A stretch of 64,000 bases of DNA, taken from the NCBI GenBank assembly GCA_009929265.1, contig SAAU01000002.1:14668-78667 (forward strand). The letters are read 5' to 3'. The notes beneath the pieces were generated by a model that was given only the letters and a program-made list of their open reading frames with translations, made no database searches and was not told the DNA's origin. The stretch is from Alphaproteobacteria bacterium (GTDB taxonomy: Bacteria; Pseudomonadota; Alphaproteobacteria; CASFRQ01; SAAU01). A program made the translations under genes and the position numbers. The number at the start of each line of letters is the position of its first letter. The stretch's first letter is position 1. Positions 1-64,000 of the stretch are shown here, piece by piece.

Positions 1-491
1 GTCAAAAGTCGTCCGCGCTTCAAAAGGAAGTTTGCGTTCAACCAAATAAGTTAAACATTTTAAGGTTTCTTGCTCTACATTTTTTCGGCAGGTGATTTTT
101 TCATATTTATCGAAGGGAGCTTTTATATCTAATCCCACCCAAGAAACAAGGGGCATAACTTCCTTAAAGCGTTCAAAATTCACCCCTGCTGTATGAAGAG
201 CAAGTTCAAACCCCATTTCTTTAATTTGTTCGGCAGCTTCCCTTAAGTCTTTTTGAACTAAAGGCTCTCCTCCGCTTAAAACAACTGCGGATAAAACTTT
301 TTTTCGTTTTTCTAAAAAAGCAAGAAAAGCTTCAAAAGAAGAAGCCCCTGAAAGAGGCTCCATCCCTTGAAGTGGTTTATTCTGGCAATAGGGGCATCTC
401 AATGGGCATCCTTGAAAGAAAACCGCGGATGTAATATGATCCGGCCAATCGACACTCGTAAAAGGAATATATCCTGCAAGAATAGGCATTT
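1..491 (-). CDS. nrdG: Anaerobic ribonucleotide reductase activating protein NrdG (radical SAM), 3' part truncated by window edge
   Basis: The minus-strand translation from the ATG at 489-491 reads MPILAGYIPFTSVDWPDHITSAVFFQGCPLRCPYCQN... The CPLRCPYC stretch is the radical-SAM CxxxCxxC motif. The ORF lies immediately downstream of nrdD and runs off the window edge. Confidence 0.8.
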
Positions 492-676
492 TATGCAACT
501 TTACTCTTACATGTATTCATCCGTTCAAAAGCCTTATCTTCGGTAAACCATTTGCGTTCTTTATATTCGCTTTGTTTCCCTTTGTTGAATTGAGAAACCG
601 GACGGAAATAACCCATAACCCGTGTCCAACATTCAACTTCTTGACGTTCTTCGTCTTTAAGTACAATTTTTTCCAT
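492..676 (-). CDS. Stand-alone glycyl-radical module of class III RNR, 61 aa: MEKIVLKDEERQEVECWTRVMGYFRPVSQFNKGKQSEYKERKWF...
   Basis: The ATG at 674-676 follows an AAAGGAGAG Shine-Dalgarno sequence. The peptide carries the RV(M/C)GY glycyl-radical signature that normally ends NrdD. The frame differs from the upstream nrdD ORF, which ends with TAA at 708-710. Confidence 0.6.
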
Positions 677-707
677 TTTTTCTCTCCTTTCTTTTATTTT
701 AACTGAA

Positions 708-2774
708 TTAAGACATTGAAACAACTTTTTTAAGCTCTTGCTCTTTTTCAAAAATAATTTCTTTGTCGCAAATCGGGCAATATTTATGAGCCCCTGAAAT
801 ATACCCATGTTTTGGGCAAATAGAATAAACAGGCGTAATTGTCAAATACGGCAATCTATAGTTTGTCAAAGCGGTTTTAATGAAATCCCGACAAACAGAA
901 ACACTTGAAACCCGCTCATTCATATAAAGATGAAGCACTGTTCCCCCTGTATACTTGGACTGTAATTCTTCTTGCATATCCAAAGCTTCAAACGGATCAT
1001 CGGTGAATCCTGATGGCAATTGGGAGGAGTTCGTGTAGTAAGGCGCTTCATTTGTTCCAGCTTGAAGAATATCTGGAAAGCGTTTCTTATCTTCTTTTGC
1101 AAAGCGATACGTCGTTCCTTCAGCAGGTGTGGCTTCCAAATTGAACATATGACCTGTTTCTTCTTGGAATTCAAGCATCTTTTGACGAATATGCTCCAAA
1201 AATTCAACTGCAAAATTATGTCCCCAATCGTCTGTAATGTCATGGGCATCATTTGTGAAATTGCGAATCATTTCGTTAATGCCATTCACCCCAATTGTAG
1301 AGAAGTGATTTCTAAGCGTTCCAAGATACCGTTTCGTATAAGGGAAAAGCCCTTTATCAATATGTTCTTGAATCGTTTTTCTTTTCATTTCTAAAGAGGT
1401 TCTAGCTAGCATTAACAATTCATCAGTTCTGGCAAGTAAAGCCTCTTTATTTCCTTTATTTAGATACCCTAATCGCGCACAGTTCAACGTCACAACCCCA
1501 ATGGATCCTGTTTGCTCTGCAGATCCAAAAAGCCCATTTCCTTTAGCCAAAAGTTGTCTTAAGTCTAATTGTAGGCGGCAACACATAGAGCGCACTTGCT
1601 TTGGCGATAAGCTGGAGTTAATAAAGTTTTGGAAATAAGGAAGACCGTATTTTGCCGTCATTTCAAACATCGCTTCTGCATTTTTAGAATTCCAAGGAAA
1701 GTCCTTTGTGATGTTATAGGTAGGAATAGGGAATGTAAACGGACGACCCTTTGCATCCCCTTGAGACATCACTTCAATATAGGCCCTATTTAGCATATCC
1801 ATTTCTTCTTGAAGATCCCCATACGTGAAATCCATTTGCTTTCCACCAATAACAGGGTGTTTTGCCTGCAAATCCTCTGGGCAAACCCAATCAAACGTTA
1901 AGTTTGTAAAAGGCGTTTGAGTTCCCCAACGAGAAGGCACATTCAAGTTAAAAATAAAGGATTGCATATTTTGTTTGACTTCTTCGTAAGACATCTTATC
2001 TACACGAATAAATGGGGCTAAGTACGTATCAGCAGAACTAAACGCTTGAGCGCCCGCCCATTCATTTTGAAGAGTCCCCAAGAAGTTAACCATTTGAGAA
2101 AAAGCTGTCCCTAAATGCTTTGGAGGAGCCGATTCGGTTTTATTTTGAACGCCGTTAAAGCCCTCTTCTAATAACACCCGTAAAGACCACCCTGCGCAAT
2201 ATCCAGAAAGCATATCCAAATCATGAATATGATAATCCCCAGCCCGATGCCGTTGTCCAATTTCTTCTGGATACACATGACTTAACCAGTAGTTTGCAAT
2301 TACCTTTCCTGCAATATTTAGAATCATCCCGCCTAAGGAATATCCTTGGTTTGCATTGGCACTTACTCGCCAATCCAACTTATCCAAATATTCATTTACA
2401 GAGGAAATGGCATCAACCGTCACTTTCTTATCTTGTCTTAAGACTTGACGTTTTTGACGATACGTAATGAAAGCTTTTGCTGTCTTAGAATAGTTTGCAG
2501 AGATTAAAACTTGTTCAATGATGTCTTGGATTTGTTCAATTTTTGGAATGGAATCGGGTTGAACTTTGTATTTTAAAACCTTAATGACTTGAGAAGTTAA
2601 TAAACGAGCCTCAAATACATCTAATTCTTGAGTCGTTTCTGAGGCTTTTAAAATCGCTTTCGTAATCTTTTCAACATCAAAAGGAACGCGTTTCCCATCC
2701 CGCTTACAAACCATTTGAAATGGCAGATTATAAGCTTCTTTCCCTTCAAACAAATCTTTTTGATCTAACAACAT
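708..2774 (-). CDS. nrdD: Anaerobic ribonucleoside-triphosphate reductase (class III RNR) large subunit, lacking the C-terminal glycyl-radical segment
   Basis: The 688-aa ORF has an N-terminal ATP-cone (KRDGKRVPFDVEKITKAILKA). A C-terminal Cys/His zinc-ribbon (CPKHGY...YCPICDKE) is followed by a stop. The nrdG activase is adjacent. Confidence 0.8.
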   Translation of the reverse strand: MLLDQKDLFEGKEAYNLPFQMVCKRDGKRVPFDVEKITKAILKASETTQELDVFEARLLTSQVIKVLKYKVQPDSIPKIEQIQDIIEQVLISANYSKTAKAFITYRQKRQVLRQDKKVTVDAISSVNEYLDKLDWRVSANANQGYSLGGMILNIAGKVIANYWLSHVYPEEIGQRHRAGDYHIHDLDMLSGYCAGWSLRVLLEEGFNGVQNKTESAPPKHLGTAFSQMVNFLGTLQNEWAGAQAFSSADTYLAPFIRVDKMSYEEVKQNMQSFIFNLNVPSRWGTQTPFTNLTFDWVCPEDLQAKHPVIGGKQMDFTYGDLQEEMDMLNRAYIEVMSQGDAKGRPFTFPIPTYNITKDFPWNSKNAEAMFEMTAKYGLPYFQNFINSSLSPKQVRSMCCRLQLDLRQLLAKGNGLFGSAEQTGSIGVVTLNCARLGYLNKGNKEALLARTDELLMLARTSLEMKRKTIQEHIDKGLFPYTKRYLGTLRNHFSTIGVNGINEMIRNFTNDAHDITDDWGHNFAVEFLEHIRQKMLEFQEETGHMFNLEATPAEGTTYRFAKEDKKRFPDILQAGTNEAPYYTNSSQLPSGFTDDPFEALDMQEELQSKYTGGTVLHLYMNERVSSVSVCRDFIKTALTNYRLPYLTITPVYSICPKHGYISGAHKYCPICDKEIIFEKEQELKKVVSMS

Positions 2775-2797
2775 CTAGGGTCTCCAATTTTATTTAA

Positions 2798-2813
2798 ATA
2801 CTATATCTTGTGG
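2798..2813 (-). promoter_or_regulatory. Candidate NrdR-box-like palindrome (atactatatcttgtgg) in the nrdD 5' region
   Basis: It matches 12 of 16 positions of the acacaatatattgtgt consensus, recalled from memory. It lies 24 bp upstream of the nrdD ATG. No second in-phase box was found. Confidence 0.2.
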
Positions 2814-3184
2814 TTTTTATTTCTTTCTTACAAAAATCTTACAAAGAGAACAGATCTAAAGTCAAACGATATTTTTATTTAAATTTAAGAAAATTTTTAA
2901 CCCCTTCAAAAATATAAAGAATCTTTTTTCAAGATAAAAAAAGACTCTTTTTTTCATTTTTTCTTATTTCTCTTTTTTAATCCTTTAGAAGGCTTTGAAT
3001 ATCTGTTTTTTTCTTCTTTTTAGAATAAAAAAAGAAAGTTTGATTGGATGTTTTTTTATCTAAAAAAAGATTCCTTTTTTCCGACTCGTCTCTTTTTTTA
3101 TTTTTAAAACTTAAAAAAATCCCTCCTTAAAAAACTTGCGTTCTCTAAAGAGGGAATTTCATTTCCTAAACACGGCCTAAAGCG

Positions 3185-5818
3185 TTATTTTAAAGCCCCA
3201 CAACAATGTTTATATTTCTTTCCAGAGCCGCACGGGCAAGGGTCATTTCGCCCTACTTTTTTCTTTTTTTCAATAAATTCGTGAACAGATTCATCCTCTT
3301 TGTTTGTTGTCAAAGGAATTTCCTCTTGAACAGAACTCTCGGCGGCTGGTTGAATATCCATATGGGTCATCAAAATCGTAATTCGTTCCCGAATATTATC
3401 AAGCATATTGGCAAAAGACAAAAAGGCCTCTTTTTTATATTCATTCAAAGGATCCCGTTGTCCAAAAGCACGAAGCCCAATAGAATGACGGACAAAATCA
3501 ACCACCTGCAAATGTTCTTTCCACGCCCCATCAATCATTTGAAGAAGTAAAGTCTTTTTAATGGACCGAAGCGCCTCTATCCCATAAAGCTCGTCCTTTT
3601 TATGCAAACTTTCAAACACCCCTTTTAAGAGACGATTATAAACCTTTTCAGACGTAATGTTTTCTTCTGCTGCCCATTCTTCTAAAGGCGCATCGATGTT
3701 AATTAAGCGAATACATTCGATTCGAAAAGCCGACATATCCCAATCAACCAATGTGCTTTTAGGCGGCATAAAAGAAAGACACATATTTTCAATCGACTCG
3801 GAAATCATCTCGTTAATCTTTTCTTCGATTTTATTGGCTTCCATAACCTCATTACGTTCCGTATAAATCACTTTCCGTTGATCGTTAATCACATCATCGT
3901 ATTTAAGGAGGTTTTTCCGAATATCAAAATGATAAGCCTCAATTTTTTGTTGAGCTTTTTGAATAGCCTTGTTAATCCACGGATGAATAATGGCTTCCCC
4001 TTTTGGCATTCCAAGTGTTTTTAGGATTTGACTGATTCTATCAGAGCCAAAAATACGCATTAAATCATCCCCAAGGGAGACGTAAAATTTACTGGCCCCC
4101 GGATCGCCCTGACGCCCAGAACGTCCTCTTAACTGATTATCAATCCGACGACTTTCATGACGCTCTGTTCCTAAAACATAAAGTCCTCCGGCGTTGAGAG
4201 CATCCTCTTTGCCTTTTGCAATTTCCTCTTGAACTTTTTGAGTGATTTGTTCAATTTCTTTGGGATCTGTCTTGCCTTCAAGTTCGACTTCAAGGCGCAT
4301 TTTTAAGTTCCCACCCAATTGAATATCCGTTCCACGCCCTGCCATATTTGTTGCAATCGTAATGGCCCCTGGCACCCCTGCCTGCGCAACGATATGGGCT
4401 TCGCGTTCGTGATGGCGCGCATTTAAAACTTCAAAGCGAAGGTCCGTTCTTTGACGCAAAAGCTCTGCCAAAAGTTCTGACTTTTCGATAGAGGTTGTCC
4501 CGACTAAAATAGGTTGTCCTTTTTTATGAACTTTTTCAATTTCCTTAATAATAGCATCGTATTTTTCGTCAAGCGTGCGATAGATTTCATCATGATAATC
4601 TTTTCGTTGACAAGGCAAATTTGTCGGAATCTCAATCACATCTAACTTATAGATACTGTCCAATTCCCCAGCCTCTGTCATTGCCGTTCCCGTCATCCCA
4701 GAAAGGGTCGGATAAAGCCTAAAATAGTTTTGGAACGTAATTGAAGCCAACGTTTGGTTTTCAGGTTGAATTTCAACCCCTTCTTTAGCCTCAATCGCTT
4801 GATGAAGCCCATCAGAATAGCGACGTCCAGCCATCATTCGACCTGTAAACTCATCAATAATCACAACTTGATTTTCTTTGACGATATAATTGACATCTTT
4901 TTGAAAGAGTTGGTGAGCCTGCAAAGCTTCTTCCACATGGTGCACAAAAGCGGCATTTTGAATATCATAAAGAGAAGAATTTTCCTCAATCAACCCTACT
5001 TCTTGAAGAAGAGACTCAATATATTCATTTCCTGCTTCTGTCAAAACAACAGAGCGATTCTTTTCATCTTTTTCAAAATGTTCTGGCGTTAATTTTTTAA
5101 CCAGTTTATCTACAACTATATATTTTTCAGAAGAATCTTCGGCTTGACCAGAAATAATAAGCGGGGTTCTGGCTTCATCAATTAAAATGGAATCCACTTC
5201 ATCAATTAAAGCAAAAAAGAAGGGGCGTTGAACCCTTTCTTCCAAAGAAAAACGCATATTATCCCTTAAATAATCAAAGCCAAATTCATTATTTGTTCCA
5301 TAGGTGATGTCTGCATCATATTGTTTTTTTCTGTCATCGCCTTCTTGTTCATGCAAAATACATCCAACAGATAACCCCAAAAAGCGATAGATTTGTCCCA
5401 TCCATTCACTATCTCGTTTGGCCAAATAATCATTCACCGTGACAACATGAACCCCTTTACCGGCCAAGGCATTTAAATATACAGGAAGCGTGGCAACCAA
5501 TGTTTTACCTTCCCCCGTTTTCATTTCGGCAACTTGCCCTTTATGAAGAACAATTCCGCCCAAAAGCTGCACATCAAAGGGCCGTTGTTTTAAGGTTCTT
5601 TTGGCCGCTTCACGAACCGTTGCAAACGCATCCACCAACAAGTCGTCTAAGCTTTCTCCATTCTGATACCGTTCTTTTAACCAAGGAGTTCTCGCCTTTA
5701 ACTGCTCATCTGACAAGTTTTCAACTTCAGCTTCTTGTTCATTGATTTGCTTTACGATTTTATGAAGACTTTTGATATATCTGTCATTGGCAGACCCAAA
5801 TAGACGATGAAACAACAT
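3185..5818 (-). CDS. secA: Preprotein translocase ATPase SecA
   Basis: The 877-aa ORF has an N-terminus [22 protein letters not shown]-like motor motifs, and the C-terminal Zn-binding tail [14 protein letters not shown]. Confidence 0.9.
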
Positions 5819-5974
5819 ACTTTTTCCTTAAAAATAAATTAGCCTTGTTCTTATAGATAGGGATTCCTCTCTTTTATGTCAATGTTTTAACATAAGATTC
5901 AGCGGAAAGAAAACGAAAAAACTTTCTTTTTTCAAAAAAACAGGTTAAACATAGATAAAAAAAGAGAGGATTTT

Positions 5975-6904
5975 ATGGAAAAAAGAAAAACACCCCCCGT
6001 TTTACCTGAACAAAAAGGGGTTCGCTTAGATAAGTTTTTAAGTTTATGCTTTCCTGATTTTTCTAGGAATCGGCTGGAAAATTTAATCAAAGACGGCGCT
6101 GTAGAGGAAGAATCATCCCCCTCTTTTAAGGTTAAAGAAGGGATGACATTTACCCTTACGCCGCCCGATTTAGAGGAAGCAAAACCTATTGCAGAAGATA
6201 TTCCTCTTGATATTCTTTATGAAGATGAGGATTTAATTGTTCTTAATAAAGAAGCCGAACAAGTTGTTCATCCAGGGGCCGGAAATCCCCAAGGAACTTT
6301 AGTTAACGCCCTTTTGTATCATTGTGGAGATTCCCTTTCTGGTATTGGAGGGGTTAAACGCCCTGGAATCGTTCATCGGATTGATAAAGAAACCAGCGGA
6401 CTTCTTGTCGTTGCAAAAAACGATACCGCCCATCACCGTTTAGCCAAGCAATTTGAAAAACACACGATCGAACGGACTTATCAAGCCTTTTGCTGGGGGC
6501 GGATGAACCCCATGGAAGGAACGATTGAAGGAGCCATCGGAAGATCCACACAAAATCGGCAAAAAATGGGAATTATTCCAGAAGGAAAGCATGCCATCAC
6601 GCATTATAAAACGCTTGAACTTTCAGGAAATAGCCTTGTTAGCTTTATGGAATTTAAACTTGAAACAGGACGCACGCATCAAATTCGGGTTCATATGAAA
6701 AGTAAAGGGCACCCCCTTATTGGGGACAAACTTTACGGAAAAAATCCTCAAAATGCTCCGGCTTTCTTAAGACATTTCCCGCGTCAAGCTCTTCATGCTT
6801 TTTCTTTGGGCTTTATCCACCCAAGAACCAAAGAATTCCTTTTATTCAAAAGAGAAATTCCTGAGGATATGAGGGCTATTTTTAATGAAATGAGGAACTT
6901 TTAA
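5975..6904 (+). CDS. 23S rRNA pseudouridine synthase, RluA family (RluD/RluC-like) with N-terminal S4 domain
   Basis: An S4-like N-terminus (GVRLDKFLSLCFP...) is followed by the catalytic motif HRIDKETSGLLVVAKN. Confidence 0.8.
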   Translation: MEKRKTPPVLPEQKGVRLDKFLSLCFPDFSRNRLENLIKDGAVEEESSPSFKVKEGMTFTLTPPDLEEAKPIAEDIPLDILYEDEDLIVLNKEAEQVVHPGAGNPQGTLVNALLYHCGDSLSGIGGVKRPGIVHRIDKETSGLLVVAKNDTAHHRLAKQFEKHTIERTYQAFCWGRMNPMEGTIEGAIGRSTQNRQKMGIIPEGKHAITHYKTLELSGNSLVSFMEFKLETGRTHQIRVHMKSKGHPLIGDKLYGKNPQNAPAFLRHFPRQALHAFSLGFIHPRTKEFLLFKREIPEDMRAIFNEMRNF

Positions 6905-6939
6905 AAATATTTCTTTCTTAATAAAAAATCACAAAGCAA

Positions 6940-6972
6940 AACCCCCCGTTCACAAAAGAACGAGGGGTTTAT
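6940..6972. terminator. Bidirectional rho-independent terminator between convergent genes
   Basis: The hairpin ccccccgtt/cacaaaa/gaacgagggg is followed by ttt and flanked by A/T runs. Confidence 0.5.
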
Positions 6973-6996
6973 TGATTTAACTTCTGTTTAAGAAAT

Positions 6997-8241
6997 TTAG
7001 AACTTATATTGGGCTTGAAGGCCAAATAAGTGGGCTCTTGTATGATATTTGACTTCCAATTGTGTCGTTGAAATCTGATGACGTGAAGAAGAATCGTGAA
7101 CAAACATATAGGTATACCCCACATCAACTTTCATCGCCTCTGTATATTGGTAAGAGAATCCAGCAGACAACCAAACCCTGTTATTATCAGGAATACGTGC
7201 CGTTCTGTGATCCGCCCCATTGATTGGCGTTTCATCATATCCAATACCAGATCTTAAGGTCAATTTTGAATCATATTTGTAATCGGCCCCTAAAGAATAG
7301 AACCATGTATTCTTCCAATGTTCATCTGTAATAGAAGGACTGGCTAATAACTCAGATTGAATCGTTAAAGTATCAAAGCGAGACCATTTCGTCCATTTAG
7401 CCATAGCGGATAACGTTAATTTATCAGAAGTTTCATAAACGCCAGAGAAAATTAAAGATTCCGGTGTTGTCAAATAAGCAAACCCGTCTCCTTTTTTAGT
7501 ATAAAGGATAGGCGTGCTTCCTTCTAACTTATGATCCCCCGTTAATTTATGTTTAATTCTGGAACGGTAAGAAACACCAAGTTTGACAGCATCTTTTTTA
7601 TACATAAGACCTAAGTTATACCCAACCCCAAAATCAGAGGCGGTCACTTTACTAAATCCTGTGCCATCTAATTGCGTGTATTGAGTTAGTTTTGCATCAA
7701 ACTTTTGAAAATTAACCCCCAACCCAAAAGAAAAGTTAGAGTTTACATCATAGGAAAGACTTGGCGTCACATCAATAGCTTGAACCTTAGAATCAATGGC
7801 GTGAATAGCCCCGACCCAATCCTCATGATAATTTGTGGAAAGCCCGAAAGGTGCATAAACCCCTAAGCCTAATCTTGTTTTTTCATTTAACTTATATTGT
7901 CCAAAAACATGGGGAATAACCGTATTTAAAATAACTTCTCTATTTCCATAGGAGGTTCCGGGAACAGGAGTGCCTGTCGCCGCCAAATTTAAAGTCCCTT
8001 TATTTTCATTTTTAATATTAAGGACTGTAAATCCCATTTGGGCCCCTGAATCATTCAAAGACATTCCAGCTGGGTTAAACGCGATTGCAGAATAATCATC
8101 CCCGACAAGTCCTGCTCCGGCATAAGAACGCCCTAAGCCTGTTGCACTATATTCAAGAAGTTGAAATCCAGAAGCATTGGCTTCCATTGCAGAGCAAACA
8201 AGAAGACTTCCCAAAGAAACCATTTTTAACATTTTCATCAT
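6997..8241 (-). CDS. Outer membrane transporter, FadL/OmpP1/TodX family
   Basis: A signal peptide is followed by the family N-terminal signature SGFQLLEYSATGLGRSYAGAG. The 414-aa ORF ends in an aromatic residue (..YKF), as beta-barrel proteins typically do. Confidence 0.75.
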   Translation of the reverse strand: MMKMLKMVSLGSLLVCSAMEANASGFQLLEYSATGLGRSYAGAGLVGDDYSAIAFNPAGMSLNDSGAQMGFTVLNIKNENKGTLNLAATGTPVPGTSYGNREVILNTVIPHVFGQYKLNEKTRLGLGVYAPFGLSTNYHEDWVGAIHAIDSKVQAIDVTPSLSYDVNSNFSFGLGVNFQKFDAKLTQYTQLDGTGFSKVTASDFGVGYNLGLMYKKDAVKLGVSYRSRIKHKLTGDHKLEGSTPILYTKKGDGFAYLTTPESLIFSGVYETSDKLTLSAMAKWTKWSRFDTLTIQSELLASPSITDEHWKNTWFYSLGADYKYDSKLTLRSGIGYDETPINGADHRTARIPDNNRVWLSAGFSYQYTEAMKVDVGYTYMFVHDSSSRHQISTTQLEVKYHTRAHLFGLQAQYKF

Positions 8242-8447
8242 TAAGATCCTTATAAAATTTCTTAAACATTTTCCGTTTACTAGAAGTTTTAGACAAATTC
8301 AAGAAACAGACCTTTTTTATGACAAAAATTCATACTTCTGTCTTTTAAGTGTCTTAATACTGTCACATTTTTTTGGGAATTTTTACAAAGAAAAAGCCCC
8401 TTTTCTTAATGAAAAGAGGCTCTTAATGTCTTTAATCTATTTATGAA

Positions 8448-9224
8448 CTATTTGCCAGCTTTCTTATTGGCTTGTTCAAAAACGTCATTCAACTTTTCTT
8501 GAGAGAAAGCACCCGGTTGAATTTGACCATCCAAAATAAACATTGGGACCCCATTCATACCAAGCTTTTGGGCCATCATGATGTTTTTCATCATTTTATC
8601 TTTGTATTCTTTTGAATTGGCCTTTGCCTTTAATTTTTCAACATCCAATCCTAAATCTTTTGCAATTTTTTCAACGTTTTGAGCAGAAAGATCTTTTGTA
8701 TCAATTAAAGCTTCATGGAATTCTTTGAATTTTCCATCGGCAACAGAGGCCATCGCCATTCTTGCTGCATAACTTGAATTTTCACCAAAGATAGGAGTTT
8801 CAACAAAAATCATACGAATGTTTCCGTTTTTGATAACCGGTTCCACCATCATCTTTGACATTTTTTTACAATATCCACATCCATAATCATAGAATTTTAC
8901 GATTGTGTAAGCGGCATCTTTATTCCCCAAAACAGGATTTAAAGCATCTTTATAAATCTCAGGAAGAACATCTTTTAATTGCTTTTGAGCTTCTGCTTGA
9001 CGTTTCATTTCTTTTTCACGTTGCATATTATTAAAAGAATCTATAATTTTTTGAGGGTTTTCCCAAATATATTTTTCAATTAAAGCCGTCACTTCTTTTT
9101 TCTGATTTTCAGAAAAACTTTGAGCAGGTTCTGTTTGTGCCGTTTTTTGAGGGTATATTTTATCACAAGCCACTAAAGCTGTCATAAAAGCCAACGCGGA
9201 AAAAAGAGCTAAAGATTTTTTCAT
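8448..9224 (-). CDS. Periplasmic thiol:disulfide oxidoreductase, DsbA-like
   Basis: A signal peptide with a lipobox-like LVAC is followed by a thioredoxin-fold CxxC motif (YGCGYCKK). The 258-aa protein has a charged coiled-coil N-terminal region. Confidence 0.6.
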   Translation of the reverse strand: MKKSLALFSALAFMTALVACDKIYPQKTAQTEPAQSFSENQKKEVTALIEKYIWENPQKIIDSFNNMQREKEMKRQAEAQKQLKDVLPEIYKDALNPVLGNKDAAYTIVKFYDYGCGYCKKMSKMMVEPVIKNGNIRMIFVETPIFGENSSYAARMAMASVADGKFKEFHEALIDTKDLSAQNVEKIAKDLGLDVEKLKAKANSKEYKDKMMKNIMMAQKLGMNGVPMFILDGQIQPGAFSQEKLNDVFEQANKKAGK

Positions 9225-9455
9225 AAGATATTCTCCTTTTGTTATTTAAAAACTTTCTTAATCAGAACTTTTTTTTATTCAAAATGCAAGAAAAAAATCA
9301 GTTTTTCTTTTTAAAAATAGAAAAACAGGCCTCGTTTTTTTAAAAAAACAAGATTCTTTCCACCTTTAGTGAAAAATAAAAAATAAGTTCCTAGACAAAA
9401 AAAATCCTTCTTTATATATTTAAAGAAAAATCTTCTACAAAAGAGAAGGATTCCG

Positions 9456-11192
9456 ATGAAAAAGATGTTTCATTCTTTGTTTTTGCTTTTCAAAAAAATT
9501 ATTTCTTTTAAGTCATTAAGTAAAAAACTGACTTTTTTCATTACGCTTGCCTTTTTGGTTATGGCGAGTCTCTTTATGACGATTTTTACAGGATTTTATT
9601 CTCGTCAACTGCTTTTCGAATGGAATCAAGCGCAAGAAAAATTAGGACAAATTACAAATCTTCTTTCTCAAAACCGAGTCCTTAAAAGCTATCTTCGAAA
9701 TGAAATAAAGAAACAAAACTTAGTCAAAGATGTCCCTTTAGACATCCTAACGCACCTTGATGACATTCCTGTAAATGAAAATTTTACCACCATTCAATCA
9801 GAAAGCCAGATTCGTTATAAAGCCGTTCAAATGGGTTTTTTCGTTTTAATGCTTTCCTCTTTATTGCTTTTCATTATTTTGATGATACTGCTTATTTTGC
9901 TTAAAAAATACATCCTTATTCCTTTGAATAAAGTTGTCGATATGAGTAAGGAAATTTCCTCAGGGAATTTTAAGGCGCGGATTGATTTGGATAAGCGGGC
10001 TCCAGATGAAATTGACACTTTGGCCTTAAACTTTAACAGAATGGGCGAATCGTTAGAACAAAGTCTAAAAGACTTAGAGGAACGAGATAAATTTCAACAA
10101 GCCCTTATTGACTCCATTCCTGATTCGCTTTGTTTAATTGATAAGACTTACAAAATCCTAACCGTAAACAAAGCTTACTTAGAGCAGATTGGACTTAAAA
10201 ATAAAGAACAGGTTTTGGGTCGAAATTGTTTTGAAATGAATCACAATCGGAAATTGCCTTGTGAACAAACAAAGGTGAAATGCCCCCTCCAAGAAATTAT
10301 GAAAAACAAAAAACCTTTTAAGACTATTCAAAGTTTTTCTCCTTTTCACAAGAAAAACCCTTTTTATGTTGACATCAGCGCTGCCCCCTTAGATTTTTCT
10401 ATTGAAGGCAAAAAGTTTACTTTTGTGGTTGAATCAATTCGGGATTTAACAAAGGATATTCAGTTCTCTCATCAACAAAAAGTTTCTTCTTTAGGCTTTT
10501 TATCAACCAGTATTGCCCATGAAATGCGGAATCCTTTAGGATCTGTGCGTCTGGTGATAGAAGGACTCTTGGACCAAATCGATAAAGGTAAAATTGAAAA
10601 GAAAGAAACTTTGTCTTATCTAAGGCGCGTAAATGAGCAAATTTCCCTTTGTATTGATGTGACGTCTAGACTTTTAAAATTAGCTCGATTTAACAAAAAC
10701 CCCGTAACACAAAAAGTTGATATTCAACAAACTTTGATAGAAACTTTAGGCCTTTTAGATTATGAAGCCAAAAAAAGAGGTGTTTCCATTCTTTTTCATA
10801 AAACAAGAAGAAAGCCTTTTGTGCGAATTGTTGAATCTGACATTCAAATGGTTTTTGTAAACCTTATTCAAAACGCCTTCCATGCTATGAAATCTGATGG
10901 AAAGCTTGAGATTTCTTTTAAACGAAAAAAGGAAAATATTTTAATCGAAATTAAGGATAATGGAGAAGGCATTAAAAAAGAGCTTCTGCCGCGGATTTTT
11001 GAACCCTTTGTTTCCTCCCGCTTAAAAGAAGGCAAGACCGAAAGCGATTTGGGAAGTGGCTTGGGCCTGACCATTGTGCGGAATATTATTCAATCCAACC
11101 AAGGCACCGTTTCTGTTAAAAGTCAAGAAGGGAAAGGCACTTCTTTTACAATTTGTTTGCCTTCATGGCTTGAAGAAGAAACAGATGTCTAG
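9456..11192 (+). CDS. Two-component sensor histidine kinase (two TM helices, HAMP, PAS, HisKA, HATPase_c)
   Basis: It carries a HisKA H-box (STSIAHEMRNPL) and G-boxes (DNGEGI; GSGLGLTIV), with two hydrophobic helices flanking a periplasmic loop. No response regulator gene is adjacent. Confidence 0.8.
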   Translation: MKKMFHSLFLLFKKIISFKSLSKKLTFFITLAFLVMASLFMTIFTGFYSRQLLFEWNQAQEKLGQITNLLSQNRVLKSYLRNEIKKQNLVKDVPLDILTHLDDIPVNENFTTIQSESQIRYKAVQMGFFVLMLSSLLLFIILMILLILLKKYILIPLNKVVDMSKEISSGNFKARIDLDKRAPDEIDTLALNFNRMGESLEQSLKDLEERDKFQQALIDSIPDSLCLIDKTYKILTVNKAYLEQIGLKNKEQVLGRNCFEMNHNRKLPCEQTKVKCPLQEIMKNKKPFKTIQSFSPFHKKNPFYVDISAAPLDFSIEGKKFTFVVESIRDLTKDIQFSHQQKVSSLGFLSTSIAHEMRNPLGSVRLVIEGLLDQIDKGKIEKKETLSYLRRVNEQISLCIDVTSRLLKLARFNKNPVTQKVDIQQTLIETLGLLDYEAKKRGVSILFHKTRRKPFVRIVESDIQMVFVNLIQNAFHAMKSDGKLEISFKRKKENILIEIKDNGEGIKKELLPRIFEPFVSSRLKEGKTESDLGSGLGLTIVRNIIQSNQGTVSVKSQEGKGTSFTICLPSWLEEETDV

Positions 11193-11212
11193 ACCTCGCG
11201 TCTAGCCTTTTT
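11189..11212 (+). terminator. Short hairpin plus T-run at the convergent 3' ends of the kinase gene and the downstream hypothetical gene
   Basis: The sequence is tctagac-ctcgc-gtctag followed by ccttttttgcc. Confidence 0.35.
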
Positions 11213-11947
11213 TGCCAGTATATAATTTTTAACAAACGGGCAAACCTGATCGCTTTTCTTTTCTGCTTTGTAAATAGGGAAAGATTTATACCCCTCTTTT
11301 AAGCACACAATTCTCTCCACAGATGAAACCAAAAGCGGTTTTTTCCCTGTATATTTTACAGCGACCCCTTCTTTGGTAAATTCTTTTTCGCCTTTCATAA
11401 CTTCTTGCAAAAGAGCATTGTAATCCGCTAAAAATTCCTCATTCCTTTTGCAAAGGCGATGACTCATATCCAATAAAGCTATTGTTTCAGATTCCACATT
11501 TCCATAAGAAATATATTGCCCATGATGATCTTCAAGCTCAAGAGCATTATCTCTCTTTTTAAAATGAACAATATGGTGCCTTTCATTTCTATCTTGATAG
11601 ACGTATTTTATATTCTCAACTTCTTCAAAATAACGTTCAAAAAGCTTTTTTACAAGAGGTCTTGCACACTCAAAATCAAATTGCCAAAGGGGATATTTAA
11701 CCTCTTTTTTAGGAACCTTAACGCCAATAATAAACGCCTCTCGTTGACGGAAAATTTCAATCGCTCGGTCTTTTTTAGACATCACAAAGAAACCAGCTTC
11801 TCTATCGTATAATCCTGGCTTCCAAACTTTAGCTCCTTGTCTTAAAAAACTCTTTAAGCATTCCCGCTCTTTTGTGGCGTGAAAAAATTCAAAAGACTCT
11901 GATGAACAAGAATCTTCTTCTCTGTTTTCTAATGCTTTTTCTAACAC
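11189..11947 (-). CDS. Hypothetical protein, 252 aa, no recognisable motif
   Basis: The ORF is well packed. It overlaps the kinase stop by 4 nt in a convergent arrangement. Confidence 0.4.
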   Translation of the reverse strand: MLEKALENREEDSCSSESFEFFHATKERECLKSFLRQGAKVWKPGLYDREAGFFVMSKKDRAIEIFRQREAFIIGVKVPKKEVKYPLWQFDFECARPLVKKLFERYFEEVENIKYVYQDRNERHHIVHFKKRDNALELEDHHGQYISYGNVESETIALLDMSHRLCKRNEEFLADYNALLQEVMKGEKEFTKEGVAVKYTGKKPLLVSSVERIVCLKEGYKSFPIYKAEKKSDQVCPFVKNYILAKKARREV

Positions 11948-12098
11948 GTGAGAGCTCCTTGATTAAAAATTCTTAAAAATATTTTTAATATATTAAAAAA
12001 ACAAAAAAATAAAACGACTGTTTTTAAACACCTCTTTTTATCAAAGAGACCCTTTGTTTAAAAAAGAAAAAGGTTCTTAAAAAAGGACCTTTTTTTAT

Positions 12099-12174
12099 TG
12101 GAGCGGGCAATGGGATTTGAACCCACGACATCAACCTTGGCAAGGTTGCGCTCTACCCCTGAGCTATACCCGCA
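12099..12174 (-). tRNA. tRNA-Gly (anticodon GCC), CCA encoded
   Basis: The reverse complement reads GCGGGTATAGCTCAGGGGTAGAGCGCAACCTTGCCAAGGTTGATGTCGTGGGTTCAAATCCCATTGCCCGCTCCA. The cloverleaf stems are present. The anticodon loop is TTGCCAA. Confidence 0.9.
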
Positions 12175-12312
12175 AAAAACAATGTATGCTTTTTATCTTA
12201 TTTTTTTCAAAAATGCAACCCCTATTTTTCTTGAAAAGAGTTTTTTAAGCCTTTTTCTTGATTTCTGAAAGTTTTCCTCTATGATATTACATAAGGATAA
12301 ATGAGGATTTAA

Positions 12313-14457
12313 ATGAAGCATTTTAAACACTATTTTTGGACTTTTTTCTTTTTTATATTAAGCTCTTCTTTTTTAATGGCCTTGATTTCTTATGACAAAA
12401 AAGATGCTTCTTTTAACACGACTTCAACTCAAGAAATTCAAAACTGGCTTGGAACTTTTGGTTCCTATAGCAGTGATTTTTTACTTCAATTTTTAGGAGT
12501 GTCCGCCTTCTTCCTAACCGCCTATATTGGTTTTATTACTTTAAGAACTCTTCTTCAAAAACCGCTTGTTTTTATGAAAACACGCCTTGTCTTTTTTATT
12601 CTTTTTATTCTTTCTTTTTCAAGCTTTTTAAGTCGAACCACTGAAAACTCTTTTGATTTTTTCAAGGCCAGCTTATCTGGATTTACAGGAATTTATATCA
12701 ACTCCTTCTTCCCTGCATCCCCCCTTTTCACGGTTCTTCTTGCTTTTTTGGGAACCCTCTTTTTTATTTTGGCTTTTCCTCTTTCCTTTTTTAAATTCCA
12801 TTTAACCTGCCTTTCAAAAATTCATGCCCTTTTCCAACGTCTTCTTCCTAAAAAAGCGCCTAAATCTATAAAAGTTGAAAAGAAGACCTCTTCAAGACGC
12901 AAAAAGAAAACCTCGTTGAAAAGAGAAGAACCTATCCGTCCTTTATTAAAAAAGAAAAGTTTTACCTTCCCGTCTGTTTCCCTTTTAAAAGAAGCAAAAG
13001 CTCTTAAAAACGCTTATTCAAAAGAGGCTTTAGAAAAAGCAGCTCAGAAACTTGAGGAAGTCTTTGAAGAATTTGGCGTAGATGGAAAAATTGTTGATTT
13101 TCAACCTGGGCCCGTTGTCACCTTATTTAAATTAGAAATCGCCCCTGGCATCAAATCTTCACGAGTCGTTGGGCTGGCTGATGATATTGCACGGGTGATG
13201 AGCGTCACTTCTGTTCGAATCGCTGTTATTCCAAGAACGTCTCTCATTGGAATTGAGCTTCCTAACGAAAAACGCCAAATCGTTCTATTGCGAGAGTTGA
13301 TTGATACCGAGGATTATAAAGAAAACGAAAAACCGCTTCCTTTGGTTTTAGGAAAAGATATCGGCGGCAATAATGTCTTTGCAGATTTAGCCGCTATGCC
13401 TCATCTGCTTGTTGCAGGAACAACAGGATCTGGAAAATCTGTAGCCATAAATTCGATGATTCTTTCTTTACTCTATCGTTTTTCACCGGAAGAATGCCGC
13501 TTAATTATGATTGATCCTAAGATGTTGGAGCTTTCCGTCTATAATGGCATTCCGCACTTGATGATACCTGTTGTCACAGAGGCCCCAAAGGCCGTTATGG
13601 CGCTAAAATGGGCCGTGCGCGAAATGGAAGATAGATACCGCACAATGAGCGGGCTTGGTGTTCGAAATATTGAAGGCTATAATCTTAAAATCAAACAAAC
13701 TGTGGAGGCGGGAAAAACAATCAATCGCTCTGTTCAAACGGGATTTGACCCCGATACAGGAAAACCCCTTTTTGAAACAGAAGAACTCCCTTTAACGCCT
13801 CTTCCTTATATTGTTATTGTTGTCGATGAAATGGCAGATTTAATGATGGTCGCCGGAAAAGATGTTGAGATCGCTATTCAACGGCTTGCCCAAATGGCAA
13901 GAGCGGCGGGGATTCACCTTATTATGGCCACGCAGCGCCCTTCTGTTGATGTGATTACAGGAACGATTAAATCCAACTTCCCAACACGGATTAGCTTTCA
14001 GGTCACCTCCAAAATCGATAGTCGCACGATCTTAGGTGAACAAGGGGCGGAACAGCTTCTAGGTAAAGGGGATATGCTTTACATGGCGGCAGGACGTCGT
14101 CCAAAACGGGTTCACGGTCCATTCGTTTCGGATGATGAAATTGAAAAAATTGCTTCTTTCTGGAAAGAACAAGGCGGAGAAAACTATATCTCCACCATTA
14201 CCGAGGAAATCTCTTCTCCTTCCTTTGGAAACGCCTCAAATTCAAGCGATTCGTCGGATAAGGATAATGAGCTTTATGATGAAGCCGTTGCTATCGTCTT
14301 AAAAGATAGAAAGGCCTCTACAAGTTATATTCAACGTCAATTGAGGATTGGATATAACAGGGCTGCAAACTTGATTGATAGAATGCAAGATGAAGGCATT
14401 GTTAGTGCTCCCAATTCCGTTGGACGCCGCGAAGTTCTTCCCCCTGATAATTCATAA
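12313..14457 (+). CDS. ftsK: DNA translocase FtsK
   Basis: Four or five N-terminal TM helices and a linker precede Walker A (GTTGSGKSV) and Walker B (VVDEMADLM) motifs. A C-terminal gamma winged-helix follows (RQLRIGYNRAANLIDRMQDEGIV). Confidence 0.9.
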   Translation: MKHFKHYFWTFFFFILSSSFLMALISYDKKDASFNTTSTQEIQNWLGTFGSYSSDFLLQFLGVSAFFLTAYIGFITLRTLLQKPLVFMKTRLVFFILFILSFSSFLSRTTENSFDFFKASLSGFTGIYINSFFPASPLFTVLLAFLGTLFFILAFPLSFFKFHLTCLSKIHALFQRLLPKKAPKSIKVEKKTSSRRKKKTSLKREEPIRPLLKKKSFTFPSVSLLKEAKALKNAYSKEALEKAAQKLEEVFEEFGVDGKIVDFQPGPVVTLFKLEIAPGIKSSRVVGLADDIARVMSVTSVRIAVIPRTSLIGIELPNEKRQIVLLRELIDTEDYKENEKPLPLVLGKDIGGNNVFADLAAMPHLLVAGTTGSGKSVAINSMILSLLYRFSPEECRLIMIDPKMLELSVYNGIPHLMIPVVTEAPKAVMALKWAVREMEDRYRTMSGLGVRNIEGYNLKIKQTVEAGKTINRSVQTGFDPDTGKPLFETEELPLTPLPYIVIVVDEMADLMMVAGKDVEIAIQRLAQMARAAGIHLIMATQRPSVDVITGTIKSNFPTRISFQVTSKIDSRTILGEQGAEQLLGKGDMLYMAAGRRPKRVHGPFVSDDEIEKIASFWKEQGGENYISTITEEISSPSFGNASNSSDSSDKDNELYDEAVAIVLKDRKASTSYIQRQLRIGYNRAANLIDRMQDEGIVSAPNSVGRREVLPPDNS

Positions 14458-14479
14458 CTTTTTTAAGGAATTTTTATTT

Positions 14480-15139
14480 ATGATTAAAAAAACACTTTGT
14501 CTTTTTCTCTTTTCTTTTCTTTTCACCCTTCAAGCAAAAGCCGATGTAAAAGAGGAGCTTAAGACCCCTGAAAACACAAAAATTTTAACTTCTGTTGAAC
14601 ATCTTTTATCTTCCATAAAAACGTTTGAAAGCAATTTTGTGCAATATAACTCTTTAGATGAAGCCCATCTTTTGAATGGCACTTTTTACCTTTCGAGACC
14701 AAACAAAATGCGGTTAATCTATAAACCTCCTGTTCAACTGGAATTTATTGCCGATGGGAACAGTTTGATTTACCTCGATAAATCTCTTGATCAAGCCACG
14801 CACATTCCTTTAAATGAAACTCCTGCAGCTTTGCTTTTAAAGGAAGGGTTCCGCTTTAGCGATCCTGATTTTTTGGTGACGGATGTTCGTTCTGTTTTGG
14901 ATGATTATGAAATTACGGCTGTTAAAAAAGACAATCCGTCTTTGGGAAGCATTACCCTTGTTGTGTCAAAAAACCCTATGAAATTACGGCAATGGGATGT
15001 TGTCGATATGCAAGGGGTTAAAACATCTGTTGCCCTTTACAACATTAAGCAAAACATTCCTGTTGATGAAACTTTATTTAAATTCAAAGATCCACGGATT
15101 AAAAAGAAATTAGGCGCCTTAAATCAAAGAGGAAAATAA
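14480..15139 (+). CDS. lolA: Outer-membrane lipoprotein carrier protein LolA (probable)
   Basis: An SD (aagga) and ATG at 14480 start the signal peptide MIKKTLCLFLFSFLFTLQAKA. The size is about 220 aa and ftsK-lolA synteny is conserved. The ORF track extends the frame upstream to 14375, inside ftsK. Confidence 0.55.
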   Translation: MIKKTLCLFLFSFLFTLQAKADVKEELKTPENTKILTSVEHLLSSIKTFESNFVQYNSLDEAHLLNGTFYLSRPNKMRLIYKPPVQLEFIADGNSLIYLDKSLDQATHIPLNETPAALLLKEGFRFSDPDFLVTDVRSVLDDYEITAVKKDNPSLGSITLVVSKNPMKLRQWDVVDMQGVKTSVALYNIKQNIPVDETLFKFKDPRIKKKLGALNQRGK

Positions 15140-15158
15140 TTTTCTTTGTTTTAACGCT

Positions 15159-15896
15159 TTGAGAAAATTATTTTGGAGGATAGGTTATATGCAAAAGTTC
15201 TTGTTTTTATTTTTCGTTTTTATTCTTCCTTTAAAAGGGTTTTCTCAATACAAATCAGCAGACTCTTATGCGGAAAACATCCCTTTTGAAAGCGTTCAAA
15301 AGAAAACAGACGTCGTCCGTTATCTAAAGGCTTTTACAAAAGATGAGAAAATTCTGACACGTTTAATCGCCTCTTTTATTGTTTTTAATTTTGATGAAAA
15401 TACCTATAAGCTGAGATACGACAAGAGAAAGGAGACCTCTTTTCTGCCTCCCCTCGGAGTCGACTCGGGCGATGTTTTTATCACACGGGTTGGCACTTCT
15501 GATGATTTTGCATCTCTTTTTACAGAACTTGCAACTCTCGCAGGGCTTAAAGCTCAAACAATAACAGGCTATGCCGGTCATCGCATTACATCAAAAAATA
15601 AAAACGATTTGAAGGCCTCTTGGAATGCCGTTTATTTGGAAGATGAATGGCGCCTTTTAGATATAGCTTGGATGATGAAAGGTTCCTCTTTCGGGGCAAC
15701 TTTAAAAAATCTTGTCCAATATCAGGCTGAGTTAGAACGCCGTCAAGATTTGTCTTATTCGATTCGGAATCTTTCTAAAAATAAAAAGATTGATGAAAGA
15801 TACTTTCTTTCGACCCCTTCTTTTATGATAAAAACGCATATTCCTTTGGAAGACAAATGGCAGCTTCTTCCTGTCGCACGATACTTTCCGCTTTAA
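15159..15896 (+). CDS. Secreted transglutaminase-like domain protein with degenerate catalytic residues
   Basis: A signal peptide precedes a core that resembles the transglutaminase-like G-x-C-x-x-FA motif, reading GTSDDFASLFTELATLAGL. The His/Asp region (ASWNAVYLEDEWRLLD) has Ser in place of the expected His. Confidence 0.4.
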   Translation: MRKLFWRIGYMQKFLFLFFVFILPLKGFSQYKSADSYAENIPFESVQKKTDVVRYLKAFTKDEKILTRLIASFIVFNFDENTYKLRYDKRKETSFLPPLGVDSGDVFITRVGTSDDFASLFTELATLAGLKAQTITGYAGHRITSKNKNDLKASWNAVYLEDEWRLLDIAWMMKGSSFGATLKNLVQYQAELERRQDLSYSIRNLSKNKKIDERYFLSTPSFMIKTHIPLEDKWQLLPVARYFPL

Positions 15897-17383
15897 TTAT
15901 TTTTGCGAATCTTTCGAACGCCAGAATTAGCCATTTTTCCAGTCTTTAAGCCAGACCCGATAAGCATGTCTGCGGAATTTTTGGCCCCATCTCCTTTGAC
16001 GATTAATTTTCCTAAATTTTCCGTCGTTTTTAAGATTTTCCAAGAAATGAAAAACCACCCCATTGTCATCATTAAAAATTGAAGATCACCAAGAGCTTTT
16101 TGCCCCATCCCTATTAAAAAGGAGGTAAGCTTTTCTCCATTATCTGATTGTTCAGTTGAAATTGAAGAAACAATATCAAAAATATACGGAGAAATAAACG
16201 TTTCAAATAAGCTTAAAATAACCGGAATCATCGTGGCAAAAGAAATAAATAAAACCAAAGAAGAAAGAAAAATATTCCATCCAATTTGAGCATATTCTCG
16301 TGTTGATTTAAACACATAAGAGACCATCAAAAGCGGCAGTAAAATAACGACAACGCCAATCTTAATAATCGCATCTAAAAAATAAAACGGAATTAAAAAC
16401 ATCATCGCCGTAAAGCAAAAAATCAAAACAACAGCCGGTAAAACATACTTCACCTGAGGGGATTTTTCGTTATCTTCCAAATTCTGCGAGTCACTATTTT
16501 CATCCCAAACAATCTTATTTCCACGAGAATAAGACCACATAATCCGCCCCACAATAAGAGGGGAAACAAACTGTTTGTTAATTCGAGCCACCATACACAA
16601 AATATCACGCTGCATTTTTTGTGAAAAAACATCCGTAGAGCCAAAATCTGTTGAAATGAAATAATCATTTCTACAGTATTCTTCTTCTGGCTTTTCATAA
16701 ACGAAAGAAGGTGTTTTTTTAATCAACTGTTCGGTCAGCAAGTTTTTGTTATAAAATGTATTGGTTTCATCTATAGCGCTTGTATAGGCCAAAGTAGCAC
16801 TTATCGGCGTTGAAACAAGAATGCTAACCGCATTTTGAATTCCTGATGACGTTAAAAAAGAGCCGACAACAAGAGCCAATAACGCTTTTTGAAAAAGGGT
16901 TGAAATAAATTCAATATGATCTGCCGTTCCCAACCTAAAGAAATACAAAATGATTGTCATCAACATCCAAAAAGCCGTTCCCAAAGCTAAAAGTTGAAGC
17001 GTTGGGGTTAGGAGAATATCATTTGTCATCATAGCTACTTGGTTGATAGCAAAAAGGAAAGCTTCCATAATTTTACAGGGCCAACAGGTGTTTAAATCGC
17101 TCAAAAACTCTTTACTTGTTTTTATTTTTTCAGAGCAAATCAGGGTGGCCTTTCCCCCTTGTCTTAAAAAAGTTTCAATTTGACTTCTGTTATAGGAAAG
17201 TCCTTTGCTTGCACATCTTTCAGCAATCTCATCCACTTTTTTATTGATTTGAGTAGAGTAAGACGTGTTTGCCGCCATTTGTTTAAGCTTTGTTAAAATA
17301 TTTGATGTTTTGGCAAAAGAAGGCATTGCTAAAAGAAAAATAAATGAAAAGATGAGGGCTTTTTTATAAAAATTTTTCATCAT
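15893..17383 (-). CDS. VirB6/TrbL-family T4SS inner-membrane protein (rvhB6-like paralog 4)
   Basis: The 496-aa ORF has a signal peptide and at least six TM helices. A CWPC motif precedes the first TM. It is the last of four tandem paralogs, and its 4-bp start overlap with the upstream paralog indicates operon membership. Confidence 0.6.
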   Translation of the reverse strand: MMKNFYKKALIFSFIFLLAMPSFAKTSNILTKLKQMAANTSYSTQINKKVDEIAERCASKGLSYNRSQIETFLRQGGKATLICSEKIKTSKEFLSDLNTCWPCKIMEAFLFAINQVAMMTNDILLTPTLQLLALGTAFWMLMTIILYFFRLGTADHIEFISTLFQKALLALVVGSFLTSSGIQNAVSILVSTPISATLAYTSAIDETNTFYNKNLLTEQLIKKTPSFVYEKPEEEYCRNDYFISTDFGSTDVFSQKMQRDILCMVARINKQFVSPLIVGRIMWSYSRGNKIVWDENSDSQNLEDNEKSPQVKYVLPAVVLIFCFTAMMFLIPFYFLDAIIKIGVVVILLPLLMVSYVFKSTREYAQIGWNIFLSSLVLFISFATMIPVILSLFETFISPYIFDIVSSISTEQSDNGEKLTSFLIGMGQKALGDLQFLMMTMGWFFISWKILKTTENLGKLIVKGDGAKNSADMLIGSGLKTGKMANSGVRKIRKNN

Positions 17384-18645
17384 TTTAAAAACCCTCCGAC
17401 GAAACCAAGTGCTTTCTTTCCAAGAGCAAATCCCACAGCTTTCGCCTTTCCAAAAAATCCCTTAAGGACAGAGCTATCAGGAGCTCCCCCAAAGGATTTA
17501 GACAAAGAAAAGAAAATATTTACCAAAATAAAAATGTAAAGACAGACAGCAAAAACAAGCAAAAATTCCATAGATAAAGCTAAAGCATCTTTAATATACC
17601 CTTCAGAATCTGCGCCCAGAAAAGTATAAATACTCGCTCCATTTCCAACAGAAATATAGCTTAAAACAATCACCACTAAAACTGTAAAAACAGAAAATAA
17701 GAAAATTTGAATCAGCGAGCTGATTAAAAGTTTCCAAGCCTTTATCACCCATTTACTTGTTGCAGGGAAAACCCACGCCACCAAAATAAACGGCAATAGA
17801 GCCAACACCAAACAAGAACGAATCAATCCATCCAGTAAATAGAAAGGAAACACAATCGTTAAAGCCAAAAAGAGGACAAGCACTCCCCCTCCAACAAAGG
17901 CAGATGAAAAAGTATTCTGTGAAAAGATAGCATACCCAAAACTAATTCCTCTTGAGAAAGAAAGCTGAATTTCAAAAATAATAGCTTTCATCATTTCAAC
18001 TAAAGCAGCAGGAAGCATGGAATCGTTCCCTACTCCTCCAAAATGCGTGATTTCAAAGTTTTGTGTCAGCAAATCTATTGTCATATAAGAATTACAGGAA
18101 CTCACTCCAGGGGAGGCCAACACATCCAAGGAGGAAGTCATAAAAGCTTGAAATACAGGCAAAATCAAAGAATTAAAAATCCAAATAAAAAGAGTTTCTG
18201 ATGAAAGAATCAAACTGATAACAAAGGCTTTTAACAGAACGCTTAATATTTTTCGCCAAAAGTCTGTTGGTCGAGGATTCTTAAATTGAGAAATGAAATT
18301 CAAACTGTTAAAAACCAACCAAAAGGCAAGCCCTAAAGCCAAAAGAGTTCGACAATAAGAAGCCAAATTATTAAAAATTAAAAAGGTCAGCTTGCCCACT
18401 GTGTTTAAGACCACTTCATAAAGAGGACAGGCCCAACATTTTTCAAGCAAAGCCTTAAATCCAACCTCTTTAATTTCATTTCCATCGGCATCTTTTACAT
18501 AAGAAACACCACAAGCTTGAAGCGATAGCATCGCTGTAAAAAACAAAAAGACCAACACCATTTTTTTTGAAAAAAGCCCTCTCATTTCTTTTTTGAAAAA
18601 AGAAAAAGCTTTTTGAAAAATTATTTGTGTTGCCTTACAGTTCAT
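17380..18645 (-). CDS. VirB6/TrbL-family T4SS inner-membrane protein (rvhB6-like paralog 3)
   Basis: The 421-aa ORF is polytopic. It has a CWACPLYE motif before the first TM helix. Confidence 0.6.
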   Translation of the reverse strand: MNCKATQIIFQKAFSFFKKEMRGLFSKKMVLVFLFFTAMLSLQACGVSYVKDADGNEIKEVGFKALLEKCWACPLYEVVLNTVGKLTFLIFNNLASYCRTLLALGLAFWLVFNSLNFISQFKNPRPTDFWRKILSVLLKAFVISLILSSETLFIWIFNSLILPVFQAFMTSSLDVLASPGVSSCNSYMTIDLLTQNFEITHFGGVGNDSMLPAALVEMMKAIIFEIQLSFSRGISFGYAIFSQNTFSSAFVGGGVLVLFLALTIVFPFYLLDGLIRSCLVLALLPFILVAWVFPATSKWVIKAWKLLISSLIQIFLFSVFTVLVVIVLSYISVGNGASIYTFLGADSEGYIKDALALSMEFLLVFAVCLYIFILVNIFFSLSKSFGGAPDSSVLKGFFGKAKAVGFALGKKALGFVGGFLK

Positions 18646-18672
18646 TTTCTATTCCTTTGGAATCAAAGAGTT

Positions 18673-21099
18673 TTATGGCGTCGTTTTATTTTTTCGTTTT
18701 TCTATAGAATTCTTAATACTTGTCGAGGAGAGGGCAGCGACCGAAATTACCGCCCCTCCTGCAACATGAGCCCCCGCTCCAACAACTTGTGTGCCCTTTT
18801 TATTTATCTCGCCGCCAACGCTATTAGACGGGGCAGAAAAGTCTGTCACAGATTTTGCAATATCTGGGGCCATATCAATCAATTTAAAGGCAAAAAACAT
18901 CGCCATAATCCCCAAAAAGAGTTCGACACTTGAAAAATTAAGTTGCTCTCTTAATTTATCAGGTTGTGGATCTTCTGAAATAAATTCAAAAAAGTTGCAC
19001 GTCATCCCTGATTCACAGGTAAACGTCACTTCATTTGTTCCATTTAAGTTTTGAAGCGTTTCGGCATTACTTGCTGTCGGCAAAGCAAACGTCATAATTC
19101 TTAAAGCTATAATAAGCGTTAACGCAAGAGTGATGAACGTGAACACTGCCCCTACAAAGATGCTGAATGCTTTTTTAGCATAGCCTGCTGTTGCTGGGAA
19201 AACCCAAGCGATAATAAAGAGTGGAAGTAAAGCCCCTACGAAAGCTAAATGAATTAAAATATCGACAAATTTTAATGGCAAAACCACCAGTAAAACAAAA
19301 TGTCCTAAGAAAATGATAATCCCCATCATAAAGACATCAAGCGACCTGAAAAATTCAATAATGGCTCCCCAATCGCCAAAGCATATTCGTATCATGGTTG
19401 TTCCAACGGCCAATCCAACCATCAAACGAGAACTTGCTGTGCGAAGCAAACAGTCTATCGTTCTAAAAGAAGTTTCATTAAAGACAGAATCAGTCGGCAA
19501 ATCAATCTTTGTTTGATACGCCGTAGCACATGGATCTTTAGCCAACATAGAAATATCATCACTTAAATAAGACGCATCCGCCCAAGAGGTATCTGATTCC
19601 AAAATCTTCTGAGCAAAAATAGCACTTGTCTCGAAAACAGGGGAAAGAACTTTTCCGTAAATAAAGGACGGCCCTGCCGACAAAAGAGCCACCGCAACAA
19701 TCCCCTTAAACAGACCTTTTGACAACGTCGTAAAGAATTCGGCAGGATCCGCCCCTTGGAAAATGGTGATATATTTAATTACTTGGAATAGAAGCCAAAA
19801 AGCAATGCCGAGCGCTAAAAACGGCAAAAGTAAGTCTTTAAATTTATTAAATAATTCTGTGCAAACGATACTGATACTGCTATAAGCCTTGGCAAATAAA
19901 GGGCAGAACCAACACCCATAATTATTCTTTGAACTTAAATATTTTTCCAAAGTTTCCTTAAAAAATCCATCAAGTTTTGAAGAATTATAGCTTGTTGAGG
20001 CAAAAGAAAGCGCCGAAACAGAGGCATACGAATTAAACGCACTTAACGCGCTTTCAGATCCTTTTAAGGAATCGAAGAACGAATCGACCGTAGAAATATC
20101 AATATTCTTGCAGTCTTCCTCAGAGACAGTTGAATCCTCGCAAATATATTTTTTAATCAAGCTCATCTGAGCCCCGTTTAGCTTTGTTTCCTTCCCAGCC
20201 AAAGAATCGATTAAGCCTGTATTGGTGTCAGACGCGGACTTTAAAATATTGTGCATCGCCTTACTCTCGGGGTGATCATAGGTCTGCCCGGCAAAGGTTG
20301 TTGACACAATATCGTCTAATTTTTCGGATTTTTTTTCATCAACGGCCGTTAAAAGAGTCTGCGCCGATTGAAGTTCATCGGCCGTTGCGGTTCCTTTTTC
20401 AACTTTTTCATAAAGTGCTTCGTATTCCTCTTGGCATTTTTTTCTTTCAGCCGAGGTGCCATCAAATAAAGCCTCCCTTTGGATCTTATCCTTACACATT
20501 TTTTTGGCAACTTTGGAGACATCTTTAGGTGTGATTTTGGCGTCTTCTAAGGCACTCGCATCGGCATAAGTTGCAATATAGCACCGCTTCACATCATCTT
20601 GCGTAATTTTTGCCCCTTGAGATGTGCAAGACGCCCTGCCGTTTTCCTCATTATAAGCATTCATATCTTCAAGAGCTTTTTGAGAGGCGCTATCAGATAA
20701 ATTCTTCATACAAACAGGAAGAGCCGTCCCCGCGGAACAGCCTTCAGAAACCTCGGCCTGATAATCTGCAACATTTGCCCACATATCGCGGCAATTTTCG
20801 GCCCCCGTTTTAGAAGAAGCGCAGTTTTTACGTTGTTTTTGAAGAGTTTCAAACTGTTCAGGGGAAACTTCAATCGTTTTTCCATCTGCTGTTGTCAAAC
20901 GGCAAGCGGTGCAATCCTTATTTTGCCAAATTCCCCCACCAATACAGTGAGACTCAATCATTGAAACATTTTGAAGGTCTTGCTGACTTAAACCCCCGAG
21001 CGCATCCATATCCATTTGGCAGTTTGTTGCGAACGCAAACGGGACCTGCCCAAAGATCAAAAACAAAAACAACCCTGAAAAGCGAAAGATTTTTGACAT
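18673..21099 (-). CDS. VirB6-like T4SS protein with roughly 400-aa Cys-rich periplasmic N-terminal extension (rvhB6-like paralog 2)
   Basis: The 808-aa ORF has a signal peptide and a hydrophilic Cys-rich domain. A CWFCPLF motif precedes a polytopic TM core. The tail is hydrophilic and ends KTTP. Confidence 0.6.
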   Translation of the reverse strand: MSKIFRFSGLFLFLIFGQVPFAFATNCQMDMDALGGLSQQDLQNVSMIESHCIGGGIWQNKDCTACRLTTADGKTIEVSPEQFETLQKQRKNCASSKTGAENCRDMWANVADYQAEVSEGCSAGTALPVCMKNLSDSASQKALEDMNAYNEENGRASCTSQGAKITQDDVKRCYIATYADASALEDAKITPKDVSKVAKKMCKDKIQREALFDGTSAERKKCQEEYEALYEKVEKGTATADELQSAQTLLTAVDEKKSEKLDDIVSTTFAGQTYDHPESKAMHNILKSASDTNTGLIDSLAGKETKLNGAQMSLIKKYICEDSTVSEEDCKNIDISTVDSFFDSLKGSESALSAFNSYASVSALSFASTSYNSSKLDGFFKETLEKYLSSKNNYGCWFCPLFAKAYSSISIVCTELFNKFKDLLLPFLALGIAFWLLFQVIKYITIFQGADPAEFFTTLSKGLFKGIVAVALLSAGPSFIYGKVLSPVFETSAIFAQKILESDTSWADASYLSDDISMLAKDPCATAYQTKIDLPTDSVFNETSFRTIDCLLRTASSRLMVGLAVGTTMIRICFGDWGAIIEFFRSLDVFMMGIIIFLGHFVLLVVLPLKFVDILIHLAFVGALLPLFIIAWVFPATAGYAKKAFSIFVGAVFTFITLALTLIIALRIMTFALPTASNAETLQNLNGTNEVTFTCESGMTCNFFEFISEDPQPDKLREQLNFSSVELFLGIMAMFFAFKLIDMAPDIAKSVTDFSAPSNSVGGEINKKGTQVVGAGAHVAGGAVISVAALSSTSIKNSIEKRKNKTTP

Positions 21100-21188
21100 T
21101 TAAGATAAGCTCCCTACTAAAATTACAACAAGTATAGCAACGTTTCGACATAAATAAAAGCAAAAAGGCCGCATTAAGCCTTAAAAAA

Positions 21189-23369
21189 TCAAGGAGTCGA
21201 GCCCTTTTTCTTTTTAGCCTCTTCTTCTTTTTGTTTTTTGTGGAAATCGTCACGGATACTTTTGGCGGCGGCGTATGGCAAAACGATAGACTTGAAAGTC
21301 TTGCCAAGCATCGTGCCCCCCATATCGTTGGAAGAACCAGAGACAATACTTGAAGATAACGTATTGGAAAGGCCAAGCATTTTCACCACAATAAACATAG
21401 CGCCCAACAATAAATACGGGGCAGAGGTATAGAGTACCGAAATCTTTGTGCGTAAAATCTCTAATGTTTCCTTATCGTTTTTAAAAACATCTTCCATAAA
21501 TTCGTTCACATCAACGCCTAGCATGGTGACCATAAAATCGACCCCCAGCACCAAAAGCACTGAAATCACAATCAGCTGGAAACACGCGCCAATAAATAAA
21601 TCAAACGCCTTTTTTGTCATGGCTTTTTGGGTAAAAGGAAAGACCCACGCCACCACAAAAATAGGGAACAGCGCGGTCACCACCGCAAAATCAATTAAAA
21701 CATTCATCAGCTTAAAGGGAATCAACACCATCAAGGCAAAAAAGCTGATTAAAATAAAGAATCCTGAAAGCATGACATCCAAATATCGCAGAGAGTAAAA
21801 GGCTTTCCAAATCCAAAACCCACCATTTTCTTGAGAGGAAAAGACTAACTCCAATACATATTGGCCAAAGGCAAACCCCTGCGCTAAGCTCCAACTCGTC
21901 GTCCGTAAAAAGCAGTTGAAGGAATTATAAATATCCCGACTAAAGGGGCCCTTCGTTTCTTTTGGTTTTCTTCCAATAGCGCACGGATCTACAGATTCAA
22001 GGGACTTGGAAAGGCTGGGGTCAATCGCTTGGGATAGTTTAATGCGATTCTTAGAAACGTTCATCACTTCGGTTGCGTAAATGGTGGAAAATTCTACAAC
22101 GGGCTCTAATGTGTAATGGAACGCCACCTTTAGCCCAACCGACAGAAGGGCTGCCGCGACCAAACCACGGAAAAGTCCGCGGGAAAAGAGCGTCACAAAT
22201 TGTCCAAAGGAAGCAAACCCTTTTTTGGAGAAAATCGCCACATTTTTCAAAATCTGCCACAACATCCAAAAGGCCAACCCTATCGCCAATAGAATTTTCA
22301 AAAACGGGGTTAACACCCGATCAATCCCCATAGAAATATCGTTAATCGTGTCAAAAAAGATTTCAAATAACGGACAAGCGAAACACCCGGCGGAAAATTT
22401 ATATTTATCCAATAGGTCAAAATATCCCGATTTTATGTAAAAACTGTCTGCGGGTAAAGACAACCCCGTCATCATAATCGCCACATTTTTGGTCACCGCA
22501 TCATTAAGGACTGAAGCGGAACTATGAGTTAAAATTTTAGAAAAATCTTCATAAACCATTTCTTTTAATAATTTTCGTCTGGCTTCAGCTGTATCTGGTT
22601 CTGCAGAATAACCAAAATCTTCCAAACGACTTTTATCTATCGCCATGATTTCATCATCGGTTAATCCATTAACACTCATATCCCGAATTTGTTCATAGAC
22701 CTCGCTTGATTTTCCATTTTTATCTACAGTCGACAAGACTTTTTCCCGATAAACCAAATCCTCATTTTGGGTAAGGGTGTCTTCTAAGCTCTCTGTTAAA
22801 CTTTTCGGATAACATGAATTATAAACATTGCCATATTCAACACACTTTTTGTCTTTATAGTCCGACGCACAGTCTTGAAGAACCTCTGGAGTGATAATTT
22901 TTGCACCAGAACAGCCAAGTTGTCTATATAATGCTATTCTTGTTTTTTCTTCTAATTCATATTTCCCTTCGGCAAGTTCTTCTACAAAATCTTCTGGGGT
23001 ATAGTCACTGTTAAAATAGCTGGTGCAGGTTTCAACCAAAACCCCTGGTTTACAATCATACACCTGTTTTTGGGGTTGTTTTTCAAGGGCGGCAGCGTAT
23101 TCCTCCATAAATTTATCATAGGTGTCATCCCGAACGGATTGGGAAAAAAATTCATCCGCTTGTTCAACGGATTCTATGTCATCTTTAAATTTTTCAAGGC
23201 ATTCTTTATCGGATATATTATAAACAACCCGTTTATCTGTTTTTAATTTTGAACAAAATTCCTCAACAGACATGGGTTTTTGTTCTTCCTGCTCCTCTGC
23301 CGTTTGGGCATAGGAAGGGGCCCCCGTCAACAGGGCTAAAAAAAGAAATATGCCTATTTTTTTTATCAT
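21189..23369 (-). CDS. VirB6-like T4SS protein with roughly 330-aa periplasmic N-terminal extension (rvhB6-like paralog 1)
   Basis: The 726-aa ORF has a signal peptide (..APSYAQT). A CFACPLFE motif precedes the polytopic core. The Lys-rich tail ends GSTP. Confidence 0.6.
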   Translation of the reverse strand: MIKKIGIFLFLALLTGAPSYAQTAEEQEEQKPMSVEEFCSKLKTDKRVVYNISDKECLEKFKDDIESVEQADEFFSQSVRDDTYDKFMEEYAAALEKQPQKQVYDCKPGVLVETCTSYFNSDYTPEDFVEELAEGKYELEEKTRIALYRQLGCSGAKIITPEVLQDCASDYKDKKCVEYGNVYNSCYPKSLTESLEDTLTQNEDLVYREKVLSTVDKNGKSSEVYEQIRDMSVNGLTDDEIMAIDKSRLEDFGYSAEPDTAEARRKLLKEMVYEDFSKILTHSSASVLNDAVTKNVAIMMTGLSLPADSFYIKSGYFDLLDKYKFSAGCFACPLFEIFFDTINDISMGIDRVLTPFLKILLAIGLAFWMLWQILKNVAIFSKKGFASFGQFVTLFSRGLFRGLVAAALLSVGLKVAFHYTLEPVVEFSTIYATEVMNVSKNRIKLSQAIDPSLSKSLESVDPCAIGRKPKETKGPFSRDIYNSFNCFLRTTSWSLAQGFAFGQYVLELVFSSQENGGFWIWKAFYSLRYLDVMLSGFFILISFFALMVLIPFKLMNVLIDFAVVTALFPIFVVAWVFPFTQKAMTKKAFDLFIGACFQLIVISVLLVLGVDFMVTMLGVDVNEFMEDVFKNDKETLEILRTKISVLYTSAPYLLLGAMFIVVKMLGLSNTLSSSIVSGSSNDMGGTMLGKTFKSIVLPYAAAKSIRDDFHKKQKEEEAKKKKGSTP

Positions 23370-23420
23370 TTTTTATCCTCTTTTTAAGGAAAGTATAGCG
23401 AACTTCATAAAAAAAGGAAA

Positions 23421-23453
23421 TAAAAAAAGCATTCTTTAAAGAATGCTTTTTTC
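23421..23453 (-). terminator. Rho-independent terminator (palindrome agcattcttt/aaagaatgct flanked by A/T runs)
   Basis: It lies immediately downstream of lipoprotein gene copy 1. The same element recurs at 24323-24360 after copy 2. Confidence 0.6.
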
Positions 23454-23468
23454 TTAATCCTTAAAAAC

Positions 23469-24131
23469 CTATCTTCCATCTGATTGAGTGAGGGCTTTAT
23501 TCATTTCATAGGCTGTATATTCACTGTCTGTTTTTTCCACACCAATCACATTTGTGTTTTCACGTGAATCCATATCAAGATCTTGCCATAAGGCTAAAAC
23601 TTTTGGCATCGTTTCTTGAAGAGGTAATTCATTGATCCCTGTCGCCAAAATCAATTCATCCAACTCAGCCCCCGAAACGCCACGATTTTCAAAAGCGGTA
23701 TAAATATAGCTCCATGATTGTCCAGCTGCTCCTGCATACTCATCACCTTTTTCTGTCATAGGACCATTTTCAAGTTTTTCTTTTTCCTCTAAATAAATAT
23801 TGTAATACGCGTTTTGGACATGAAAACGGAAAGCGTCCTCAGCTTTTGAAACACCTTCAATTGCTTTCATTGAAGGTTCTTCAATCACATCCTCTGGAGC
23901 GATTTGATTCTCTGGTGGAAGTTCCCGCGTGATTCCATTTTCTTTGGTTTTTGAACTCAACTCTGCCGAAGTTGGATTATTCTCACACCCTGTAAATAAG
24001 GCTGCTAAATTGGCAAGCGTAAGAAGAGCCACCATAACTTTAACCTTCAAATGTGATGGTTTTGTTGCCTTTTCAGGTTTTTTCATTTCCTCAACAGGGG
24101 AAGTCATAATGTTTTCTTGCATGATATCCAT
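23469..24131 (-). CDS. Lipoprotein, paralog copy 1
   Basis: A lipobox (LFTGC) precedes a C-terminal domain about 90% identical to that of the downstream copy. An alternative start is the M of MKKPEKATK near 24083. Confidence 0.55.
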   Translation of the reverse strand: MDIMQENIMTSPVEEMKKPEKATKPSHLKVKVMVALLTLANLAALFTGCENNPTSAELSSKTKENGITRELPPENQIAPEDVIEEPSMKAIEGVSKAEDAFRFHVQNAYYNIYLEEKEKLENGPMTEKGDEYAGAAGQSWSYIYTAFENRGVSGAELDELILATGINELPLQETMPKVLALWQDLDMDSRENTNVIGVEKTDSEYTAYEMNKALTQSDGR

Positions 24132-24322
24132 CCTTTCTTAACTTAAGAAATTCATTTCTTTTTCTATGTTCATTCTAGCCCCCTCTATTTTTCTGTCAAG
24201 TCTTTTTTTAAAAAGATTTTTCACCTAAACCTCTTTTTTACTATTTTATTTAAATTATTAAATAACAATCACTTATCCTCTTTTTTTAAGGAAAGTATAG
24301 CGAACTTCATTAAAAAAGGAAA

Positions 24323-24360
24323 CAAAAAAAGCATTCTTTATTTTCAAAAGAATGCTTTTC
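24323..24360 (-). terminator. Rho-independent terminator duplicated with the lipoprotein gene
   Basis: The stem is gcattcttt/aaagaatgc, flanked by A/T runs. Confidence 0.55.
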
Positions 24361-24377
24361 CTTCAACCCTCAAAATA

Positions 24378-24962
24378 CTACCTTGACTTTTCGGCAGCTT
24401 TATTAATTTCATAGGCTGTGTATTCACTATCTGTTTTTGTCACACCAATCACATTTGTGTTTTCTTGCGAATCCATATCAAGATCTTGCCATAAAGCTAA
24501 AACTTTTGGCATCGTTTCTTGAAGAGGTAATTCATTGATTCCTGTTGCCAAAATTAATTTATCAAGTTCATCTCCTGAAACACCGCGGTTTTCAAAAGCG
24601 GTATAAACATAACTCCATGATTGTCCTGATGCTGCTGCATATTCATCACCTTTTTCTGTCATAGGACCATTTTCAAGTTTTTCTTTTTCTTCTAAATAAA
24701 TATTATAATACGCGTTTTGAACATGAAAACGGAAGCCATCTTCGGCATCAGAAATCCCCTCAATTGCTTTTGCAGAAGGTTTTTCAATCACATCCTCTGG
24801 AGCGATTTGATCCTCTGGCGGAAGTTCCCGCGTGATTCCATTTTCTTTGGCTTTCGCATTTTGCGTTGTTCCATCAGCCTTTGAACACCCCGTCAAAATC
24901 ACCATCAGTATTGAAGCCCCTAAAAGACCTTCCACGACTTTTCGTTTCATACTCTTTTTCAT
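24378..24962 (-). CDS. Lipoprotein, paralog copy 2
   Basis: It carries a lipobox (ILTGC). It shares ENGITRELPPE...NELPLQETMPKVLALWQDLDMDS with copy 1. Confidence 0.55.
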   Translation of the reverse strand: MKKSMKRKVVEGLLGASILMVILTGCSKADGTTQNAKAKENGITRELPPEDQIAPEDVIEKPSAKAIEGISDAEDGFRFHVQNAYYNIYLEEKEKLENGPMTEKGDEYAAASGQSWSYVYTAFENRGVSGDELDKLILATGINELPLQETMPKVLALWQDLDMDSQENTNVIGVTKTDSEYTAYEINKAAEKSR

Positions 24963-25088
24963 CTTTTCCCCTTTTCTTAGAATGACTTTTTCTCTTTTCT
25001 ACTTTCTTTTTTTCATTTTGTCAAGTATTTTTAATTTATCTTTTTCTTGAAAAAAGTTTTTATTCTAATAAAATATCTTTAACACATT

Positions 25089-25793
25089 ATGAAAAAGGCT
25101 TTAAGCATGACAAAAACAACCCTCCTTCCCACCGAAGAAATCCTTGAAAAGTGTATCTCTATTTATACCCTTTTTTACAATAACCGCCTTATCTTAAAAC
25201 AGGCGCCAGAGCTTCATCTTTCCTTGGAGGAGGTTGAGAAAATTTCCACCCCTGAGGCTTATGAGCTTTTCCGTTCTGATTTAAGGAAGGTTTCCCTTTT
25301 CCTCCTTGGGATTCATTCAGAACAAGCTGTTGATATTGATCGTATGTTTCAAGGGCTTAAAACCTACTACAAGCCAGAGGATTTTTGGTATAGCGTCCTG
25401 CTTGATTATATTAAAGTCGTTTATGAAGAGGAAAAACTAGCCCTTGATGAAAAGCGATTCGACCTAATGGAAAAAACAGAAGATCTGTTGAAAGAGCTTC
25501 AAGGAAAAGAAAAAAAACGCCAAGGAATTATTGACACCATTACATTGGCTATTAAAGAAAAAGGATTTCCCGTGGACGGAGAGCGCCTTTTTAAAAATTA
25601 CTTAACGTTATACGCAACGAATCCTAATTTGGCTTGGAAAACGTTGACCTCTAATCCGTGTTATTTTGCTCCCTTAAAAACCGTTGGTGAAAAGGGAAAT
25701 TTTCTGATTCGCCCAAGAGAAGCCCGCCGAATTAACAAAAATTTGGCCTCTTTTTTCAAAAAGTTCAAGATTAACACCGAATTAAACAATTAA
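25089..25793 (+). CDS. Hypothetical protein family A, copy 1 (234 aa)
   Basis: It is paralogous to 27649-28293 (LPTEE[IL]LEKCI..YTLFY.NR.ILKQAP.LHLSLE). It has no signal peptide. Confidence 0.5.
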   Translation: MKKALSMTKTTLLPTEEILEKCISIYTLFYNNRLILKQAPELHLSLEEVEKISTPEAYELFRSDLRKVSLFLLGIHSEQAVDIDRMFQGLKTYYKPEDFWYSVLLDYIKVVYEEEKLALDEKRFDLMEKTEDLLKELQGKEKKRQGIIDTITLAIKEKGFPVDGERLFKNYLTLYATNPNLAWKTLTSNPCYFAPLKTVGEKGNFLIRPREARRINKNLASFFKKFKINTELNN

Positions 25794-25856
25794 CTGGACA
25801 AAAAAGACCCTTTTTGCTATTTTTAAACAAGCAAGAAGTTAGAAAAGGATATTCTG

Positions 25857-27611
25857 ATGAGCGAAACTTTATTTGACATTAAAAGAAAAACGGACTTTAT
25901 CACGCGGGCATCCCTTGCCGAAGAAGCGAACGCCTTACGCGCTGTTTTGTTTGAAAAAATTCCTTTAGAAGATGTCCAAAAGTTTATCCTTGAAACGGGA
26001 CAAGCGGAGGATATTTTAAGCTCTGACGAAGAAGTGTTTAAGACGGCTTCCTCTCTTTTTACAGAAGAAATGATTGATGCCTATAAAAAAGACAACGGCG
26101 ATACCCTTTCCCCGATTGAACGATTTAACTACCTCAACAATGTTATTCAAAAAGGGCAAGAGGATATTCCCTTGTCCAAAAGACAAAAGGAAAGCTTTTT
26201 CACCGCGCTAAGTGATGAGCAAAACGCGTCGGCTTTTCTCATTAAAAATGCGCCTTTTAATGAGATTTTTTCCTTTTTCAAAACAGATAATAAACCGCAT
26301 TCTGCTGTTAATGTTTTGCGTGCGTGTGATAAAATCTTACCTGACGAGAAAAAGGACGCCATTCAAGAGGTTAACGAAAACGGATTTGACCTTCAAACGT
26401 ATATGTCTTTCCTTGAAAACAAAGGAACAGAGAGCAAAACGCCGCTTGATAAGCAAGTCCAATATGACCGCCAATCCAAAGACAGAATGCTAAATGAAAG
26501 TCTCTCCTCTTTGGTTGAAAACAATCAAATCTCTTATGAGGAAGGGTCCTTAATTGCAAACAAAATGACGAAAAGTGGCTCTGTCGAGGCCTTAAACAAA
26601 GAAGAGCTTCAACTTATTTCCCAACTGATGGCCGATGCTATTCAAGAAAAGGTAGCAAAAGGCGAAATGCCAGAGGAGAAAAGCGTCCTTTTTGCCCAAA
26701 AACTAGACGAGATTCACAAAAGCAATTTAGCCGATTTTTACAAGGAGGCGATTCTTGATAACACAGGAACCGTTTCTCAAAAGCTTTTAGATGAAGAGAC
26801 GCCCGCCAAAATAACGGAAGGGACAGACCTTCAATCAGAGGGACCTGTTTTGAAAAATCAACGGCAAAATCCATTTATTACAAACAGAAAATTCGATCCT
26901 TTATGGAAAGAGGCCGTTGCAGAGGTTTCCGATATTTTAGACTCGGCTTTTAAAGCTTCCACCGTTGAAGATGCTGCGGTTGACTTCTCTTTGAGACTTT
27001 TAGTCACACCTGTGACATCTGTCACAAGAGTTTTGACTCATTTCCAAAAACAGATACAAGAAAATATGAAGTATCGTCATGAACAAGAGGCTAACGCCCT
27101 TTCTCAATCGATAAAAAAAGAAGGGCATGACGCCAAATCGACAGCAAAATATATCCTTGAAGAGCTCGAAAAGAAAGGGCTTACCCCGCCTTCAAGCTCT
27201 CGTCGATTCTCAAAAAAGGGACGCTTTATTGAAAAGGCTTTCTCTTTTCAGCAAAAAAGAAATAGAGAGATAAACACAGCCACAAAAGATGTGATTTTGG
27301 ATGCCATGGGACGGGCTTCTGTTTCGGGCTCTATGGCAAAACGCAAGGCTTTTAATTCTTTCCTACAAGAGGTGCAAACGCAATACAATTCATTCTTAAA
27401 ATCTAAAAAACTCAATAATCCGGACCTTATCAAGTCTATAAATTCTTCTGAAGAGGAAAAAGAGAAAGTCAACCTTATGTCCAAGAAAAGTGAAGAACTT
27501 AAGGCACAAAAACAGACCATTCAGAAAAAGGGACAACAACTCAGTGCCAGCAAAGGAAATACGGGAGCAAACCCCTTCTTTTCTCAAAAAAATCAGGGGA
27601 AAGTGGCTTAA
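25857..27611 (+). CDS. Hypothetical hydrophilic protein family B, copy 1 (584 aa)
   Basis: Its C-terminal roughly 190 aa are paralogous to 28366-28947. The protein is charged, with no TM segment or signal peptide. It is a candidate secreted effector. Confidence 0.5.
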   Translation: MSETLFDIKRKTDFITRASLAEEANALRAVLFEKIPLEDVQKFILETGQAEDILSSDEEVFKTASSLFTEEMIDAYKKDNGDTLSPIERFNYLNNVIQKGQEDIPLSKRQKESFFTALSDEQNASAFLIKNAPFNEIFSFFKTDNKPHSAVNVLRACDKILPDEKKDAIQEVNENGFDLQTYMSFLENKGTESKTPLDKQVQYDRQSKDRMLNESLSSLVENNQISYEEGSLIANKMTKSGSVEALNKEELQLISQLMADAIQEKVAKGEMPEEKSVLFAQKLDEIHKSNLADFYKEAILDNTGTVSQKLLDEETPAKITEGTDLQSEGPVLKNQRQNPFITNRKFDPLWKEAVAEVSDILDSAFKASTVEDAAVDFSLRLLVTPVTSVTRVLTHFQKQIQENMKYRHEQEANALSQSIKKEGHDAKSTAKYILEELEKKGLTPPSSSRRFSKKGRFIEKAFSFQQKRNREINTATKDVILDAMGRASVSGSMAKRKAFNSFLQEVQTQYNSFLKSKKLNNPDLIKSINSSEEEKEKVNLMSKKSEELKAQKQTIQKKGQQLSASKGNTGANPFFSQKNQGKVA

Positions 27612-27648
27612 ACTTTTCTAAAATTTAATTAAAAAAAGAGAGGGGAAA

Positions 27649-28293
27649 ATGGCAGAGAAACTATATCTTCCGACAGAAGAACTTCTTGAAAAATGCATTG
27701 CCCTTTATACTCTTTTTTACGAAAATCGTCACATCTTAAAACAGGCTCCAAAACTTCATCTTTCTTTAGAAGATGTGGCAAAAATATCTTCTGTTGAACA
27801 ATACCACCTTTTTCGAACAGATTTAAGAAAAGTCTCTTTGTTTTTGCTTGGGCTTCCCTTTCACAAACCCGTTCAAGTCAGTCAAATGGTGCAAGCCCTT
27901 CAAATTCACTATAAGTCAGGAGATTTTTTATATAATTTTTTGCTAGATTATATCAAAATTGAATATGAAGAAAATCAGATTTTGCTTAATGAAACTTTTA
28001 TGGAAAATAAGGAAAATCAAGAAAGATGGCAAAAAAATATTTCTTTTAAGATTAAAGAAAAAGGCTTCCCTGTAGATGCTGATTTACTTATTAAAAATTA
28101 TTTGACTTTTGCTTCAAAAAATCCTTCTTTCGCAAGGAAAATCCTGTTTTCTAATCCATGCTATTTTGCCCCTTTAAAAACGGCTGATGAAAAAGGAAAT
28201 ATTCTGATTAAACCTAAAGATACTCTTAAAAGAAATAAAGCTTTAGCGTCTTTTTTAAAGGACTTACTTCTTTCATCAAGCAAAAATACTTGA
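27649..28293 (+). CDS. Hypothetical protein family A, copy 2 (214 aa)
   Basis: It is paralogous to 25089-25793. Confidence 0.5.
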   Translation: MAEKLYLPTEELLEKCIALYTLFYENRHILKQAPKLHLSLEDVAKISSVEQYHLFRTDLRKVSLFLLGLPFHKPVQVSQMVQALQIHYKSGDFLYNFLLDYIKIEYEENQILLNETFMENKENQERWQKNISFKIKEKGFPVDADLLIKNYLTFASKNPSFARKILFSNPCYFAPLKTADEKGNILIKPKDTLKRNKALASFLKDLLLSSSKNT

Positions 28294-28365
28294 CAAAAAA
28301 ATAAAAGGGCGCTACTTTTGAAGATATAAAAAAGGTTCTTCCTAAAAAACGAAAGGAAAACACTT

Positions 28366-38000: not shown

Positions 38001-41000
38001 AAAACACCATCTTGTGCATTTTTATAAACACTATAGGCTTTTCCATTTGGCATTACATAAGAAGTCACATTTCCAAGTGCATTCAAAACATAATGAGAAG
38101 AAATCAACTTTCCAATCAAAGTTCCATTATTATCTACAACTTGATTTTGACCAATCACACGACCAACAAACATTCCTTTGTCATTCTTAATTGTTCCTTC
38201 TTCAGACATAAAGCCAATCACATCTCCATAAGAGCCAATCACTTTTGTATCATAAGGGACATAACTTCCCACAACAGATCCTGTTTTTGAAATCAATCGA
38301 TTGTCAAAGGTAATGGACAAATCTTTATCTACACCATTTGAAAGAATTTTGCCTTCAAAAGAAATGCGACCGATTAAATGTCCCTTTTCATCCAAAGCAA
38401 CCCCAGGAATCAACAATCGTCCAATCCATAATCCTTCAGGAGAAATAATTTTTGTTCCAAAAAGCGTTCCGAGTACATTTCCAAGACGACCATAAACTTT
38501 CCCGTCAACAGAAACTCTTCCCAAGAAACGACCGTTCATATCTAGAGCAGATCCTTGTTGAATCAAAGAGGCAATATGCTCCCCTTTATCTCCAACAGCA
38601 TTTCCATAAGGAAGGGCTTGAGCTAAATGCTTGCCTTCTAAATCCTTAACTTCCCCATTGAAATCTAAAGAGCCTTTAAGTTTACTATCTGTTCCAACAA
38701 AAGCGCCCAATCGAACCAAAGATCCAACATATTCTCCTAAAGGAGAAATCACATCAAACCCAAAAGTCAAAGAGCCAAACTCTTTTCCTTCTTTTCCAAG
38801 AATTTTTCCCTCAACGTTTACATACCCTAAAACGTTTCCTTCATTCCCGATTGCAAGAGAGAAAGCAGGGAAAACCCGTCCGATAACGATCCCTTTGTCA
38901 TCAACAACAGTTCTATCTAATAAAACCGTTCCAATATTTGTCTTATCAGAGGACAAAACAGATCCGTCTTGAGAAATAAGACCAATTTGTTCATTATTCC
39001 AGCCTAGAACAGCCCCTGTTGGCATAACGCCCCCAATGACATTCCCTTCTAAATTAATAACAGTTTCGTCAGCTCGAACAGATCCAATTTCTTTTCCTGT
39101 AAAATCTCTAACTTTCCCCTCGTCTTGAAGAGCTCCAATAATTTTACCCTCTAAATCAATAATTCTTGCGCCATCTTGAATTAAAGAACCCAAAATCTTC
39201 TTATCGCCTAAAGAGATAACCGTTAAATCCGGAAGAACTGTAGCAAAAGGATTTCCTTCTAAATCAAACCCTTTTCCCTTTTCGGCATTAAAACGACCTA
39301 AGTATTTTCCATCCATAGAGATAATAGCCCCACTAGGAGGAATGAAGCCAGTCACTTCATTGTTTAAATTGACAACTTGACCGTTTTGAAGGACAAGTCC
39401 GACTTTTCTATTTTTTTCATCAATGACATCAGATCCGGAAACTTCCCAAGGTTGAATAGCTCCAAAAGCATCCAAAATCAAGCCTTTCCAAGTAGAAGAG
39501 AGCAACATTTTTCCATTTGTATCAACCATGCTTTTATCAGGATTGACACATCCGATAACATTTCCTCCTCTATCAACAACTTTTCCGTCAACACGAACCG
39601 TTCCGATGATTTTTCCAGAAGCATCTAATGCATTTCCAGAAGGAGACGCCGCCCCAATAATCTGTCCTTTTTCGTCAATCACATTCTTTGTTTGATCAAC
39701 ACATCCAACCTTTTGTCCTACCGTGCTATAAACAGAACCATCTAACGCGATAAGGCCTAATAAATGACATCCTTCAGAAATGGCCACACCCCGTGGAACA
39801 ACAGCTCCGATGATTTTGGCATTCACATCTTTGACATAGCCAGAATCTGTCACATTTCCAATATAAGAAGAATTTTCGTTTAACACTTGACCATTTGGAA
39901 TCACATATCCGATTTGTTTACATCCAAATCCCACAACGATCCCATGAGGAATAACAGATCCCAAAACACGTTCTGGCATACCCACATGACCATTCGTCAT
40001 CAAGCACCCTAAAACATTTCCGTCTTTATCTACGGCTTTCCCTTCAGAATTGACAAAGCCCATAATCTTATTTTGAGCATCGATTAAAGCGCCTTCTCTG
40101 ATAACCTTTCCAACAGGAATCCCATTCATATTAAAGACATTTCCGTCAATAGAGGCAACCCCCGTCTGTTTTCCAGAGGCGTCTAAGACTTTTCCATCCG
40201 CAGAAACACGGCCATAGGATTGGCAAGCGCTTCCAACAGCAACACCCTTTGGAACAATTCCTCCAATGATATTTTTATTATCATCTAAAACAAACCCTTC
40301 TGGGGAAATCATCCCCATTTTTTGGTAAGAAGAATTAACCACAGATCCGTCTGTTAAGGTAATTCCCATCACTTTTGATGTGAGATTAAGAGCAACCCCC
40401 CAAGGCATAACAGAACCAATAATTTTACCTTGTAAATCTGAAACTAATGCATTGGAAAGAACCGTTCCAACAACTGTTCCACTTTTATCTTGAACCGTGC
40501 CATCTTCCTTAACTCGACCTAAAACTTCCCCTTGCATATTCAAAACAGGAAGAAGAGGAACGACACCCCCTAAAATTTCCAGCTTAGAATTTACAATTGT
40601 TCCATCTGGGAGTGTTTTTCCAATTTTCTTATCTTCAAAATCAACCACTTCTCCAGTTGTTAAAACTTTTCCTATCACTTTGTTTTGTAAGGAAAGAGGA
40701 ATTTTTTGAGGTTGAGCAATTCCAATAATATCCCCTTCTTTATTCATGACCATTTCGCGGTCAGAATTCGTCCCAACAACATTTCCGTTTTTATCAATCG
40801 TTCCAACCAAACGACCGCTTTTATCGTAGACTCTATCCCCCACGACTTGGAATCCTGTCGGACGCCCCTTGTCATCCACAATTTCTCTTCTAGAAAGAAT
40901 CTTAAACCCTTTAATCTCGTTGCCTTCTAAATCAAATAGCTTTCCATTTTCATCAGCGTGCCCGACTAAAGTTCCGTCCTCGTCATAAACATCCTTTCCA

Positions 41001-42361
41001 ACAACACGTAAAGAGGTTGGATTTCCATTTTGATCTAAAATAACTTTTCCCAAAACAGCTTTCATACCGGTTGGTTTTCCGTCTAATCCCAAAACGTTTC
41101 CGTTTTCATCAACCGTTCCGACCAAATTTCCATCTTTGTCATAGACTTCTTTTCCAATAACGCGAAGAGAAGTTGGACGTCCATTTTTATCCAAAACAAC
41201 GCGACCTGGGACCGCCTTCAAATCCAAGATTTTTCCGTCTTTATCAATAGAGCCGACAAAATTGCCTTTACTATCATAAACTTCTTTACCGACAACTTGA
41301 TAATCTGTCAATTTTCCGTCTTTGTCGACAATAAGAGTTCCGTCAACGGCTTTTAATCCTGTTGAAGAACCATCTAATCCTAAGACATTTCCGTCTTTAT
41401 CAATCGTCCCGATAAGATTGTTCTTTTCGTCATAAACGCGACCTTTAATCACTCGGAATCCTGTTGGTTTCCCATCTACTCCGATAACATCTCCGCTTTC
41501 AGAAATATTACCAATCAAGTTTCCTTTTTTATCGTAAACTTTGTCGCCAACAATCTTCCAGCCTTCCGAAACCTTTCCTTTAGAACCGATAAAAGACCCT
41601 TCTTCAGAGAAAAATCCAACAATCTCGCCATCTTTATCAACGACATTTCCATTTTCATCAACATAGCCGACGACTTTACCGTCTAAACCAACAACAACAC
41701 GACCTTTTGTGTAATCCTTTTTATCGCCACCGTTTTCACAAATAACGCAATTTTTCGAATCAATTGATTGGCCTATAATCGTAATTAAAGTCTTTTGTTC
41801 TGCCGTTTCCAAACGTTCATTAATACTTAAATCTTTCCATTTTAAGAGAAGATTGTTTTGAATACGCCGAATTGAAATTGGATTCCAGAGCACTTTAATT
41901 GTGCAGGAATCTTCAGCAGATAATCTTAAATTTTCAGGACATTTTGATTCAATTTCAAACCCCTCAGATTGGTTTTCAACAAAAAAGGCAGAAAGAAATT
42001 GAATATCGCCGCCCTTTGCCGTTAAAGTAATAATTGCCTCAGCGTGACTACCAATAACAACTTGATCCAATTCAACTTTTTTTGGAGCAACTTCTAAAGA
42101 AACCGGAACCTTTTTAACTTCCGATAAGACCTTTAAAGAAGTATCTTCAACTTTCTTAAACGGATCTTCCGTCGTTGTTAAATCAGGTTCAATAACGTCT
42201 ACTTCCTTTTCTGGTTCATGGAATAAATATCCCAAACCAATAAAAAAGAAAACAACAGCCAAAAATCCAATTAAAAATAAAATTCGATTAGATTTTTTTA
42301 AATATCTCTCTGAAGAGCTTAATAATTTATCATCTTTCATTGTGTTTTTACAACCGAACAA
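35078..42361 (-). CDS. virB10: T4SS VirB10/TrbI-family protein, giant form (2,427 aa) with a roughly 1,700-aa internal repeat array
   Basis: The layout is a short cytoplasmic N-terminus, one TM helix (ILFLIGFLAVVFFFIGLGYLF), a huge repeat region, and a canonical TrbI/VirB10 C-terminal domain. That domain reads ...AVIVRSIDSRYPNVPVTAVVERNIYTEDGRNIIIPSGSRVIGSMSG...ISWNRLIRPDGSAF and is followed by an acidic, Pro-rich tail. Confidence 0.8.
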   Translation of the reverse strand: MFGCKNTMKDDKLLSSSERYLKKSNRILFLIGFLAVVFFFIGLGYLFHEPEKEVDVIEPDLTTTEDPFKKVEDTSLKVLSEVKKVPVSLEVAPKKVELDQVVIGSHAEAIITLTAKGGDIQFLSAFFVENQSEGFEIESKCPENLRLSAEDSCTIKVLWNPISIRRIQNNLLLKWKDLSINERLETAEQKTLITIIGQSIDSKNCVICENGGDKKDYTKGRVVVGLDGKVVGYVDENGNVVDKDGEIVGFFSEEGSFIGSKGKVSEGWKIVGDKVYDKKGNLIGNISESGDVIGVDGKPTGFRVIKGRVYDEKNNLIGTIDKDGNVLGLDGSSTGLKAVDGTLIVDKDGKLTDYQVVGKEVYDSKGNFVGSIDKDGKILDLKAVPGRVVLDKNGRPTSLRVIGKEVYDKDGNLVGTVDENGNVLGLDGKPTGMKAVLGKVILDQNGNPTSLRVVGKDVYDEDGTLVGHADENGKLFDLEGNEIKGFKILSRREIVDDKGRPTGFQVVGDRVYDKSGRLVGTIDKNGNVVGTNSDREMVMNKEGDIIGIAQPQKIPLSLQNKVIGKVLTTGEVVDFEDKKIGKTLPDGTIVNSKLEILGGVVPLLPVLNMQGEVLGRVKEDGTVQDKSGTVVGTVLSNALVSDLQGKIIGSVMPWGVALNLTSKVMGITLTDGSVVNSSYQKMGMISPEGFVLDDNKNIIGGIVPKGVAVGSACQSYGRVSADGKVLDASGKQTGVASIDGNVFNMNGIPVGKVIREGALIDAQNKIMGFVNSEGKAVDKDGNVLGCLMTNGHVGMPERVLGSVIPHGIVVGFGCKQIGYVIPNGQVLNENSSYIGNVTDSGYVKDVNAKIIGAVVPRGVAISEGCHLLGLIALDGSVYSTVGQKVGCVDQTKNVIDEKGQIIGAASPSGNALDASGKIIGTVRVDGKVVDRGGNVIGCVNPDKSMVDTNGKMLLSSTWKGLILDAFGAIQPWEVSGSDVIDEKNRKVGLVLQNGQVVNLNNEVTGFIPPSGAIISMDGKYLGRFNAEKGKGFDLEGNPFATVLPDLTVISLGDKKILGSLIQDGARIIDLEGKIIGALQDEGKVRDFTGKEIGSVRADETVINLEGNVIGGVMPTGAVLGWNNEQIGLISQDGSVLSSDKTNIGTVLLDRTVVDDKGIVIGRVFPAFSLAIGNEGNVLGYVNVEGKILGKEGKEFGSLTFGFDVISPLGEYVGSLVRLGAFVGTDSKLKGSLDFNGEVKDLEGKHLAQALPYGNAVGDKGEHIASLIQQGSALDMNGRFLGRVSVDGKVYGRLGNVLGTLFGTKIISPEGLWIGRLLIPGVALDEKGHLIGRISFEGKILSNGVDKDLSITFDNRLISKTGSVVGSYVPYDTKVIGSYGDVIGFMSEEGTIKNDKGMFVGRVIGQNQVVDNNGTLIGKLISSHYVLNALGNVTSYVMPNGKAYSVYKNAQDGVLTFGGSVIGPDGFIRGKLAPEGLSLGLDLTPFGNVFESGEVIKESQSVARAFPNSVVFDASNVTTGMITKPNVVVDKTGKVVGRTSVSNSVVNFDGRRIGTLMPYGSVLTNENEYVGEVLKSGVVVDGVGRPLGVVASDGIILNKNQDINGRMVAGGVAVGQYSKDGYGTMPILGMNAPQGLWIDFAGQLTGRTLLDGQVVDMQNAPQGKVNDYGVVIKNDGTVNGTVVPLSVAVGENCSVLGTVQFDGTVKDASGALKGRVTTNGLVKGDHMFNLLGKVLPKGLVVDRCRIVGQPRPDGKIINGQGEVVGCLNPDKSAQTLQGEKIGGLIENGNMVISKQGDLLGRVLPNGNVVDMTGSFLGCASYDGKVMDQNGSEIGCVFEKGVVVDGQGNVQGLVKENGEVISSAGELLGYVQCSGKVVDENNKVVGSVVSGELLKDKSGKVIGSLNEKGEVSSLSGDLLMKIGKDGKLSNAAGDEIGNLQKDGSVLDTSGKNLGLAEDLLSKKESESAKGVRIFIDDDVFDVSGNGSILNNVGDIVGYIGEDGRPYATDGSSFVKKKKDNQEENQTRRVPPRPQKKQPKYSPQEVAQIQALMIARRQGMKQRLGSATIVPERRVLARAKIKKDKDWGLGKIVSTYPVDMSRMILKDKAIPAVIVRSIDSRYPNVPVTAVVERNIYTEDGRNIIIPSGSRVIGSMSGSPGTNRVAKMEISWNRLIRPDGSAFNFQATSGDAQGRGGVSAYLDEMFLAKYGKPILTSSVISALTYVTASDEIVTENSDSGTVAQSDRAQAAQDARANFINDMQQIFKDLIDDSSSTPPVVFVPSGTRLTIFSNEDLWLRSEDEDEEDLVKELGEADKKAKNAPQEYKEGQRQIPTTVQTKDGRYIQGSGTYKPLDPQDAKVRAEDNPVPISDTPAPKPANPTGKSLSLNEIYSGNQGVVSYPVSAGDKIAEPVLPSTGDIQKSQTMSPDLF
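36650..41750 (-). repeat. Coding tandem-repeat array inside virB10. The 12-13-aa units have the form (V/I)x(V/Y)(D)xxGxx(I/V/L)G, and parts are organised in roughly 50-aa higher-order units
   Basis: Examples include VYDKKGNLIGNI, VYDEKNNLIGTI, VLGLDGKPTGMKAV and VYDKDGNLVGTVDENGNVLGLDGKPTG. Higher-order DNA repeats occur, for example ttccgtctttatcaat(a/c)g.gccgacaa near 41230 and again near 41390. Confidence 0.75.
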
Positions 42362-43836
42362 GTTACACCACGTTTTGAAAGTCGATTACAAATCGAATCA
42401 GCTTTCTCCAATTTTTTCACAGGCCCAATTCTTAACCTAAAGAAGTCTTTTCCATTTCCATTGGCATTGGCATCAACAGAAAAGTAAGGTTCATATCCCC
42501 TTAAGACATCTTCATTTCTTCGAATAATTCTATCCCATAAAGTTTCTAATTTTGCAATTTGATCATCGGCACCTAATTCAATAGCAATCGTATCTGAAAC
42601 AGCTGAATCCATTTCGTAAGGATTAACGCCTTTTGCGCTTATGCCGCTCATCACATCAACAATTCCTGATGCAGCTTGAGGAGAATTTGCAACTCCCTTT
42701 GGAAGTGGACGAAGAGGAGACATTTCTTTTTGCATAGAAGACCCCAAAGTCATCCCTGCATTCATAGAAACACTGCCTGCATTTTGAGCACTTTGTGCTT
42801 CTTTTTGCTTTGAACCACTGTAATCAACATATTGTCCTGCGGAAGGATCTCTACGAAGTTTTAAGCAAATAAGGCGCTTTCCATTTCTTAAAACCATATC
42901 GCCAATACCTTCAACGACAATCAAACGTCCATGATCCCCTTTTGTTCGAAATCCAACAGGGACTTCAGAATCTTGCACAAGCATATTAACAATAGGCCGT
43001 TGCGTCATTGTTAGAACCTTTGGCCCCAAATCAATATAAGTAAAAATATCATCTCTCCACACACGTTCTGGAGCAATTTCAATATCTTCAGGATTTGGAA
43101 TATAAACATCTATGTCAAAACGAAAATTTTCTGGATTAACAGGGATGGATTCCATCATAGAATTTGAAGACGTTTTTGTCCCCGATTTAGATCCAAAAGA
43201 ATTTCCAAGGCCCGAAGAAGAAGCCCGCATAGACACCCCTTGTTTATTATCAGAAAGTTGTCCCCCTGCATTTGAAGGCGTATTCTTTGGCCCCACCAAA
43301 ACATCCACAACAGAGTGGGTAATTCTATCTGTGTTGTAGGTTTCACTTCTTAAATAGAAAACGTATCTATTTCCAGAGCGGCCAAAAATAATTAAGTTGC
43401 TATCAACCCCAATATAAGTTGGATCCGCGTAGAGCAAGAGTGAGTTAGGGGCGGCAATTTCCCCTCCAAAAGACTCGGGAGATCCAATATGGACTTTTTC
43501 AATCAATTCCCAAGGAGGCAGATTGATAAGGGTCATCATTCCTTCTCTTAACCGAACAGGAAGAACAACATCTGGCGTCCACATGTAGCGAGAGTATCCA
43601 GGCTTTGTTTGCCCTTCCCCTAAATGCTGCATCGGATCATTCCATGCTTTTTGTTGCATCCCTAAAGAGTGGATATAATTCAGGTTCATTGTATCAAATT
43701 CACCTGAGGTTTGCGCCACTGCATCGTTTAATTGGTTCACGTCTGTTTTGCTTGGCTGTTGGGCAGAAGCACTGACCGCAAACGCCCCAAAAGCAACAGT
43801 TGCTAAAATAAGTTTTTTTAAATAAATTTTTGCCAT
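42337..43836 (-). CDS. virB9: T4SS outer-membrane core protein VirB9 with C-terminal SPOR-like extension
   Basis: A signal peptide precedes the VirB9 N- and C-domains (...GRLIVVEGIGDMVLRNGKRLICLKL). About 170 extra C-terminal residues end in ...DFFRLRIGPVKKLEKADSICNRLSKRGVTCSVVKTQ. Confidence 0.75.
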   Translation of the reverse strand: MAKIYLKKLILATVAFGAFAVSASAQQPSKTDVNQLNDAVAQTSGEFDTMNLNYIHSLGMQQKAWNDPMQHLGEGQTKPGYSRYMWTPDVVLPVRLREGMMTLINLPPWELIEKVHIGSPESFGGEIAAPNSLLLYADPTYIGVDSNLIIFGRSGNRYVFYLRSETYNTDRITHSVVDVLVGPKNTPSNAGGQLSDNKQGVSMRASSSGLGNSFGSKSGTKTSSNSMMESIPVNPENFRFDIDVYIPNPEDIEIAPERVWRDDIFTYIDLGPKVLTMTQRPIVNMLVQDSEVPVGFRTKGDHGRLIVVEGIGDMVLRNGKRLICLKLRRDPSAGQYVDYSGSKQKEAQSAQNAGSVSMNAGMTLGSSMQKEMSPLRPLPKGVANSPQAASGIVDVMSGISAKGVNPYEMDSAVSDTIAIELGADDQIAKLETLWDRIIRRNEDVLRGYEPYFSVDANANGNGKDFFRLRIGPVKKLEKADSICNRLSKRGVTCSVVKTQ

Positions 43837-43915
43837 TGAATCACTCTTTTTTTTATGAAAAACGTCTCTTTTTATGTTTTACATCAAAAGGATAGGTAAA
43901 GTCTACTAAAAACCA

Positions 43916-44680
43916 CTATCCTTTCGGCTGATTTTCTTTATTTGTTGTTCCTTTTTGCCGAATTGCATATTGAACAACCGTAAATCCCAAAGGATTTTTT
44001 AATCTATATGCGTATTGAACATCCTGATTAGCTCGATAAATAATCCTCAACATAATAAGCCATCTTGTGCGAACAGGCTCTTTAATCGTTGGGAGCATAT
44101 CCACTGTATCAAGCTCAATTTGCCAAACGTCCCCTTTGGCAGTATTTGAGGCCGTCTTAAGAACAGAAAGAATCTCTATATCCCTTGTAAAACCTTCTTT
44201 ACGAATTTTTTCAAACGCCCCAACCGTTGTTTTTACAAAATCATTAAAAACAACATCTGAAGACATCCATTTAACAGGGCCTTGTGTATTCCACCGATTA
44301 AGAACCTCGTTAATATCAAACGTAATTTTAAGACGAGCCAAAAGATATTGTCGAATATAAGACTCTGTAATTAAAGACATCGTCTCCTCTGACGCCCCAA
44401 GAGGACGCACCCGAACAATTTGCTCTGACTTATCTTGAAAAGTCAAATAAAACGGCTGAACCCTTGTCACTGGAAGGATATAAAACAACCCCAGCAACAG
44501 AACAATATTAGCGCATAAACTCATCGCCACAACAATCGCAAAAGAGCGTGCTGTCCAAAGATAGCGACGTTCTCTTAAACTTTCTTCTGAAATTTCTTTT
44601 TCTATATCAAAGGAGGCTTCGTCAATTTTAGGCAAAGACTGTTTTGAAGAAAAAGAAGACTTACGTGTTGTGGGTTTCAT
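43916..44680 (-). CDS. virB8: T4SS VirB8 (copy b)
   Basis: It is bitopic, with an N-terminal TM helix and an NTF2-like periplasmic domain. The C-terminal signature reads NPLGFTVVQYAIRQ. Confidence 0.75.
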   Translation of the reverse strand: MKPTTRKSSFSSKQSLPKIDEASFDIEKEISEESLRERRYLWTARSFAIVVAMSLCANIVLLLGLFYILPVTRVQPFYLTFQDKSEQIVRVRPLGASEETMSLITESYIRQYLLARLKITFDINEVLNRWNTQGPVKWMSSDVVFNDFVKTTVGAFEKIRKEGFTRDIEILSVLKTASNTAKGDVWQIELDTVDMLPTIKEPVRTRWLIMLRIIYRANQDVQYAYRLKNPLGFTVVQYAIRQKGTTNKENQPKG

Positions 44681-44697
44681 CTTCTATTCCTTAATGC

Positions 44698-44883
44698 TTA
44701 GGAAATAAACCAATTAGGTAAAGTTCTTGGTAAATCTAATTTCAAGCAAGCACAAGGAGATTTTTTAAGTTCGGAATGATCAATCCCAATTCCAACAGGC
44801 TCTTTATCGTAAAGAGATCCACAAGAGGCAAGAGCCGAACACAAAAGGATCGCCCCCATACATTTAATAACTGTTTTATTCAT
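44698..44883 (-). CDS. virB7: T4SS lipoprotein VirB7-like (61 aa)
   Basis: It has a signal peptide with a lipobox (LASC) and two further cysteines. It sits between the two virB8 paralogs, as in the rvh system. Confidence 0.55.
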   Translation of the reverse strand: MNKTVIKCMGAILLCSALASCGSLYDKEPVGIGIDHSELKKSPCACLKLDLPRTLPNWFIS

Positions 44884-44953
44884 TTTAACCCCTTTCGTCT
44901 AAAATTAACTAAAATCACTATAACAAACTCCTTTTAGAGACGCAACAGCAAAT

Positions 44954-45625
44954 TTATTCCCTTTTCTTTATGGAAAATCTATAATCCATTACCGTCATGC
45001 CGACAGGATTGATAATATTCTTTCCGTAGTAAATTCTTTCCTTTAAATCCTGAATATATAAAGCAGCAATATAGCGAACAACCAAAGGCGGTGTTCCGTC
45101 GGAGGAAAACGTCCTTGCATCAAACTCGACCTGCCAATTATTCCCCACATGAGACGTTTTAATAATGTTAATATCTACAACGGGAGCAGCCTCGTTCACA
45201 TAGTTTGAAATATTGGTCATATATGTCTTGTAAAAAGAAGCATACACTTTATCTCCTGCCAACGTATAAATATCCCCGCCATAATTCCAACGGCGCGTTA
45301 ATTCGATTTCGTCAGGGAAAGTTGAATGGTATCGCTCAACAAAAAACCGTATAAGGGTTTCATGGATTTTATCAATAGATTGAATCTGATTGTCAATAGG
45401 CTCAATTTGAACGGTCTCTTTTGACGTCATTTCTTGCGTCACAGGAAGAGCAACCACCCGAAGATAAGGAAGAAGCTGTAAAAAGAAGATAGTAAAAATA
45501 AAATTCAAAAAAAGCAGGAAAAAGGCCAAAATCATAACAAGCGAAGAAATCCACTCTGCTCGATAAATTCTTTTTTTCATCAGCTGAGAGCGAAGGTAAA
45601 TTGTCTCTTCTTTATTTTCTTGCAT
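44954..45625 (-). CDS. virB8: T4SS VirB8 (copy a, divergent paralog)
   Basis: It has an N-terminal TM helix. The NTF2-like domain ends INPVGMTVMDYRF. Confidence 0.7.
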   Translation of the reverse strand: MQENKEETIYLRSQLMKKRIYRAEWISSLVMILAFFLLFLNFIFTIFFLQLLPYLRVVALPVTQEMTSKETVQIEPIDNQIQSIDKIHETLIRFFVERYHSTFPDEIELTRRWNYGGDIYTLAGDKVYASFYKTYMTNISNYVNEAAPVVDINIIKTSHVGNNWQVEFDARTFSSDGTPPLVVRYIAALYIQDLKERIYYGKNIINPVGMTVMDYRFSIKKRE

Positions 45626-45759
45626 GGCAACCTCTTCTTATTGGACTTTTTAAAGTCATACTCCAAAAAAAAATTTTACGCAAGTAGAAGATGAACCCGC
45701 CTTAAAATATCTCTTTTAAAAAGACGAACGCATCCAAAAATACTTTTTCTTTTAAAAAA

Positions 45760-45792
45760 GCAAAAAAAAGGCTTCTTAAAAAAGAAGCCTCC
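45760..45792 (-). terminator. Rho-independent terminator after the upstream secreted-protein gene set
   Basis: The hairpin aggcttctt/aaaaa/agaagcct is followed on the minus strand by a run of eight T. Confidence 0.6.
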
Positions 45793-45809
45793 TTTTCATC
45801 TGTTTATCT

Positions 45810-47660
45810 CTATTCTCCACAAAGTGCTTTTAAATCCCCATCAAAAACACCCGTATCAGGCCAGTATTTTGCACGATAAAATCCTTTATTGGCATCAATT
45901 CCCCCTTTGATACAGTCTTTTTCAAGAATATTTAACTTATCCTTTAAGATGTCTTCAGATTTATCATCAACATAAGTTAAAAGTTCTTTTGAAGCTATTG
46001 CTTGCTTAAGTTCTTTTTTATATTCATTTTTCGGTTGAAGAGATAAAGACAAAACCCCGTCTTCGTCCCCAATAAGTTCATAAACAACTTTATTTAAGTT
46101 AATCCCTTTTGAAAGAACACTGTCATCAAGCTGATCTAAAATCCCTCTTGCCTCAGAAATCAATTCTTTTTTTCTGGCCTTAATTTGCGTCACTAAAGAT
46201 TCTAATTGGGCTTTATCTAAAAAGCTTATCTTTGAAGAAATTGTCAAGCCAACTTTTGCAGCGCGTTCAACAAAATTATCTCGCTCTGCTTCAAAAATAG
46301 CTTTCTTTTCCTCTTTTGCATTATAAGAAAGGCACGCTTGGAATTTCAAATCCAAATAACTTGAAATCCGATTAACCGCTTCAATCCCATTCTTATCTGA
46401 AGAAGAAACCTTATCCCCTAAATCTCTAAAAAATTCACTTCCATTTGTGGAATCTTGACGATAAGAGGCGTCTTCATTTGAAGCTAATCTTTCTTTCAAA
46501 ACTTCCCAAGGCATTGGCAATTCAGAATGAACAACCGTATCGGTTCCCCAATCTTCTTTTTGAATATAAGCCTTTTTATAGGCATCTTTATCTTGAATTT
46601 GAAGATAGAAAATTTCCTTATACGGTGGAAGAGGGAGATAATATGCCCCGCTTGCCCCTTCTTCTGCTTGAAGAGATTTTCCTAAAAGAGATTCTTTAAA
46701 CACAGAACTCGTCGTGGCCAATTTTGGACGCTTTGGCGGGTTAATCAATTCTCCTTCATACGGAAGAGGCACCCCCGTTATCCCTGTTAAGGCGGTCAAA
46801 TAACTCGTATAGGCCGATTTAATCTTAGAGGGATGAAGGTAATCTTTATCTCTATCTGAGAAAAGAGAATTTTCAAGCTCTTGCATTTTTGCCTTTAAAG
46901 AAGAGATCTTATCGGCAAGCCATCCTGCTTTTAAGGTCGCATTTAAGTAATATTCACGCACTTTTTCCATATGCGGATTCCAAACAAGCTTGTCATAAAG
47001 ATACTTTTCATCTTCCCAAAGCGGAAATTCCGGAATGCCTCTTTTTGTGCCATATTTTTTTGGATTTGCATATAAATCAACTAAAATATCCCGACCAATT
47101 TCCCACTTTAAGAAGTCGTCATTTCCTTCTTGTCCATTCAAATCTTTAAGAGAGTATTCTTTCTGATTTGAAACGGTCTTGCTGGCTTTTTTTCCTAAAT
47201 TTACCCCTTGTTTATAGCTTTCTTTTGTCATAGAAGCATTTAGATTTGAAATACTTTGTTCTTCCCCTTGAGAAATTTCATATCCCAAAGAAGAATCTAA
47301 TTCATCTGCTTTTTGAGTCAAACGCCCCCAAACAACATCTGGGTTTTCAAAAGAAGCATTTAATCGATTTACATTGCATTGAAAATGATCTGAATAGCGC
47401 CGATAATCCACAGCAGAAACTTCAACAGCATCTTTATATCTTTGCTCTATCCGTTTTAAATCTGAAAGCTCTTTTAAGAAATTATGGGCCGTTAACGCAT
47501 CTGATAAAACATCAATAGCCTGCGCTCTTTTCAAAGAACTTGTATCCACTTGCTTTGTTTCCGAAACAACAGGTTGCATCTTAACAATAGCGGAAAATCC
47601 CTCCTCTAGAGGAAAGAAAAATAATCCCGCAAGCAAGGCCATATAAGATACATATTTCAT
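45810..47660 (-). CDS. Secreted hypothetical protein, 616 aa (signal peptide, largely alpha-helical/charged)
   Basis: The signal peptide reads MKYVSYMALLAGLFFFPLEEGFSA. It is the first gene downstream in a five-gene co-directional cluster. Confidence 0.45.
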   Translation of the reverse strand: MKYVSYMALLAGLFFFPLEEGFSAIVKMQPVVSETKQVDTSSLKRAQAIDVLSDALTAHNFLKELSDLKRIEQRYKDAVEVSAVDYRRYSDHFQCNVNRLNASFENPDVVWGRLTQKADELDSSLGYEISQGEEQSISNLNASMTKESYKQGVNLGKKASKTVSNQKEYSLKDLNGQEGNDDFLKWEIGRDILVDLYANPKKYGTKRGIPEFPLWEDEKYLYDKLVWNPHMEKVREYYLNATLKAGWLADKISSLKAKMQELENSLFSDRDKDYLHPSKIKSAYTSYLTALTGITGVPLPYEGELINPPKRPKLATTSSVFKESLLGKSLQAEEGASGAYYLPLPPYKEIFYLQIQDKDAYKKAYIQKEDWGTDTVVHSELPMPWEVLKERLASNEDASYRQDSTNGSEFFRDLGDKVSSSDKNGIEAVNRISSYLDLKFQACLSYNAKEEKKAIFEAERDNFVERAAKVGLTISSKISFLDKAQLESLVTQIKARKKELISEARGILDQLDDSVLSKGINLNKVVYELIGDEDGVLSLSLQPKNEYKKELKQAIASKELLTYVDDKSEDILKDKLNILEKDCIKGGIDANKGFYRAKYWPDTGVFDGDLKALCGE

Positions 47661-47662
47661 TT

Positions 47663-48772
47663 TTATTCTCCCTCTGTCGTCGATAAAATAGGTTGAGGCA
47701 ACGTTTCTAATGTTTTGATATTTTGAATAGCTAACATTTGAAGACGAAGCGAAGCAATCTCTTGAACCACTAAAAGCATTTCATTGTAAAGCTCTTTGGC
47801 TTCATAGTTTATCCGAAAAGCTTTATCCTTATCTGTATCTTTAGCAGCTTTTTTGCGTAATTTGTCCATAGATTTTGTTAATCTCTCTAATCTGCTTTTT
47901 AAGAAAAGCATTTTAGCACCCATATCAATCATATTGTCTTGGACAAATTTTGTTTTCACATCCGCAACTTGACGAGCTGCAACAGAATCTTTAGGTTGAG
48001 CCACCAAAACATTTTCTTCAACGGCTTTAGAAACTTTCGCGGCATCTGATTTTTCCTCATCAGAGACAACTTTTGATGTTGAGGCAGAAGGATCTTCAAC
48101 CGCCTTATCAGGAGAGTCGACTGAAAAATCTTCCAAATTTCCTTCCCCATGGGCTTCTTTAATTTTTTCTGTCTTTTTCTTAGCCATCGTTTCTTTTAGG
48201 GATTTTGTGTTATCCCCTATGGTTTCTACCGTCTCTAAAACGTTATTCACCGCATCGTATGTTGAAACAGTCATATATAAATATTTAATTAACTTTGCAA
48301 ACCACCCATCAACCGTATCAAAAGCAAGATATAAAGAATCTAAAAAGCTTTTTTTATCTTCTTGCTCACTAGAAGAAATAGAAAGACGTTGTGTTGCAAA
48401 CCCTCTTGAGGAGACATCAGAATCTGAAAAAACATTATAACTTTTCACTTCTGAAGAAGGATCTAAAGAAGCAGAATCAAGATAGCGATCAATATCGCTT
48501 TTAAGCTCTGCGTCAGAGGTGTATTTTTCTTTTAAAGACCCATCTGAAGAAGTTGTCCTTGCCACAGGTTGTGTTGTGGTCGGCGTTGTTGTGCTTGTTT
48601 TTGAGGCACTTTCTGTTGATGTGTCTGTTTTATCTTGCGCCTCAAGAGTTGTTTTAGAAACCCCAACTCCAGAAATAAAATCTTCAAAATCTTGATTAGA
48701 AACCCCTTGAGCAAACGAAACAAGAGTATAGGAAAAAAACAATGTCGTTAAAAGTATTTTTTTGCCTTTCAT
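47663..48772 (-). CDS. Secreted Thr-rich/coiled-coil protein, 369 aa
   Basis: A signal peptide precedes a TSTTTPTTTQP linker. The C-terminal heptad-like region LRLQMLAIQNIKTL resembles the C-terminus of the 255-aa VirB5-like protein. Confidence 0.45.
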   Translation of the reverse strand: MKGKKILLTTLFFSYTLVSFAQGVSNQDFEDFISGVGVSKTTLEAQDKTDTSTESASKTSTTTPTTTQPVARTTSSDGSLKEKYTSDAELKSDIDRYLDSASLDPSSEVKSYNVFSDSDVSSRGFATQRLSISSSEQEDKKSFLDSLYLAFDTVDGWFAKLIKYLYMTVSTYDAVNNVLETVETIGDNTKSLKETMAKKKTEKIKEAHGEGNLEDFSVDSPDKAVEDPSASTSKVVSDEEKSDAAKVSKAVEENVLVAQPKDSVAARQVADVKTKFVQDNMIDMGAKMLFLKSRLERLTKSMDKLRKKAAKDTDKDKAFRINYEAKELYNEMLLVVQEIASLRLQMLAIQNIKTLETLPQPILSTTEGE

Positions 48773-48774
48773 TT

Positions 48775-49479
48775 TTATTCTCCTTCTTTTGTCGTTTCTT
48801 GAGGTTCAATGTAATAAACTTCCTGATATTTTAATTCTTTGGCAAAATCTAACTCTAATAAAGCTAAGCGAAGTTGTATTTGTGGAATTGTTTCACTCAT
48901 CAATAAGAAGATAGCCGCTGTATTATTAGAAACATCATCTCTTAAATCTGTCGCAGAGGAAATGTTTTGGATAAGGGCTTCTTCTTTTTCCTTAAAACTA
49001 CTATCCATCTCTGCTTCGTAACTATCTATATACGCTTTTGTCCTTGACAAAACTTCTAACTGATAGGTCCCTCGGTGGGCTAAAACGGCTTTATATTTTT
49101 TACTTGAGGAACGAGCCTTTATTTGAAGAGGGTAGTAAAACGTTTCTTTTATATACTTTTGCGCATTTTTAACCGATTTGAAGGGTTTTCCATAAAGCTT
49201 CTCTGTATTTTTTGTCGTTGGGACATATTTCATTCCCGTATCTTTTTCAATTGCCTCATCAATACGTTCTTGTGTTTTTCCAAATTGACCAATTGACTTT
49301 AATTTTTGGTCTAAATCCGAATTTTTTGAAATTTTCCCATAATTTTCAGAAAGCTGATTGAGAAGATCTTCTGAATTTTGAACAAGATTTAAAGGATCTA
49401 TGTTCAAAAAAGCTTGAGCATTTTTGACACAAAGAAGGGAAAAAATCATTCCAAAGAAAAGTGCATATCTTTTTTTCAT
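48775..49479 (-). CDS. Secreted alpha-helical protein, possible VirB5/TrbJ-like, 234 aa
   Basis: A signal peptide is followed by the start of the mature protein, FLNIDPLNLVQNSEDLLNQL. Confidence 0.4.
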   Translation of the reverse strand: MKKRYALFFGMIFSLLCVKNAQAFLNIDPLNLVQNSEDLLNQLSENYGKISKNSDLDQKLKSIGQFGKTQERIDEAIEKDTGMKYVPTTKNTEKLYGKPFKSVKNAQKYIKETFYYPLQIKARSSSKKYKAVLAHRGTYQLEVLSRTKAYIDSYEAEMDSSFKEKEEALIQNISSATDLRDDVSNNTAAIFLLMSETIPQIQLRLALLELDFAKELKYQEVYYIEPQETTKEGE

Positions 49480-49490
49480 TACTTTCTCCT

Positions 49491-50159
49491 TTAAAGCTCA
49501 ATTTCTTTTGTCACAGAATCTTCTTTTTTTGGACTAAGAGCTCCCATAGCGCGAACCCCCTTTAAATCAGTCCACATCAAATCCAAATAATTAATCAATA
49601 TCCATCGTTCTGTAATCTGGGCGCCAAGTTCGTTGATATAGGTTTGAACTTGTCTTGTATCTTTTGATTTCTTGACTTGTTTTGTTCTTTTCTTCGATTC
49701 TTCTTCTGATTTTTCTAAAGAAGATAAAGACGCCATCGAAATACTATATGCGTTGGTTGAAACAGCGGCTAAAAGTTCTTTTTGCTTTTTTTGATTTTCT
49801 AAAACTTTTTGAGTGTTTTCTGTTTGTGGGCGCAAAGTTTCTTCAGCAACCTTTTGAATGTCCTCAGTTTTACCTGTTTCAACAGCTTTAGAAATCTCTT
49901 CACTCGAAACAGTAGGGATTTCTTTTGAAGTTGGAATATTCACTTCATTTGTAAAAGATTCTTTAGGACCCACTTGCCCTTCTTTTTCAAGAATTTCTTC
50001 ATCAAGAGCAGTGCCAGCCTTTTGTTGGATTTTCTCAACTTCCGAAAAAGATCCTTGAAGCTTTGTTAAAAACTCTGATATCACACTAAAGGCATATCCT
50101 TTTACAGGGAAAAGGAGAAGTCCCGCAACGATACATAACGCGCTTACAAATTTTTTCAT
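49491..50159 (-). CDS. Secreted alpha-helical protein, 222 aa
   Basis: It has a signal peptide and coiled-coil-prone segments. Confidence 0.4.
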   Translation of the reverse strand: MKKFVSALCIVAGLLLFPVKGYAFSVISEFLTKLQGSFSEVEKIQQKAGTALDEEILEKEGQVGPKESFTNEVNIPTSKEIPTVSSEEISKAVETGKTEDIQKVAEETLRPQTENTQKVLENQKKQKELLAAVSTNAYSISMASLSSLEKSEEESKKRTKQVKKSKDTRQVQTYINELGAQITERWILINYLDLMWTDLKGVRAMGALSPKKEDSVTKEIEL

Positions 50160-50169
50160 TTTGTCCTCC

Positions 50170-50937
50170 TCAACCGCTTACGATACCTCTCATACTTTGA
50201 ATCAGCATCAATTCCAAAATTTTAAGCTGGATATAGTTGTTTTCTGATTGAATTTTTGCTTGATGAAGCATGATTTTCGAATTTGTTTGGATGTCTGTCA
50301 TCAAATCAACAGAATTTGAGATTTCATCCGAAAGATCGGCAACTTCTTCTGTTGTTTTTGCATTTTTTTGTTGAAGTTCTTTTGTTTCGGCATAAGTTTT
50401 AGAAACGGTTTCAACTTCCTCTTTTTCAATGGTTTCAACGCGTTCTTCACGTTCTTTTTTAGATTCGGAATCGCCCCCCGTTAAAGAGTCTTCAACCTTT
50501 TTTGCCTGTTCATTTAAAGAGGCGTTCACTTTATCTGTTGCCTCAGAAATCTTATCGTTCACGGCATCTGTAGCTTCAGAAACTTTATCATTTACAGCAT
50601 CTTTCAACGCTTCCCCAGAGGCAATCTTTTTACCATCTTTATAACTTTGTTTCAAAGAATCTGTATCTATTCCCAGATCGCCCCCTAAGCTTAAAGAATC
50701 GGTAATCGCTTTATCCCAATCGCCCGAATCGATTCTATCCCCGATCGCGACAAGTTGTTTTACATGTGTTTCATACTGAGAAACTTGAGCTCTTAAATCT
50801 TCCAAATCTTGGGTAGATTTTTTCAACTGTGCGGAAAAGGTAGGAACATCTGCCGTTGGAATTTGGGCTTTTGCCGAAAAGGCAACCCCAAACACAACCA
50901 TGAAGAAAACCCATCCCATTTTGAAGTATTTTTTCAT
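50170..50937 (-). CDS. VirB5/TrbJ-like secreted protein, 255 aa
   Basis: A signal peptide is followed by AQIPTADVPTFSAQL......SQYETHVKQL. This resembles the TrbJ/VirB5 N-terminal IPV.D...Q..QY.xQL pattern, recalled from memory. Coiled-coil segments are present. Confidence 0.45.
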   Translation of the reverse strand: MKKYFKMGWVFFMVVFGVAFSAKAQIPTADVPTFSAQLKKSTQDLEDLRAQVSQYETHVKQLVAIGDRIDSGDWDKAITDSLSLGGDLGIDTDSLKQSYKDGKKIASGEALKDAVNDKVSEATDAVNDKISEATDKVNASLNEQAKKVEDSLTGGDSESKKEREERVETIEKEEVETVSKTYAETKELQQKNAKTTEEVADLSDEISNSVDLMTDIQTNSKIMLHQAKIQSENNYIQLKILELMLIQSMRGIVSG

Positions 50938-50964
50938 TTGAACCCTCCTCTTTGAAAGTCTTTA

Positions 50965-51840
50965 TTATTCTTCTGTCTTTATTACATCAGATAAATGTGG
51001 CAAAAAAAAGGCAGCACATTCTAATGTATTTTGAAAAAGCATTGAAATTGTCATCGGGCCAACCCCCCCTGGCACAGGAGTGATATAAGAAACCTTTGGA
51101 AGAACTTCTTCAAAGACAACATCTCCCTGAAGTTTTCCGTCTTTTCCTCTGTTCATCCCCACATCAATAACAATCGCACCTTCTTTAACCATATCTGCCT
51201 TGATTAAATTTAATTGCCCGACAGCTGACACCAAAATATCGGCCTGTTTCGTTAAGGAGCCCAAATCCTTTGTATGAGAATGGGCTTGAATAACCGAACA
51301 ATTTTCCCTTAGAAGAATTTGAGCCATTGGGTTTCCTACAAGCAAAGAACGCCCCACAACGACAGCTACTTTTCCTTCAAGTGAAATCCCTGTGCTTTTT
51401 ATCATTTTTAAGCATCCTTTTGGGGTGCACGGCACAATTCCTTGATTTTTCAGCATCAATTTTCCCCGATTAACAGGATGAAGGCCATCTACATCTTTAA
51501 AAGGAGAGATATGAAATAAGATTTCCTCTGGCTTTAAATGCTTTGGTAAAGGAAGCTGCACAAGAATGCCGTCAATATTTTTATTTTCGTTAAGTTCTTC
51601 AATCAAAGAAATCAAAGTATTTGCACTTGTCGTGCCATCAAATTCAAAAAGCTCTGTTTTAATCCCCACCTCTAAAGCATATTTTTCTTTTGATCGAACA
51701 TAAAGATGACTGGCTTCATTATCCCCAACAAGAATAACAGCCAAAGCAGGGGCGCGAGGAAGTTTTTCAACTTTTTCTTTTATTTTTTGTTTTTCTAAAG
51801 CAGCCAATTTACGACCACTTATAAGTTTATTTGTATCCAT
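50965..51840 (-). CDS. folD: Bifunctional methylenetetrahydrofolate dehydrogenase/cyclohydrolase
   Basis: Motifs include YVRSKEKYALEVGI, the Rossmann stretch VVGRSLLVGNPMAQ, and PGGVGPMT. Confidence 0.9.
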   Translation of the reverse strand: MDTNKLISGRKLAALEKQKIKEKVEKLPRAPALAVILVGDNEASHLYVRSKEKYALEVGIKTELFEFDGTTSANTLISLIEELNENKNIDGILVQLPLPKHLKPEEILFHISPFKDVDGLHPVNRGKLMLKNQGIVPCTPKGCLKMIKSTGISLEGKVAVVVGRSLLVGNPMAQILLRENCSVIQAHSHTKDLGSLTKQADILVSAVGQLNLIKADMVKEGAIVIDVGMNRGKDGKLQGDVVFEEVLPKVSYITPVPGGVGPMTISMLFQNTLECAAFFLPHLSDVIKTEE

Positions 51841-52178
51841 TTAATAACCTCTTTTTTTAAGATAAGGGTATCTCCTAAAATTTGAACAATTTTATGCCTA
51901 GATGTTTGTCCAGAAAGAAGAGAAATTCTAGTTTTGGGTATTTTGAGCTCTCGAGCTAAAAAAGTCAAGAGTTCTCGATTAGCCTTTCCGTCTTCTGGAG
52001 CCTTTTGTCCTGAAATTTTAAGTTCTGTTTCATTCCAAATTCCGCTTAGTTTTTGCAAAGAAGCATGGGGTTGAAAAAAAACAGGAACTAAAAGCCCCTC
52101 TTTTGTTTCTTTTAAAAAAGAAAAATCGAACCTTTTTGATTCATCTAACATTTTTAAAGTTGAATGAGAAGATGCCAT
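51819..52178 (-). CDS. yggU: DUF167/YggU-family protein
   Basis: It carries ...GKANRELLTFLARELKIPKTRISLLSGQTSRHKIV. It is adjacent to yggT. Confidence 0.5.
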   Translation of the reverse strand: MASSHSTLKMLDESKRFDFSFLKETKEGLLVPVFFQPHASLQKLSGIWNETELKISGQKAPEDGKANRELLTFLARELKIPKTRISLLSGQTSRHKIVQILGDTLILKKEVIKWIQINL

Positions 52179-52465
52179 AAACTTCCTCGAATAAAGTCAA
52201 CTAAAAACCAAAGAACTAAAGGGGTAAAATCAATCCCCCCAACAGGAGGAATTACCCGATGAATTTGACGATAAATAGGTCCTAAAAGCATTTCGAAGGC
52301 ATCATAAATGGATTGCACAAAAGGCGATTTTAAAGACACGACATTTAAAACCACTAACCAGTTAAAAACAACCTGCAAAACAATTAACATTGATAACAAA
52401 GAACATAGTCCAATCGCTCCTTTTAAGATAAAAATCATTTTATTCTTCCCTTTTATTTTTAACAA
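52154..52465 (-). CDS. yggT: YggT-family small membrane protein
   Basis: Two TM helices are present with the motif PPVGGIDFTPLVLWFL. Confidence 0.5.
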   Translation of the reverse strand: MLKIKGKNKMIFILKGAIGLCSLLSMLIVLQVVFNWLVVLNVVSLKSPFVQSIYDAFEMLLGPIYRQIHRVIPPVGGIDFTPLVLWFLVDFIRGSLWHLLIQL

Positions 52466-53273
52466 ACAGAGCTAATTTACAAAAATCTTCAACAGAAACA
52501 TCCTGAGGACGTATCTTGGTCAAAAGCCCTAACTCTTCCTCTACCTCTTCAACTGAGACAATCTTTTTCAAAGTGTTTCGAAGCATTTTGCGTCTTTGAT
52601 TAAACGTTTCTTTTGTTATTTTATCTAATGAGTCAAAATCACATGGAAAAGGATGAGACAAAGGCTTCAAAAGAACAACACTTGAATATACTTTTGGAGG
52701 AGGCGAAAAAGCCTCTGGTCTTAAAACCAATTTTTCTTCAAGTAAGCAGAGCCACTGTGTCACAACAGAAAGCCGTCCATAGTCATGAGAGGAGCATTCT
52801 GCTTTAAGCTTATCTGCCACCTCTTTTTGAAACATGAGCGTCATTCCTGAAAAAAGATGAATTTTTTTCAGCCATTTAATCAAAAGCACAGTTGAAATAT
52901 TATACGGCAAATTCGAGACAATCCCAATTTTTTGAAGGTCTTGTTCTTTAAGAAACGCCCCTTCATCAAATGTCAAAGCATCCCCTTCTAAAATAACAAG
53001 GCGTTTTGGATATTCTTCTTGAAGCTCCTTTAACGCACGCACACATCTTTCATCTTTTTCTATGGCGTAAACTGTGGCCCCTTGCTCAAGCAAAGCCTGC
53101 GTTAATCCGCCAGGACCTGGCCCTATTTCCAAAATATTTTTATCTGGAAAATTAGATAAGGCAACCTCTGCGATGCGATGAAGCAAATTCTTATCTAAAA
53201 TAAAATTTTGCCCCAAAGATTTTTTCGCATTCAGCTCATATCTTGTAAGTATTTCTTTAAGTTCGTATGTCAT
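52440..53273 (-). CDS. rsmA: 16S rRNA (adenine1518/1519-N6)-dimethyltransferase
   Basis: It carries SLGQNFILDKNLLHRIAE and a SAM-binding site EIGPGPGGLT. Confidence 0.9.
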   Translation of the reverse strand: MTYELKEILTRYELNAKKSLGQNFILDKNLLHRIAEVALSNFPDKNILEIGPGPGGLTQALLEQGATVYAIEKDERCVRALKELQEEYPKRLVILEGDALTFDEGAFLKEQDLQKIGIVSNLPYNISTVLLIKWLKKIHLFSGMTLMFQKEVADKLKAECSSHDYGRLSVVTQWLCLLEEKLVLRPEAFSPPPKVYSSVVLLKPLSHPFPCDFDSLDKITKETFNQRRKMLRNTLKKIVSVEEVEEELGLLTKIRPQDVSVEDFCKLALFVKNKREE

Positions 53274-54454
53274 TTGACCTCAATTATAGCAGAACGCTTA
53301 ATTTCATCCATTAAATAATCTGAAAAATCTTTCATTTTTTCTTCTTTTATCATTCTTTCAATTTGAGAATCAGGCGGGAGGAGTTCTTTTTCAATATCCT
53401 GACATCTCATAAAAAAGAGAGAAGACTTCCCCATCGGAAAAGGGCCTATAAAGCGATTCTTTTTTTCCGATTGAATAAGGTGGCGTGTCTTTTCTGGAAA
53501 ACGAGAAGGCACGGTCACATTTTGTGAATAGATCCAAGATTTTTTACCAATTTCCTTGACCTTTTTTTGAAGGGATGGGCAGGACTCTTCCTTATACAAT
53601 AAATCAATTGCCTTATCTTCCTGCTCTTTAGGAAGAAGAAGTTGAGCCATATCCCACAGCGTCATTGTTTCTTTTTTCGTGCCCTCTCTTTTTTCAATTA
53701 AAAGCAAAAGCATATATCCTTTTTTCACCCAAAAAGGAGAGGAAACTTGCCCAATATCCATTTTTTCAAGACGCAAAAGAACTTCTTTTGAAAGTGTATC
53801 TTCTTTTTGCCAATTCAACGAAACAAATTCCAATCCTTTTGTGACGTTTTCAAAGCGTTCCCCTTTTTGAAGCCGAGATAAAAGGCTCAGCGCTTTTTCT
53901 TTAACAGCTTCTTTGGATTGATTTTTCAAAACAGGAAGATAGACTTTTCCAATGAAATAAGCTGTTTTTTGAAGGTCTGCTTTTAAAGCTTTTTTCTTAG
54001 CGGCAACCTCTTCTTTAGAAACTGAAACTCTTGAATTTTCTTTTTGATTTTCCAAAATTTTCCACCATAAAACATTAGATTCAATCACTTTTAGCAAATC
54101 TTTTTTATCAATTCCCTTTTGACTTAATTCTTTTAAAAAATCTTTTTCTGTCTTTCCGCTTTGAAGCACAGGGCCTAAAAAATTTTGTTCAACTTCTTTT
54201 TTTGAAACCGAAATTTTTTCTTTTTTTGCATATTGTGTTTTTAGCTTTCCTTCAATTAAATTTTCCAACGCTTTTTGAGTCAGCTCTTTTCCCTTCAAAC
54301 TGGGATTGATAAAATTTAACGTTTTTTTGCGAACGGAAAGATCAAAAGAAGAAATAATCTCATCATTAACTTTTGCTTTAATTTCTTGTGCAAACAAAGG
54401 AGAGGTGTATAAAACCAACCCTATCATCAGAAAAAATACTTTTTTAAAGGTCAT
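53270..54454 (-). CDS. surA: Periplasmic chaperone/PPIase SurA-like
   Basis: It has a signal peptide. It lies between lptD and ksgA. The C-terminal parvulin-like region is weakly matched. Confidence 0.5.
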   Translation of the reverse strand: MTFKKVFFLMIGLVLYTSPLFAQEIKAKVNDEIISSFDLSVRKKTLNFINPSLKGKELTQKALENLIEGKLKTQYAKKEKISVSKKEVEQNFLGPVLQSGKTEKDFLKELSQKGIDKKDLLKVIESNVLWWKILENQKENSRVSVSKEEVAAKKKALKADLQKTAYFIGKVYLPVLKNQSKEAVKEKALSLLSRLQKGERFENVTKGLEFVSLNWQKEDTLSKEVLLRLEKMDIGQVSSPFWVKKGYMLLLLIEKREGTKKETMTLWDMAQLLLPKEQEDKAIDLLYKEESCPSLQKKVKEIGKKSWIYSQNVTVPSRFPEKTRHLIQSEKKNRFIGPFPMGKSSLFFMRCQDIEKELLPPDSQIERMIKEEKMKDFSDYLMDEIKRSAIIEVK

Positions 54455-54456
54455 TT

Positions 54457-57400
54457 TTAAAACCCTCCTAACATCTTTAAATTAACTCTCAATAGAAAGC
54501 TTAAATCCCCTTTGTAGTCTCTATCCTTCGTATATGAACGTTCAAAATCAAGAGCAAACACGGCACATTCATCTTCATAAGCCAACGTCCCGCCCATTTC
54601 AATAGGTCCTTTTTCTTCTTTTAATCCGTATTTATAATAAGAACTTAATGTCCAATTTCTCAAAAGTTTTGAGTTCAAAAAGAAAGTTATTTCCTCTCTA
54701 TCTGGAAAGTTTGAGAATTGTGTATCACTTTTATTTAAGAACATATAATCCACCCCAAATCTTAAAGGATCCTTCCCAACAGAAAAGGTGACCTCAGAGG
54801 TTCTTGGATTAAAAGTTTTATAATCTAGACGAAATCTATATTGAAGAAACATATTTTGATACGTCACATTAACTCGCCCAACATAATCGGAAAAGTTTTG
54901 CCTTAGCCCCGATTCTTCTGGGAAAATATCCTTGTCTAAAAACTGATAAGATTGTCCTAAAAAGGCTGACACATTAGCCTTTCCATACAAGGCCCATTTC
55001 ATTCCATAGGCCACATGTGTCCCATATTCTATTCTGTCTCTTCCTGTAAAACGGCTGGTTGAAAACAAGTTAGCATCATCAAATTCAACATCCAAACTGT
55101 CATTATTGGGAATATTTGTTTTATCTGAAGAAGACGGGGCTGTCACAAGTTTAATAACGGGCTCAATCACCTGAGATGATGTTTCTCCGCCCTGAATTAA
55201 AGGATATTTAAATTCTAAAGAAGCTGTTGGAACAAAACGAGAAACACGCCCGTCATAAGTTGAATCGGACACAAAATATTCATCCATTCGCATTTGAGTT
55301 TGGAAATTAAAAACCCCTCCAAAATCAGAAACATAAGGAAGTGTAAAAGTTTGAACCACAGAAATATTCTTTGAATTTTCATCATTATCGCGTTCAATAT
55401 AGGCCGAATACACTTCTGTTGAAAAATATCCTCCCTTAAAAAGAACAGGCCCTTGATAGGCAAAATAGACCGGTAAAACATACGGCATTTCGTCGTCAGA
55501 AACATCTGCCCTTAAATTTTGGAAAGCAAGACCTGTTAAAGAAAAATAGGATTTTGGAGAAAATCTCTCAAACCGAACTTCATTTTGAAGCCAAGAAGCG
55601 CTTTCGTTTGTTCCATCAATTTTATAACGGCGAAAATATGTGTCATCGTTTGTCACGTTGACTTCTGATTTAAACCGCCAATTTTGATTTAAATCATAAC
55701 CGAACTCTCCTTTTAAATGTCCCAATCTTTTATTGGCATCATCTTGTGTGAAACTGCTTTCTAAATCGATTTTTCCTTTTCTGAAAACGCCTCTATATTT
55801 TGAAAAGATGAGCGGCTTATGGGTAGAGGAAAAATATGGCGTAATTTCCAAATCTTGATGATCCGATAGGACCCAGTAAAAGGGAAGCCCGAGAGCCACT
55901 CCTAATTCTTGAGATTTTTTAATTTTAGGCGATAAAAATCCTGTTTTTCTTTTCACTCTAAAATCAGGATATTGGAGATAAGGCCAATAAATTAAGGGAT
56001 AGCCTTTGATTTCTAAAAAGGTATTTTTTTGTGTAAATTCTTGTTCTTTATCATTATGCTCAACCTCTTCTGAATGAAGGGCCCACAAAGGAGAGGCAGC
56101 CACACAAAAATCACACGGCGTAAAGACCCCGTCTTCTAAATAGATGATATTTCCTTCATCCTTACGTTCTGCTTTATTCGCCCAAGCTTGCGATCCATCT
56201 GGAAAGAGTATAGAGATTTTTTCCAAAAACCCTGTTTTAAAGTCAGATGTAAAATTACCTTCTTCTGCAAAAAGCTCTGTTCCATCCTTTTGTGTTAAAG
56301 AGACATTTCCAAGAGCTCTTACCTTTTGAGTCTGCTTATTATAAATAATCTTATCTGCTTTTAGATTTGAATCCTCTTGCGTGGCTTCCACATTTCCAGA
56401 GGCAATAACTTCTTTTGTTTCTTTATCATAGATAACTTCATTGGCTTCAAATTCAATGGGCTGATTTTTTTTGCGATTCAAAGAATCTTCCTTTGTAGAA
56501 GCATTTGAGCAAAGGGGAAGACTCATTAAAAACAAGAAAAGAAAAAATCTTTTTTGAATCTTTTTAAGAAACTCTTTCTTTTTCTCTTCTTTTAAAAAAG
56601 AATATTCATCGAGCATTTTTCCTTTTAAAAGAAGCATGAGAAGCACCCCAAAAGGAATCAAAATATTTGCCGCCATTAAAAGCAAAAACCATAAATTTTT
56701 GTTCGCAAGATTTTCAAAACCTAAAGCTGCTGATTGCAAGAATAAAACAGTAAAGGAAGCCAAAACGACTTGTTTTGTTTGAGAGCCTCTCTTAAACCGG
56801 CTTAATAACGTAAAAACTAAAGCGACTAAGACAAAAACCAACGTATAAAAAGGAGAAGAGAGCCTTTTAAAAGCCTCGACCTTATACATTCTGTATTCTT
56901 CCTTATCAATTCCCTTTTGTTTTTTCTTAACTTCTAAAAGAGCTCTAAGCGGCAATTCGTTATCTCGAAGAGTCCTTTTTTTAGAAGAAGAAAACAACTC
57001 CGAAAAGTCCATTACATACTTATCAAAATAAAGCGTTGAATATTTTTCAGAGGTTTTTTTAATTTCTTGACGAGAACCGTTTACCATTAAAAGCTCTGCC
57101 TTCCCGCCGTGTTGCATAAAGTTTCCTTTTTCGGCAAAAACAACGGTTTGAAGATCTGGCTTTGTCTGATCGTAAATCATAATCCCGTGCAAAGAGCCAT
57201 CTTTATCCCGCGAACGGACATAAATCGTATAGCCTTTTGAAACGTAATTAAATTGCCCTTCTTGAAGTAAGACATGCGTTAAATCACTTTTAACTTGGAA
57301 TTGAAGCTCTCGAAAAGTTGTCACGGATTCTGGAATAATTTTAAGGGTCAGAAAAAAACCAAATCCCGTCAGGAAAATTCCTAAGAAAAGAACTGGTTTT

Positions 57401-57699
57401 GATAAATTCCAAGGGGTTAATCCTGCCGATTTCATGATAGTGATTTCTCTATCGGCATTCATTTTATTTAAAACAAAAAGCGTCACCACAAAAAAAGCAA
57501 GGGGGGCGATAATGGCCAAAAAATTTGGAAGAGCTAAAAAAGTTAGTTTAAGAAAAACAAGAACAGGTAATCCTTTTGTGACAAAAAGGTCTATCATTTT
57601 GAAAGATTGCGCCAACCAAACCAAAGACATCATTCCCAAGGAAACAAGGCAAAATCCAAAAAATATCTGCTGCGTTATATATTTAGAGAGAAGCTTCAT
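54457..57699 (-). CDS. lptD: Single ORF combining an LptF/LptG-family permease (about residues 1-375) with LptD/OstA (about residues 385-1080)
   Basis: The N-terminus MKLLSKYITQQIFFGFCLVSL starts a six-TM YjgP/YjgQ fold. An internal signal-peptide-like KKIQKRFFLFLFLMSLPLCSNA follows. Then come an OstA N-domain (IEFEANEVIYDKETKEVIASGNV...) and a large beta-barrel that ends in an aromatic residue (..LGGF). Confidence 0.6.
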   Translation of the reverse strand: MKLLSKYITQQIFFGFCLVSLGMMSLVWLAQSFKMIDLFVTKGLPVLVFLKLTFLALPNFLAIIAPLAFFVVTLFVLNKMNADREITIMKSAGLTPWNLSKPVLFLGIFLTGFGFFLTLKIIPESVTTFRELQFQVKSDLTHVLLQEGQFNYVSKGYTIYVRSRDKDGSLHGIMIYDQTKPDLQTVVFAEKGNFMQHGGKAELLMVNGSRQEIKKTSEKYSTLYFDKYVMDFSELFSSSKKRTLRDNELPLRALLEVKKKQKGIDKEEYRMYKVEAFKRLSSPFYTLVFVLVALVFTLLSRFKRGSQTKQVVLASFTVLFLQSAALGFENLANKNLWFLLLMAANILIPFGVLLMLLLKGKMLDEYSFLKEEKKKEFLKKIQKRFFLFLFLMSLPLCSNASTKEDSLNRKKNQPIEFEANEVIYDKETKEVIASGNVEATQEDSNLKADKIIYNKQTQKVRALGNVSLTQKDGTELFAEEGNFTSDFKTGFLEKISILFPDGSQAWANKAERKDEGNIIYLEDGVFTPCDFCVAASPLWALHSEEVEHNDKEQEFTQKNTFLEIKGYPLIYWPYLQYPDFRVKRKTGFLSPKIKKSQELGVALGLPFYWVLSDHQDLEITPYFSSTHKPLIFSKYRGVFRKGKIDLESSFTQDDANKRLGHLKGEFGYDLNQNWRFKSEVNVTNDDTYFRRYKIDGTNESASWLQNEVRFERFSPKSYFSLTGLAFQNLRADVSDDEMPYVLPVYFAYQGPVLFKGGYFSTEVYSAYIERDNDENSKNISVVQTFTLPYVSDFGGVFNFQTQMRMDEYFVSDSTYDGRVSRFVPTASLEFKYPLIQGGETSSQVIEPVIKLVTAPSSSDKTNIPNNDSLDVEFDDANLFSTSRFTGRDRIEYGTHVAYGMKWALYGKANVSAFLGQSYQFLDKDIFPEESGLRQNFSDYVGRVNVTYQNMFLQYRFRLDYKTFNPRTSEVTFSVGKDPLRFGVDYMFLNKSDTQFSNFPDREEITFFLNSKLLRNWTLSSYYKYGLKEEKGPIEMGGTLAYEDECAVFALDFERSYTKDRDYKGDLSFLLRVNLKMLGGF

Positions 57700-57709
57700 T
57701 CTTGTTTTC

Positions 57710-58603
57710 CTAGTTCTTCAAATGCGATAGAGGATGTTTTGTTTTCATAATTTTTTTCAATCTGTCCTCCATGACATGGGTATAAATTTCTGTTGTCGAG
57801 ATATCCGAATGTCCAAGCATTTTTTGAACAGACCTCAAATCCGCATCATGTGCCAATAAGTGACTGGCAAAAGAATGACGAAAAACGTGAGGAGACACCC
57901 TTTCGGGATTGATATTAGCTAAAAGTGCAATTTTTTTCAACTGCTTAAAAAAGGCATCCCGCGTCAAGTGCCCTAATTTGCTTTTTGAAGGGAAAAGCCA
58001 TTTGCTCTCCCGCCCTGGTTTTAGGTGCATTTGACGAACAATTAACCATTCCTCTATAGCCTTTTTTGCGTGATGATTCAAAGGAACAATTCTTTCTTTT
58101 TGCCCCTTTCCCAAAATTTCTAAAGTCATCTGATTATTTAAAACCGCTGTTAACGGCAAACAAACAAGCTCACTAACCCTGATGCCAGAGGCGTATAAAA
58201 TCTCCAACATTACCTTTAATCTAAAATCTTTCTTTTCGGCCTCTGTAATTAAAGAAATCACTTCTTTTTCTGTTAAATACTTTGGAAGCGATTTTTCTAA
58301 ACGCGGCGTTTCAATCCCCAACGTTGGATTTTCTTTTACGGTTCCTTCTGAAAACAAAAAACGGTAAAACTCCCTTAAACAAGAAAGCCGTCGAGCCTGT
58401 GTTTTTGCAGATAAGTTGTTTTTTGCAATCGTTTGTATGTATTTTTGAACCTCTTTTTGAGAGACTATATTGAGTTTCTTGCCCCCAAGAAAAGCTATAA
58501 AATCCTTTAAATCTGAGCGATACGCTTTTATCGTTAAAGGAGATTGCCCCTTTTCCGCTGTTATGGCTTCCAAAAAGTTTTCAACGAATAAATTCATCTT
58601 CAC
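57710..58603 (-). CDS. xerD: Tyrosine site-specific recombinase XerD/XerC
   Basis: The catalytic residues sit in R..HSFASHLL...LGHSDISTTEIYTHV. Confidence 0.8.
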   Translation of the reverse strand: MKMNLFVENFLEAITAEKGQSPLTIKAYRSDLKDFIAFLGGKKLNIVSQKEVQKYIQTIAKNNLSAKTQARRLSCLREFYRFLFSEGTVKENPTLGIETPRLEKSLPKYLTEKEVISLITEAEKKDFRLKVMLEILYASGIRVSELVCLPLTAVLNNQMTLEILGKGQKERIVPLNHHAKKAIEEWLIVRQMHLKPGRESKWLFPSKSKLGHLTRDAFFKQLKKIALLANINPERVSPHVFRHSFASHLLAHDADLRSVQKMLGHSDISTTEIYTHVMEDRLKKIMKTKHPLSHLKN

Positions 58604-60149
58604 ACAGCTTTTCTATAAAAAGGGCTTGAGCTTCTTTTTCAAAGCCAAAAAGTTTTAAGCTTTGAAAGGCCTCTCTTTCCAAAACGCCTTGATTGGTAAT
58701 TTCTAAAGAAAGAAAGATCGCTTTGGCTCGTTGCCAATTTTTTCTGGCATAAAGCAAGTTTTGCTCAAAAGCGCGGCTCATCCTTTTTTCCAAAAGGGGC
58801 GCTTTATCTTGAACTTTATCTGATAAGAAAGCCTTTTTATCCATCACTTGATAAAATTTTTCTAACAAAAGAGGCGTGTGATTGAAAAGAAGACCATAGG
58901 TTTTTACTTTTTCTTCTTGCAAGGAAAGATTTTTTTGCGCGCTTAAAATAGAAGCCATAAGCGGAAACACTTTGCTTGTTTTTTTCTCTTCTAAAGCATA
59001 AGAAATTAAAATCTTTAATGCCTTTGCTCTTTCAGATTTTGAAGAGGCCTCTTCAAGAAAAAGCGTTGAAAAAGAAGCCGCCCGCTGCTGTATCGGATTT
59101 AAGCTATCTTTTAAAGAAAGCCCTTTTCCATAACTTAAGTAAGCCTCTTTTGTTTCTTGAAGTGTTCCAATTTCTTCTAACGCCCTTATCTTTTCTTCAA
59201 AGAATATATCCTCGTCTCTTTGCTTCATAAACGCATATAAAAAGGAAGGAATCTCTTTTTCAAGCTTAATTTCAACCTTATTTTTTGAAAGCAAAGGCAG
59301 CATGACAGGTGTTATTTTTGAAGAAGAAATTTCTTTTACCTCGCCTTTTAAAAGAGATTTAAATCCCTTTTCTTTTTCAAACCCTTTAAAGCCCAAAGAA
59401 AGAGCTAATCTCTTCTCTTTCTCTTGCCCTTTTAAATCAAAACAAGAAAGTTGTGCTTCATAACGAAAAAGGCTATTTTCCTTTATTTTTGGTAAAAAAG
59501 CACACGCCTCTTCGTCTTTGCCTAAAGCAAAAAGAAGGCTTACTTTTTCTTCTAAAAAAGGATCATTTAGATCTTTTTCATCCACTTGATTGATAAGAAA
59601 AAGCGCGTCCTCAACACGACCAAAAGAGAGCAGCATTTCAACCCTTTTTTTCAAAAAATCACTGGCTTTAAATTCGAAAAGCGGTTGTGGTTCTGTTTTT
59701 GAAAGTAAGATAGAGCTCAAAAGTTCTTTTGCGCTAGAGCTTAAGGGCGTTTTTGAAAACAAAGAAAGTTCCTTTTCAAATTCTAAAAAAGTCATTCCTT
59801 TATAAAAATTTGCGGGAACGGAGGGGTTTTTTTGCCCCACATAGTCAAACAAAAGATCTGGCAAGGCCGACTCTTCAACTTGAAATTCAGCCCTTAACGG
59901 CGCGGGAGCAGGTTCAAAAACCGCCTCTTCTTTGACAGAAGGAGTCTCTTTTTCCTCTGTTGTTTTACTTAAAAGACGAAAGGGAGCATTCCCCTCAAAA
60001 TCCCCTTTTGTCGGTTGAAAAAACAAAGAATCCGCCGCTTTTACAGCAAAAGAAAGTCCCATAAAAACAAAACAAAGAAAAAAAATTTTTCCTTGTTTTT
60101 GCTCTTGATTTTCTTTTTCTAAAAACAGCTTATTGTTTAAACGTGGCAT
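58581..60149 (-). CDS. Secreted hypothetical protein, 522 aa
   Basis: It has a signal-like IFFLCFVFMGLSFAVKA. No domain was recognised. Confidence 0.35.
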   Translation of the reverse strand: MPRLNNKLFLEKENQEQKQGKIFFLCFVFMGLSFAVKAADSLFFQPTKGDFEGNAPFRLLSKTTEEKETPSVKEEAVFEPAPAPLRAEFQVEESALPDLLFDYVGQKNPSVPANFYKGMTFLEFEKELSLFSKTPLSSSAKELLSSILLSKTEPQPLFEFKASDFLKKRVEMLLSFGRVEDALFLINQVDEKDLNDPFLEEKVSLLFALGKDEEACAFLPKIKENSLFRYEAQLSCFDLKGQEKEKRLALSLGFKGFEKEKGFKSLLKGEVKEISSSKITPVMLPLLSKNKVEIKLEKEIPSFLYAFMKQRDEDIFFEEKIRALEEIGTLQETKEAYLSYGKGLSLKDSLNPIQQRAASFSTLFLEEASSKSERAKALKILISYALEEKKTSKVFPLMASILSAQKNLSLQEEKVKTYGLLFNHTPLLLEKFYQVMDKKAFLSDKVQDKAPLLEKRMSRAFEQNLLYARKNWQRAKAIFLSLEITNQGVLEREAFQSLKLFGFEKEAQALFIEKLCEDEFIR

Positions 60150-60333
60150 TTGGTAAAACCTTTTCTTCCTGATGGACGTTTGGCTTCATATCCCAAAAAG
60201 CAACAAAAACAGCAAAAGCCAAAAGAAGGAGAAGAATTCCTTTAATTTTTTTCATTTTTCTTTTTTGATGCATTTTAACCTCTAGACAGCTTTTATTTTG
60301 AACGTTATACTTATATTTAAGGAGTTTACTGTG

Positions 60334-60903
60334 ATGTCAGCGATGAGTCAATCAAAAGAACATAAATTTAGATTAAAAGAAAAGAAAATTATCCTCTTAG
60401 TCGGGCTTATGGGAAGCGGAAAAACAAGCGTTGGTCGGATTTTGGCAAAGACTTTAGACCTTCCCTTTTTGGATAGTGATAAAGAAATTGAAAAAGCTTC
60501 CAACCTTTCCATTTCGGATCTTTTTGCCTCCTACGGGGAAGAAGAATTTCGAAAAGGAGAAGAACGCATTATGGAACGCCTCCTGACGGGAAAGCAATGT
60601 GTTCTTTCCTCTGGCGGGGGAGCCTTTCTTTCCAAAAGAACACGAGCTTTGTCAAAAAAGACGACTCTTTCTATTTGGATAAAAGCTGATTTAGATATTC
60701 TTTGTTCTCGCACGCAAGGCAAAAAACACAGGCCTTTAGTTCCTTCCGAAGATAATAGAGATGCCTTACGCCATTTAATTGAAGAAAGCTACCCTCTTTA
60801 TGAGGAAGCCGATCTTTGTGTTGATTCCTGTGAAGAATCCCCTTATCAAACAGTTTTAAAAATTATGCCTCTTCTTAAAGAAGTTGGCTTTATTGAGGAT
60901 TAA
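60334..60903 (+). CDS. aroK: Shikimate kinase
   Basis: An SD (aaggag) sits 9 nt upstream of the ATG at 60334. The P-loop reads GLMGSGKTSVGRILA...DSD. The ORF track extends the frame upstream to 60298. Confidence 0.8.
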   Translation: MSAMSQSKEHKFRLKEKKIILLVGLMGSGKTSVGRILAKTLDLPFLDSDKEIEKASNLSISDLFASYGEEEFRKGEERIMERLLTGKQCVLSSGGGAFLSKRTRALSKKTTLSIWIKADLDILCSRTQGKKHRPLVPSEDNRDALRHLIEESYPLYEEADLCVDSCEESPYQTVLKIMPLLKEVGFIED

Positions 60904-60904
60904 A

Positions 60905-62161
60905 ATGACTTTTTCCCTTTCGCTTTTGGCGCTCTTTTTCCTTCTTTCTGCCTTTTTTTCAGGAACAGAAACAGCTTTTACGGCCGCTTCTCGCCCTCTT
61001 TTGTATGAAATGAAAAAAAATGGAAATAAACGTGCTTCTTTGGTTCAAAAAATGCTTAAGACGCCTGAGAAACTTCTTGGCACTTTATTATTTGGAAATA
61101 ATGTGGTTAATATCGCCGCCTCCTCCATTTCAACGGCCATTCTTCTTGAACTTTATGGGCAAAAAGGGGTGCTTATTGCAACCCTTTCAGTTAGTTTTTT
61201 TGTTTTGATTTTCTGTGAAACATTGCCGAAAACTTATGCTCTTAAAAATCCAACCTCTATGGCTCTTTTTTTAGCGCCTGTTATGCGGGGACTGATTTTT
61301 ATTTCAGCCCCAGTTGTTCTTTTTCTAAATGGTGTTGTTAAAAAATCCTTATGGCTTCTTCACCTTACTGCTGTTGAAAAACAAGACAGTAAAGTTCGTA
61401 TTGAATTACGCGGAGCCATCAATTTACCCGAAAATCTTTCCATTGAAAAAGAACAAAAAATGATGAATAACATCTTAGATTTAAGTGAAGTGACGGTGGA
61501 GCAAATTATGGTTCATCGCTCTCACATCATCTCTATTGATGTGGCAACGGATCCCAAAAAACTGATTGATTTTGTGACAAAGTGTCCCTACACGCGAATT
61601 CCCATTTTCAAAGATAAACCCGAAAACATCATTGGAATTTTGCATGTTAAAGCCCTTTTACGCGGAATTCAAAAAGCCCATAAAGATCTTAGTTCATTTA
61701 ATGTTCAGGACTATATGACCTCCCCTTGGTTCATTTTGGAAACAACCCCTCTTTTGACTCAACTTTATTCTTTTAGAAAACGCAAAGAACACTTTTCTAT
61801 TGTTATTGATGAGTATGGAATGATTTTGGGAATCGTGACCTTAGAGGATATTTTGGAAGAAATTGTCGGCGATATTGAAGACGAAACCGATTCTTTGGAA
61901 AAGAAACCTCTTTCTGTCCAGCTTCTTAAAAATGGATCTGTTTTAGCCAGTGGGGAAACCACCCTTCGTGATTTAAATAGGCAATTTAACTGGAATTTAC
62001 CTGATGAAGAAGCTTCCACTTTAGCTGGTCTTATCCTTTATGAATCTGAGCGCATTCCAGAGGAACATCAAACCTATCTTTTCTATGGATTTCACTTTCA
62101 AATTTTAAAAAAACAAGACAATTATCTAAAGAAAATAAAAATTATTCCGCCCAAAAAATAA
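60905..62161 (+). CDS. tlyC: DUF21-CBS pair-CorC_HlyC transporter-associated protein (TlyC/CorC family)
   Basis: The N-terminus is a four-TM DUF21 domain. Two CBS domains and a C-terminal CorC_HlyC domain follow. An alternative ATG lies at 60884. Confidence 0.75.
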   Translation: MTFSLSLLALFFLLSAFFSGTETAFTAASRPLLYEMKKNGNKRASLVQKMLKTPEKLLGTLLFGNNVVNIAASSISTAILLELYGQKGVLIATLSVSFFVLIFCETLPKTYALKNPTSMALFLAPVMRGLIFISAPVVLFLNGVVKKSLWLLHLTAVEKQDSKVRIELRGAINLPENLSIEKEQKMMNNILDLSEVTVEQIMVHRSHIISIDVATDPKKLIDFVTKCPYTRIPIFKDKPENIIGILHVKALLRGIQKAHKDLSSFNVQDYMTSPWFILETTPLLTQLYSFRKRKEHFSIVIDEYGMILGIVTLEDILEEIVGDIEDETDSLEKKPLSVQLLKNGSVLASGETTLRDLNRQFNWNLPDEEASTLAGLILYESERIPEEHQTYLFYGFHFQILKKQDNYLKKIKIIPPKK

Positions 62162-62174
62162 GGACGGGGAAAAT

Positions 62175-62981
62175 TTAAGCTTTTAGAAAATCTAGGACTT
62201 TTCCTTTTTTATCCAGAAGGGCAACCCCAACAGAGCCATCATGCCCACCCCCTGAAAGAAGGGTGAGATAAAATTCTGTTTCACAAAGAGACGCATTTTC
62301 TTGATAAGGAAGCGTGCGAATAACTTTTGAAAAGCCTTTATAAGGCTCCTCTGTTTCAAAAGGAAGAGTTCCGCCCCAACAAAAAGCTTCCTCTTGTCTT
62401 AAAAGAGATTTTTGCTTAAACAATCCGCGATGAACAAAAAGAAGCGTCTCGTCCTTAGTATGAATCTCTTTTTGAAGCGCCATTAAATAATCAAAATGAC
62501 CGTCATGGGCTTTAATTTTTTTCTTAAGCTCTGGAACAAAATAACTTAAAGCAACCGCCCCTTTTGAAGCGGCTATTTCAAGGTCCATTTTTTTAATGTT
62601 ATATGTTTGAAGAAGCGCTTCTAATCCCTGATCAAACATCCATTTCAAAACAGGCTTTGGCGATGGACAAAAAGCAAGCTGCATTGTTTTTAAAAGCAAA
62701 TCTTCACAAGAACCTTTTAAGAAAAGGATATCCCCTGCCTTTACCGAAGGAAGCGCCAATAATGCCCGTCTAAAAAAGAGGACCTCATTCACCGTTTTTA
62801 GGTTATCAGAGCCTTTTCCAAAAACATTTCCAAGGTAGATAACTTTATCGCCAATTTGAAATTTATCTGCGATTTTTCGGTGAAGCTGACGTGTTCGGAC
62901 AAAATCTCCGCCTAAAGCAGAAATCGCCCAAATTCGATTATAGTCAGAAAGGATGTTTTTTTGCATTTTACGCCGTCTCAA
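62175..62981 (-). CDS. Hypothetical protein with degenerate calcineurin-like/ApaH-like phosphoesterase motifs
   Basis: ISALGGDF sits where GDxHG is expected. LGNVFGKG sits where GDxxDRG is expected. GSCE sits where GNHE is expected. Metal ligands therefore appear substituted. Confidence 0.3.
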   Translation of the reverse strand: MRRRKMQKNILSDYNRIWAISALGGDFVRTRQLHRKIADKFQIGDKVIYLGNVFGKGSDNLKTVNEVLFFRRALLALPSVKAGDILFLKGSCEDLLLKTMQLAFCPSPKPVLKWMFDQGLEALLQTYNIKKMDLEIAASKGAVALSYFVPELKKKIKAHDGHFDYLMALQKEIHTKDETLLFVHRGLFKQKSLLRQEEAFCWGGTLPFETEEPYKGFSKVIRTLPYQENASLCETEFYLTLLSGGGHDGSVGVALLDKKGKVLDFLKA

Positions 62982-64000
62982 CTTCTTTCTTCTTCAAAGA
63001 AGAGGATTTTGCCGTTTTTTTAGCAGCTGATTTTTTAGCCGTCGTTTTTTTAGCAGCTGTTTTTTTAGCTGAGGCTTTCTTCGTTGTTGTCTTTTTTGTC
63101 GTTGCTTTTTTGGCAGAAGAGCGCCCTGTTCTTTTATTAAACGGTTTTCCTTTTTCTTTCAAAAGCAAAAGAGCTTCTTCAAAAGAAGGAACCTTTCCCG
63201 CCTCTTTATCTTTTTTAGACAACGGCGCCCGCAAGTTTTTCCATTCTAAATAAGCCCCATAACGTCCTATTTTAAAAAAGACCATCTCCCCTTCGGATTG
63301 ACCTAATTCTTTGGCTTGATTTTTCTGAAGAGCGGCAGCAATTAGCTCTTTTGCTCTATCTAATGTCATTTCAAAAATCGAATCTGGCTTCCGAACGGAG
63401 GCAAAGGTTTTTCCCCGCCCGACATAAGGTCCAAATCGCCCTTGATTGAGGATAATTTCTTCATTTGTTTCCTTATCAAGGCCTAAAACTTTTGGAAGCG
63501 ATAGTAATTCTTCGGCCATAAAAAGGGTCACGTCTTTTTCCGATAGCCCTTTTGGAAGGGAAGCGCGCTTTGCCTTTCCCTCTGAAGAGCTCTCTTCCAC
63601 ATAAAGGCCATATAGCCCTTTTTTAAGGAAAATTTCTTTCTTTGATGTTGAAGAAATGCCTAAAGATCTTTCCTCGTTTTGTTCGGCGTCATCCCCCTCT
63701 TCTGAAGAAAGGCTAAGCGGACGCGTATAGCCACATTCTGGATAATTTGAGCACCCAATAAAGACCCCAAAACGCCCAATTTTAATATTAAGTTTTCCGT
63801 CTTTACACTTTGGACAAACTCTATCTTCTTCGGATTTAAAGACCGTTGGATTTAAGATTTCTTGAATCTTATCAACAACCTCAGATCCTTTTAAAGCCAA
63901 AACATCCTGAACTTTTTGATGAAAAGGCGTCCAGAACTTTTCCAAGACTTTTTTCCAAGGAAGTTTCCCTGCCGAAATTTCATCCAATTTATTTTCCATA
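62968..64000 (-). CDS. topA: DNA topoisomerase I, C-terminal part (5' end beyond window)
   Basis: It carries a Zn-ribbon (CPKCKDGKLNIKIGRFGVFIGCSNYPEC) and TopA C-terminal repeats. A Lys/Ala/Thr-rich basic tail reads KKATTKKTTTKKASAKKTAAKK. Confidence 0.8.
   Translation of the reverse strand, partial: MENKLDEISAGKLPWKKVLEKFWTPFHQKVQDVLALKGSEVVDKIQEILNPTVFKSEEDRVCPKCKDGKLNIKIGRFGVFIGCSNYPECGYTRPLSLSSEEGDDAEQNEERSLGISSTSKKEIFLKKGLYGLYVEESSSEGKAKRASLPKGLSEKDVTLFMAEELLSLPKVLGLDKETNEEIILNQGRFGPYVGRGKTFASVRKPDSIFEMTLDRAKELIAAALQKNQAKELGQSEGEMVFFKIGRYGAYLEWKNLRAPLSKKDKEAGKVPSFEEALLLLKEKGKPFNKRTGRSSAKKATTKKTTTKKASAKKTAAKKTTAKKSAAKKTAKSSSLKKKEVETA

Follow-up and report, generated by a model that had tools for sequence, protein, structure and literature searches.

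Oxygen destroys glycyl radical enzymes: the chain is cleaved at the glycine that bears the radical. To our knowledge, the sole known repair of enzymes cleaved in this way is provided by GrcA/YfiD for pyruvate formate-lyase (PFL). PFL-AE places the radical on free GrcA/YfiD, which then completes PFL (PMC13450708, PMC8683613); whether spare parts exist beyond PFL is described as an open question in a 2026 review. In the oxygen-sensitive class III ribonucleotide reductases (RNRs), the single-chain NrdD proteins of phage T4, T. maritima, P. copri and S. thermophilus carry the radical loop after the Zn site on the same chain, with about 5 residues between the two in T. maritima. An RNR chain broken near its C-terminus is known from NrdJa/NrdJb of Pseudomonas aeruginosa and other Proteobacteria, encoded by two adjacent operon genes with fused relatives, and in class I RNR the stable radical resides on a second polypeptide, smaller than the catalytic subunit and replaceable, which has to dock to it. 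Literature searches returned no account of a split NrdD or of an NrdD-type spare part.

The locus reported here lies at the start of a 64-kb stretch of DNA from a metagenome-assembled genome (MAG), referred to as the window, and its features are collected in Table 1. The nrdD gene extends from an ATG at 2774 to a TAA at 710-708, stopping 19 residues past the Zn site (C-terminal end …CPICDKEIIFEKEQELKKVVSMS). The small ORF (MEKIVLKDEERQEVECWTRVMGYFRPVSQFNKGKQSEYKERKWFTEDKAFERMNTCKSKVA) is preceded by an SD at 690-682 and runs from an ATG at 676-674 to a TAA at 493-491, in a frame offset by 1 from that of nrdD. It is this ORF that carries the glycyl-radical loop (…ECWTRVMGYFRPV…), with the radical glycine being Gly22 (codon 613-611) within WTRVMGYFRP. 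A single base (490) separates its stop codon from the ATG of nrdG (489-487), which leaves the window at its start with 163 aa visible, CPLRCPYC among them. The initial annotation had described this arrangement of nrdD, small ORF, SD and nrdG, and all of its details hold on re-reading of the sequence. No second nrdD, small ORF or nrdG was present elsewhere within the 64-kb window.

Table 1. Features of the split nrdD locus, in coordinates of the 64-kb window
Feature	Position	Strand	Remarks
nrdD core, class III RNR catalytic subunit	708..2774	-	688 aa: ATP-cone, barrel and Zn site, without glycyl-radical loop
ATP-cone, allosteric activity site, residues 21-110	2445..2714	-	PF03477, E 4e-20
SGYCAGWSL with conserved beta-A cysteine Cys193	2181..2207	-	YCAGWSL invariant in 46/46 aligned large subunits
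Finger loop RSMCCRLQLD, double-Cys MCCR, thiyl radical site	1563..1592	-	SMCCRL invariant in 46/46
Zn-ribbon ligands ICPKHGY…YCPICD (Cys653, His656, Cys666, Cys669)	765..821	-	Aligned to T. maritima SVCEDGH…CPVCG
Large-subunit C-terminal tail DKEIIFEKEQELKKVVSMS	711..767	-	Predicted helical; first half of clade-specific linker holding the split
Intergenic spacer, 31 nt, with SD AAAGGAGAG for small ORF	677..707	-	Also has in-frame TAA after nrdD stop
Small ORF, detached glycyl-radical module, 61 aa	491..676	-	PF13597 positions 530-561
nrdG, radical-SAM activase, NrdG2 type, partial	1..489	-	TIGR02495 and PF04055; CX3CX2C at 408-385
NrdR-box-like palindrome CCACAAGATATAGTAT (gene strand)	2798..2813	.	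24-39 nt upstream of nrdD ATG
Promoter-like site TTGACT-18-TAAGAT, upstream of nrdD	2836..2865	-	Consensus match only, 9/12
Terminator-like hairpin and T-run after secA	3120..3155	-	16-pair stem, then TTTTTTT

Profile searches assigned the two ORFs to consecutive parts of NrdD. The large ORF aligned to positions 2-529 of the Pfam NRDD model (PF13597, 562 positions; E 7e-174) and the small ORF to positions 530-561 (E 8e-9); the corresponding ranges were 3-663 and 649-682 in NCBIfam NF006126 (684 positions), and residues 109-614 and 612-644 in T. maritima NrdD (4COI). The large ORF reached 1118 bits against NF006126 (cutoff 548), its finger-loop cysteines C398/C399 and beta-A C193 are invariant in 46 relatives, and the adjoining NrdG has a CX3CX2C motif and scored 161 bits against TIGR02495 (cutoff 131). 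The MCCR class of the finger-loop motif was assigned after PMC9669993. The nrdD product is an exact match to the database entry (P0282) 'MAG: ribonucleoside triphosphate reductase [Alphaproteobacteria bacterium]', and a Foldseek search against the PDB confirmed the class III RNR fold (probability 1.0, TM 0.55-0.66). The RVxGY loop is absent from the polypeptide of NrdD itself and lies on the separate 61-aa ORF; by these alignments, the large and small ORFs jointly rebuild a complete NrdD. AlphaFold2 modelling of the concatenated pair with a 69-row alignment gave a NrdD fold with a Gly-tipped hairpin (mean pLDDT 70.7), and a pLDDT of 36 when no alignment was supplied. In the former model, pLDDT was about 50-67 in the radical-domain region and below 50 in the finger loop, and because of this low confidence it cannot support a claim of docking.

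Compared with the described systems, the locus shares with single-chain NrdD the fold, the ATP-cone, the finger-loop cysteines, the Zn site, the RVxGY loop and the adjoining NrdG; it differs in that, in the split clade, about 35 linker residues lie between the Zn site and the radical loop, the linker being cut into two genes. The 61-aa protein resembles the autonomous glycyl radical cofactors GrcA/YfiD of E. coli (IPR011140) and Y06I of phage T4 in being a small stand-alone protein that bears the radical glycine and is essentially a glycyl-radical domain, in its presumed activation by a cognate radical-SAM activase and completion of a large barrel in trans, and in occurring both as chromosomal genes apart from that of the enzyme and as phage-encoded versions. 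It differs from GrcA in length (61 aa vs about 127 aa), in target (RNR vs formate-lyase) and in type, being NRDD-type (PF13597 530-561) and not PFL-type: its Pfam match was PF13597 only, its NCBIfam matches were NrdD models only, and no match to PF01228 (PFL-type Gly_radical) was reported for it. Moreover, GrcA rescues a full-length enzyme that owns a radical domain, whereas the operon-encoded small protein is the only radical domain of the split enzyme, and is therefore obligate, beyond a backup. As in NrdJa/NrdJb, two adjacent co-oriented genes encode what is fused in known orthologues; NrdJa/NrdJb, however, belongs to the B12-dependent (AdoCbl) class II, NrdJb (229 aa) bears redox-shuttle cysteines instead of the radical, and no orphan or phage copies have been reported for it. 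The logic of the class I alpha/beta pair is also shared, but its small subunit is unrelated (ferritin-like NrdB, with a tyrosyl radical or metal centre) and works through long-range radical transfer rather than direct insertion into the barrel.

To examine the arrangement across relatives, 80 genome loci were picked by similarity to the small protein. The three-gene layout nrdD-small-nrdG was common to 47 distinct relatives, in which the gap between nrdD and the small ORF ranged from -4 to 197 nt, the three possible relative frames occurred 17, 15 and 15 times, and an SD-like site preceded the small ORF at the same place in 43. The gap between the small ORF and nrdG had a median of 15 nt, and ATGA overlaps were found in five loci, which suggests translational coupling. 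NrdD was split in 53 of 55 nrdD-linked loci, a ratio biased by the choice of loci on similarity to the small protein. Telmatobacter bradus DSM 23630, a cultured organism with a complete genome, has the split too. The only fused nrdD genes belong to two more distant relatives (L058 and L066), which branch outside the single split clade and read continuously at the split point through a Gly/Ala-rich linker into DDERQ…. The tail motif CPxCDxE(L/K)IAxK(R/Q)K of the large subunit is conserved among relatives, and by this comparison the nrdD core ends within a linker specific to its clade.

The two proteins appear to have evolved together under constraint. The divergence of the large and small proteins was correlated (r = 0.77; none of 1000 permutations as high), the catalytic motifs of the large subunit were invariant among aligned relatives, and the small protein had 19 invariant residues, Gly22 included. 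The dN/dS of the small ORF core was about 0.13, with synonymous sites saturated for most sequence pairs. Judged from these patterns, the split is ancient and conserved, and purifying selection acts on it. Database searches returned 187 stand-alone homologues of the small protein. At 50% identity, proteins that share its core and stand alone at 54-152 aa make up over 150 clusters (the best 150 matches all being 54-152 aa), which is far past chance. The sole source name found for the small protein was "hypothetical protein". A degron-like C-terminal ending was considered and dropped: 27% of the small proteins end in Ala, and with Ala making up 14% of their tails this excess is too weak.

With respect to regulation, the palindrome upstream of nrdD was the sole match to the NrdR box at up to 3 mismatches within the 64-kb window. 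An NrdR-like box was found upstream of nrdD in 29 of 50 relatives, at a density of 2.1 per kb compared with a background of 0.014 per kb. Promoter-like sites of the type listed in Table 1 showed no excess over shuffles in the region. The terminator-like hairpin is predicted to set the nrd operon apart from secA upstream, and nrdD, the small ORF and nrdG probably form one transcript under the control of NrdR.

Genes for the small protein were also present away from nrdD. Orphan chromosomal genes accounted for 35 of 88 unfused loci, and some of these paralogues share a genome with an operon copy located at another site. The orphan copies are intact, with SD sites, a dN/dS of about 0.14 and chromosomal contexts kept across species; NrdR-box-like sites occurred at 5 of the 35, where about 0.3 were expected. 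In some MAGs the conserved Cys of the orphan is shifted relative to that of the operon copy (PCEVW vs PVECW), which could reflect a different partner protein. No other glycyl radical enzyme was found in the orphan neighbourhoods. A radical-SAM gene near the group-B orphans was considered as a candidate activase and rejected; it encodes a distant RlmN/Cfr-like protein.

The module is also carried by phages. At least 310 IMG/VR viral contigs encode the small radical module, and in 79 of the best 80 of these there was no nrdD or nrdG within 5 kb; among the same best 80, the small gene adjoins replication or lysis genes. In one such locus (L100), it lies inside a phage DNA-replication module. Gly22 and the core WTRVMGY(F/H)RP…N.GK are intact in phage and orphan copies alike. 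A tblastn search of 50,697 GenBank phage records returned no close homologue, so that the phage copies are known from uncultivated contigs alone; it gave two weak matches of about 45% identity, and one of these, which was annotated, lay within an anaerobic RNR gene.

We consider it likely that the locus encodes a two-polypeptide class III RNR and its activase, in which the radical subunit acts in trans. For the reaction cycle we infer that NrdG installs the radical on the free peptide, that the peptide docks into the NrdD barrel, and that it is exchanged once damaged by oxygen. NrdG with S-adenosylmethionine would take the hydrogen from Gly22 of a small protein that is free or loosely bound; the small protein's hairpin would then dock in the barrel of the NrdD core beside Cys398/399, and catalysis would start as in the fused enzymes. 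Cleavage by O2 at Gly22 would hit a 7-kDa peptide, while the 688-aa core would survive and accept a fresh copy, and the chromosomal paralogues and phage copies would enlarge or take over the pool of exchangeable radical subunits. In P. copri NrdD the radical domain becomes looser with dATP, which may thus release the small protein from the split enzyme. A role for the small protein as such an exchangeable spare part is a finely balanced proposal that falls slightly short of an even chance. The analogy with GrcA/YfiD drawn in the initial annotation is further backed by the orphan paralogues at other sites of genomes with an operon copy and by the phage-borne copies.

Two alternatives concern the break itself. 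One insertion or deletion error could make such a split in a MAG, or the gene could be decaying; however, 47 distinct, independently assembled relatives share this architecture, with gaps and frames that vary, as does an isolate whose genome is finished, so that the comparative data refute this reading and leave it a negligible probability. The initial annotation had argued for a real split and had pointed to fused genes in all relatives, along with further disruptions at this locus, as the mark of a decaying pseudogene; the C-termini of the relatives gave the opposite outcome, and the dN/dS and invariant catalytic motifs are not those of a pseudogene. Alternatively, programmed frameshifting or stop-codon readthrough might yield a single normal NrdD chain, and in the window the frame of the small ORF indeed has no stop in the 44 codons before its ATG (ORF 491-808), a stretch that overlaps the 3' end of nrdD. 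This is nevertheless highly improbable, and effectively refuted by the relatives, among which all three relative frames are equally frequent, the gaps vary widely, the open frame before the small ATG often spans just 1-5 codons (e.g. L018, L001), no slippery site is conserved, and most small ORFs have their own SD and ATG; the orphan and phage copies lack any upstream nrdD at all.

A more serious alternative accepts that the split is real and functional and takes it to be neutral: like NrdJb towards NrdJa, the small protein would remain permanently bound as a stoichiometric subunit, with no exchange or spare-part benefit, and the orphan and phage copies would have unrelated functions or none. 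The tight operon linkage and the ATGA overlaps point to co-translation in stoichiometric amounts, class II includes a split RNR with no known advantage (PMC4520616), and a break in a disordered linker would cost little. We nevertheless regard it as rather unlikely, since extra unlinked copies are not explained by a fixed 1:1 subunit, the orphans are intact, constrained and stable in context, some have NrdR-box-like sites, and the module stands alone on hundreds of phage contigs. The unlinked copies, the phage ones above all, might instead be decoys that absorb NrdG activity, block the barrel of the NrdD core or serve another glycyl radical enzyme, and both the lack of nrdD and nrdG beside the phage copies and the altered Cys position and C-terminal tail of some orphans are in line with this. 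It is an improbable reading in that an inhibitor could do without the radical glycine, which is intact together with the core in these copies, in that the location of the L100 gene fits a boost to dNTP supply, and in that no other glycyl radical enzyme lies near the orphans. Returning to the reading of a radical subunit acting in trans, we tentatively propose, at somewhat less than even probability, a widespread autonomous glycyl-radical subunit family for class III RNR: an obligate operon copy; a reserve of paralogues, some apparently in the NrdR regulon, that would replace O2-cleaved subunits; and a phage version of about 60 aa that, activated by the NrdG of the host, would plug into the host NrdD core and drive dNTP synthesis in infected cells.

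These observations could give names to several hundred "hypothetical proteins", and mean that truncated-looking nrdD genes need not be labelled pseudogenes. If the proposal is true, it would make this RNR the first glycyl radical enzyme besides PFL to have a spare-part system, and the phage gene would be about the smallest auxiliary metabolic gene able to reprogram an essential host enzyme. With its relatives, the locus is a concrete candidate, open to testing, for an essential enzyme that receives its radical cofactor as the product of a separate gene, replaceable and horizontally transferable. Collectively, this suggests a way in which gut and peat bacteria under fluctuating O2 may keep an oxygen-sensitive RNR, and points to a very cheap phage strategy over the host dNTP supply.

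The initial annotation had read this region as a class III RNR split between a large ORF (NrdD-core) and a small ORF with the detached glycyl-radical loop, and its locus details (ORF coordinates, spacer, SD, frame and nrdG start) all proved correct on rechecking. The Pfam NRDD profile (562 positions) was cut cleanly between the two ORFs, with positions 2-529 in the large ORF and 530-561 in the small one, and NCBIfam NF006126 (1118 bits) was divided likewise. Alignment to T. maritima NrdD (4COI) assigned residues 109-614 to the large ORF and 612-644 to the small ORF, placing the break after the Zn site and ahead of the beta-strand leading into the radical glycine, which is Gly22 of the small protein. 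The nrdG product was identified by NCBIfam profile match as an NrdG2-type activase with the motif CPLRCPYC.

Features of the split nrdD locus and other large ORFs in the window
Feature	Position	Strand	Description
NrdR-box-like palindrome	2798-2813		16 bp, 24-39 nt upstream of nrdD ATG; consensus match
nrdD (large ORF)	ATG 2774 to TAA 710-708	minus	688 aa, ending …YCPICDKEIIFEKEQELKKVVSMS before the stop
Spacer, nrdD to small ORF	707-677	minus	31 nt; AAAGGAGAG at 690-682
Small ORF	ATG 676 to TAA 493-491	minus	61 aa; frame differs from nrdD
nrdG	ATG 489, runs off the window	minus	starts 1 base after the small ORF end
Four consecutive large ORFs	15893-23369	minus	496, 421, 808 and 726 aa; no Pfam match at E <= 1e-5
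Giant ORF	35078-42361	minus	2,427 aa; TrbI/VirB10-like domain, many beta-flower repeats (PF21785, PF21784), DUF3659

Searching with the 61-aa protein gave 187 matches, and every one of the 120 listed was a stand-alone protein of 54-98 aa (mostly 55-70 aa) with a common core. A cluster-representative search (E <= 1e-3) gave 1,639 clusters, the best 150 of which were all 54-152 aa in length. The only name for the small protein in the sources is "hypothetical protein", and its PHROGs entry, phrog_4132, reads "unknown function". Alignment of 23 sequences revealed 19 invariant residues, Gly22 among them, and the core had a median dN/dS of ~0.13, with synonymous sites saturated in most pairs; judged from these substitution patterns, the small ORF is under purifying selection.

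One genome per GTDB species was scanned, yielding at least 577 loci, and the best 80 of these were classified together with nine from exact protein look-ups and the window. The nrdD/small ORF/nrdG operon was present at 53 loci, against two that were truly fused (L058, Chthoniobacteraceae, and L066, Blastochloris); the other 35 were orphans, in which both nrdD and nrdG were absent within 4 kb (counts include the window). The split loci came mostly from gut and rumen Alphaproteobacteria MAGs, and also from Acidobacteria, Pleomorphomonas and one Acetobacteraceae MAG; one (L075) belongs to a cultured isolate whose genome is finished, Telmatobacter bradus DSM 23630. The contig of another locus, L011 (CAVDQP010000052), is labeled Holdemanella biformis (Firmicutes), yet its nrdD is 80% identical to the alphaproteobacterial gene of the window, the label probably being a binning or labeling error in the public record.

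Across 47 distinct operons, the small ATG lay -4 to 197 nt (median 29) from the nrdD stop, the relative reading frame was 0, 1, or 2 in 15, 15, and 17 cases, an SD-like site was found at the small ORF in 43, and the gap to nrdG had a median of 15 nt. The large subunits retain YCAGWSL, SMCCRL, NLEATPAE and the Zn ligands CPxHGY…CPxCD unchanged. A single indel or pseudogene decay is excluded by the conserved layout, the varied gaps, the purifying selection and these unchanged motifs, and a conserved frameshift or readthrough signal by the pattern of equally used frames and gaps of such different lengths. The recurrence of the layout in relatives with varied gaps and frames, together with purifying selection, bears out two separate ORFs rather than an indel, and at the level of sequence comparison it is established that the two ORFs jointly constitute one complete NrdD and are conserved as separate genes.

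The sequence of the two fused proteins across the split point (…FCPKCDAARAEQKRAEGKGADLADDERQPCEIWTRVMGY…) indicates a clade linker of ~35 residues that separates the Zn site from the radical strand and is composed of a helix and then a Gly/Ala-rich stretch; only about five residues are found there in T. maritima NrdD. The split point falls within this linker. When an NJ tree of 46 large subunits was rooted at its midpoint, both fused proteins were sister to a single clade holding every split one. This topology fits one ancient split with later vertical and horizontal spread, a reading that is provisional because the tree sample was picked by similarity to the small protein. Divergence of the large and small proteins was correlated (r = 0.77, reached in 0 of 1000 permutations).

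The 35 orphans have intact cores (dN/dS ~0.14), with an SD-like site at 26 of 33 distinct copies. Several MAGs carry an operon copy and one or two orphans, with core identities of 66% to 100% between them. Two orphan contexts recur across species, one (group A) directly upstream of rnhA (RNase HI) and near infC, the other (group B) flanked by genes for an outer-membrane beta-barrel and a transglutaminase-like protein, with alr coming next; further orphans are located in prophage-like DNA. The third small-gene copy in one MAG (L025, CAZXTR010000008) starts with TTG, lacks an SD, reads GYFHLVS instead of GYFRPVS, and looks decayed. At L004-L006 (4417-5004), in a prophage-like context, the small-gene start is overlapped by a ~190-aa membrane protein with WWRRWFGGG, which adjoins the small gene again in six viral loci (viral cluster c15) and has no PHROG or Pfam match.

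The palindrome upstream of nrdD is the sole NrdR-box consensus match within 3 mismatches in the 64-kb window. Of 50 relatives, 29 (including L011, L013, L016, L024, and L029) have NrdR-like boxes upstream of nrdD, at 2.1 per kb compared with a background of 0.014 per kb. Such boxes also occur 77-108 nt upstream of five of the 35 orphans (L037, L041, L073, L083, and L089; ~0.3 expected), which connects some orphans at least with the RNR regulon; none was found upstream of 79 viral small genes.

A scan of IMG/VR identified 310 viral contigs encoding the small protein, and in 79 of the best 80, nrdD and nrdG were absent within 5 kb. Genes recurring near it include those for endolysin (at 23 loci) and tyrosine or serine recombinases (at 18), along with RuvC, tail-protein and RT-like genes. 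In viral locus L100, the small gene ends a replication module of DNA polymerase I, gp2.5-like SSB, Cas4-type exonuclease and RuvC, and in L093 it follows baseplate and tail-fiber genes. No close homolog was found in cultured GenBank phages. Only one viral contig, L105 (IMGVR_UViG_3300045988_172461, 71.5 kb), has a split nrdD core immediately upstream of its small gene, and there the locus runs out before an nrdG comes into view.

Cys-rich tails with CxC, CC, or CxxC were observed on 57% of the operon copies and on 40% of the orphans (such as EKCACVVGK and CCSCEIKAA; small proteins P0003, P0005, P0008, P0044, and L036-L050), a pattern reminiscent of the redox-shuttle cysteine pairs at the C-termini of class I and II RNRs; the small protein of the window has a single tail Cys (NTCKSKVA). 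Tails of QACAC or QACSC are seen on some large subunits (L043, L049, L063, and L070). Of 262 small proteins, 260 have a Cys just before WTRVMGY, in either PVECW or PCEVW (residues 14-16 of the small ORF, at about 629-637 in the window); T. maritima NrdD lacks a Cys at this position. The NrdG proteins of split systems have lengths with a median of 231 aa (n = 51; L001-L088; that of the window is cut at residue 163) and a conserved ~28-aa C-terminal extension (…FFxDxxLxxxLxxxFxxFxxR), absent in split L071 and two fused-type relatives (202 and 205 aa). The extension may help the free small protein to dock, a suggestion limited by having just these two fused comparators.

In the mechanism we infer, NrdG would generate the radical at Gly22 in the small protein, whose hairpin would enter the NrdD-core barrel beside Cys398/399. 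An AlphaFold2 model (69 sequences; mean pLDDT 70.7, pTM 0.62) took up the fold of class III RNRs, with a Foldseek TM of 0.55-0.66, and placed Gly at the tip of a hairpin; pLDDT was about 50-67 in the radical domain and below 50 in the finger loop, and as structural evidence for the hairpin-in-barrel arrangement the model is weak. The small protein would work like GrcA/YfiD of E. coli and Y06I of T4, stand-alone glycyl-radical spare parts of PFL; in the case of GrcA/YfiD, the free radical domain is activated and completes the enzyme in trans (PMC13450708, PMC8683613). It falls outside the GrcA/YfiD family because its domain is NRDD-type rather than PFL type, and unlike GrcA/YfiD it would be obligate, since NrdD-core itself lacks a radical domain. 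Resemblance to the split class II RNR NrdJa/NrdJb is limited to gene layout, and class I RNR, with its radical kept on a separate small subunit, follows a convergent logic. In P. copri NrdD, the radical domain becomes dynamic on dATP binding (PMC11226230); by analogy, such mobility could turn into regulated subunit release in the split enzyme.

A 2015 paper named NrdJ as the sole split RNR of non-viral organisms (PMC4520616), a 2026 review regards spare parts beyond PFL as an open question (PMC13450708), and we found no description of a split NrdD in the literature searched. The split noted in the initial annotation is confirmed and its interpretation supported, with a scope wider than one locus: detached NrdD radical modules are a large, unnamed family whose members occur as operon genes, as orphans and on phage genomes. 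It is highly probable that the small protein functions in trans, and, by analogy with the PFL systems, a candidate exchange or spare-part role is plausible: because O2 damage would cut only the 7-kDa peptide, the core could be re-equipped with a fresh peptide supplied by the operon, paralogs or phage.

Follow-up and report, generated by a model that had tools for sequence, protein, structure and literature searches.

The window analyzed here, a 64,000-nucleotide stretch of alphaproteobacterial DNA, carries five consecutive genes for exported proteins beside genes of a type IV secretion system (T4SS), raising the question of whether these proteins form part of the secretion machine and, if so, which part. 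An earlier note on this DNA had described them as secreted coiled-coil proteins, VirB5-like candidates among them, and had considered a tandem VirB5-like family. A tandem VirB5-like family together with a new partner is the probable answer. The fuller reading, which we hold to be reasonably likely on sequence evidence, is that the module would constitute an exported accessory part of a P-type (VirB-like) T4SS in an uncultured gut alphaproteobacterium, occupying the virB5 slot, with p255 as a diverged VirB5/TrbJ equivalent, p222 and p234 as its paralogs, and p369 and p616 as a unit.

Features of the five-gene cluster and of the neighboring T4SS genes, with positions counted from the first letter of the window (slash, cleavage site)
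Feature	Positions	Strand	Details
p255	50170-50937	-	255 aa; cleavage motif AKA/Q; families F1/G2
p222	49491-50159	-	222 aa; cleavage motif GYA/F; families F2/G3/D2
p234	48775-49479	-	234 aa; cleavage motif AQA/F; families F3/G4
p369	47663-48772	-	369 aa; cleavage motif SFA/Q; families F4/G5
p616	45810-47660	-	616 aa; cleavage motif FSA/I; families F5/G6
Intrinsic terminator after p616	45761-45798	-	17-pair stem, 4-nt loop, T-run
VirB8a	44954-45625	-	PF04335, E=3.2e-10
VirB7-like lipoprotein between the virB8 genes	44698-44883	-	61 aa; lipobox LASC, motif KSPCAC
VirB8b	43916-44680	-	PF04335, E=5.4e-13; 25% identical to VirB8a
VirB9 with C-terminal SPOR domain	42337-43836	-	PF03524, 1e-13; PF05036, 2.6e-6
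Giant VirB10 with beta-flower repeats	35078-42361	-	2,427 aa; PF03743 (TrbI) at residues 2101-2294; PF21785 in 7 stretches
VirB11 ATPase	34077-35066	-	PF00437, 1.8e-22; 43.5% identical to Microvirga plasmid VirB11

All five genes were found as tightly packed, same-strand ORFs, with spacers of 10, 11, 2, and 2 nt, close to the 3–12 bp previously claimed; each has an ATG start and a GGAG-type ribosome-binding site. Compared with the close strain L089 (98–100% identical), dN/dS is 0–0.20 for all five, within the range of the neighboring housekeeping and virB genes; the genes are real and under purifying selection. Identity to the orthologs in L008 and L033 is 16–28%, where VirB9 reaches 62–65% in the same comparison, and the middles of the cluster proteins are variable, indel-rich, and of low complexity. 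The Sec signal peptides proposed for all five are supported by sequence features: each N-terminus opens with a basic n-region, continues into a hydrophobic core, and closes with a cleavage motif of small residues, and these features recur across orthologs. No transmembrane segment beyond the N-terminal one was detected in the five proteins or their orthologs, and all five are of a soluble exported type by sequence, devoid of lipid anchors. The mature parts had also been described as helical and charged: the charge is present (30–33% charged residues, acidic, low in Pro+Gly), whereas helicity is predicted for p255 only, at low confidence, by AF2. The coiled-coil label was not borne out for any of the five, and the conserved, Pro/Trp-rich center of p616 is not coiled-coil-like.

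Rather than lying far from T4SS loci in relatives, a possibility that the earlier note had allowed for, proteins of these families are linked to virB8 almost universally. Related loci carry the same families directly upstream of virB8a–virB7–virB8b–virB9. An ortholog of p616 was present in 67 of the 80 loci fetched through VirB9, with the families in the same order, and the gap between p616 and virB8a was at most 30 nt in 60 of 66 loci (median 2 nt). The 11 loci fetched independently through p616 show the same family order, and virB8a follows p616 in all five of them whose contig extends far enough; wherever the contig allows, the p616 gene adjoins virB8a. The other flank of the module differs between clades, with folD there in the close one and virB4 in the distant one, while the module itself is kept. 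In the distant clade, its first gene, D1, directly follows virB4, placing the module inside the virB4–virB8 interval. A VirB5/TrbJ gene directly follows VirB4 in five of six reference plasmids, the exception being pRmeGR4a, in which a lytic-transglycosylase gene intervenes; the start of the distant-clade module right after virB4 is the canonical virB5 slot. In the window itself the locus is split: folD stands in place of virB4 upstream of p255, and virB2, virB3, virB4, virB6, and virD4 were not found within the 64 kb. We conclude that the five genes belong together as a conserved module of the T4SS and do not encode periplasmic proteins of a generic kind.

The opposite view would make them helical periplasmic proteins of a general kind, such as Skp/OmpH-like chaperones or envelope spacers, that sit beside the T4SS and are co-transcribed with folD and housekeeping genes. 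The cluster does begin 27 nt downstream of folD, with no promoter detected in between and a terminator before virB8a, and one of the 42 first-gene homologs gives a weak OmpH match (E=0.006). However, the linkage to virB8 holds independently of the upstream neighbor, the module lies within the virB4–virB8 interval in distant relatives, and when 1.84 billion representatives were searched with a p255 profile, only two clusters came back, so that the family is not a housekeeping one of wide distribution. We consider this view highly improbable. A Skp/OmpH-like identity (PF03938), also raised in the earlier note, was rejected given the single weak match and the strict virB8 linkage.

The junction with virB8a had been described as a terminator belonging to the cluster, followed by a virB8 promoter region. 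A terminator is present there (45761-45798) and is the best terminator-like site within 43.8–52.5 kb, but it is lineage-specific, since the p616 ortholog typically abuts virB8a in relatives. The promoter region was not recovered: no consensus sigma-70 promoter was found ahead of virB8a. A terminator of their own, together with fast divergence, variable middles, and the run of five genes with signal peptides immediately ahead of the T4SS genes, would also suit Sec-dependent cargo, assembled in the periplasm and released by the T4SS like pertussis toxin, whose five signal-peptide-bearing subunit genes lie directly upstream of ptl. We think it quite unlikely that the five proteins are such cargo: no toxin or enzyme domain appeared in any Pfam or NCBIfam scan, module composition and order are fixed across a deep clade, unlike cargo, and in the distant clade the first gene takes the place of virB5 behind virB4 and carries VirB5 features.

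For p255, in comparisons where helical, polar sequences inflate profile scores, the best Pfam match is PF07996 (VirB5/TrbJ), at 22.7 bits against a cut-off of 24.7 (E=1.4e-4), aligning residues 107–237 with profile positions 55–179; weak N-terminal matches to TIGR02791 VirB5 (13.8 against a cut-off of 132) and TrbJ were also obtained. The L006 ortholog scores 23.8 bits (profile 1–92) and the D1 protein of L075 15.7 bits. For the p222 family, PF07996 is the top Pfam match of the consensus (21.8 bits, profile 9–181 of 197), and none of 32 individual members matches it at E<=0.05; among the p234 and p369 families it matches 2 of 49 members, the best of which (E=2.5e-6) is probably above the curated cut-off by scaling. 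In the p616 family, of similar composition, none of 25 members matches. PF07996 is the sole Pfam family matched repeatedly, mostly just under threshold, and no single match from an identified sequence reached the curated VirB5-model cut-off.

The predicted mature N-terminus of p255, QIPTAD after AKA, is likewise of VirB5 type. The motif [IVLFYM][PAV][VTAIPSM]xD at the mature N-terminus occurs in 15 of 32 F1/G2/D1 members (3/7 F1, 6/18 G2, 6/7 D1), where about 0.02 would be expected per search window, and in five of eight true VirB5s; an IPxxD-type motif is not conserved in the p234 and p222 families. A p255-family profile (F1+G2) stripped of signal peptides matches D1, the gene after virB4, at 3.8e-11 and 3.9e-9. 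When signal peptides are retained, the family profile finds TrwJ, the VirB5 of R388, as its top PDB match (E=1.1e-4); this match draws on helix 1, the IPVxD motif, and the signal peptide, and is gone once signal peptides are removed. Comparison with a six-sequence VirB5 reference in hhalign was weak, at most 29.5%. Structure prediction gave an all-helical p255 with three long helices and several short ones, at low confidence; two AF2 models were poor (pLDDT 65.7 and 49.8), and Foldseek searches with them retrieved helical bundles of a generic kind, with no hit reaching E<=1e-3, so that structural similarity to VirB5 was not recovered. The profile matches and the mature N-terminus make p255 a plausible VirB5/TrbJ relative, in line with the earlier reading.

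Profile comparisons place p222 and p234 as remote paralogs of p255. Among all window ORFs, p234 is the sole cross-match of the p255-family profile (E=1e-7), and it is matched by the F1+G2 profile at E=6.8e-7 in HMMER. The p222-family profile matches F1 of L033 (3.1e-8), D1 of L056 (1e-5), and p234 (5.8e-4). In hhalign, F1–F3 reaches 92.7% as compared with 0.2% for the reversed control, with F1–F2 at 77.3%, G1–G2 at 95.2%, and F3–G1 at 96.1%, and the reversed controls, with few exceptions, do not exceed about 1%; orthology within the p222 family is recovered at 96.5% (F2–G3) and 90.6% (F2–D2). The cluster paralogs are ancient, at about 15–25% identity, each with its own orthologous lineage across a deep clade. 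With p234 and p222 in the p255 paralog group, the proposed tandem family covers three members of the cluster; p369 is weakly linked to it and p616 is unrelated. Relatives with six genes carry an extra copy, G1, and some p234 orthologs bear N-terminal extensions of 400–600 aa.

The weak links of p369 to the paralog group are an F3–F4 value of 67.6% in hhalign and a HMMER profile match at 5.5e-4. It bears a Thr/Ser-rich linker, and three of its seven close orthologs start with FPILD; it is possibly VirB5-like. In hhalign, F4–G5 stands at 98.3% and F4–D4 at 97.9%, and for p616 F5–G6 stands at 100% and F5–D4 at 99.2%. The profile of D4, a protein of about 1,250 aa in the distant relatives, matches both p369 (7.4e-13) and p616 (4.5e-11); D4 is a fusion of an N-terminal p369 module with a C-terminal p616 module, and p369 and p616 presumably act together because they form one protein there. 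The p616 family is without a known relative: p616 has no match in Pfam or the PDB, its alignment contains two invariant cysteines (C95 and C583), and its conserved motifs are DVYANPEK.G, FPLW.DQKYLY, PLPP, FP.WP.PW, NPNGEMA, and NNRL.VYQ.

Such a protein, with its conserved, globular-looking core and no VirB5 signal, could also be thought of as structural, and some or all of the five, p369 and p616 in particular, might be additional subunits of an expanded periplasmic or outer-membrane core complex, comparable with the species-specific components of Cag or Dot/Icm, rather than tip proteins or adhesins. The machine is indeed atypical and enlarged (giant VirB10, SPOR domain on VirB9, duplicated VirB8), all five proteins are soluble and exported, and co-operonic placement with virB8–virB11 fits structural parts. 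Core subunits, however, usually evolve slowly, unlike these proteins when set against VirB9, and at least three of the five are assigned rather to the stalk/tip class by their PF07996 matches and the motif of VirB5 type. We regard the core-subunit explanation as unlikely, while noting that it overlaps the favored one because VirB5 is itself a stalk component.

Under the favored VirB5-like reading, all five proteins would leave the cytoplasm through Sec and lose their signal peptides by cleavage; the VirB5-like members would join the periplasmic stalk or the pilus-nucleating tip, possibly as a mixed oligomer, and p369 with p616 may contribute a distal or periplasmic piece specific to this lineage. 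Proteins exposed at the surface and touching target cells would be expected to diverge fast and to have indel-rich middles, as these do.

As in VirB5, TrbJ, TraC of pKM101, and TrwJ of R388, the candidate proteins are Sec-exported, about 220–260 aa long, and all-helical (here by prediction, for p255). The IPxxD start followed by a long helix in p255, the gene position after virB4 in distant relatives, and the recurrent near-threshold PF07996 matches are further shared traits. A canonical VirB5 is located at the stalk or pilus tip and interacts with VirB2 and VirB6. The VirB5 fold of TraC is a bundle of three helices to which a small globular appendage is attached, according to a passage in PMC2653234 citing Yeo (2003). 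The canonical systems examined have one VirB5 copy, in contrast to the three to five tandem paralogs here, which are very diverged, and the present locus also differs in having no adjacent VirB6 gene and in its variable, low-complexity middles. Tandem VirB5-like expansion is unusual, though not unprecedented: the Trw T4SS of Bartonella has amplified copies of trwJ (VirB5) and trwL (VirB2) that serve in host-specific erythrocyte adhesion (PMC2883598; PMC3406051). Both loci hold multiple tandem VirB5-type genes within one T4SS, with diversification suggestive of variable surface contact. The Bartonella copies, however, are recent, recognizably similar, and co-amplified with trwI and trwH, whereas the window paralogs are ancient and have no co-amplified pilin or VirB6.

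A giant repeat-bearing VirB10 accompanies both the window module and the Cag system, where it is CagY. In Helicobacter pylori, CagH, CagI, and CagL form a pilus-biogenesis subassembly and share a C-terminal hexapeptide (PMC3164655; PMC3320882). They resemble the window module as contiguous, lineage-specific, exported or surface T4SS proteins of weak mutual similarity, one of which is seen as a VirB5 counterpart; no sequence similarity of the window proteins to them was found. The hexapeptide has no counterpart in the window module: the "GE" C-termini of p234, p369, and p616 overlap the ribosome-binding site of the next gene, and the C-termini of p616 orthologs are not conserved.

The Rickettsiales rvh system, with which the earlier note had framed this locus, is partly defined by the absence of a VirB5 analog; its hallmarks include a duplicated VirB8, the second gene of which, virB8b, has the VirB7 gene immediately before it, and VirB9 and VirB4 are duplicated and VirB6 multicopy (PMC2653234; PMC11077975). 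The window shares with rvh a split locus and the order virB8a, small lipoprotein, virB8b, virB9, virB10, virB11, the lipoprotein being called as a gene in relatives too. It differs in its VirB5-like genes and in having one VirB9 within the 64 kb. The related loci belong to gut and rumen MAGs labeled Alphaproteobacteria, Rhodospirillales, Azospirillum, or Ca. Scatocola, and the window encodes the anaerobic ribonucleotide reductase NrdD. The host is a gut-associated, anaerobe-type alphaproteobacterium; the Rickettsiales framing is not supported, and the VirB8 duplication around VirB7 is the sole rvh hallmark seen. A more speculative proposal, which we hold as doubtful, is that four or five VirB5-like paralogs (p255, p222, p234, perhaps p369, and G1) form a hetero-oligomeric stalk or tip replacing the VirB5 homo-pentamer, with p369–p616 as a new adhesin-like cap or extension; coupled with the CagY-like VirB10, the result would be a T4SS through which gut commensal Alphaproteobacteria contact hosts or neighbors. 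If that were so, the B8–B7–B8 layout held in common with rvh could mean that the locus shows rvh before the loss of VirB5.

The closest annotated plasmid system is that of pMVF16-3 from Microvirga sp. VF16, which also gives the best plasmid matches to VirB9 and VirB10 and is the source of the VirB11 comparison in the table. It differs in its single VirB8, its normal-sized VirB10, a 3-TM protein in the interval, and the relaxase and VirD4 of a conjugative system, and no significant link was found between its exported proteins and the window families. After virB4, it encodes a 273-aa protein with AQVPVLD and then a further exported protein of 428 aa, and upstream of virB8 a 58-aa lipoprotein with the same KSPCAC motif as the window lipoprotein.

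Five consecutive open reading frames upstream of virB8a, here named by product length (p255, p222, p234, p369, and p616), are separated by only 10, 11, 2, and 2 nt. All five have an ATG start codon preceded by a ribosome-binding site of the GGAG type, and all encode a basic/hydrophobic/small-residue N-terminus resembling a Sec signal peptide, confirming the tightly packed, same-strand cluster of exported-protein genes described in the earlier note. No second hydrophobic segment occurs in these proteins or across their orthologues; the mature portions are acidic, with 30–33% charged residues. folD lies 27 nt upstream of p255, and p616 is followed by genes for VirB8a, a 61-aa lipoprotein, VirB8b, a SPOR-domain VirB9, VirB10 (2,427 aa), and VirB11. 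All five products are annotated as "hypothetical protein" in the source MAG record. Their dN/dS relative to the 98–100% identical strain L089 is 0–0.20, similar to that of neighboring genes, indicating that the five are functional. The p234/p369 and p369/p616 junctions are identical (GGAGAATAAAAATG), comprising ribosome-binding site, stop codon, 2-nt gap, and start codon; this arrangement gives both p234 and p369 an "-EGE" end and indicates translational coupling.

Positions of the features discussed in the window
Feature	Position	Strand	Description
p255	50170-50937	minus	255 aa ORF
p222	49491-50159	minus	222 aa ORF
p234	48775-49479	minus	234 aa ORF
p234/p369 junction	48772-48790		shared junction sequence
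p369	47663-48772	minus	369 aa ORF
p369/p616 junction	47660-47680		shared junction sequence
p616	45810-47660	minus	616 aa ORF
Terminator	45798-45761		strong, intrinsic, after p616
Lipoprotein ORF	44698-44883	minus	61 aa, LASC lipobox, KSPCAC motif
VirB9	42337-43836	minus	C-terminal SPOR (peptidoglycan-binding) domain
VirB10	35078-42361	minus	2,427 aa, N-terminal TM segment
LptF/LptG-LptD ORF	54457-57699	minus	1,080 aa
Large-ORF run	15893-24131	minus	496, 421, 808, 726, 220 aa
NrdD	708-2774	minus	anaerobic ribonucleoside-triphosphate reductase

A search for VirB9 relatives, using one genome per species, returned 243 matches, and the best 80 of these 243 loci, drawn throughout from gut or rumen MAGs, were compared; 67 of the 80 contain a p616 orthologue. 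The module keeps a fixed gene order. For the close clade this reads folD–[G1]–F1(p255)–F2(p222)–F3(p234)–F4(p369)–F5(p616)–virB8a–virB7–virB8b–virB9–virB10, where F1–F5 are the five families and G1 is an extra paralog between folD and F1, restricted to six-gene loci (families G1–G6); in a distant clade it is virB4–D1–D2–D3–D4–virB8a–virB7–virB8b–virB9. The gap from the p616 orthologue to the next gene is at most 30 nt in 60 of 66 loci (median 2 nt). The terminator noted earlier is indeed present, within a 184-nt p616–virB8a gap, but given the short gaps in relatives it is a peculiarity of this lineage. Eleven metagenome loci fetched through a p616 motif, independently of the VirB9 selection, all have the same gene order, with virB8a following p616 in 5/5 whose contig reaches downstream; the family was thus not found far from T4SS loci, an occurrence that the earlier note had held would count against its reading. 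This synteny rules out the alternative that the five are unrelated periplasmic proteins. Grouping of the proteins by single linkage at E<1e-6 was rejected because fusion proteins and offsets in position caused families to merge. Four contigs bearing this T4SS (L001, L020, L025, L079) are filed in public records as Holdemanella biformis or "uncultured Lactobacillales," probably reflecting bin contamination.

Orthology among the close-clade, six-gene, and distant-clade families was fixed by profile–profile comparison, with hhalign probabilities of 100% for F5-G6, 99.2% for F5-D4, 98.3–98.8% for F4-G5, 97.9% for F4-D4, 99.1% for F3-G4, 96.5% for F2-G3, 90.6% for F2-D2, and 91.8% for F1-G2. Among the five window proteins, BLASTP similarity is confined to signal peptides, so that recognition of paralogy requires profiles. 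With signal peptides stripped, hhalign pairs the whole of F1 with the C-terminal part of F3 (92.7%), and links F3-G1 (96.1%), G1-G2 (95.2%), F3-G3 (91.6%), and F1-F2 (77.3%); nearly all reversed-profile controls score at or below about 1%. The p222-family profile matches F1 (3.1e-8), D1 (1e-5), and p234 (5.8e-4), while the p255-family profile, run against all window ORFs, cross-matches p234 alone (1e-7), leaving p369 and p616 unmatched despite their similar composition. These data identify p255, p222, and p234, together with G1 elsewhere, as remote paralogs. The tandem family of VirB5-like proteins proposed previously therefore holds for these three genes: p369 is linked only weakly to the group (F3-F4, 67.6%; 5.5e-4), and p616 stands apart. 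In the distant clade, D4 (~1,250 aa) fuses a p369-like N-terminus to a p616-like remainder, and when its profile, which contains no window sequence, was run against every ORF of the window, p369 (7.4e-13) and p616 (4.5e-11) were matched; this fusion implies that p369 and p616 act together.

Some F3 orthologues (L008, L043, L024, L033, L005) reach 670–820 aa, with a 400–600-aa N-terminal extension before the p234-like domain. Matches of p255 to SHERP and to repeats of the apolipoprotein type are spurious, and are accounted for by an internal 11-residue repeat (AVNDKvSEATD x2, residues ~110–140). A word-indexed protein search with p255 recovered its own cluster only, and full HMMER searching across 1.84 billion representatives yielded just one more cluster, 26% identical. 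Family-alignment searches returned, without Pfam labels, at least eight matches for the p255 family and at least one for p616 orthologues.

The 25-orthologue alignment of p616 contains two invariant cysteines and strongly conserved aromatic/proline motifs (DVYANPEK.G, FPLW.DQKYLY, PLPP, FP.WP.PW, NPNGEMA, NNRL.VYQ). Such motifs do not fit a plain coiled coil, and the coiled-coil label given to the cluster at first reading was not borne out. No relative of the p616 family was identified in Pfam or PDB. A rival reading makes the proteins extra core-complex subunits; it is most plausible for p369 and p616.

Evidence for VirB5 kinship comes from position, motif, and profile matches. D1, homologous to the p255 family, lies directly 3′ of virB4, the position of annotated VirB5/TrbJ in 5/6 reference plasmids; in the sixth, pRmeGR4a, a lytic-transglycosylase gene intervenes between virB4 and the VirB5-slot gene. 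The mature N-terminal motif [IVLFYM][PAV][VTAIPSM]xD occurs in 15 of 32 F1/G2/D1 members (QIPTAD in p255) and in 5 of 8 genuine VirB5s, with an expectation of ~0.02 per window; FPILD opens the mature protein in 3/7 F4 members. The VirB5/TrbJ model PF07996 is the only recurrent Pfam family among the module families. Matches tied to a named sequence all fall below its curated cut-off of 24.7 bits: p255 scores 22.7 bits (residues 107–237 on profile 55–179), its L006 orthologue 23.8 bits (profile 1–92), and the L075 D1 protein 15.7 bits. The p222-family consensus, stripped of its signal peptide, reaches 21.8 bits (profile 9–181 of 197). Among p234/p369-family members 2/49 match (best E=2.5e-6), though precomputed Pfam labels of four related contigs include no PF07996-positive member of these families, and 0/25 p616-family members match. 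Four sequences match the N-terminal model DUF4141, among them the L056 D1 protein at 28.8 bits (cut-off 30).

The best PDB match of the p255-family profile was TrwJ, the VirB5 of R388 (E=1.1e-4), resting on signal peptide, motif, and helix 1; it was rejected as proof of VirB5 identity, being lost once signal peptides were removed. PDB searches with the p616 profile and three further family profiles (A2, A7, A8) returned nothing relevant. Against a home-made profile of six plasmid VirB5/TrbJ sequences, hhalign gave 0.2–29.5%, a low-power test in which even a Microvirga protein whose VirB5 motif is obvious, itself without a PF07996 match, reaches only 11%. A rank test in plasmid loci was set aside as non-discriminating: VirB5 tends to come first for every family profile, p616 included, reflecting composition. 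Searching plasmids by tblastn with p255 and one D1 protein gave no match. AF2 models of mature p255 (pLDDT 65.7 from a single sequence, 49.8 from a 9-sequence alignment) are low-confidence and all-helical, with three long helices, and Foldseek with such a model retrieved generic bundles only. Because the Pfam matches tied to a named sequence are sub-threshold, the TrwJ match depends on the signal peptide, hhalign scores are weak, and the structural model is of low confidence, p255, p222, and p234 are best described as probable remote VirB5 relatives rather than confirmed family members. The five-gene module is confirmed as an observation, and its VirB5-like interpretation partly supported.

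The analysis shows that the genes belong to an operon, are under selection, and encode export signals, and it establishes the paralogy and the fusion described above. We infer that the VirB5-like proteins, after Sec export, would be built into the stalk or into a tip that nucleates the pilus, perhaps as mixed oligomers, with p369 and p616 contributing a lineage-specific part of the machine. In a rival but unlikely reading, the proteins are Sec-dependent, pertussis-toxin-like cargo. Identity to the L008/L033 orthologues is 16–28% for the five proteins, 62–65% for VirB9, and 46–49% for FolD, and the middles of the five are indel-rich and of low complexity. Such fast divergence and variable middles fit exposed, contact-making parts, though relaxed constraint would look alike.

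The closest family is VirB5/TrbJ in its single-copy form; the nearest precedents for several tip-class proteins per system are the amplified trwJ of Bartonella Trw (PMC2883598, PMC3406051) and the contiguous, weakly similar pilus-biogenesis proteins CagH/I/L of H. pylori (PMC3164655). The Rickettsiales vir homolog (rvh) system is defined by duplicated VirB8, VirB9, and VirB4, several copies of VirB6, and the lack of any VirB5 analogue (PMC11077975), with a VirB7 candidate directly upstream of virB8b (PMC2653234). Like rvh, the window has the gene arrangement B8a–B7–B8b, and its locus is split; virB2, virB3, virB4, virB6, and virD4 were not found in its 64 kb, and a polytopic VirB6-like protein is absent both from the window and from the virB4–virB8 interval of the distant clade (L055–L078). 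The window has a single VirB9 and VirB5-like genes, so that it departs from one defining feature of rvh, and rvh membership is not established. The lineage is also gut-associated, and its NrdD fits a gut anaerobe rather than a typical Rickettsiales host; the Rickettsiales framing of the earlier note is not supported.

The nearest annotated plasmid system is that of Microvirga pMVF16-3, in which virB4 is followed by genes for a 273-aa protein starting AQVPVLD and another exported protein of 428 aa. The window lipoprotein, encoded between the two virB8 genes and kept in relatives, has no Pfam match; on pMVF16-3 a similar lipoprotein, 58 aa long and also with KSPCAC, is encoded upstream of virB8. 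The SPOR domain of VirB9 (PF05036, 2.6e-6) is likewise recorded in relatives. In VirB10, 4-fold/5-fold beta-flower repeats spanning about 1,800 aa (seven PF21785 stretches, plus PF21784) precede a normal TrbI domain at residues 2101–2294; the protein measures 2,200–2,490 aa in close relatives and about 1,200–1,360 aa in the distant clade. It recalls CagY of H. pylori, which is also giant and repeat-bearing.

No paper on type IV secretion in RF32 Alphaproteobacteria turned up in a full-text literature search. If the interpretation is correct, a widespread group among the uncultured Alphaproteobacteria of gut and rumen has an unusual T4SS, in which the tip or stalk protein is split into several ancient paralogs and has acquired a conserved new partner, next to a giant VirB10 that bears repeats. 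This would overturn nothing known; it would add to the routes of T4SS contact-surface diversification exemplified by Bartonella Trw amplification and Helicobacter CagH/I/L, and the family profiles could be used to re-search rvh-type systems for overlooked VirB5 analogues.

Elsewhere in the window, Pfam gave no match at E<=1e-3 for any ORF in the run of large ORFs, and none of them is related to the five families. A single ORF combines LptF/LptG permease, LptD_N, and LptD domains, a topologically odd joining of an inner-membrane permease to an outer-membrane barrel protein; the same gene, at 1,080–1,083 aa, is present in L089, L101, and L103.
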